From: Sulfurimonadaceae bacterium
Lineage (GTDB): Bacteria; Campylobacterota; Campylobacteria; Campylobacterales; Sulfurimonadaceae
Reading direction: 5' to 3'
DNA length: 24,970 nucleotides
Assembly: GCA_041562555.1 (NCBI GenBank)
Contig: JBFEXS010000021.1
Location: 1 to 24,970 of the forward strand
In this document: in pieces, positions 1 to 24,970 of the stretch
How positions within the stretch are numbered: position 1 is the first letter of the stretch
How the letters are laid out: each line of letters begins with the position of its first letter
Notes under the pieces: generated by a model
Databases searched by the model: none
What the model was told of the DNA's origin: nothing
Seen by the model: only the letters and a program-made list of their open reading frames with translations
Translations under genes and position numbers: made by a program

Positions 1-16
1 GCAAATAGGTCTTCTT

Positions 17-454
17 ATGATGGGTTATCAGGAGTGGTTTGAATTCCACTCGAACAAACACCAGAAAGTGCTAAAAAAGCTTCTTGACAGAAATATGGAC
101 CAAGAAGAGATCATTCGCTATTTCCGCTTTGAGAACATGGTGCAGCACGAACAGGACTTTTGTGAACTCTACAAAAGTAATACCAAGTGTCATGATATGC
201 CGGATCTTAACTGCTATCTCTGTTCCTGTCCCAATTTTCGCTTCCATACCGACCCAGAGACTATTGACGGGAAGACGCTCCACTCTACCTGTTCCATCGA
301 TTCAAAGGACGGTGCGATCTTTGAGCATGAAGGTCATCAACATCAAGACTGTTCAGGCTGTTTGGTACCCCATCATGAAAGCTATATAGAAAAACACTTC
401 TCCATCGATTGGAAGGATATCATGAGCGCATGTCCTATTCAATCCTCCTCCTGA
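17..454 (+). CDS. Cysteine-rich small domain (zf-like) protein
   Basis: Motifs C..CH..NCYLCSCP and DCSGCLVPH match the Cys-rich small domain family often found with cobamide genes. The frame is open to the window edge, so the start (17, 20 or further upstream) is uncertain. Confidence 0.7.
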   Translation: MMGYQEWFEFHSNKHQKVLKKLLDRNMDQEEIIRYFRFENMVQHEQDFCELYKSNTKCHDMPDLNCYLCSCPNFRFHTDPETIDGKTLHSTCSIDSKDGAIFEHEGHQHQDCSGCLVPHHESYIEKHFSIDWKDIMSACPIQSSS

Positions 455-455
455 G

Positions 456-484
456 TTGACATTCATCATTTCTTGGTGTAGACT
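456..484 (+). promoter_or_regulatory. Sigma70 promoter for the uORF-btuB transcript
   Basis: TTGACA (456-461), 17-nt spacer, TAGACT (479-484). Confidence 0.7.
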
Positions 485-511
485 TCCGAAATTATTTCAC
501 AGGATAGACGG

Positions 512-886
512 ATGAGAAGACCTAAGGGCTTTGGAAAAAACTATTTTTCTTTATCAGCGATTTGTGCCTACTCCAGTAATATGAATCTTCAAGCACAATG
601 CAACGCCTTTATCCAGGTCTCACGTAATCTCTCCTTTGAGACATTAGAAGAAGAGGAAAAGCCTCTTGAAGAGCTCGAGGCGCTCTTGCAGGAAAGTGCT
701 GTTCAGCCACAATCATCCTCCTGTCATTGTAACTGTTTTTTTAAAAACCGTCTCTACACACTCTGCCAGGTATTCAAATATTTTCCACAAACCTTTTTTA
801 TCTTCTTTAAGACTCATTCAGGGATATCTCCACCCACATCTTTTCTCACTTCGATCAAACAAAACAATATTTTAGGAAAAACATGA
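512..886 (+). CDS. Putative leader/regulatory uORF (124 aa) upstream of btuB
   Basis: AGGA Shine-Dalgarno at 501-504, 7 nt before ATG 512 and just downstream of the promoter. Its stop overlaps the btuB start (ATGA, 883-886). Contains CHCNC and HSGISPP. Confidence 0.6.
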   Translation: MRRPKGFGKNYFSLSAICAYSSNMNLQAQCNAFIQVSRNLSFETLEEEEKPLEELEALLQESAVQPQSSSCHCNCFFKNRLYTLCQVFKYFPQTFFIFFKTHSGISPPTSFLTSIKQNNILGKT

Positions 887-2760
887 AAACAACAATCACA
901 TTATCACTACTAAGTGCTCTGATATCGAATAACCTCTACGCACAAACAATAGAACTTGAAGAGGTAAGTGTGCAAGCCGCCAGCAGAACCCATCAAGATC
1001 TTAAAGATATTACAGAATCCGTAACGATCATCACATCCGATGATCTTCAAGAAGCCCATGTTCAAACACTTGCTGAAGCGATGAATCGCCCTGGAAATAT
1101 TGCCATGGTTAGCAATGGAGGGATGGGACAGAACAGTTCCTTTCTTCTACGCGGTATGGATTCACAACGTGTCCTAGTCCTTATTGACGGCATCCGTTAC
1201 AACGATATTACAGGTGGAGCACAATATTCCCATCTACAGCTGCGTGACGTAGCACAAATCGAAATCATCAAAGGCGCACAATCTGGTGTATGGGGTTCTG
1301 ATGCCTCTGCCGGTGTTGTCAATATCATTACAAAGAACGCAAAACAAGGGACACATATCTCTGGCAATATAGAAGCAGGTTCTTTTAATACCCAACAAGG
1401 CAGTCTCCAATTTTCCCACAAAACAGATTCCTTTGATATATCAACAGGAATCTCCCGTATTAAGACAGACGGTTTCTCTGCTACCGAACCGACACACAGC
1501 TCCCCTGATTATGGAAAACGAGGAGATGAACTTGACTACGAAGATGATGCGTATACAAATACTACCTATGATATCAAACTAGGCTACAACATTAGTGACG
1601 AAGATCGTATCGAAGCGTATATGAAGCGCATTGATGCCTATGTCGAGTATGACGCAGGAGGTGGAGTTGATGCAAAGAACTATGATGATCCCTATGGATT
1701 TGGCATCTCAACCTATTTTGACAAGATTGACAACCGTTATTATTCCGCAGCCTACAAACATACAGATGAGCTGAATGAGTTAAGCCTTCAATATAACTAT
1801 TCTTATCTTCACAGAAAGGTTCAAGAATTCAAAGGGAATGTGCAAGAAATCTTGCTCCAAGACCGTATCAACTACATGGATGACTCCTTTTTACGCGTCG
1901 GGGGAAGCTATCAAGACTTTGAACATGAGAATGCAGGTAATCCAATTGAGAAAAGCTATGATGCAACATCAGTCTTTGCAACAAACTACAATCAATTCAT
2001 TTTCCTGAGAGAGCTTGGCAAAACGATCATCACCGAGTCTTTACGCTTTGACTCTTACAGTGCCTTCGATGATGAGACAACAGGAAAAGTAGGTCTTAAA
2101 CAATTCCTGTATGAGGATATCTACTTAAGCGCCAACTACGGTACGGGGTATAATGCCCCTACGCTCTATCAACTCTATGCACCGGCCAGTTTCAGCAATC
2201 CCCTTCTAGCACCGGAAACAAGTAAAACCTTTGACATATCCCTTGGAAATGAAAAGCTTACAGCGACATACTTTCATAATAAGGTCGACAATCTTATCGA
2301 ATATGTTGTAACTGATTTTATAACCTATGCTGGGAATTTTGAGAACATCAGCGGTGAATCTACTCTCAAAGGGGTCGAATTGGGATATAAGGATGACTTC
2401 TTTGACATGTTCTCCCTTAATCTTAATTACACCTATCTCAGCGCAAAAAATGCCAACAAGGAATTCCTACGCTCACGTCCTAAACACCAGGTCGATGGAA
2501 ACCTCTTCTATTATATCAATGATGACATAAACATTGGGCTCAATGGCCAGTACATCGGTGAGCGTTATGATCGGGATGGGAGACAAGGTGCACAAACAGG
2601 AAAATATGCAGTCTATAATGCCGTTGCAAATTATACGATCAATAAAAACTTTACAATCTACGCAAAGATAGACAATATCGGTGACAAGTATTATCAGATT
2701 CGTGATGGCTATGCAACAGCAGAGCGCTCGTACTATGCCGGGCTTAATGCTTCATTTTAA
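883..2760 (+). CDS. btuB: TonB-dependent vitamin B12/cobamide receptor
   Basis: Signal peptide, TonB-box-like EEVSVQAASR, plug motifs (LRGMDSQRVLVLIDG; IEIIKGAQSGVWGSDASAGVVNIITK), C-terminal F, and position at the head of the cob/btu cluster. Confidence 0.85.
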   Translation: MKTTITLSLLSALISNNLYAQTIELEEVSVQAASRTHQDLKDITESVTIITSDDLQEAHVQTLAEAMNRPGNIAMVSNGGMGQNSSFLLRGMDSQRVLVLIDGIRYNDITGGAQYSHLQLRDVAQIEIIKGAQSGVWGSDASAGVVNIITKNAKQGTHISGNIEAGSFNTQQGSLQFSHKTDSFDISTGISRIKTDGFSATEPTHSSPDYGKRGDELDYEDDAYTNTTYDIKLGYNISDEDRIEAYMKRIDAYVEYDAGGGVDAKNYDDPYGFGISTYFDKIDNRYYSAAYKHTDELNELSLQYNYSYLHRKVQEFKGNVQEILLQDRINYMDDSFLRVGGSYQDFEHENAGNPIEKSYDATSVFATNYNQFIFLRELGKTIITESLRFDSYSAFDDETTGKVGLKQFLYEDIYLSANYGTGYNAPTLYQLYAPASFSNPLLAPETSKTFDISLGNEKLTATYFHNKVDNLIEYVVTDFITYAGNFENISGESTLKGVELGYKDDFFDMFSLNLNYTYLSAKNANKEFLRSRPKHQVDGNLFYYINDDINIGLNGQYIGERYDRDGRQGAQTGKYAVYNAVANYTINKNFTIYAKIDNIGDKYYQIRDGYATAERSYYAGLNASF

Positions 2761-2768
2761 GCACCTTC

Positions 2769-2777
2769 TGATATAGT
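2769..2777 (+). promoter_or_regulatory. Possible internal extended -10 promoter (TGaTATAGT) for cobT
   Basis: TG at 2769-2770 and TATAGT at 2772-2777, 5 nt before the cobT ATG. No Shine-Dalgarno in the 22-nt gap. Confidence 0.4.
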
Positions 2778-2782
2778 CTATC

Positions 2783-3823
2783 ATGCAAAAGATTTCACTT
2801 AACAGCTCACCTTTTCAAGCGCAACAAGCCGACTTTTTACTAGCGGCTTGCGTTACCCATACCTGTGAGACACCTCGGCTGACACAGGCAGGTATCCCCG
2901 GTAAGATCCCCCTAACGCCAACATTGGATGCGGAGTTCATATCAACGGGAAAAGTCTTCTCGTTGGGGGAGATCGCAGAAACACCAAAAGGGGTTCCTAC
3001 ACCTGCTCTGCTCACTAGAGCTGTGCACGAGCTTGCTCCCTTTAGTGATCTTTCTATCCTGAATCTCGGTCTGCAAAACAAGCCTCAAGAATGCAAGGTA
3101 CTTGATTTTGACATCGCACCGACCCCAAGTATCACGGCAGCCAAAGGCTTTGATGCCGAGGGTCTCTTTGAGAAGGGGTTCGAGTTTGGCAAGAAGTATC
3201 AACTTCAAGGAGACTATCTCATACTGGGTGAAAGCACCCCATCAGGGACAACGACCGCGCAAGCCAGTATCACCGCCTTAGGCTATGAAACAGAGGGACT
3301 CTTCGCTTCTTCTTTTAAAGACGCCCCCTCAAGCATCAAAGAAAAGACCATCTCCAGAGCACTCGCAAAACTGCATACGAATATGTCCATCTATGAAAAA
3401 CTTGGCCACACGTCTGATAATATGCTCATGTTTACAGCCGGCTTCATCCTCTCTGCATCCAGACGTTTCAATATCGTCCTTGCAGGGGGGACCCAGATGG
3501 CAGCGGCTCTGTTAATTTCAAACACCATTGCCGGTCTGCGAGGCATCCATCATGACCATCGACGTATCCACCTCTGTACGACCAAATGGATCGCTGAGGA
3601 CAAGGATTCCAATATTCAGGCCCTAATCGATCAGCTGGATTTTCGTCTGAAGGCCTATTATGCTGACTTTAGTTTTGAGCAGAGCCATCACCCTGCCCTT
3701 AAACTTTATGATGAGGGAGAGGCTAAAGAGGGTGTCGGTGCCGGCGCGTGTATCTCTTATGCTTATGCCCATGGTATCTCTGCCAAAGCCCTTACTTCCA
3801 AGGTCGAGTCTTACCTTGGCTAA
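2783..3823 (+). CDS. cobT: Nicotinate-nucleotide:lower-ligand phosphoribosyltransferase, archaeal/cyanobacterial type
   Basis: TPTLDAEF, GVPTPALLTRA, GESTPSGTTTA, LAGGTQM and YDEGEAKEGVGAG motifs, plus cob operon context. Confidence 0.85.
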   Translation: MQKISLNSSPFQAQQADFLLAACVTHTCETPRLTQAGIPGKIPLTPTLDAEFISTGKVFSLGEIAETPKGVPTPALLTRAVHELAPFSDLSILNLGLQNKPQECKVLDFDIAPTPSITAAKGFDAEGLFEKGFEFGKKYQLQGDYLILGESTPSGTTTAQASITALGYETEGLFASSFKDAPSSIKEKTISRALAKLHTNMSIYEKLGHTSDNMLMFTAGFILSASRRFNIVLAGGTQMAAALLISNTIAGLRGIHHDHRRIHLCTTKWIAEDKDSNIQALIDQLDFRLKAYYADFSFEQSHHPALKLYDEGEAKEGVGAGACISYAYAHGISAKALTSKVESYLG

Positions 3824-5204
3824 ACATCTTAGTATCTTTGGGACCTCCTCGGATGCAGGCAAATCCACCTTGAGTTTTGCCCTCACCTATCTTCTGCACC
3901 ATGCAGGCTTCAAGACGGCCCCCTTTAAGGCGCAGAACGTATCCAATAATTCTGCTGTCTGTGATAAGGGTGGAGAGATAGCTATCCCCCAATTTTTTGC
4001 GGCAGAGGCTATAGGCCTGCAGACCTCAGCTCAGATGAATCCTGTTTTACTCAAATCAGGTAAGGAGAATAAAGCCTCACTCATTCTTAGGGGCTATGCT
4101 ACTTCTGAACAGGATGTCAGGGACTATTATGCCAATCTGGACACCCTTAAACCCATCGTTAAAGAAGCTTTCGAAGACTTGGCACGAGAGTATGAGCTTA
4201 TCGTGGCTGAGGGAGCCGGTTCGCCTGTGGAGCTTAACCTTATGGACAAGGATCTCTCCAACATCTATATCGCTACCGAGTTTAACACCAAGATCATCCT
4301 AGTGGCTGATATTGAAAAAGGCGGGGTGTTCGCCTCAATCTATGGCGTCTATAATCTTTTACCTGAAGACCTCAAAAAGAACGTCATCGGTGTGATCATC
4401 AATAAATTTCGAGGTGATACATCCCTCTTTGATGAAGGCAGACGTATCATTGAAGAGACCTTTGGACTGAAAGTGCTTGGCCTTGTCCCCTACAGAGCCT
4501 TGAACCTTGGCTTTGAAGATATACAGTCCCTTCTAAATTATCAACAGAACAAACCCAATGCCCATATCAATGCTGCCGTGATCAGGCTCCCCCATCTCTC
4601 CAACTTCACCGACTTTGAAGCCCTTATCAATGATCCTGAAGTCCTCGTCAGTTTTATAGAGACCCTCAACCATCTTGATCAATTCGATCTTCTCATCATC
4701 CCAGGGTCCAAACGTACAATCACAGACCTCAAGTGGCTCAAGGAACAAGGAGTTGAGACAGCTCTAAAACAGTATAAAGGGATAATACTGGGTATCTGCG
4801 GAGGGTATGAAATGATGTTTGAAACACTCTATGATGAAAAAGGGGTTGAAGAGGAGCCCATGACACAAGAGACTGGGCTTGGTCTTATCAAAGAAACACT
4901 ACATTTTGAAGCAGAAAAGACCCTTGCCAAGGGAGAATATACCCTTTTTGGCATGAACATAGAAGGTTACGAGATCCATTATGCAAAGGCCGACCAGTTC
5001 TCCTTTCAAAATGAAAATGTGTATGGGACCTTTCTGCACGGGCTTTTGGAGAATGATAATTTCAGAGACCGACTCTTTTCCAGGATCTCCTCCGAGTATA
5101 CAGGGTATAATTTCAAATCATTTAAAGCGAATAAAATCAAAGCGTATTGTTCCTTTATCAATACACATATAGACCTTGAGACTATCATAGGAGAGATACG
5201 ATGA
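3816..5204 (+). CDS. cobQ: Cobyric acid synthase (CobQ/CbiP)
   Basis: GTSSDAGKS, PFKAQNVSNNS, EGAGSPVELNL, GICGGYEM and GTFLHG motifs. Start placed at TTG 3816, overlapping the cobT stop, rather than at 3660. Confidence 0.92.
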   Translation: MAKHLSIFGTSSDAGKSTLSFALTYLLHHAGFKTAPFKAQNVSNNSAVCDKGGEIAIPQFFAAEAIGLQTSAQMNPVLLKSGKENKASLILRGYATSEQDVRDYYANLDTLKPIVKEAFEDLAREYELIVAEGAGSPVELNLMDKDLSNIYIATEFNTKIILVADIEKGGVFASIYGVYNLLPEDLKKNVIGVIINKFRGDTSLFDEGRRIIEETFGLKVLGLVPYRALNLGFEDIQSLLNYQQNKPNAHINAAVIRLPHLSNFTDFEALINDPEVLVSFIETLNHLDQFDLLIIPGSKRTITDLKWLKEQGVETALKQYKGIILGICGGYEMMFETLYDEKGVEEEPMTQETGLGLIKETLHFEAEKTLAKGEYTLFGMNIEGYEIHYAKADQFSFQNENVYGTFLHGLLENDNFRDRLFSRISSEYTGYNFKSFKANKIKAYCSFINTHIDLETIIGEIR

Positions 5205-5704
5205 AAGCCCTTTTCATAGGCGGTGTCAAAAGCGGAAAGTCCTTTCATGCCGAGCAGTTTTGCCTGCAGCACTCCAAGCTCCCTCCTGTCTATCTAGCCA
5301 CGACCGAGTTCGTCGATGAGGAGATGAAAGAGCGCATTAAAACCCATCAACTCCAACGCAGCGAACGTTTCTTGACTGTAGAGGAGTCTTTAAATATCTA
5401 TGAGGCGATCACACCGATGAAGAGCACTGTCTTGGTCGAATGTGTCTCTATGTGGATCAACAATATGCTTTATCATGGATTCGAGTATGAAGCGATACAC
5501 GAGCATATACAAAAACTCCTGGCCCTTCCCCATGATATCGTCTTTGTACAGAATGACGTGGGATCGGGTGTGATTGCCGACAATGCCCTTGCCCGGGAAT
5601 ACGTCGACATCTCAGGGCGGATCTCCCAGCTCATAGCCTCCCGGTCGGACAAAGTCTTTCATGTCATTGCCGGTATTTCTACACAGATTAAGGGCAAACA
5701 ATGA
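5201..5704 (+). CDS. cobU: Bifunctional adenosylcobinamide kinase / cobinamide-phosphate guanylyltransferase
   Basis: GGVKSGKS P-loop, YLAT, DEEMKERIKTHQLQR and NDVGSG motifs. ATGA overlap with cobQ. Confidence 0.9.
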   Translation: MKALFIGGVKSGKSFHAEQFCLQHSKLPPVYLATTEFVDEEMKERIKTHQLQRSERFLTVEESLNIYEAITPMKSTVLVECVSMWINNMLYHGFEYEAIHEHIQKLLALPHDIVFVQNDVGSGVIADNALAREYVDISGRISQLIASRSDKVFHVIAGISTQIKGKQ

Positions 5705-6429
5705 TCAAAAAAACAGCGATGGGCTTTGCTTTAGCAGTGTCGATGTTAAGCACACTTCCCTTTTTTAGAGTGCACGACTTCTTTAAGGGGATAAACGGTT
5801 TTGCCGTAATGTTCTATCCCCTTGTCGGTTTTATCCTTGGAACTATCCTTTATGGCCTCTCTCACCTGCTTGAGCCTTATATCCCACCGGTCCATCTGCA
5901 TATCTTACTCTTTGCATCGTGGGTTGTCCTCACGGGCGCTCTGCATCTGGATGGACTCTCCGATACGATTGATGCCCTCTTCGTTAGAAAAGAGAGAGCA
6001 TTGGAGGTGATGAAAGACCCCCATGTTGGTGCTATGGGGATGACATACACCGCTGTCTTTTTGATCGTGAAAGCGTCCGTTCTTGTTGTGACTGATGCCC
6101 TTTGGGCACTTCCTATTATTCTGATGTTGGCCCGTTTTAACGCCGTCTTAGCCATCTACTTTTTTCCCTATATCCGAGAGAATGGGATGAGTACCCTAGC
6201 CAAACAAGAGTTCAATATCACTCAGCTGCTTTGCTCCATACTCATTGTCTCCCTTGTCTCTATTAGCATGCCTAAGGGAGTTCTACTCCTGCTTATTTCT
6301 TTAGTCTCGCTCCTGTTTTTCAAACTCTGGTTCAATAGACGCTTTGGAGGGTTTTCAGGAGATCTGTACGGCTTTATGATCGAAGGTACGGAAATCCTAT
6401 TACTGCATGGGGTCCTTCTGCTATGCTGA
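5701..6429 (+). CDS. cobS: Adenosylcobinamide-GDP ribazoletransferase (cobalamin synthase)
   Basis: TGALHLDGLSDTIDA, MKDPHVGAMG and GGFSGDLYG motifs in a polytopic membrane protein. Confidence 0.92.
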   Translation: MIKKTAMGFALAVSMLSTLPFFRVHDFFKGINGFAVMFYPLVGFILGTILYGLSHLLEPYIPPVHLHILLFASWVVLTGALHLDGLSDTIDALFVRKERALEVMKDPHVGAMGMTYTAVFLIVKASVLVVTDALWALPIILMLARFNAVLAIYFFPYIRENGMSTLAKQEFNITQLLCSILIVSLVSISMPKGVLLLLISLVSLLFFKLWFNRRFGGFSGDLYGFMIEGTEILLLHGVLLLC

Positions 6430-6998
6430 TCACCCTTGTACGCCATGCCGAAGTCGATGAGGCTTATCATCATAAATATAACGGGCATATAGATATATCT
6501 CTCTCCAAAAAAGGCAGAAAACAGGCTCAGGAACTTGCCCAAAGACTTCAGGGTAAACACTATGATGCTATATTCTGCTCGGATCTTAAACGCTGCAAGC
6601 AGACGCTGCAAGCCTTTGATTTAGACCTAAAGCCCACATACACCTCCATGCTCAGGGAAAAATCATGGGGATGCCATGAGGGCAAGAGCTTTGATGAGAT
6701 TATTGCAATGGAGAGCTTCACCTATGAGGATTTTGAACAATGGATCAATGCCCTTGATGGAGAAGCATATGGAGAATATATCCAGCGCATAGAAGACTTC
6801 TTTACCCGCTTTCTTCCCGAGGCGGCACCCTATGAGCATATCCTGGTAATGACCCATGCCGGAGTGATTCGCGTACTCATGCATCTATTTGAGAAGATCT
6901 CCTTGGAAGAGGCCTTTGGCCGTCGCTTCGCCTATGCAGACCACATTATCCTAGATACACAGACCTGGTCGTTTCAGCGCGAGAGAGAGGCTGTCTAA
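6423..6998 (+). CDS. cobC: Histidine phosphatase, alpha-ribazole/adenosylcobalamin-5'-phosphate phosphatase
   Basis: LVRHAE, SDLKRCKQT, LREKSWG and THAGVIR motifs, plus operon context. Confidence 0.8.
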   Translation: MLITLVRHAEVDEAYHHKYNGHIDISLSKKGRKQAQELAQRLQGKHYDAIFCSDLKRCKQTLQAFDLDLKPTYTSMLREKSWGCHEGKSFDEIIAMESFTYEDFEQWINALDGEAYGEYIQRIEDFFTRFLPEAAPYEHILVMTHAGVIRVLMHLFEKISLEEAFGRRFAYADHIILDTQTWSFQREREAV

Positions 6999-7807
6999 TG
7001 CGTTTGATTCTGCTTTGTATTCTTCTTGGTTCCAACCTCCTTGCCAAAGAGCGTATTGTCACCCTTGCTCCTTCTATCAGTGAGGTGGTATTTGCTCTGG
7101 GAAAGGGTGAGGAACTCGTAGGTGTAAGTGAATTTTCCTTCTATCCTGAAGAGGTTCAAGGTATCACCAAGATCGGAGGATATTCCAATCCTTCACTGGA
7201 GAAGATTTTTTCCCTTAACCCCACTATTGTTATCGGTCAGCATCATTATGAAAAGACCCTGGATCAATTACATCAACTGGGTATCAAGACCTTAAGCCTT
7301 GAGATGAGTACCATCGATAATATCAAACATTCGATCACACAGATCGCCGCTGTCCTTAAGGCGGATCCAGGCCCCCTTCTTACTCCTATCAATAATGCTA
7401 TTGCCAAAGTGAAAGACTCAAAGACCCAAGATAAACGTGTGCTTATTGTCTATGGTCTCTCTATGGATATCAACCGGGGCTTATACATCGCAGGACATGA
7501 TATCTTTTATGAGGATATCATCCATCTGTGCGGAGCGAAGAATGCCTATGACAAAACGGAACTGAGCCAACCTGTCTTGCATTACGAGGGAGTGATAGAG
7601 ACAAACCCGGATATGGTTATCTTGCTTCATCACAGTGCTACTGACGGGGAAGTGGATTTTCAGAAAGCAAAAGAACTCTGGTACAATATCCCTATTGCAG
7701 CAGCTAAAAACAAAGAGGTCTACATCCTGAGTAAAGATTATCTCTCCATCCCTTCACATCGTGTGGCCCAATCCATCCTGGATATCTGTGAGGTTATTCA
7801 ACAATGA
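6998..7807 (+). CDS. btuF: Cobamide ABC transporter periplasmic binding protein
   Basis: Signal peptide and ERIVTLAPSISEVVFALG...VGVS motif of helical-backbone binding proteins. Confidence 0.8.
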   Translation: MRLILLCILLGSNLLAKERIVTLAPSISEVVFALGKGEELVGVSEFSFYPEEVQGITKIGGYSNPSLEKIFSLNPTIVIGQHHYEKTLDQLHQLGIKTLSLEMSTIDNIKHSITQIAAVLKADPGPLLTPINNAIAKVKDSKTQDKRVLIVYGLSMDINRGLYIAGHDIFYEDIIHLCGAKNAYDKTELSQPVLHYEGVIETNPDMVILLHHSATDGEVDFQKAKELWYNIPIAAAKNKEVYILSKDYLSIPSHRVAQSILDICEVIQQ

Positions 7808-8538
7808 TTGTCTCTGAACTCACACTTGCCTATGAAAACACCCCCATCTTAGAAAACATCTCCTTTGAATTCAGGGAACATCTGCTTGTCCTGGGTGCGA
7901 ACGGTTCGGGTAAAAGTACCTTGGCCAAGGCCTTATGTGGGCTTCTTCCCTATGCGGGATCGATCAAACTTTCAGATCACGAGCTCTCTTCTATCCCCCC
8001 GCGTCAACGGGCCAAAGGCATTGCATATATACCGGCTAAGATGCACAGTTTTGAAAGTTTTACCACCGTCGAAGAGTTTGTCCTCTTGGGGCGCTATCCC
8101 TATAAAGACTCCTTTAAAGACTATACTCAGGAAGATAAACAGATCGCCAAAGAAGCCCTGGAAGAGATGGGTCTTGCCTCTCTTTGCTCTCACAGGCTCC
8201 ATGAACTCAGCTCAGGTCAGCAGCAGTTAACCCTCATTGCCCAGGCCCTTGCGCAAAAAAGCACTATCTTGATCTTTGATGAGCCCACCTCCAACCTGGA
8301 TCCTAAAAACACGGCCCTTTTTGTACAGGAACTCAAAAAACTTCGACAACGGCATAAGACCATACTGATCTCCCATGATATACAACTCGCAGCCCACCTG
8401 AATGATCCTGTACTCTTTTTAAACAAGCAAAAAGCAACCTACCATGAGAAAGGGTTTTTCGACAAGGAGCAACTCAGTCTTGCCTATGGAGTTTCCTTTG
8501 TCAATGACAAAGGTGTTATCGGAGTCTCTTATGAATAG
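7804..8538 (+). CDS. btuD: Cobamide ABC transporter ATP-binding protein
   Basis: Walker A GANGSGKS, LSSGQQQ signature, Walker B IFDEPT and H-loop SHD. Confidence 0.8.
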   Translation: MIVSELTLAYENTPILENISFEFREHLLVLGANGSGKSTLAKALCGLLPYAGSIKLSDHELSSIPPRQRAKGIAYIPAKMHSFESFTTVEEFVLLGRYPYKDSFKDYTQEDKQIAKEALEEMGLASLCSHRLHELSSGQQQLTLIAQALAQKSTILIFDEPTSNLDPKNTALFVQELKKLRQRHKTILISHDIQLAAHLNDPVLFLNKQKATYHEKGFFDKEQLSLAYGVSFVNDKGVIGVSYE

Positions 8539-9487
8539 ACTCGTCTGGCTTTTTCTTCTAGGCACGGCACTGCTTTCCCCTTTTATAGGTACAGCCAACC
8601 TTGAACTTGACACACTTCTAGAGAGCGGTTCCCTTTCTCAACGCATCTTTGTTGAGCTTCGCCTTCCGCGAATACTGCTTGCCTTTTTCACGGGCGGGAC
8701 CCTCGCCTTGGCCGGCTTGCTTTTTCAGACCCTCTTTCGCAATGCCTTGATGACCCCCTTTACCCTCGGCGTTTCGGGAGGAGCAGTACTGGGTGCAGGC
8801 CTCGCTATCAAATTGGGATTAGGAGTGATCATCGGTATCTCTGCCGTCTCCTTTTTTGGCTTTATCGGTGCCTTTTCTACCGTTATCATGCTCATTGTAT
8901 TATCACGATACCTCAAGAAGTCCGAGCAGACCTCTTTGCTTCTTTTGGGAATCGCCCTCTCCTTTTTCTATACTTCTGCACTCATGGTCATCTTCTATCT
9001 CAGTTCATTTACCGAAACAGCGACCATTATGCGTTTTACTATGGGTAGCCTCTCTACTGTGGGTTATGTGCATGTGATCACAATAGCACTATTTGCCCTG
9101 TTGTTACTACTGTCACTCTGGCTAAAACGATTTGAGCTACAGCTGCTCTCCATCAGCGATGAACAAGCCGCACTGAAAGGGATCAACACCAAAAGACTGA
9201 CCTACCTCTTCTTGATCATCTCTTCTCTGGCGATCGGGGTACTTGTGAGTCTTACAGGGCCCATTGGCTTTATCGGTCTTATTATTCCCCATATGGTACG
9301 TAAGCTTTATGAAAAACCGGTTGTTTCATTGATCTTTCCAAGCTTTTTTCTAGGCGGCCTGTTTCTGCTCTTTTGTGACACCCTCGCCCGTTTTTTCTCA
9401 TACGGAAGTGAAATCCCTATCGGGGTTGTAACCGCCCTAATCGGTGGACCGTTTTTTATCTATCTGATTATCACTAAAAGTGCTTAA
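8531..9487 (+). CDS. btuC: Cobamide ABC transporter permease (FecCD family)
   Basis: LRLPR, FQTLFRNALMTPFTLGVSGGA, GPIGFIGLIIPH and EIPIGVVTALIGGPFF motifs. Start at ATG 8531 after GGAG. Confidence 0.82.
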   Translation: MNRLVWLFLLGTALLSPFIGTANLELDTLLESGSLSQRIFVELRLPRILLAFFTGGTLALAGLLFQTLFRNALMTPFTLGVSGGAVLGAGLAIKLGLGVIIGISAVSFFGFIGAFSTVIMLIVLSRYLKKSEQTSLLLLGIALSFFYTSALMVIFYLSSFTETATIMRFTMGSLSTVGYVHVITIALFALLLLLSLWLKRFELQLLSISDEQAALKGINTKRLTYLFLIISSLAIGVLVSLTGPIGFIGLIIPHMVRKLYEKPVVSLIFPSFFLGGLFLLFCDTLARFFSYGSEIPIGVVTALIGGPFFIYLIITKSA

Positions 9488-9939
9488 TAAAGGATCTGTC
9501 GCAACTGCATCGCAAACCACAAGATGCCGAGATTGAGGAAAAAGATCAAAAGGGAGCTTCCCCTTGAGACAAACTTTTGAAAGTTCGTGCGGGATGATTG
9601 GTGGGTTCTAAAGGCGATCACCATATGTATACCGGTCAGGATAGTGATCGATATCACATAGATGAGTTTATGTGCCATCATATACCCTAATCGCGATATC
9701 TCAATATCAAGTGTCAGTTTAGCGTCCAGTCCGAAATGATAGAACATGATGAGACCGGTAATCCACAATACGATCAACCAAAAGCTCTCAAAATATCCGT
9801 ACAATGGGCCTAAATACTCATACGTCTGTGCCTGCGCCTGCTCGCCCTTTAGAAAAATGCCGAGCAAAAAGAGCAGGAGTGCTCCCCCTATCCATGCCGT
9901 CGCCGAAAGAATGTGGATATATAAGACGATATCGATCAT
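9484..9939 (-). CDS. CopD-like four-TM membrane protein
   Basis: HILSATAWIGG resembles the CopD H..AA..W.GG motif. Four hydrophobic segments with His residues. Confidence 0.65.
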   Translation of the reverse strand: MIDIVLYIHILSATAWIGGALLLFLLGIFLKGEQAQAQTYEYLGPLYGYFESFWLIVLWITGLIMFYHFGLDAKLTLDIEISRLGYMMAHKLIYVISITILTGIHMVIAFRTHQSSRTNFQKFVSRGSSLLIFFLNLGILWFAMQLRQILY

Positions 9940-10087
9940 AAAACAACTTTATATTTTTTTACATCACAGCATCTCTTCATCCGCTGCTTGATCCATATAA
10001 CAACTGCATGCTATACGACAATACCGTGGAATCATTCCGCCAATTAAAGAGTCAACAGGCTTTAATAATGACTATCGAAGCAGTGCA

Positions 10088-10930
10088 CTACTTCTTTTGG
10101 GTAGCTTTGCCCTTGCTCTTGTCGTAGAAGTAGTTCGTCGCCTGGACAAATCCATCCACGCTACCGCAATCAAAACGCTCTCCCTTGAACTTATACGCGA
10201 GTACCATCCCCTCTTTTGCCTGGGTCAACAGGGCATCCGTGATCTGGACCTCTCCATTTTTACCCGGTTTCGTCTCCCGGATCACATCAAAGATATCAGG
10301 TGTCAGGATATAACGGCCGATGATCGCAAGGTTGGAAGGGGCATCTTTAGGGTCTGGTTTTTCTACCATATCTGAGATCATAAAAACGCCTTCTTCAATC
10401 TCTTTACCTGCGATCATCCCATACTTATGTGTCTCTTCTTTAGGTACCTCTTCAATGGCGACAATACAGCATTGGTACTTTTTGTATAACTCTACCATCT
10501 GAGAAAGGACGCCTCCGTGGCTATTACCATCACACAAATCATCTGCAAGAACAACGGCAAAGGGTTCATTCCCGATCAGAGTCTCTCCGGTCAGGATCGC
10601 ATGTCCCAGGCCCTTCATCTCTATCTGGCGGGTATACGAGAAGGTACATTTACCGATCAGGTCACGGATACTTTTCAGCAACGGTTCCTTGGAAGTACCC
10701 TTGATCTGGTTCTCAAGTTCGTAAGAGATATCGAAATGATCCTCAATAGCACGTTTACCACGTCCTGTGACGATAGCCATAGTACTCATACCTGCCTGAA
10801 CAGCCTCTTCCACCCCATACTCGATAAGTGGACGGGTCAATACCGGAAGCATCTCTTTGGGCATTGCCTTGGTCGCAGGCAGGAAACGTGTACCATAACC
10901 TGCCGCTGGAAACAAACATTTTTTGATCAT
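10088..10930 (-). CDS. galU: UTP--glucose-1-phosphate uridylyltransferase
   Basis: KKCLFPAAGYGTRFLPATKAMPKEMLP, GLGHA, VEKP and QITDA motifs. Confidence 0.96.
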   Translation of the reverse strand: MIKKCLFPAAGYGTRFLPATKAMPKEMLPVLTRPLIEYGVEEAVQAGMSTMAIVTGRGKRAIEDHFDISYELENQIKGTSKEPLLKSIRDLIGKCTFSYTRQIEMKGLGHAILTGETLIGNEPFAVVLADDLCDGNSHGGVLSQMVELYKKYQCCIVAIEEVPKEETHKYGMIAGKEIEEGVFMISDMVEKPDPKDAPSNLAIIGRYILTPDIFDVIRETKPGKNGEVQITDALLTQAKEGMVLAYKFKGERFDCGSVDGFVQATNYFYDKSKGKATQKK

Positions 10931-10957
10931 AAAAAAGCCTCAATTAAAATTTAACGA

Positions 10958-10966
10958 ATTATACCA
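10958..10966 (-). promoter_or_regulatory. Extended -10 promoter of galU
   Basis: Minus strand reads TGGTATAAT, 27 nt upstream of the galU ATG. Confidence 0.6.
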
Positions 10967-10996
10967 GTCTACTATAACAATTAGTTTACATGGGAC

Positions 10997-12040
10997 CTAT
11001 TTGGCCAGTGAGTTTGTCAGACGTCCCATATCGTTCATATAATCCATGAATCCTTTCGTATAAAGGACTTTGACCTCATCACCAAGATGGATCTCATCCC
11101 CATCAAGTTCATCTTCGATCTCAGCCCATGCCGATCTCTTCTGTATCTTGTCGGAGATCTTTGCCCTAGCGATACGGTGTGACTCAATGCTCTCATCTTC
11201 TGTTAAAAGGTTTTGCACCCTCTTTTTCGTGAATATCTCCAGTTCATCCCCCTCTTTGATACCATCTTGAGAGCCCAGGGATATCTTGACAATCTTGTCC
11301 CCATCGAGTTCACGGGCTTCGATGATATATCCCTTGGGTGCAAAAAAGTTTTTCAACTCGATACGGGCACCGTGGATAGCATCCTCGGCTGCTTTGTTCA
11401 ACAGACCGTGATCGACATAGGCACGTTTACCTAAGAACTTGGAGTCCTCATTTCGACTTTTATTATCGCTGAAAGGGATGATCTTTTCTATACGCATGGA
11501 AGGCAAGGCATAGATCTTGATCTGTCCGTCGACCTCAGCGGTATAGACGTAATGCGCCGGAGTCACATAGACCTTTCCCTTATCGTCTGTCCACTGGCGT
11601 GCCTGTACGAAACGGGAGGTAAAACTTGCATTTTTAAGCTCCCCCGAGATGGCATAATCCGCCGAGTCCAGAATGATGTTATCCTCAGAAACCACCCCGT
11701 TCATCTCACTCAGACGCATCTCATCTTCAAACTTCTGTGTCGCTGAACGATCCAGTACTTCGATTGCCTTATCCTTAGCTATCTTTGTCTCTATCATACG
11801 CATCAGTGCCTTACCTAGATTGGCCGATCGGGCTTCGTTAAACCCGCTGTCATCGATACTGGTGATAACGACTTTGACTTTTTCCCCTTTTAATGCCTGC
11901 TTGGACGGCATGACATCTGCCCTTGGGATCTCATAAGGTCTATAGGCATTCAGGTTTGCAATACCTGTACCGCACCCGCTGAACAGCAGTAAGGACACCG
12001 CTGTCACAGATACAATATTGATATATCTATTCGCTCTCAT
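10997..12040 (-). CDS. Lipoprotein with CsgG-like N-terminal and FlgT-C-like C-terminal region
   Basis: Lipobox LFSGC. VLDRS...ADYAISGE resembles the CsgG/TolB-N fold, and ISLGSQDGIKEGDELEIF resembles the FlgT C-terminal domain. Confidence 0.65.
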   Translation of the reverse strand: MRANRYINIVSVTAVSLLLFSGCGTGIANLNAYRPYEIPRADVMPSKQALKGEKVKVVITSIDDSGFNEARSANLGKALMRMIETKIAKDKAIEVLDRSATQKFEDEMRLSEMNGVVSEDNIILDSADYAISGELKNASFTSRFVQARQWTDDKGKVYVTPAHYVYTAEVDGQIKIYALPSMRIEKIIPFSDNKSRNEDSKFLGKRAYVDHGLLNKAAEDAIHGARIELKNFFAPKGYIIEARELDGDKIVKISLGSQDGIKEGDELEIFTKKRVQNLLTEDESIESHRIARAKISDKIQKRSAWAEIEDELDGDEIHLGDEVKVLYTKGFMDYMNDMGRLTNSLAK

Positions 12041-12059
12041 ATCTTCTCCTTATCTAAGC

Positions 12060-13037
12060 TTACTCTATGCCCAAGACGGCATATAGACCCTCTTGCTCAA
12101 ATTTTCGTGCCAACAGATTGCGGGCATCCAGTTTTGCCTTTTCATAATCATATCGTGACTTGCCACTTATGGTGATATTGTTCGATGCGATCCCCTTATC
12201 AGCCTGCTTACTTGTCAATAGTAGATTTGCTTTTGCGATCTTAAAACCATAGACTTCATCCGTTTGAAAAGAGCCGCTGAGATATACATAGGTATTGGCA
12301 CCTTTTGCACTGACTTCTATGCCCTCTTTGTTCAAGGCTTCTTTTACCGTATCCACAAAGACCTGCATCGATACATCTGAACTTACAGCGATCTTGACGC
12401 GATGCTGTGCACCTTTTTCAGCCTCTGCGACCTCTCTTGACTGCTCTAAGTAAGGATCAATGTCAAAATTTTTGTTGATCGTCTGTGCCAGGAGTGCCAG
12501 AGATTTCAGCGTATGTTGCTTTTGTGCTCTTTGCTTATAAAGGGAGACCTGTTTGATGATCGGAGCCTTTTTGATTTGAAGCTTTTCTCCTTCCAATTCC
12601 TTGGAAAAGCGTTCGAGTTTTAACTTCTGATCCTGGAAAAGCCGTTCCCTTGAGACCTCGATCAACAGAATGATCTTTTCACCCATCTGTTGATTGTTGA
12701 TGATCCTATACTCACTGAACTCCATCTCTTTTGCCTGGGCTTTGATACTGCTCACTGCCGAAGTATAGCTACTGCTTCCACCGTCATATTTTGTACTGGA
12801 TTCTTGCTTTTTAAACTCCGAACTGACTGTCAGAGAAAGGGACTCTGAGATAAAGCTTAGTGCCGCTGCCTTCGCCTGATTGATGTCACTACCTTCTCCT
12901 ACACCGTATAAAGACGCTGTAGTGTTAGATGGCGGGTTTAGGTACCAAGAAGGGTAAGAGAGCAGTTCAACCTTAGGTTGTTCCCCGCCGCATCCTAATA
13001 CAAACAATAGTACAACTGCAGATAATAAATATCTCAT
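12060..13037 (-). CDS. LPP20-family lipoprotein
   Basis: Lipobox VLGC and PSWY...LYGVGEG...AKAAAL motif. Shine-Dalgarno AGGAG. Confidence 0.7.
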   Translation of the reverse strand: MRYLLSAVVLLFVLGCGGEQPKVELLSYPSWYLNPPSNTTASLYGVGEGSDINQAKAAALSFISESLSLTVSSEFKKQESSTKYDGGSSSYTSAVSSIKAQAKEMEFSEYRIINNQQMGEKIILLIEVSRERLFQDQKLKLERFSKELEGEKLQIKKAPIIKQVSLYKQRAQKQHTLKSLALLAQTINKNFDIDPYLEQSREVAEAEKGAQHRVKIAVSSDVSMQVFVDTVKEALNKEGIEVSAKGANTYVYLSGSFQTDEVYGFKIAKANLLLTSKQADKGIASNNITISGKSRYDYEKAKLDARNLLARKFEQEGLYAVLGIE

Positions 13038-13181
13038 GATATCTCCTTGGTATTCCCGTAATTATCTAAGACCTTTAAAAGTATCACAAACAAACTGAGG
13101 CAAAGAAATCATATCCGTCAAATCACTCTAAATTCATCGTATTTTTCTTCCTTGTATCTACTCGTAACATCCGCAGACAGC

Positions 13182-13688
13182 TTAGAACTTCCAGCCAAAG
13201 TAGACAATCAAAAAACCTACATTCTCGATCTTTCCATGTGTAAATGAGGGAACATAGGCCGTATTGACACTAAAGTCCTTATAATAAAAAGAGCTCAATG
13301 GCGCCACTCCCCCTAACAGATCATACGCTGCATCTTCGGGCAATACATCTGTTTTATAATTGTCTTTTTTGACCATGACAAAGGCAGCGACACCAATTGA
13401 TACGGAACTGTTTTCACTGAGTTTAAAACGGATATTGGGAGAGGCTGAGATGGTATATTGCCATTCATCCATAGAGTCCTTCAAGGCGGTGAAGTTTGAG
13501 CCGAAGTAAAGTTCATCATACTCCCTAAAGCTCGTGAACTCATACCCTATACCGTAATTGACCTCATTATACGTATCACCGTTGTTTCGGTGTGATTTTT
13601 CATGCTTTGTAAATCCCGATACAAGGAGACGATGCTCATTCGCATTAAGTATGGTAACAAGAAGAAATAAAAATAAAACCTGTTTCAT
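13182..13688 (-). CDS. PagP-like outer-membrane beta-barrel (putative acyltransferase)
   Basis: Signal peptide MKQVLFLFLLVTILNA. Motifs KH, YNEVNYGIG, ALKDS..EW, YVP and a terminal F parallel E. coli PagP (WH, YNERPWGGG, AFKDS.NKW, YIP). Confidence 0.55.
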   Translation of the reverse strand: MKQVLFLFLLVTILNANEHRLLVSGFTKHEKSHRNNGDTYNEVNYGIGYEFTSFREYDELYFGSNFTALKDSMDEWQYTISASPNIRFKLSENSSVSIGVAAFVMVKKDNYKTDVLPEDAAYDLLGGVAPLSSFYYKDFSVNTAYVPSFTHGKIENVGFLIVYFGWKF

Positions 13689-13780
13689 ATTATTCTTTTT
13701 TATTACTATAGTAACACTAAAAAAGAGCAAGATTGTTTATGAAAAAAATTAAAATAAAGATAGGACTATGTTTTAAGATT

Positions 13781-13808
13781 GGACTCTTCCAAATAGATGG
13801 AAAAGCCC
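13781..13808 (-). terminator. Hairpin downstream of purE
   Basis: GGGCTTTTCCA-tctatt-TGGAAGAGTCC forms an 11-bp stem with G-U pairs on the minus strand. No U-tract. Confidence 0.4.
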
Positions 13809-13821
13809 TGAACGAGAAGAC

Positions 13822-14343
13822 TCAGTTCATCTGACTGAGATAGGCTTTGTACTTTAGATCCTGTAACTTCTGTGATTTTTGTTCAACTTCTTTTGCCATG
13901 TTTTCTTTATACGCACTGATCTTTGCACGTAGTTCATTATCACTGGCACCAATGATCTGAGCGGCCAGAATACCCGCATTTTTTGCCCCATTGACTGCCA
14001 CCGTTGCCACAGGAACACCTCCTGGCATCTGTACGATAGAGAGCAGTGAGTCCATTCCCTCAAGGGATTTTCCCTTCACCGGTACACCGATCACCGGAAG
14101 AGCTGTTTCTGAAGCAACCATTCCCGGAAGGTGAGCCGCACCACCTGCACCGGCGATAATCACCTTTAGACCCCTATCGGCCGCACTGGTGGCATACTCT
14201 ACCAGTTTACCCGGAGTTCTATGCGCCGATACGATATCCACTTCATAAGCAATACCGAACTCTTCACATATATCTGCCGCAGCACTCATCACCGGCAGAT
14301 CCGAATCGCTTCCCATAATAATCCCAACTACTGCTTTGCTCAT
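13822..14343 (-). CDS. purE: N5-carboxyaminoimidazole ribonucleotide mutase
   Basis: [26 protein letters not shown] and [11 protein letters not shown] motifs. Confidence 0.97.
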
Positions 14344-15491
14344 ATCTTTTTGCTTCCTTTGACTTTTAAAATATTTTTCGCCCTCATCGCTTTTTCCAGT
14401 GCCTTATCAATATCATCATCCAAAACAGTGATATGTCCCATCTTCCGAAAAGGCTTGGTAAAACTTTTACCATAAAAATGAAAAGAGAGCTCAGGGATCT
14501 CGAGGGCCTCATGAATCCCGTCAATAAAAGGCTCGCCCTCATATCCCTCTTCTCCCAGGACATTGACCATCACAGCCGGAGAGATCAGTTTTGTCGAACC
14601 AAGAGGAAGATTTGTCACTGCACGGATGATCTGCTCAAACTGTGAAGTCGCACAGGCTTCAACGGTATAGTGCCCGGAGTTATGTGGTCTGGGAGCAATC
14701 TCATTGACCAGAATATCACCGCTCTTTGTCAAAAAGAGCTCCACCCCGAAAATACCTACACCATCAAGTGCTTTGATTGACTTTTCTGAGATCTCTATAG
14801 CACGCTCTTCGATCTCCTTGGATATTTTTGCAGGGGCCATGACACTGTCACAGATATTGACGCGCTCGTCAAACAGCATCTCCACAACCGGATAGCATTT
14901 GATCTCGCCTTCCATATTTCTGGCAACGATAATCGCAAGTTCTTTGTCAATGTCTACCAACTCTTCAATAAAGGACTCTGTCTTTAGAGCATTCGGGATA
15001 TCATCTGCTGACTTGAGCATCAACACGCCCTTTCCATCGTATCCCTCTTTTTTACTCTTTTGGATCACTGGAAAACCAAAACTGGCCAGGTCCTCATCTG
15101 TCTGCACACTTTTATATTTTGGTACAGGTATACCGCTCTCATCAAGCAGTTTTTTCTGCTCGTATTTATCTTGAATCAGTTCAATAACGTAAGGAGAAGG
15201 ATGTATATTATGTCCGTTGTCGTATAACTTTTTTAAAATGGTTGTATCGACATGCTCTAGTTCAAAGGTAGTGACATCGTTCTCTTGAACCAGCTGCTCA
15301 AGTTTCTCACTATCATGAAATCCGCCCATGATGTGTTTGTCGGACACCTGAGCGGCAGGGCAGTTGAAGGTCGGATCTAGAATCGTCACATGAAAGCCCA
15401 TTTTTTTGGCTTTTTGCGACATAATCTTGCCCAGTTGTCCTCCGCCGATAATCCCCAGTTTTAAATTAGAGTAGTTAAAGTTTTTATCCAT
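14340..15491 (-). CDS. purK: N5-carboxyaminoimidazole ribonucleotide synthase
   Basis: [29 protein letters not shown] and RKMGH motifs. ATGA overlap with purE. Confidence 0.96.
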
Positions 15492-15587
15492 ATTATCTCT
15501 TTGTAGACGTAATACGGTATTTTAGCCTAACTACTATGTAAACTATATAAAATCTTAAGGATACCCAAAAAAGCAACCGTGCTATTT

Positions 15588-15611
15588 TCAACAAGGGTTT
15601 ACCCTTGATGA
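15588..15611 (-). terminator. Hairpin between sbtB and purK
   Basis: TCA-A-CAAGGG-ttta-CCCTTG-A-TGA inverted repeat. No clear U-tract. Confidence 0.35.
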
Positions 15612-15629
15612 TATGTCCGGTATTCCTCC

Positions 15630-15974
15630 CTAGTTGATACTACCGGAGTACTGAAGGTTGATCTTTTCTCGTCTTTGCTTTTCACCCAGCAGTAACATGA
15701 CATCACTAAGCATACATTTCCCGCCATATATCTCCAAAAACTTTCGGACATCTGTTTCCATATCTTCGAACTGGCCCGCCTCACAAACCGTAAAAACATA
15801 ATTATTGCTAAAGATATCGCTCACATCATCGGCAGTTCTCAGGCCATGTCCGCCAGCACCTTCAATATCCTTGATGATGGTATACCCATGAATGCCATGT
15901 CGTTTAAACAGTTCTAATAACCTGTTCACATATACTGCTTCAATGACAAATTCGACTTTTTTCATCTGTTGCAT
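15630..15974 (-). CDS. sbtB: P-II-like regulator of SbtA
   Basis: KKVEFVIE...GYTIIKDIEGAGGHG...YGGKCMLSDV P-II-like pattern. Starts 4 nt after the sbtA stop, at ATG 15974. Confidence 0.8.
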   Translation of the reverse strand: MQQMKKVEFVIEAVYVNRLLELFKRHGIHGYTIIKDIEGAGGHGLRTADDVSDIFSNNYVFTVCEAGQFEDMETDVRKFLEIYGGKCMLSDVMLLLGEKQRREKINLQYSGSIN

Positions 15975-15978
15975 GATC

Positions 15979-16959
15979 TTACCCCCACAATGAATTAATG
16001 ACAAAATAATATAACGGTATCCCCAATGAGATGTTAAACGGAAAGGTCACCGCCAGACTCAGAGGTAAATAAATACCTGGGTTGGCCTGAGGAACCGATA
16101 GACGCATCGCTGCAGGCACAGCAATATACGATGCACTTGCACTAAGCAGTGCCAGCAAGAATGCATCCCCTTTTTCGATCTCAAAAGTATACCCTATACC
16201 TGTTGCTACGAGCGCATTGACCATTGGCATGATCAGTGCAAAGGCAATGAGGAAGAAACCGACTTTTCTCAGTTCATGGATCTTCCTTGCCGCGACAAGT
16301 CCCATATCCAAGAGGAAGAATGCCAGGAAACCTTTGAAGAGTGTTCCAAAGAGCGGCTCCATGGAATGCCACCCTTTCTCCCCTGTCAATATTCCGATAA
16401 TCAAAGCACCCACGAGTAAGAATACCGAAGGATTTAAAAAAGCCTCACGCAGGATCTCTTTCCAATCGGTCTTCTCTTTCTCATCACCCTCTGAACTCTT
16501 GACGAAAATAGCAGCGAAAACCAGTCCGATGACAATAGCAGGTGATTCCATAAGTGCCATGGAGGCGACCATAAATCCGCCATACTCCACACCGATCGTC
16601 TGAAGATAGGTAATACCTGTGATAAAAGTGACCGCACTGATGGACCCGAAGGTAGCCGCGACGGCAATGGCATTATAGACATCGATCTTGGTACGCAATA
16701 CAAAAAAACTGTAGATGGGTACGATCATGGACATGAGCACTGCTATCAAAAGTGCCTTGAAGATATATAGATCCAACCCGCTTTTAGAAAGCTCATACCC
16801 TCCATGCAAACCGATTGCGATAAGCAAATACAGTGAGAACAGTTTTGGCAAAGGTTGTGGTATAGACAGTTCAGATTTTAAAAACACAGCCAGCATCCCT
16901 AAAAAAAAGAAGAGTACCGGTGGATTCAACATATTCTGTAATATTAAATCAATATTCAT
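15979..16959 (-). CDS. sbtA: Sodium-dependent bicarbonate transport family permease
   Basis: YLLIAIGLHGG, FGSISAVTF, MESPAIVIG, FLLDMG, SASYIAVPAAMR and TFPFNI motifs. Confidence 0.9.
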   Translation of the reverse strand: MNIDLILQNMLNPPVLFFFLGMLAVFLKSELSIPQPLPKLFSLYLLIAIGLHGGYELSKSGLDLYIFKALLIAVLMSMIVPIYSFFVLRTKIDVYNAIAVAATFGSISAVTFITGITYLQTIGVEYGGFMVASMALMESPAIVIGLVFAAIFVKSSEGDEKEKTDWKEILREAFLNPSVFLLVGALIIGILTGEKGWHSMEPLFGTLFKGFLAFFLLDMGLVAARKIHELRKVGFFLIAFALIMPMVNALVATGIGYTFEIEKGDAFLLALLSASASYIAVPAAMRLSVPQANPGIYLPLSLAVTFPFNISLGIPLYYFVINSLWG

Positions 16960-17033
16960 TTTCTAACTCCTAATCAAAATAACGGCCATATGTTAGCCAA
17001 GCATAAAAAAAGCATGCTTATCTTTGATACTTG

Positions 17034-17064
17034 TCAAATATTTTAAAAACTTTATAATATTTGA
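17034..17064. promoter_or_regulatory. Inverted repeat (putative operator) upstream of sbtA
   Basis: TCAAATATTTTAAA-AAC-TTTATAATATTTGA (13 of 14 matching), overlapping a minus-strand TTGACA at 17032-17037. Confidence 0.45.
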
Positions 17065-17071
17065 ACCAGCG

Positions 17072-17719
17072 CTATCGTTTTCTTTTTTTTGAAATCCTGG
17101 TTTTATTCGCCTTATACTTGTAGTTTTTCAGCTTCTCCACAATCTTAAAGGAGAGTTCGTGAATCTCGCTTATCTTACAGGTATCGTCCTGATAAAAGTG
17201 TTCACGTTTGCTTTCAAACTGTCCAATGAGTTCCAAAAAGTCAATCTCTTGCAAAAACGGATAGATATGCGTAGACTTCTCTTCACCGAGCACCCATTCA
17301 GCCAGGACACTGACAACCAGAAACACCGGTAGATAGACCGCTTGGCCCGCGAAATGATTACGCACCTGTTGTGCCATCACATCATAATAATCCATCAGCG
17401 GCTCTTCTTGTTTCACCAGGAGCTTTAGCCCGGGATACTGCTTTGAACTCTGTACCAAATTGATCAGATAGTCCACATTGACTACCGATTCCTGGAGCTG
17501 TCCTAGCAGTTTTTTTAATTCTGTATAGACATACACCGCCGACTCGTCTGACTCGCACGCTGCTTCGGTTTGTGCAGCATCCAATTCTCTGAAATAACGT
17601 TCCAAGGCCGTACGGGCGAACACCAGCAAGGCTTCCGTCTTCACATCTCGAAGTAAGCTTGGTTTGATACGCTTGATACAGTTATTGCTCATAAGGTCAT
17701 TTTGTGGTATTGCACTCAT
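17072..17719 (-). CDS. Hypothetical protein, translationally coupled to the biotin carboxylase
   Basis: 215-aa ORF starting 1 nt after the carboxylase stop, with AGGAG upstream. Looks helical, with a basic C-terminal tail. Confidence 0.75.
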   Translation of the reverse strand: MSAIPQNDLMSNNCIKRIKPSLLRDVKTEALLVFARTALERYFRELDAAQTEAACESDESAVYVYTELKKLLGQLQESVVNVDYLINLVQSSKQYPGLKLLVKQEEPLMDYYDVMAQQVRNHFAGQAVYLPVFLVVSVLAEWVLGEEKSTHIYPFLQEIDFLELIGQFESKREHFYQDDTCKISEIHELSFKIVEKLKNYKYKANKTRISKKRKR

Positions 17720-17720
17720 C

Positions 17721-19172
17721 TTAACTCCTTGTCGTTAGCTTATGCTCTTTTATTTTTTTGATCATGTTGGAAATAAAAGATATCTTCTTCTCTTCATCTT
17801 CAAGGGAAGATTTTGCATCCAGGTTGAACGCATCCATCTTGGCATCCAGAAAACCTGTATTGAAACTACCGGCTTTGAAGTCTTCGTTTTTCACGATCTC
17901 TCGATGCAACGGGATATTCGTCTTTACCCCGTCAATATTATATTCATCCAGAGCACGTCGTGCTTTTTTGACCGCACCTTCCCAGTCCAATGCCCATACA
18001 ATCAGTTTTCCCATCATCGAGTCGTAACTTGAAGGGATCTCATAACCTTCATACATACACGAATCAATACGTACTCCCGGTCCACCAGGAGTAAGATAGT
18101 TTTTAATCGTACCGCCTGAAGGCATAAAGTTGTTCTGAGGGTCTTCGGTGTTGAGTCTAAACTCGATCGCATACCCACGGAACTTGATCTCTTCTTGCAA
18201 GAACTGCAACCTGTCTCCATCGGCGATCTCGATCATGCGCTGGATAATGTCTACCCCCGAGATCACCTCGGTGACCGGATGTTCCACCTGTACGCGCGTA
18301 TTCATCTCAATGAAGTAGATATTGTCATCCTCATCCAGCAAGAACTCGACCGTACCCACACTCTCGTAACCGAGCCTGAACATCGCCTTTGTCGATACGC
18401 GATAAAGCTCTTTACGCGTCTGCTCGTTCAAACGCGGTGACGGTGCGATCTCAATCACTTTTTGATGACGTCTTTGAATAGAACAATCCCGTTCACCAAG
18501 ATGTACGACATTCCCATAGCTATCCGCAACGATCTGCACCTCGATATGACGCGGGTTCTCAACATATTTTTCAATGAAGACATCCCCTTTGCCGAAATAT
18601 TTGACTGCCTCATTTGTCGCAGAGTCAAACATACTTGAGAACTCTTTGGCTTTTTTGACGATACGCATCCCCCGTCCGCCGCCGCCAAAAGCCGCCTTGA
18701 TGATAACCGGAAACCCGATCTCATTAGCGATCATCTCTCCCTCGGTCTTGTCCGTAATCGGTGTATCGGTTCCTTCCAACACAGGAACCCCGATCTCTTT
18801 CATCGCGACCTTGGATGCCATCTTGTCACCGAAAAGCTCGATATGCTCCGCCTTGGGACCGATAAAGATGATACCGTTATCATGACAAGCACGTGCGAAC
18901 TCTGCACTCTCTGACAAGAAACCATATCCAGGATGGATTGCATCACATCCTGCTTTTTTTGCAATGGAGAGTATCGGTTCATAATCCAAATAAGCCTGCA
19001 CCGGATTTCCCATAATCGGATAACACTCATCGGCCTTTTTGACCCAGACACCGTCCACATCAACTTCAGAAAACACAACAACGCTTTTGATCTCAAGCTC
19101 TTTACATGCTCGAATAATACGTAAGGCGATTTCACCTCTATTGGCGATCAGTACTTTTGAGATTTTGTTCAT
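17721..19172 (-). CDS. Biotin carboxylase subunit (AccC/PycA family)
   Basis: KVLIANRGEIA, HPGYGFLSE, GGGGRGMR, ERDCSIQRRHQK and EMNTRVQVEH motifs. The length (~483 aa) is more PycA-like. Start is 19172 or 19175; Shine-Dalgarno spacing favours 19172. Confidence 0.92.
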   Translation of the reverse strand: MNKISKVLIANRGEIALRIIRACKELEIKSVVVFSEVDVDGVWVKKADECYPIMGNPVQAYLDYEPILSIAKKAGCDAIHPGYGFLSESAEFARACHDNGIIFIGPKAEHIELFGDKMASKVAMKEIGVPVLEGTDTPITDKTEGEMIANEIGFPVIIKAAFGGGGRGMRIVKKAKEFSSMFDSATNEAVKYFGKGDVFIEKYVENPRHIEVQIVADSYGNVVHLGERDCSIQRRHQKVIEIAPSPRLNEQTRKELYRVSTKAMFRLGYESVGTVEFLLDEDDNIYFIEMNTRVQVEHPVTEVISGVDIIQRMIEIADGDRLQFLQEEIKFRGYAIEFRLNTEDPQNNFMPSGGTIKNYLTPGGPGVRIDSCMYEGYEIPSSYDSMMGKLIVWALDWEGAVKKARRALDEYNIDGVKTNIPLHREIVKNEDFKAGSFNTGFLDAKMDAFNLDAKSSLEDEEKKISFISNMIKKIKEHKLTTRS

Positions 19173-19306
19173 CATTTGCTCCTAAAAATTTTAAACAGGA
19201 GAATTCTAGTCTCTTTTAAAAAATAACTCTTCACCGCCTTTGATCTAAATATTATCTATTATTGTCATCTTATTTGACTTTTCATGCTAAAAATAATTTC
19301 TTTTTT

Positions 19307-19315
19307 TGGTATACT
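19307..19315 (+). promoter_or_regulatory. Extended -10 promoter of the AraC gene
   Basis: TGGTATACT, 7 nt before ATG 19323. Confidence 0.55.
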
Positions 19316-19322
19316 TAAGATT

Positions 19323-20201
19323 ATGAAGCGACAGACACTCAATAAAAAGACCAAAATCTCGAACGATATACTCTTTTATATCTACACCCATATCGAAGTG
19401 GATATCAATATGGATGAACTTGCGCAAAGCTTTAATATCAGTAAGTTTTACATGCACAAGATCTTTAAAGAGGTCTTTGGCAGGAATATCTACGAGAGTA
19501 TCAAGTCGATACGACTTCAAAAGGCATCTACACTTTTATTGACCAATAAATATTCCACCATCACGGAGATCGCTTCCTCCTGCGGGTACAGTTCCCAGAC
19601 ATCCTTTATTCGCGTCTTTAAGGAACGTTTTCTCATGACCCCTACCGCCTGGCGTAAAGGAGGATACAAGACCTATTCGCAAACCATTATCGAAGAGTCT
19701 CCTAAAACCAAAGTCTCCAATGCTACCTTTGACACCCTCGAGCCTACCATCGTCAAGATGCCCCAGATGGAAGCATACTACATCCGGCACAAAGGGTATA
19801 ACGATCAGGTCAAGCAGACCTGGCAAAAGATCCAGACCTGGACCTATACCAATCATATCGAGAACTATAAGCATATTGCCCTCTTTCATGACAATCCGAC
19901 TATCACGCATCTGGATGAGTGTCAATATGTGGCCTGTATACAGGTCGATAATGACGATGATATTTCTGAGAATGAGCGTTTACCAAAGTTTAAAATTTCC
20001 GGGGGGACCTTTGCCAAGTTTGATCTGCAAGGGCATGATGGGGATTTTCTGCGTTTTATGCACTGGCTCTATAACGAATGGCTGCCGGAGAGTGAATATG
20101 AGACGACAACCAAGCCACCTTATGCCATCTATAAAAAGAACAAGTATCTTTCAGACGACAAGACATTTGATCTTAGTTTTTATCTCTCAATCAAGTTCTA
20201 G
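19323..20201 (+). CDS. AraC-family transcriptional regulator with GyrI-like effector domain
   Basis: N-terminal double HTH (ITEIASSCGYSSQTSFIRVFKERFLMTP) and C-terminal GyrI-like region (HDNP, WLYNEWLPESEY). Confidence 0.9.
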   Translation: MKRQTLNKKTKISNDILFYIYTHIEVDINMDELAQSFNISKFYMHKIFKEVFGRNIYESIKSIRLQKASTLLLTNKYSTITEIASSCGYSSQTSFIRVFKERFLMTPTAWRKGGYKTYSQTIIEESPKTKVSNATFDTLEPTIVKMPQMEAYYIRHKGYNDQVKQTWQKIQTWTYTNHIENYKHIALFHDNPTITHLDECQYVACIQVDNDDDISENERLPKFKISGGTFAKFDLQGHDGDFLRFMHWLYNEWLPESEYETTTKPPYAIYKKNKYLSDDKTFDLSFYLSIKF

Positions 20202-20217
20202 ATCATACCTTGCGTTC

Positions 20218-20233
20218 AAGGGCAAAAGCCCTT
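20218..20233. terminator. Hairpin between the convergent AraC and cytochrome genes
   Basis: AAGGGC-aaaa-GCCCTT. Confidence 0.5.
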
Positions 20234-20241
20234 CTTGAGGA

Positions 20242-22095
20242 TCAGCGTTTTCTGCCTCTGTTAAACTCATCATCATCCGCAGCATCTTTACATCCTGGAT
20301 CTGCAAGATCGACGAGTCCATCACCATCATTATCCACACCGTCTGAACAGGCTGTCAGCGTTGGTGCGATTTCATTAAACTCATCATTATCATCGGCACT
20401 GCTGCAACCCGGATCGAGCATATCGATCAGACCGTCATTATCATTATCCTGTCCATCGGCGCATGCAGCGACCGGTGGGGTACTCCCGCCGATGACATCG
20501 ACGCTCAAAGAGGTTGCCGCTATCTGTGAGGTTTTCATCGTACTTGCGTCATACATTCCCTTGAATGAACTCGCCTCATCGGAGGCATCCGTAAACAGGT
20601 CTTGTGCGAATGGATACGAAAGTGTCTGATACAGAAGTTCTACATCAACCGTGTAGGTTCCTGTCTCTAATCCGCTTACACGGTAAGTGATCCTATCACC
20701 TCCACCCACAAAATTTATATCCGAATCGGCTGATCCAGATACTTTGACATCATTGGGTGCACTCGCTTTGTCAAATCCTGTCGGCAAGATACGGTTGTCT
20801 TTTTTATACTCCATGGCACGTAGAAGGGTATAAGTCACTTCCCCAAGGTTATTTCCCATGACAGTTTCATAGATCTGTACCTGATCCTGTGAGGTGATCA
20901 GGTCATAATGGGGTTCAAATACACCAGGGTCCACATCCGAATCTGCTCCGACAATACTTCCGTCGGCATTGACACGACCTGATTCAAAAACGATATTACC
21001 GCTGCTGTCACTGACACTGACATGTAAAAAGACACGACGTGACGGGAAACTTGTCGGCAGCTTATGACCTGTTTGTGACGTCACCTGCATCGTGATGTCC
21101 ATCGTGCTATCCTGTACGGACTGATCGATTATCTCTACCCGTCCTGAACTTCGTAACATCTCATCTGTCTTGGCCAGGGTATCTGCAAAATTATTCGAGT
21201 TGACTCCAAGTTCTAACTTGTTATTATTCAAAATATCCAGGAGCGTCTTATTCCCCCCTACAAAGATATGTTGAGCAAACCCATCACGCTTTGTCGTCAG
21301 GTTGTTCGGGCGGGATGCCATGATGACCCCATTCGTACGCTTCATATGACAATCTTGACAACTCTGGGTATCCTTATAAGAGCTATGTTCCCATTCACTA
21401 TAGGGCATCTGTTCAGGGAACTCACTCTCCGGTGTCGTACTCAAAAGGTTCCCGCTGTCATCTACATAAGGTGTTTTAAGGTTATGACAGCTCGCACACA
21501 TCTTTGAATCTTTTATATGTGCACTGTACTGGATAGTGTAATCTACATTATTGATCATCGGTTGTACTCTGAGATTGTCATAAGGGCCATAGATCGTACG
21601 GCTCTCATCAACCTCATACTTCCCGGACATCCCATCTAAGGTTCCCAGTTTTCCATTGTCTTTGACCTGATGACAAAGAGTACAGCTGACCCCGTTCATC
21701 GCCTCATCATGGTGTGAACTCTGAGGGTCCAGGAACCCACCCGCATCGAACAGCTCTATCGCTTCACCGTTAAAATGGGCTTCTGTATTGGCCATAGGCG
21801 CATGACACTTGGTACATTTATCATTGATGACGCTTTCCAACTGGGGATTACGGTTGATCTCAGAGCGCACTTTCGCACGCCATAAAGGGTCTTTCGTTGC
21901 ATTTGCCATCATAGTCGATGACCAGGCCTTTTCAATCGAGACATCATTCCCTGATTCATCAGTGATACCGTTATGACAGGTAGCACAGTTGCCAGACCCG
22001 GAAAAATGATACGAGGTAAACGACGTGTTTTCCGCCATTAGACTTGTTATACCTATACTTAAAAGGATTATCAATCTCTTACAAACATGATGCAT
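20242..22095 (-). CDS. Secreted pentaheme cytochrome c with C-terminal acidic repeats
   Basis: Signal peptide. Five CXXCH motifs (CATCH, CTKCH, CTLCH, CASCH, CQDCH). GHKLPTSFPSRR motif. Shine-Dalgarno GGAG. Confidence 0.88.
   Translation of the reverse strand: MHHVCKRLIILLSIGITSLMAENTSFTSYHFSGSGNCATCHNGITDESGNDVSIEKAWSSTMMANATKDPLWRAKVRSEINRNPQLESVINDKCTKCHAPMANTEAHFNGEAIELFDAGGFLDPQSSHHDEAMNGVSCTLCHQVKDNGKLGTLDGMSGKYEVDESRTIYGPYDNLRVQPMINNVDYTIQYSAHIKDSKMCASCHNLKTPYVDDSGNLLSTTPESEFPEQMPYSEWEHSSYKDTQSCQDCHMKRTNGVIMASRPNNLTTKRDGFAQHIFVGGNKTLLDILNNNKLELGVNSNNFADTLAKTDEMLRSSGRVEIIDQSVQDSTMDITMQVTSQTGHKLPTSFPSRRVFLHVSVSDSSGNIVFESGRVNADGSIVGADSDVDPGVFEPHYDLITSQDQVQIYETVMGNNLGEVTYTLLRAMEYKKDNRILPTGFDKASAPNDVKVSGSADSDINFVGGGDRITYRVSGLETGTYTVDVELLYQTLSYPFAQDLFTDASDEASSFKGMYDASTMKTSQIAATSLSVDVIGGSTPPVAACADGQDNDNDGLIDMLDPGCSSADDNDEFNEIAPTLTACSDGVDNDGDGLVDLADPGCKDAADDDEFNRGRKR
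20260..20466 (-). repeat. Two 31-aa AC.DG.DND.DGL.D..DPGC...D.DEFN repeats
   Basis: ACADGQDNDNDGLIDMLDPGCSSADDNDEFN and ACSDGVDNDGDGLVDLADPGCKDAADDDEFN, separated by 7 aa. Confidence 0.85.
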
Positions 22096-22263
22096 ACACA
22101 GCTCCCAACTATAAAAATTTGTAATAGCTTAACGGAGTAACGTTAAAGAATTGTTGCATGCGATACAACTTTTAATATTATTTTTTGTTATTCTGATCTT
22201 TTCTTGTGTCTATAATGCGATATATTTGATGTATAATTATCTACATTAAAACGGAGATCTATT

Positions 22264-23295
22264 ATGCACATTGGATTTATCATAGAGCATTGGGACAATC
22301 TTGAACCGGTCAAAAGTTCAACCTTGGCAATTATCAAAGAGTGTTTGGCACGAAACCATAAAGTATCCATCCTCTATACTAACAATCTGACAGTTCGAAA
22401 CAATGTCGTACACGGCAGTTGCCTGACGATCAAAAAAATGGATAAGATTCCAGAAAACATCACTACGTTCTATAAGAAAATAGAGTTTGACAAAAAGATG
22501 CTTGCCCTGCATGCCTTCGACTGTATTATGATCCGAAAAGACCCTCCGATCAGCCCCTTGGCCTTCAATTTCCTTGATGCCATCAAAGACGAAGTGGTTA
22601 TTATCAACGATATCGACGGTATCCGTAAAGCAAACAATAAACTCTATACGACCACCTTCCACGATCCTAACAACCTTTTCCTGCCTGTTACCCATGTATC
22701 CGGAAGTAAAACCTATATCAACCGTATCATCGACGAGTCTAATCAGGAGAAGATGATCCTCAAACCTTTAGATGGATCCGGGGGTCGTGGTGTCATCGTT
22801 TTGGAAAAAAACGCACGCTCCAACATCAACTCGCTTCTTGACTTCTATATCGATGATTCCGGGGAGAACTATGTCATCCTTCAGGAGTATATCGAAGGAG
22901 CGGAACATGGTGATGTCCGCGTAATCATGCTCAATGGCAAAGCGATCGGAGCCTATCATCGAAAACCTGCTGTAGGTGAAGTCCGTGCTAATATCCAGGC
23001 CGGTGGAAGTGCCCACAAATATACCCTTACCGAAAGTCAAAAACGCGTATGTAAAAAGATCGGCTCAAAGCTGGTCGCTGACGGACTCTTCTTTGTAGGC
23101 CTGGACATGATCGGTGATAAAATCCTCGAGGTCAACGTGCTCAATCCCGGTGGGATCACCAACATCAATCGTCTTAACAAGGTCAAACTTCATAAGAATG
23201 TCGTGGACTTTCTCGAAGAAAAAGTCGAAGAAAAAGTCGAAAAGCGCATTGAATTGGAATATCTGCTAAAACGCCTAAGCGAGCTTCGTGAATAA
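22264..23295 (+). CDS. gshB: Glutathione synthetase (ATP-grasp)
   Basis: RKDPP, LKPLDGSGGRGV, QEYIEGAEHGDVR, RANIQAGG, FVGLDMIG and EVNVLNPGG motifs. Shine-Dalgarno GGAG. Confidence 0.85.
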   Translation: MHIGFIIEHWDNLEPVKSSTLAIIKECLARNHKVSILYTNNLTVRNNVVHGSCLTIKKMDKIPENITTFYKKIEFDKKMLALHAFDCIMIRKDPPISPLAFNFLDAIKDEVVIINDIDGIRKANNKLYTTTFHDPNNLFLPVTHVSGSKTYINRIIDESNQEKMILKPLDGSGGRGVIVLEKNARSNINSLLDFYIDDSGENYVILQEYIEGAEHGDVRVIMLNGKAIGAYHRKPAVGEVRANIQAGGSAHKYTLTESQKRVCKKIGSKLVADGLFFVGLDMIGDKILEVNVLNPGGITNINRLNKVKLHKNVVDFLEEKVEEKVEKRIELEYLLKRLSELRE

Positions 23296-23523
23296 TAAGC
23301 TTTTATGTAAAGGCTTATAACACCGTCAAAATCCATCGTATTACTTCTGAGCTAGATAGTTCTTCCACCATCTATAAAAGAGATGTGCCTAAAACATATT
23401 CAATGAGCTCATCGACTTCGTAAGAGGATACTCAACTATCCTCTGGAGATACAGCCGTCGTGGGTACTCCTAAAGATCAATATAATAATAAGAACACTAC
23501 AGAGTATTAGATGATGATGTAAG

Positions 23524-23552
23524 TTAAAACCATCCCTCGATATAAGGGATGG
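23524..23552 (-). terminator. Intrinsic terminator of the porin gene
   Basis: Minus strand CCATCCCT-tatatcg-AGGGATGG followed by TTTT, 19 nt after the porin stop. Confidence 0.7.
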
Positions 23553-23571
23553 AAAGGTGTAGTGTCTATGT

Positions 23572-24786
23572 TTAGAAATTATATGTCAGGTAAAGTTGGA
23601 ATGTTGTCAACTCTTCATTTGTCGTATCACCAAACATATCATAGATAAGTGCAAGAGAAGTGTCTAAGGCACCAAATGACTTGCTAGCGGTAAACGTGAT
23701 CTCATCGACCTCAGTCTCTCCTCCGGTAGCAGGCTTGATATCTGCACTCCAGTATCCAAGGAACAGATCCACATCGGCAACAGTACTCTCAGCAGACACA
23801 GTCCAAGTATCAGCCCCTGTTACACTCGCCGTTTGAAACCACCACCAGAACTCTGTATAGAGTGATGACGCAGTACCTGCAGCCTGTCCCGTTGTAGCAA
23901 AGTTATATACACCGCCGTATGAACCTTCATCATCAACTGAAGAATACGCTGCTTTTAGCGTTACCGTATCTTCAATAGCATAACCAACCATCAAGGCATA
24001 GGCAGAGTCATCCGGACCTGTTCCTTCCATATCAATACTTGTGTACTGCGCACCTGCTAGCAGACCGTCCATATCAATATCCGCCTGCAGCCAGTAAGCA
24101 TTAGCAGTATTTGGAAGTTCATAGTACCATGCCTGTGCTGTCAGTGGTTTAACAGAGTTGTTAGTCACACCAATAACAGCAGCACCGTCGCTACCGATAG
24201 TCTTGAATGCCCCGCCTTTAGACATGATACTTGCATCAACCGTTGCAGGATCTTCGACACCTACACCATTTGATTTACCTACCCATGCACCGACCAAAGT
24301 CGTATCCGAGATATCTTCATTGATCAGTAGACCGGCTTCAAAAGTATTGTAATCCAAACTCCATGTCTCTGTAAAAACCAGCGGCGTTTCTAAGGTCTGA
24401 CGACCGACTTTTGCCGTCGTATTCCCCAGCTTGCCTTCCAGCCAGGCTTCAGAAAGCCATTCAGTTGTTTCCAAAGCTCCGCTTTGACTTTCATGTGCAT
24501 TTGACCAAGGCCCTTCCGCAATGCTGTCCTGCATACCCAGGGTAGAGATCACTTGAAACTTCGCACCCCCTTTGACATTTTCCATCAGATCTGCCGTTAC
24601 ACCAAGACTAAATCCAAAGTCAGCATAAGATGCTGCCTTGTCAAACATTTCAGGACTTCCTGTCGTTGAATCACCTTGTGTACCGTAAAAAAGTTTTGCG
24701 TCCCCGCTGACTTCAACATTTTCTGCTGCAAACAGATTTGCTCCAAGTAATAATCCTGCTATCAAACTCATTTTAGTAAACTTCAT
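23572..24786 (-). CDS. Outer-membrane porin (Campylobacterota MOMP/OprD-like)
   Basis: MKFTKMSLIA signal peptide; VSGDAKLFY, KVGRQTLETPL and AQAWYY motifs; C-terminal YNF. Shine-Dalgarno AGGAG before ATG 24786. Confidence 0.85.
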   Translation of the reverse strand: MKFTKMSLIAGLLLGANLFAAENVEVSGDAKLFYGTQGDSTTGSPEMFDKAASYADFGFSLGVTADLMENVKGGAKFQVISTLGMQDSIAEGPWSNAHESQSGALETTEWLSEAWLEGKLGNTTAKVGRQTLETPLVFTETWSLDYNTFEAGLLINEDISDTTLVGAWVGKSNGVGVEDPATVDASIMSKGGAFKTIGSDGAAVIGVTNNSVKPLTAQAWYYELPNTANAYWLQADIDMDGLLAGAQYTSIDMEGTGPDDSAYALMVGYAIEDTVTLKAAYSSVDDEGSYGGVYNFATTGQAAGTASSLYTEFWWWFQTASVTGADTWTVSAESTVADVDLFLGYWSADIKPATGGETEVDEITFTASKSFGALDTSLALIYDMFGDTTNEELTTFQLYLTYNF

Positions 24787-24832
24787 TTTTTCTCCTGAGA
24801 AATATATATAAGTTAAACACAACAAAAATTTA

Positions 24833-24930
24833 TTCTCCCGGGTTTTTATCCCTCCGTGTAACCTTATATATAAAAGGTCGATGACTCTCGGACCAGCACA
24901 GATGATTCTGTCGGAACCCTAGTCATCTAT
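24833..24930 (-). ncRNA. ykkC-yxkD riboswitch, guanidine-I (subtype 1) type
   Basis: Minus strand reads GATGACTAGGGTTCCG-ACAGAatcaTCTGT-GCTGGTCCGAG-AGTCATC-GACCTT...AAGGTT-ACACGGAGGGATAAAAACCCGGGAG. All hallmark ykkC blocks and the P1/P1a/P2/P3 pairings are present. Confidence 0.93.
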
Positions 24931-24970
24931 TGAATGTAAAGAAATGTAAATCTCACATCTAATGTCATGC

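Follow-up and report, generated by a model that had tools for sequence, protein, structure and literature searches.

Bacterial B12-responsive gene control is textbook riboswitch biology. The btuB gene is usually controlled by a cobalamin riboswitch, and comparative genomics has placed btuB, btuFCD, cob/cbi, cbiM and metE in the regulon of this element. Metabolites can also act on nascent peptides, such as TnaC and SpeFL, in which a metabolite-set arrest state controls Rho access to the downstream operon. Both are short peptides whose ligand is bound inside the tunnel. The plant CGS1 nascent peptide is reportedly SAM-sensing.

Among the described systems, the closest to the locus reported here are two groups of leaders that sense copper. 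CruR (Bp2923, DUF2946) of Bordetella pertussis has been proposed to work by relief of ribosome arrest when the nutrient is present, after which Rho terminates transcription and the uptake genes are turned off (PMC9426467). Toeprinting placed the CruR arrest with Pro-tRNA in the A site (PMC12992588). The CutF-like proteins, known from Rhodobacter capsulatus and including CopL, are defined as having less than 150 aa and a co-directional gene within 1000 nt; in CutF itself, copper turns the target on by opening a stem-loop (PMC9973294).

The window analysed in this study is a stretch of 24,970 nt from a Sulfurimonadaceae bacterium (Campylobacterota), and all features given below lie on its forward (+) strand. 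It contains a corrinoid uptake/salvage operon whose first cistron is a leader ORF of 124 aa plus stop (512-886; ATG at 512, TGA at 884-886), which shares an ATGA with the btuB start at 883. Upstream lie a sigma-70-type promoter (456-484; TTGACA at 456-461, a 17-nt spacer and TAGACT at 479-484, matching 10 of 12 consensus positions) and an AGGA that serves as the Shine-Dalgarno sequence (SD) of the leader (501-504, 7 nt 5' of the ATG). The receptor gene has its own SD, AGGAAAA (874-880), and encodes a BtuB-like TonB-dependent receptor with Plug and barrel domains (883-2760), starting 47 nt 3' of the Pro-Pro codons of the leader. Its top NCBIfam match was TonB-B12, at 260.8 bits and below the curated cut-off of 599.7. 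Domain matches identified the rest of the operon (2783-9487) as cobT-like, cobQ-type, cobU, cobS, a cobC-type phosphatase and btuF-, btuD- and btuC-type genes. The promoter, SD, 124-aa frame and ATGA overlap, as well as the six cysteines, CHCNC, acidic tract and Pro-Pro codons described below, were all found exactly where the original prediction had located them. The promoter is shared by the genus, with an invariant -35 TTGAC and a conserved -10 TAnnnT in all 14 aligned loci, and 63 of 81 loci have an SD-like motif between -18 and -4 relative to the leader start codon, against 268 of 1620 random 15-mers.

The leader protein consists of several distinct parts. Its N-terminal module (residues 1-29, 512-598) carries the motif KGFGKNYF..AI.AYS, with G6, F7, Y11 and F12 invariant in 81 sequences, and some BtuB-like receptors have a homologous N-terminus (signal peptide). 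The leader profile also matches the N-termini of receptor frames of 627-706 aa; three such examples were read and scanned, two of which had TonB-B12 as the best score. The peak hydropathy of the leader N-terminus (1.35) is lower than that of receptor signal peptides (median 2.35) and higher than that of MetE N-termini (0.52). An acidic tract follows (residues 43-61, 638-694), which is acidic in every aligned member and often has DPP inside. The cysteines of the window copy are C18, C30, C71, C73, C75 and C85. Three of them belong to the CHCNC motif (residues 71-75, 722-736), in which C73 is invariant and H72, N74 and C75 are at least 90% conserved. In 80 of 82 sequences, the invariant Cys and Pro-Pro are a constant 33-39 residues apart, with 31 residues between CHCNC and Pro-Pro in the window, and many members have a further Cys or CxC 10-16 residues 5' of Pro-Pro. 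The putative arrest module, KTHSGISPP (809-835), ends with the Pro-Pro codons (830-835). None of 82 sequences deviates at P107 or P108, for which all four Pro codons occur, and conservation of the residues 5' of them is class-specific. Pro-Pro is directly preceded by S, A or H and, one position earlier, by I, V or T, and no Arg occupies the RAPP position. Family conservation stops at the last Pro, which fits an arrest with Pro-tRNA in the A site as in CruR (PMC12992588). The remaining tail is not conserved (836-883, 16 residues, with a single G within the first 38 nt, 836-873); across 79 loci it comprises 0-36 variable residues, and 13 or fewer in 69 of them.

Several features of this leader resemble CruR, which the original prediction had offered as a model. 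In both cases, a uORF of about 100-145 aa heads an operon that includes a TonB-dependent transporter, a Cys motif lies at a conserved distance from a C-terminal Pro-Pro, and the RNA near the uORF end is unstructured and richer in C than in G (PMC9426467). In the leader, GC skew is -0.51 over 701-900, and 78 of 80 loci have a negative skew (C>G) between codon 71 and the SD; this skew may partly be a by-product of peptide composition. The comparison holds as an analogy and fails as a statement of kinship: none of 18 family members matched PF11162, the CruR family (E<=10), and the two differ in Cys motif (CXXC in CruR, CxCxC in the leader), in arrest motif (RAPP versus [IV][SAH]PP, ISPP in the window) and in the spacing between them (about 45 residues, conserved within 1-2, versus 31-36 intervening residues). 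The regulons also differ, with copper genes for CruR and cobamide genes plus metE for the leader family, as does the range, which is mostly Proteobacteria for CruR and Campylobacterota for the leader. Likewise, the leader shares operational features with the CutF-like proteins: its 124 aa and its 4-nt overlap with a co-directional gene fall within their definition, and CHCNC contains a Cys/His motif of the C-x3-C type (PMC9973294). CutF-like proteins have Pro-Pro close to the C-terminus; in the leader, it is followed by 16 residues in the window copy and by 13 or fewer in 69 of 79 family members. They also have a signal-peptide-like N-terminus, which for the leader is doubtful given its intermediate hydropathy. 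No conserved stem-loop like the one opened in CutF was found in the leader family (PMC9973294). The two sets of proteins may overlap.

Because the invariant residues use all of their synonymous codons (Gly 4, Leu 6, Arg 6 and Pro 4) and median pS far exceeds pN in the genus comparison (0.75 versus 0.19), the leader ORF is, judged by its codons, a genuine protein-coding and conserved uORF, consistent with the earlier proposal that it is translated. The median omega was about 0.10, well under 1 (41 of 91 genus pairs with usable dS), and both the N-terminus and Pro-Pro are conserved across the family, as that proposal had anticipated. The leader profile matched 49 of 61 related genomes (E<=0.001). 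By these sequence comparisons, ORF 512-886 founds a so far unannotated family (171 representatives, 620 clusters) that has been seen in no phylum other than Campylobacterota, all of whose members are labelled 'hypothetical' and none of which has a Pfam domain. The general layout is an N-terminal KGFGKNYF, an acidic tract, CHCNC and then [ST]G[IV]xPP. The window protein itself had no Pfam or NCBIfam match (E<=0.01), searches of PDB with a sequence profile and of the ESM Atlas with the leader gave no match, and full-text literature searches turned up neither this family nor any leader peptide linked to B12.

The absence of a cobalamin riboswitch from the leader, another element of the original prediction, was borne out by the covariance-model searches, which gave no cobalamin-family Rfam match in 430-920 or in 1-3000 (E<=10). 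In addition, RF00174 was found neither in the window's genome nor in any of 61 relatives or 151 genomes of a phylum sample, with a search whose control returned a match in 7 of 14 known genomes. In a scan of 12 metE loci, TPP riboswitches were detected but neither a cobalamin nor a SAM riboswitch. The leader and RF00174 are alike in their 5' position and in the set of controlled genes, and differ in that RF00174 is an RNA aptamer and the leader is a translated ORF under protein-level selection. Another explanation would be an undescribed RNA switch whose conservation mimics a reading frame. It would sit where a riboswitch is expected, and some metE spacers are indeed structured (z-scores down to -8.5). 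However, synonymous sites have reached saturation with the amino acids conserved, the structured parts of 12 long metE spacers, when their folds were inspected by eye, look like unrelated lineage-specific hairpins or repeats, and the stretch from Pro-Pro to the start codon in the window is unstructured (MFE -0.4 kcal/mol), which makes an RNA switch exceedingly improbable. The only Rfam match above the gathering score in the whole window was a Guanidine-I riboswitch at 24833-24933.

To characterize the genes behind the leaders, we used 80 of 277 confirmed loci for locus counts and 77 non-redundant loci for the gene directly 3' of the leader. This gene encoded MetE in 47 loci, a Plug-domain receptor in 24 and a porin in one (by Pfam match), and had no Pfam match in the other five. 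About four leaders precede a porin together with CbiM, and both porin loci examined contain a CbiM-family gene. Among 11 receptor loci examined, seven have CobQ/CobU/CobS/CobC-type or Peripla_BP_2/FecCD/ABC genes downstream and four have no cobamide gene there; siderophore or heme types outscored BtuB in 6 of 10 receptors scanned. The last two counts speak against the B12 reading. Each genome has one to two leader copies, each before a different operon. Short leaders were observed before CbiM with a CobB/CbiA-type amidase further downstream, before CbiM-CbiK-corrin methylase (cbiM-cbiK-cbiL) and before a receptor plus BtuF-type genes. Taken together, the genes behind the leaders are the classical B12-riboswitch regulon, and the leader may take the place that a cobalamin riboswitch holds in other phyla.

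Since the family is tied to cobamide genes and RF00174 was not found in the phylum, a cobamide- or cobalt-linked arrest leader is the best reading of ORF 512-886. Which of the two would be sensed can be approached from the same loci. If the leader were a metal sensor like CruR or CutF, its Cys/His cluster would bind Co2+ (or Zn2+/Cu+), and metal instead of finished cobamide would set the arrest. CHCNC and the further Cys or CxC could supply three to four thiolate/imidazole ligands, both known analogues sense copper via Cys motifs, and some leaders precede cbiM cobalt-uptake genes; besides, His-rich CutF-like proteins adjoin genes of the HupE/UreJ family, which the authors linked to nickel/cobalt homeostasis (PMC9973294). 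Nevertheless, cobalt status would say little about usable B12 in corrinoid salvagers such as the organism of the window, which has cobT/Q/U/S/C and btuFDC. Moreover, the short leaders before receptor and cbi operons lack CHCNC, and the control of metE and its link to MetH (see below) follow a B12 logic. We therefore consider metal sensing unlikely.

The metE gene was present in 25 of the 61 relatives and had the leader directly upstream in 18 of these 25. MetH (PF02965) was detected in all 18 genomes with a leader-metE arrangement and in none of the seven metE genomes without the leader, a contrast that is overweighted because related genomes are not independent. The situation was different in Campylobacter concisus and its kin, in which a short form of the leader was matched in 38 of 45 genomes and is under strong purifying selection (pS 0.28, pN 0.023). 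It lies 5' of metE in three loci read, and the MetE N-terminal motif was found downstream in 25 of 31 C. concisus loci. MetH was not detected in this group (PF02965 in 0 of 61 genomes, PF02607 in 0 of 31 genomes), so a switch between MetE and MetH cannot be the role of the leader in the genus of C. concisus. This selected leader before metE in organisms without MetH would be expected if the peptide sensed methionine, SAM or homocysteine, so that methionine shortage would raise both MetE and the B12 supply for MetH. The organism of the window has MetH and no detectable metE, and hence its B12 demand is tied to methionine synthesis, which fits the same idea. Yet no metK, metX, methionine transporter or other methionine gene besides metE was found among the scanned downstream genes, which instead include genes for cbi biosynthesis, cobalt uptake and corrinoid salvage, and we know of no SAM regulon that holds such genes. 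The window leader also has no internal Met codon. Thus, sensing of methionine or its derivatives appears very improbable.

The architecture of the loci bears on whether the leader acts in cis at all. The distance from Pro-Pro to the downstream start codon is 44-331 nt across the family; in 33 non-metE loci it never falls below 45 nt (median 51), and it is 45-68 nt in 31 of them. Truncated leaders retain just one motif plus Pro-Pro at fixed spacing, which is 41-42 residues in five short forms. In one species, no stop codon separates the leader from the receptor frame, and open frames of 773, 780 and 731 aa were found at leader matches in genome searches. The AlphaFold model of the leader has no globular fold (pLDDT 68.6, pTM 0.27). 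The end of conservation at Pro-Pro, the variable tail, the fixed spacing, the separate copies, the distance from Pro-Pro to the start codon and the lack of a fold all argue for a cis-acting arrest leader. A working small protein, such as a carrier for corrinoids or metals, whether exported or cytoplasmic, that is merely co-transcribed with B12 genes, would account for the strong purifying selection over about 107 residues, the Cys/His motif and an N-terminus related to receptor signal peptides. It would hardly need a separate copy before each operon, including that of the cytoplasmic enzyme MetE, nor would it be expected to lose conservation at Pro-Pro, to run into the receptor frame or to be reduced to one motif at a fixed spacing from Pro-Pro, and we regard a protein of this kind as quite improbable. 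It might also be argued that the leader is translated and senses nothing, with an unknown transcription factor or small RNA exerting control at the promoter and Pro-Pro tuning coupling or basal expression. The strongly conserved promoter 5' of the leader is in favour of this view. However, no conserved operator-like element beyond the -35 and -10 boxes was visible in the 14-locus alignment, and the invariant motifs, the fixed distance from motif to Pro-Pro and the parallel spread to unrelated operons would be left unexplained, so that such a passive role also seems quite unlikely.

Based on these considerations, we find it reasonably probable that ORF 512-886 is a cis-acting arrest leader responsive to B12 status, analogous to CruR and CutF and distinct from DUF2946. 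The ribosome would arrest with the invariant Pro-Pro (codons 830-835) in its P and A sites. The 9-14 conserved residues that precede Pro-Pro would act in the exit tunnel, and the sensor motif would lie 33-42 residues back, near the tunnel exit. The sensor would be CHCNC in the window and the KGFGKNYF N-terminus in short relatives. When B12 is low, the arrested ribosome would cover the RNA, rich in C and poor in G, between about codon 71 and the receptor SD, and transcription and translation would proceed into btuB and the cob genes. In the presence of the signal, arrest would be released, the ribosome would end within a few codons and expression would drop, most likely through Rho as in CruR. 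Arrest, B12 as its signal, the involvement of Rho and the sign of regulation are all inferred. Rho is present in 36 of 41 relatives, in favour of this scheme; against it, a search of the window's own genome (89% complete) gave no match to the Rho RNA-binding domain. No intrinsic terminator was detected within 300-1000 of the window. In a more specific version, the nascent leader would sense cobamide directly as it leaves the ribosome and would thereby switch B12 uptake, salvage and biosynthesis as well as metE across the phylum. Such a leader, built from the duplicated 5' end of a btuB-like gene, would mean that a protein has replaced one of the most widespread classes of riboswitch; this is possible, though on balance doubtful. 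The leader would differ from TnaC and SpeFL in that its sensor motif lies near the tunnel exit, 33-42 residues from the arrest site, and in that cobamide is a much larger ligand.

With ApdA, ApdP and SecM (RAPP/RGPP- and SecM-type peptides), the leader shares a Pro-Pro-ended arrest-like motif near the C-terminus, 5' of the regulated gene. It differs from the RAPP/RGPP peptides in lacking Arg-Ala/Gly, and its downstream genes are not Sec/YidC components. That [IV][SAH]PP is without the Arg of the proven RAPP/RGPP arrest motifs is a point against an arrest leader as the best reading. A published survey of arrest peptides searched strictly for RAPP/RGPP and would have missed this family for that reason (PMC12992588).

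If this arrest-leader reading is true, a whole phylum would control btuB, cob/cbi, cbiM and metE by a translated leader peptide and not by a riboswitch, and the small class of arrest uORFs that respond to a ligand (CruR, CutF) would come to include a vitamin besides copper. A Pro-Pro module other than RAPP would then be known to work with either of two sensor motifs held at a constant, tunnel-length distance, and it would be explained how abundant sulfur oxidisers of marine and sediment habitats regulate their B12 economy. In practice, the leader could be tried as a marker for B12-linked genes that are hard to call in Campylobacterota genomes and metagenomes.

Additional routes of control in the leader RNA were also considered. 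The idea that the B12-dependent enzyme QueG acts through queuosine at the conserved Asn, Tyr and His codons was dropped, as both NAC and NAU are used there. Intrinsic terminators were found in 3 of 45 metE spacers. According to the original prediction, TTTTCT (841-846) could pair with GGAAAA (875-880) at the btuB SD. Both sequences are present at these positions, but their pairing is negligible in the window (duplex -3.8 versus -4.4 kcal/mol for shuffles, p=0.73), and we rejected anti-SD pairing for this locus. At the family level, the SD pairing probability was no higher than in shuffles (exceeding them in 23 of 49 loci; medians 0.69 versus 0.68), and the duplex between the 21 nt proximal to Pro-Pro and the SD reached p<=0.05 in 9 of the 47 loci with metE and in 5 of the 33 without it, at most a weak enrichment.

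In the window, the leader ORF comprises 124 codons from an ATG at 512 to a TGA at 884-886 (+), and shares an ATGA with the start of the next gene at 883. It is preceded on the same strand by a promoter (TTGACA at 456-461, a 17-nt spacer and TAGACT at 479-484; 10/12 in the promoter scan) and a Shine-Dalgarno AGGA (501-504). The peptide contains six cysteines (residues 18, 30, 71, 73, 75 and 85), an acidic tract (residues 43-61), a CHCNC motif (722-736) and the run KTHSGISPP, whose proline codons lie at 830-835. All these elements had been described in the original prediction and were recovered on reading the sequence. The TTGAC -35 and TAnnnT -10 elements are kept in 14 of 14 loci of the genus, and 63 of 81 loci have an SD-like motif ahead of the leader start, compared with 268 of 1620 random 15-mers. 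The next gene encodes Plug and barrel domains; its best score is for a TonB-dependent B12 receptor (260.8 bits, below the curated cut-off of 599.7), and it is followed by cobT-like, cobQ-type, cobU, cobS, cobC-type phosphatase and btuF/D/C-type genes.

Some neighboring ORFs deserve separate mention. The cobT-like gene (2783-3823) matches the archaeal-type CobT model TIGR00303 with 216.6 bits (cut-off 240), as well as an NCBIfam 'hypothetical' equivalog above that model's cut-off. The CobQ-type ORF as listed (3660-5204) overlaps it by 164 nt and so probably starts at a later position, given that its CbiA domain does not begin until residue 58. A Cys-rich ORF of ~145 aa (2-454, +, cut by the contig start; also L023:5083-5517 in a related genome) is conserved immediately 5' of the leader; 10 of the first 20 loci have it there, among them that of the window, and in relatives it comes after MetH and a thioredoxin-like gene. 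Its only Pfam/NCBIfam match is a weak one to MNIO_BufB (E = 0.0015), and among its look-alikes in the Atlas are clusters named 'cysteine-rich small domain', 11% of whose members carry PF04071.

A peptide search of 61 related genomes returned 20 loci, whose in-frame reading gave one conserved protein. The set was then enlarged by 79 named loci from the best 80 of 277 confirmed stretches (421 candidates) to 82 distinct sequences; the titles among these best 80 are nearly all Campylobacterota taxa. Invariant or nearly invariant residues use every synonymous codon (Gly 4, Leu 6, Arg 6, Pro 4 and Ala 4). Comparisons within the genus show saturation at synonymous sites (median pS 0.75, pN 0.19), and the median omega is ~0.10 for the 41 of 91 pairs with computable dS. 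The conservation at the protein level that the original prediction had proposed to test was found, with dN/dS below 1 within the genus, and the alignments indicate that the leader frame is a real gene with selection acting on the protein. One copy (L011/L022) carries an indel and is interrupted by an in-frame stop after codon 30, which reflects either decay of the leader or faulty assembly of a genome that is 61% complete. This is a small family without annotation, with 171 representatives at E≤0.001 among 1.84 billion; among the 120 listed of 620 clusters at E≤0.001 none has a Pfam domain and the sole name is 'hypothetical protein'. Neither a PDB relative nor an Atlas match was found for the leader.

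In 81 aligned leaders, G6, F7, Y11, F12, C73, P107 and P108 are invariant, and M1, K9, A19, H72, N74 and C75 are conserved in at least 90%. The modules follow one order: an N-terminal KGFGKNYF..AI.AYS, an acidic tract (often with DPP), (P)CHCNC, ~30 residues, and a class-specific run leading to Pro-Pro. This run is ..KTRSGISPP or ..LNxxISPP ahead of receptors and [TC]T[YF]FAFRRTGVHPP ahead of metE. The invariant cysteine lies 33-39 residues from Pro-Pro in 80 of 82 sequences, and conservation ends at the second proline, with a tail of 0-36 residues (79 loci). We also identified two short forms. The first (L105-L108 and L109-L143; 57-74 aa, before metE) has a CHCNC-like motif and Pro-Pro without the N-terminal half. 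The second (L145-L148 and L150; 49-59 aa) has the N-motif and a C-terminal SPP or DPP, lacks CHCNC, and places the GF/GY of the N-motif 41-42 residues from Pro-Pro (five examples, counted by hand); L151 is an 82-aa variant of it that also ends in PP. With the length of the ribosome exit tunnel as a yardstick, each form carries a conserved motif about one tunnel length behind Pro-Pro. An AlphaFold model from the 81-row alignment gave helices but no fold (pLDDT 68.6, pTM 0.27).

In 77 non-redundant loci, a Pfam scan of the gene that follows the leader, covering no more than its first 420 residues, revealed a MetE N-terminal domain in 47 loci, a Plug domain in 24, a porin in one and no match in five. 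Among the latter, L064 is an Opr-type porin by NCBIfam, L062 and L090 begin alike, and one gene is cut by a contig end. The receptors are mixed, 6 of 10 scanned scoring best as siderophore or heme types. The wider context was scanned for 100 of 179 ORFs, from 13 of 18 chosen loci. CobQ/CobU/CobS/phosphatase or Peripla_BP_2/ABC/FecCD genes lie downstream in 7 of 11 receptor loci and are missing from 4; a CbiM-family gene comes next in both porin loci, where kinase-like and aminotransferase genes lie upstream of the leader on the opposite strand; and MetH lies upstream of the leader locus in the genus. Short N-motif leaders precede CbiM, with a CobB/CbiA-type amidase further downstream, or CbiM-CbiK-corrin methylase (cbiM-cbiK-cbiL-type) or receptor plus Peripla_BP_2 (btuF-type) genes. 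This gene list is the known cobalamin-riboswitch regulon, which we take from comparative genomics to comprise corrinoid uptake and salvage, cobalt uptake, corrin synthesis and metE.

The cobalamin riboswitch itself was not detected. As originally predicted for the btuB leader, an Rfam search of this region gave no cobalamin-class match at E≤10. RF00174 (cobalamin riboswitch) had no match in the window organism's genome (89% complete), in the 61 relatives or in 151 genomes across the phylum, with the control positive in 7 of 14 reference genomes. Twelve metE loci yielded TPP riboswitches and a tRNA, and no cobalamin or SAM element. The window organism does use riboswitches, since a Guanidine-I riboswitch (24833-24933, -; 89 bits, gathering score 63) was found just upstream of a 417-aa ORF (23572-24825, -).

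We also compared leader, metE and MetH distributions. metE is present in 25 of the 61 relatives, and by coordinate comparison a leader lies directly upstream in 18 of these (14 full-length and 4 short forms). The MetH activation domain occurs in all 18 genomes with a leader-metE pair but in none of the 7 that have metE and no leader. This contrast fits B12 logic and is suggestive rather than a statistic, because the genomes are related. The window's genome has MetH and a single leader copy, heading the uptake operon; metE was not detected in it (89% complete).

Campylobacter concisus is a counter-example to this contrast. Its genus has a short-form match in 38 of 45 genomes; the short form precedes metE in the three loci read, and of 31 C. 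concisus loci, 25 have a MetE N-terminal motif downstream of it. Up to Pro-Pro, clear purifying selection was observed (pS 0.28, pN 0.023), and nucleotide diversity is 0.07 before Pro-Pro and 0.33-0.44 after it. MetH was not found in this genus (no match to PF02965 in 61 genomes or to PF02607 in 31), so the leader there cannot serve a MetE/MetH switch, and the signal may not be identical everywhere. Residues after Pro-Pro differ between strains otherwise 88-98% identical, and the first canonical start (TTG) would give ~49 aa.

Two readings of the leader may be considered, a working small protein and a cis-acting arrest peptide. The points argue for the latter, because conservation ends exactly at Pro-Pro, the conserved run before it has tunnel length, the spacing from sensor to Pro-Pro is fixed, the sequence past Pro-Pro does not matter and every operon has its own leader copy. 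In such a cis-acting arrest, B12 would release the ribosome from Pro-Pro and the genes would be shut off, a direction we infer from regulon biology and CruR, the copper-related DUF2946 uORF; the arrest, its ligand and a role of Rho are likewise inferred. From codon 71 to the next SD, C exceeds G in 78 of 80 loci (median skew -0.35); in the window, the skew is -0.51 over 701-900, and the 38 nt past Pro-Pro contain one G. Of 41 relatives, 36 have Rho, but it was not detected in the genome of the window, which is 89% complete. The distance from Pro-Pro to the start is at least 45 nt for 33 non-metE genes (median 51; 45-68 nt in 31 of them) and 44-331 nt before metE. The output proposed originally, a stalled ribosome covering TTTTCT and so freeing its partner GGAAAA at the btuB SD, is not supported in the window, with an MFE of -0.4 kcal/mol and p = 0.73; such anti-SD pairing shows only weak enrichment in the family as a whole, where 9 of the 47 metE loci and 5 of the 33 remaining ones reach p≤0.05.

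For CruR, copper is proposed to relieve a RAPP arrest, whereupon Rho terminates before the receptor gene (PMC9426467), and the arrest, with proline codons in the P and A sites, has been demonstrated (PMC12992588). The arrest-leader marks of our family run parallel to those of CruR. The likeness to CruR drawn originally holds as an analogy (Cys motif, Pro-Pro and receptor operon); the family does not belong to DUF2946, since the profile gives no match, the Cys motif is of another type, RAPP is absent and the spacing is shorter. Most operational features of CutF-like leaders are also present, although a signal peptide is doubtful; the peak hydropathy of the N-terminus is 1.35-1.49, versus 2.35 for downstream receptors and 0.52 for MetE. 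The family would appear to work like CruR and CutF. No description of it, or of a B12-linked leader peptide, was found in the full-text literature searched, and papers outside that scope may exist. We file the leader as a putative ligand-responsive Pro-Pro arrest uORF of a known sort, in which the family, the regulon and the phylum-wide replacement of a riboswitch would be new.

With regard to origin, genome profile searches matched the first 55-65 leader residues to the N-termini of receptor-sized frames (627-706 aa). Three such TonB receptors were read and scanned (L102:448-2364, L103:207-2186 and L104:153-2159; -); their N-termini (MK..KGF.G.YFSLAAI..) are homologous to leader residues 1-65, and two of the three score best as TonB-B12. 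Because of this match with BtuB-like receptors, the leader looks like a derivative of a btuB-like gene whose 5' end was duplicated. In L102, the receptor sits directly upstream of a leader-metE pair. In one species (L002/L031, G006:C5), the leader frame continues into the receptor frame with no stop between; open frames of 773, 780 and 731 aa were reported at leader matches in three genomes (G006:C5, G029:C92 and G178:C8), of which L002/L031 was the one read. Read-through past Pro-Pro, if it occurs, would yield an N-terminally extended receptor.

Additional elements were observed between leader and downstream gene. In L041, L062, L064 and L090, a conserved palindromic element of type GATGATATAGATTATCAT, which resembles a Fur box, lies between the leader end and the porin gene, and these porin-type genes may be under a second, metal-dependent control. 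Long leader-metE spacers in L068, L058 and L034 contain repeats, either tandem or palindromic, that are lineage-specific and reach z-scores as low as -8.5; they look inserted between leader and metE and, in the folds read, are unrelated to one another.

Follow-up and report, generated by a model that had tools for sequence, protein, structure and literature searches.

Guanidine-I import/carboxylase operons have been described in Raoultella terrigena and Klebsiella michiganensis, and their riboswitches belong to the same aptamer class as the one considered here (available part of PMC12186494). In the searchable literature the guanidine regulon is defined by inner-membrane importers, exporters and catabolic enzymes; neither an outer-membrane step of this regulon nor a porin as guanidine-riboswitch target was found in that literature, outside which the gene-association list of Nelson et al. 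(2017) lies. The word "porin" is likewise absent from the review text as far as it is accessible (PMC12186494), and a literature search combining "guanidine" with "Sulfurimonas" returned guanidine in no title or abstract. A substrate-induced outer-membrane porin is known from Methylophilus methylotrophus, i.e., FmdC, encoded in fmdCABDEF and serving short-chain amides and urea (accessible sections of PMC10781810; 10.1101/138586).

The DNA analysed here, referred to as the window, is a whole contig of 24,970 nucleotides (G000:C21) from a Sulfurimonadaceae bacterium, whose assembly comprises 2.10 Mb and is 88.9% complete. At one end, 37 nt from the contig terminus, it carries a guanidine-I riboswitch that precedes a porin gene on the minus strand, an arrangement that recurs in the family and suggests that the use of guanidine as a nitrogen source involves an outer-membrane step, so far undescribed.

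The Guanidine-I Aptamer

An initial annotation of this DNA had proposed a complete ykkC aptamer, and the three sequence blocks it quoted were found in the window. The covariance-model search of the whole window (Rfam cmscan) bore this out: the match to Guanidine-I (ykkC subtype 1; RF00442) at 24933..24833 (-) reached 89.0 bits, well over the cut-off of 63 (E 4.8e-15), over model positions 1-107 of 107 and without truncation, and the feature (24833..24933) contains P1, P1a, P2, P3 and all conserved blocks. It was the sole match above the gathering score in the whole window, and a repeat scan of 24700-24970 gave as only further match pntA, at 15 bits (E 9.2). No other porin-linked copy of genus g1 scores as high. 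Across 11 porin-linked aptamers the alignment has 57 invariant columns, and RNAalifold returned 19 pairs, 5 of which are preserved with both sides changed; these compensatory changes support the P1/P1a/P2/P3 architecture, and, as most of them set genus g33 apart from the rest, they represent few independent events.

The motifs CCGAGAG, ACACGG and CCCGGGAG are unaltered in the window aptamer. The pocket nucleotides are of the guanidine type, with G at G67, A at A38 and G at both G84 and G85, by our own mapping onto the description in the accessible part of Battaglia et al. (PMC5340920), according to which pyrimidines replace G67 and A38 in subtype 2. GGGAG (G83-G87 of that description) is intact. 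With purines at both diagnostic positions, the assignment to the guanidine-binding subtype 1 made at the outset was retained, and the window RNA is, judged from its nucleotides, an aptamer of the guanidine-binding type. Position 24843 is A in the window (RNA sense), while G is found in 10/10 other porin-linked and in all aligned importer-linked aptamers. Three DNA sequencing runs of one study match the window, and no RNA sequencing run covering it was among the runs found. Two of the DNA runs, compared with 24757-24970, gave short, fragmented contigs, none of which spans this entire segment, and the pieces over 24843 carry the G variant (RNA sense). In the same two runs word depth was far higher over the aptamer core than over the porin, and the excess presumably comes from riboswitches of other organisms.

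The Leader and the Expression Platform

The 5′ leader upstream of the aptamer (24934..24970, minus strand) is cut by the contig end. Since it aligns with the leader 3′ of the TATAAT box in relatives, the transcription start probably lies at the contig end or just past it; the last bases of the contig align with the conserved ...GCATGACAT... which follows the -10 box in G010, G007, G008 and the metagenome locus L108. The promoter and anything further upstream are located beyond the end of the window, outside the visible sequence. In an attempt to extend past the contig end, an exact 32-nt linker pattern had no match in metagenome contigs. A palindrome that lies upstream of the relatives' promoters was not found in the G000 assembly, where a pattern with looser constraints matched at 15 scattered places, none of them convincing.

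Between aptamer and porin there is a 46-nt linker (24787..24832, minus strand), termed type A, which contains UGUUGUGU at 24824-24817 and the Shine-Dalgarno sequence AGGAGA at 24796-24791, four bases before the porin ATG. The gap to the ATG measures 46 nt from the end of the model and 48 nt from the last G of GGGAG, and both elements are on the minus strand, in agreement with the distance of about 48 nt on the same strand given earlier.

In relatives the aptamer is followed by canonical ON-type terminator platforms. In g33, GGGAGAGA of the aptamer pairs with UCUCCC, after which six U follow (-23 to -27 kcal/mol for the leader segments), and in the leaders termed type B, ACACGG and GGGAG pair with CUCUU-G-CCGUGU, followed by four U (-12.6 to -14.1 kcal/mol). 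Such a competing terminator is not found in the window: the terminator scan gave no terminator-like site at 24832-24787, the terminator half is shrunk to a short G/U-rich stretch and the terminator of most relatives is largely gone, and forced pairing of ACACGG with UUGUGU reaches -4.2 kcal/mol vs -12.6 to -13.8 in type B relatives. The initial annotation had described an ON-switch; the relatives' platforms agree with this, but the window has no recognisable terminator and, because the terminator partner of most relatives is largely missing, ON-switching is not demonstrable there. Sequestration of the ribosome-binding site was considered for the window leader and rejected, as the leader folds without stable pairing of AGGAGA. 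The type A linker also occurs in G010 and L108.

The Porin

The porin gene (23572..24786, minus strand) runs from an ATG at 24786 to a stop at 23572-23574 and encodes 404 aa. The protein has the attributes of a porin, i.e., an N-terminal signal peptide (a helix at residues 5-18 in the model), a predicted 18-strand β-barrel (AlphaFold2; pLDDT 91.2, pTM 0.87), a C-terminus ...YLTYNF with the terminal aromatic ...YNF, and matches to the Pfam models Porin_4 (30.3 bits, cut-off 27) and OprD (25.3 bits, cut-off 25). The NCBIfam cut-offs for "Opr family porin" were not reached (NF033923, 34.5 bits vs 150; NF033922, 30.3 vs 100). A sequence search of the PDB with the porin gave noise only, with viral proteases at best (E 0.061) and the "probable porin" 4ft6 at E 0.17. 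Occ channels are known for carboxylates or basic amino acids as substrates, not for guanidine. In the Foldseek comparison the best match was OccK8 (4frx; E 2.6e-17, TM 0.71), then OccK9 and OccK3, with the MOMP of C. jejuni (5ldt, 5ldv) at TM 0.65-0.67. The 18-strand model would place the protein in the fold class of the OprD/Occ channels of Pseudomonas and Acinetobacter and of C. jejuni MOMP, at an identity of just 11-17% to these structural matches.

The porin was originally said to be followed by its own terminator, and the consensus scan found a hairpin at 23552..23530 (-) with a 9-pair stem (5 G-C), a loop of 5 and the tail TTTTAAC; in orthologues, hairpins after the stop codon were seen when the downstream sequences were read by eye. 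Since the neighbouring gene at 22264-23295 (+), a glutathione-synthetase-like ATP-grasp gene, converges on the porin, the latter is monocistronic in the window. Its neighbours are this gene, a multihaem cytochrome and others, with no guanidine locus adjoining. The window porin is an extra, accessory paralogue; a second porin is encoded in the same genome (contig C17), about 44-50% identical and in a separate clade.

The composition of the protein, rich in Asp/Glu and Trp/Tyr, had been taken as suited to a guanidinium cation. This argument had to be dropped. The porins of the family are acidic in 37/37 cases compared (net charge -8 to -45), the riboswitch-linked porins of g33 being the least acidic (-8 to -15), and the YTEFWWWF stretch corresponds to a family-wide consensus, LYTEAWWN. 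Composition does not discriminate among the 37 porins and was rejected as evidence of guanidinium selectivity. The only alignment column that parts linked from unlinked porins is Gly58 (11/11 vs 20/21).

Linkage of Riboswitch and Porin in Sulfurimonadaceae

RF00442 was found in 32/151 Sulfurimonadaceae genomes (6/23 genera), and its context was looked at in 31 of the 32, with G113 left out. An aptamer above the cut-off stands 45-50 nt before a porin start in 11/31 of these riboswitch-bearing genomes, which belong to four genera: g1 (G000, G012, G010), g37 (G052, G100), g2 (G145, G101) and g33 (G134, G156, G123, G131). The two metagenome loci retrieved by a search with the porin have the same riboswitch-porin arrangement, and a related-loci search of genome contigs gave five loci, all already in the genome-search set. 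The check proposed in the initial annotation, namely whether orthologous porins carry the switch and co-occur with guanidine carboxylase, thus turned out positive, with 11/31 genomes and two metagenome contigs. All 12 of the riboswitch-porin units other than that of the window (10 genomes and 2 metagenome contigs) adjoin a second riboswitch-led guanidine locus, which encodes an ABC importer and carboxyguanidine deiminase and, in those loci that extended beyond these genes, carboxylase or allophanate hydrolase as well.

Two layouts occur. In g1, g2 and g37 the riboswitch, porin, second riboswitch and importer follow each other in tandem on one strand. In g33 the porin, only 35-36% identical, stands at the opposite end of the locus in convergent orientation and has its own riboswitch. 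In the tree of 37 porins the g33 proteins form a separate clade (SH-aLRT 100). The clade of the window porin (SH-aLRT 100) has as other members G012_C4 and G014_C15, which lie directly before a riboswitch-led guanidine ABC/carboxylase locus, and G016_C50, which is truncated by the end of its contig and, as in the window, lacks a guanidine locus behind the porin. Since the locus porins of g2 and g37 group with g1 porins and not with the off-locus g2 porin of G017, the data fit a porin that moves together with the locus.

The porin-linked aptamer is evolutionarily unstable, decayed or vanished in four congeners. Decay is evident in G015 (50.6 bits), in G004 (34.1 bits) and in G005, where the contig end also cuts the aptamer, and the aptamer is missing in front of the locus porin of G014; the copy linked to the importer reaches 80-93 bits in each of the six genomes of this comparison (G015, G004, G005, G014 and G010 among them). 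The porin aptamer of G010 has a G-to-U change in ACACGG. Because the same-clade porins of G007, G008, G003 and G011 have no aptamer, the channel is not obligatorily tied to guanidine; the G007 leader matches that of G010, with the aptamer missing. The duplicated leader, ranging from intact to decayed, offers a compact natural series on riboswitch gain, rewiring and loss.

Guanidine Genes in the Genome of the Window

Searches of the contig and of the assembly for a guanidine importer, carboxylase, hydrolase or Gdx exporter were negative; the assembly is 88.9% complete, which leaves the absence of these genes unproven. When 13 proteins from the relatives' loci were compared with the 2.10-Mb assembly by tblastn, there was no match for either deiminase subunit, the EamA-type protein, the C-terminal piece of allophanate hydrolase or three further locus proteins; only generic matches were obtained, to biotin carboxylase (43-44%, N-terminal third), amidase and ABC proteins. 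Searches of the assembly for the SMR/Gdx family, the arginase fold and the guanidine-II riboswitch were likewise negative. A possible deletion scar was considered, in which the spacer downstream of the porin matches the tail of the L108 importer leader collinearly at 14/15 and 13/15 positions, and it was rejected, as equal or better chance matches exist elsewhere in the assembly. The window copy is atypical in that the rest of the locus is neither adjacent nor found in the assembly and its terminator half is reduced.

Proposed Function and Alternative Readings

The porin with its own riboswitch is most likely a member of the guanidine locus in this family and a guanidine-induced uptake channel, a reading in which we place reasonable though by no means full confidence. 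It is supported by the constant association of the other riboswitch-porin units with an importer and catabolic locus. The proposed family locus for guanidine assimilation would comprise the riboswitch, a periplasmic binding protein, permease, ATPase, carboxyguanidine deiminase, guanidine carboxylase and allophanate hydrolase. Cytoplasmic guanidine would bind the aptamer and raise porin synthesis, and more guanidinium would then cross the outer membrane and reach the ABC importer. Aptamer, porin fold, linkage across genera and the relatives' canonical terminator platforms are the observed parts of this scheme; that the window copy binds guanidine, that the porin is induced and that guanidinium passes the channel are postulated. 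Initially both uptake as a nitrogen source and efflux had been suggested; the importer/carboxylase loci of relatives favour uptake over efflux and, because no further guanidine-handling gene was found in G000, a nitrogen-source role in the organism of the window is inferred from relatives only.

The main competitor, which we regard as unlikely but deserving serious attention, holds that the unit is a relic: the organism or a recent ancestor lost or relocated the guanidine locus, the protein is now a general porin, and the surviving aptamer, deprived of its terminator partner, no longer gates expression. The failure to find pathway genes in the assembly, the unrelated convergent gene after the porin, the aptamer-ATG stretch devoid of a terminator and with weak alternative pairing, the decay or loss of porin aptamers in congeners and the aptamer-free G007 leader are all as expected from such a history. 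However, the aptamer of the window is fully intact and the best-scoring of the g1 porin-linked copies, and the type A linker is not confined to orphan units, since L108 and G010 have it with a complete importer locus after the porin. The assembly is, moreover, incomplete, and genome bins often miss islands.

Far less probable is a role in detoxification, in which the porin would let guanidine leave the periplasm and work with exporters like the inner-membrane, riboswitch-controlled Gdx. A porin is passive and bidirectional, which is compatible with such a role. Gdx/SugE-like exporters are also common guanidine-riboswitch targets (available part of PMC12186494), yet the search of G000 for the SMR family was negative, and in 12/12 other units the porin has an importer and catabolic genes beside it instead of exporters. 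Least probable of all is a ykkC variant that senses a different ligand, such as ppGpp or PRPP, or an assembly artefact that brought RNA and porin together. The metagenome-assembled contig does end close to the aptamer, and the public contigs of the best-matching run are fragmented where aptamer and porin meet, but purines occupy the pocket positions, in keeping with subtype 1, and the same junction and spacing recur in ten further genomes and in two metagenome contigs.

The uptake-channel reading may be extended to a broader scheme that we offer tentatively and consider rather doubtful as a whole. Sulfurimonadaceae would have an outer-membrane channel devoted to guanidinium and gated by the riboswitch. 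Its recruitment from family porins would have taken place at least twice, by copying the promoter-plus-riboswitch leader of the importer, and it would travel between genera with the carboxylase locus; the window copy would be a free-standing sensor-channel unit that functions with no locus beside it and has a non-terminator platform. A candidate for this platform is one in which ACACGG and the 5′ leader compete for the UGUUGUGU strand. If true, the guanidine regulon would have in this channel its first component in the outer membrane, and passage of the outer membrane would limit guanidine scavenging at marine concentrations.

Comparison with Known Systems

The loci of the relatives contain the same set of importer, carboxyguanidine deiminase, carboxylase and allophanate hydrolase as the enterobacterial operons, and in L108 a guanidine-II match (32.5 bits, cut-off 32) precedes the carboxylase, as it does in enterobacteria (accessible text of PMC12186494). 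These findings indicate that marine sulfur-oxidising Campylobacterota are able to assimilate guanidine. The enterobacterial operons, as presented in the available part of PMC12186494, start at the inner-membrane importer, whereas Sulfurimonadaceae have a second copy of the riboswitch for the porin, as a separate transcription unit. In the window the riboswitch-porin unit stands alone. A porin under its own riboswitch in four genera and two layouts suggests that passage across the outer membrane becomes important at low guanidine supply, and it provides a concrete candidate for a guanidinium channel. A parallel in gene arrangement is FmdC, whose gene lies beside a binding-protein-dependent importer and a catabolic enzyme (accessible sections of PMC10781810). 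The substrate of FmdC differs from guanidine, and what is shared is the logic: a porin, an ABC importer and a hydrolytic pathway.

Riboswitch and porin gene of the window

The Guanidine-I aptamer lies on the minus strand at 24933-24833, where the Rfam covariance model is matched over its full length with 89 bits against a cut-off of 63 (E 4.8e-15), which confirms the assignment made in the initial annotation. It is the sole Rfam family above cut-off anywhere in the window and the only Guanidine-I copy in the G000 assembly (the metagenome-assembled genome of 2.10 Mb in 137 contigs, 88.9% complete, of which the window is one entire contig). The CCGAGAG, ACACGG and CCCGGGAG blocks are kept intact; in the Dickeya structure (PMC5340920), the same three blocks contain the pocket residues G37/A38, G67/G68 and G83-G87. 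According to that paper, the G67 and A38 positions are pyrimidines in subtype 2 RNAs, whereas the window's aptamer has purines at both equivalents and so differs from subtype 2 and is of the guanidine type, as had been proposed. The one deviation is the last base of the P3 loop (24843), an A, where G is found in 10/10 other above-cut-off porin-linked aptamers and in all aligned importer-linked aptamers, i.e., the copies preceding a guanidine ABC importer. The window's aptamer is an ordinary representative of a much-studied riboswitch class. In the public run X1, the best holder run, word depth of the aptamer core (24834-24864) is about 10x that of the porin body, which suggests many guanidine-I riboswitches of other organisms in the marine community.

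The porin ORF (404 aa, minus strand) starts at 24786, 46 nt 3' of the aptamer and after AGGAGA; its product begins with a signal sequence and ends in ...YNF. Pfam Porin_4 and OprD are both matched barely over their cut-offs, and the structure predicted with high confidence (pLDDT 91.2) is an 18-strand barrel that resembles, at a TM of about 0.7, the Occ/OprD channels, and also Campylobacter MOMP. A terminator hairpin follows on the minus strand at 23552-23530, and the adjacent next gene is convergent. The claimed order of aptamer, porin and own terminator is therefore correct, as judged from the Rfam match, the porin models and fold, and the hairpin. Porins of this family are few, with 427 cluster representatives at E <= 0.001 among 1.84 billion, and every other genome of the genus (16/16) has one. 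Both G000 porin genes adjoin contig ends: the one on C17 (26406-27632, minus strand) has 47 nt of sequence before it, and the one in the window (23572-24970) has 184 nt, which fits a repeated promoter/leader region disrupting the assembly.

Linkage of riboswitch and porin in relatives

A family-wide search placed Guanidine-I aptamers in 32/151 Sulfurimonadaceae genomes and 6/23 genera, and the context was inspected in 31 of these 32 genomes (G113 left out). An above-cut-off aptamer precedes the porin by 45-50 nt in 11 of them (G000, G012, G010; G052, G100; G145, G101; G134, G156, G123, G131), while the remaining 20 have one solely before the importer. In six congeners a second Guanidine-I aptamer, scoring 80-93 bits, comes directly after a close porin homologue; on long enough contigs this aptamer is followed by a binding protein, permease, ATPase and two carboxyguanidine-deiminase-like proteins, and further by a 1201-aa carboxylase, an EamA-type protein and allophanate hydrolase. 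This gene set is that of the guanidine carboxylase route, as outlined in a review (PMC12186494). Both metagenome loci retrieved with the porin query (2/2) have the order riboswitch, porin, riboswitch, importer; the porin of one, L108, is 79% identical to the window's and its linker type is identical too. The orthologue check proposed earlier gave a switch before the porin in 11 genomes, G000 among them, and 2 metagenome loci, with the guanidine carboxylase locus adjoining in congeners.

Outside the family, the aptamer occurs in 2/150 other genomes of a phylum sample, before an importer or a 165-aa ORF, and the aptamer-porin pairing was not found in these two. The latter case (L112, G283:C11:242667-242761, 85.3 bits), from another Campylobacterales family, stands outside an importer locus. 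L108 also holds a Guanidine-II (mini-ykkC) match at 13721-13763 (32.5 bits, cut-off 32) directly before the guanidine carboxylase gene, so that its locus combines two riboswitch classes and three aptamers.

In genera g1 (that of the window), g2 and g37, the porin unit stands in tandem ahead of the importer. In g33 the porin is merely 35-36% identical and lies convergently at the distal end of the locus with its own aptamer, which is near-identical to the importer aptamer of the same genome. In a porin tree of 37 rows (quick IQ-TREE, SH-aLRT support only), the window's porin is grouped with G012_C4, G014_C15 and G016_C50 (support 100), the g2 and g37 locus porins fall inside g1 porins and apart from the off-locus g2 porin G017, and the g33 locus porins form their own clade on a long branch. 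Within the limits of root and sampling, this may be read as recruitment of a family porin at least 2 times, and as movement of the porin together with its locus from one genus to another.

Composition of the linked porins

The initial annotation had also taken the acidic and aromatic composition as a sign of fit to guanidinium. Across 37 porins of the family, the net charge from residue 21 on spans -8 to -45, with the window porin at -41; values down to -42 occur among unlinked porins, linked g33 porins have only -8 to -15, and the aromatic motif is the consensus of the whole family. Since charge range and motif are family-wide, this argument fails. Overall, the earlier interpretation is partly supported. 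An alignment scan gave a single column separating 11 linked from 21 unlinked porins: residue 58 (window about 24615-24613), a strand position, is Gly in 11/11 intact-aptamer porins, including the independent g33 clade, and Ala (18), Ser (2) or Gly (1) in the unlinked ones. Gly58 is a weak lead as a possible mark of riboswitch-linked porins.

Leader and expression platform

Porin and importer leaders can be aligned end to end, in the common order of a 17-bp palindrome (TGATTAAAWWTTAATCA), spacer, TATAAT, conserved 5' leader, small hairpin, aptamer, expression platform and Shine-Dalgarno; by this alignment, the porin leader is a copy of the importer leader. Aptamer-less porins of the same clade (G007, G008) have the promoter and both leader ends in common with aptamer-bearing leaders, and the G007 leader resembles that of G010 minus the aptamer. 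The palindrome, about 24 nt upstream of TATAAT, occurs at porin genes with or without aptamer and at the guanidine importer operon, and was found ~60-75 nt upstream of leaders in L033 (G010), L034 (G015), L036 (G004), L032 (G012), L108 and L109 (the second metagenome locus). It looks like a candidate regulator-binding site common to porin and guanidine promoters. In the window it is beyond view because the contig ends before its expected place, exactly within the conserved 5' leader, so that by homology the transcript probably starts about the contig end, with the aptamer in its 5' UTR.

In g33 leaders, the partner of the aptamer 3' GGGAGAGA is a UCUCCC further downstream, followed by six U; as is classical for such switches, bound ligand would keep back the terminator's 5' half (mechanism as given in PMC5340920). 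Between aptamer and gene start, two other kinds of linker were distinguished. Type B comprises the aligned importer leaders of g1 and, among porin leaders, those of G012, G052, G100, G145 and G101, with a variant, by eye, in L109; here CUCUU-G-CCGUGU, with four U after it, is the pairing partner of ACACGG and GGGAG. Type A (window, G010, L108) is without the CCUCUU segment and has GCCGUGUUUU changed to GUUGUGUUUAAC; a forced ACACGG:UUGUGU pairing yields merely -4.2 kcal/mol, and a detection scan found no terminator in this linker. Sequestration of its ribosome-binding site appeared in none of the computed folds. Minimum-energy and consensus folds predict that the extreme 5' end (GCAUGACA) pairs with UGUUGUGU, enclosing the aptamer, and the same helix is possible, by eye, in the G007 and G008 leaders with compatible substitutions. 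One strand can pair with either ACACGG or the 5' end, and ligand binding could tip this competition towards the paired 5' end; speculatively, this might affect stability or translation.

Other genes of the window

An SbtA-type Na+/bicarbonate transporter gene (Pfam Sbt_1, 402 bits) overlaps that of a small P-II-like protein at 15630-16959 (minus), an SbtB-like pair. Upstream, within 17072-19175, are genes for a biotin carboxylase (17721-19175, minus) and, after it, a 215-aa protein that matched no family (17072-17719, minus). A 617-aa multihaem cytochrome (20242-22095, minus) has weak MtrC/MtrF-like matches and, at its C-terminus, two Asp-rich, Cys-flanked repeats (CADGQDNDNDGLID..., CSDGVDNDGDGLVD...). 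On the plus strand (883-9487), a gene for a TonB-dependent receptor comes first, then genes resembling CobQ, CobU, CobS and CobC and those of an ABC importer of Btu/Fec type, which together look like a cluster for cobalamin salvage. Within the window, no riboswitch for cobalamin was above the Rfam cut-off.

Interpretation and known systems

The porin is best read as a guanidine-induced uptake porin, which we consider probable; the guanidine regulon would then extend to an outer-membrane channel. The main rival, in our judgement unlikely, is that the window's particular copy is an orphaned relic. In the G000 assembly, at 88.9% completeness, there is no recognisable guanidine importer, deiminase, carboxylase or dedicated allophanate hydrolase, nor a Gdx exporter, arginase-fold hydrolase or guanidine-II riboswitch; weighed against 11% missing marker genes and generally island-poor bins, this absence falls short of proof. 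The guanidine locus is definitely not downstream of the window's porin, unlike in the tandem relatives. Porin-linked aptamers are also far less stable in evolution than importer-linked ones: they fall to 50.6 bits (G015:C12:5185-5278) and 34.1 bits (G004:C93:106-200), are a cut, decayed remnant in the first 100 nt of G005:C150 and are gone upstream of the porin in G014:C15, all in genomes whose importer-linked aptamers are still fully conserved. The 5' strand of the terminator is likewise mutated in G004 and G005, and the G010 porin aptamer has a mutated pocket position. The window's own copy retains its three blocks at a full-model match.

The new part is the riboswitch's target and the duplicated leader, not the aptamer class. 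Among the papers listed for guanidine riboswitch/ykkC together with porin, or for guanidine carboxylase together with the outer membrane, none was seen, mainly from titles and abstracts, to present a porin as a target, and the word 'porin' is absent from the 2025 review (PMC12186494); a porin may nevertheless already be listed in the founding gene-association tables (Nelson et al. 2017). The nearest functional analogue is FmdC of Methylophilus, an amide/urea porin encoded next to its own ABC importer (PMC10781810).
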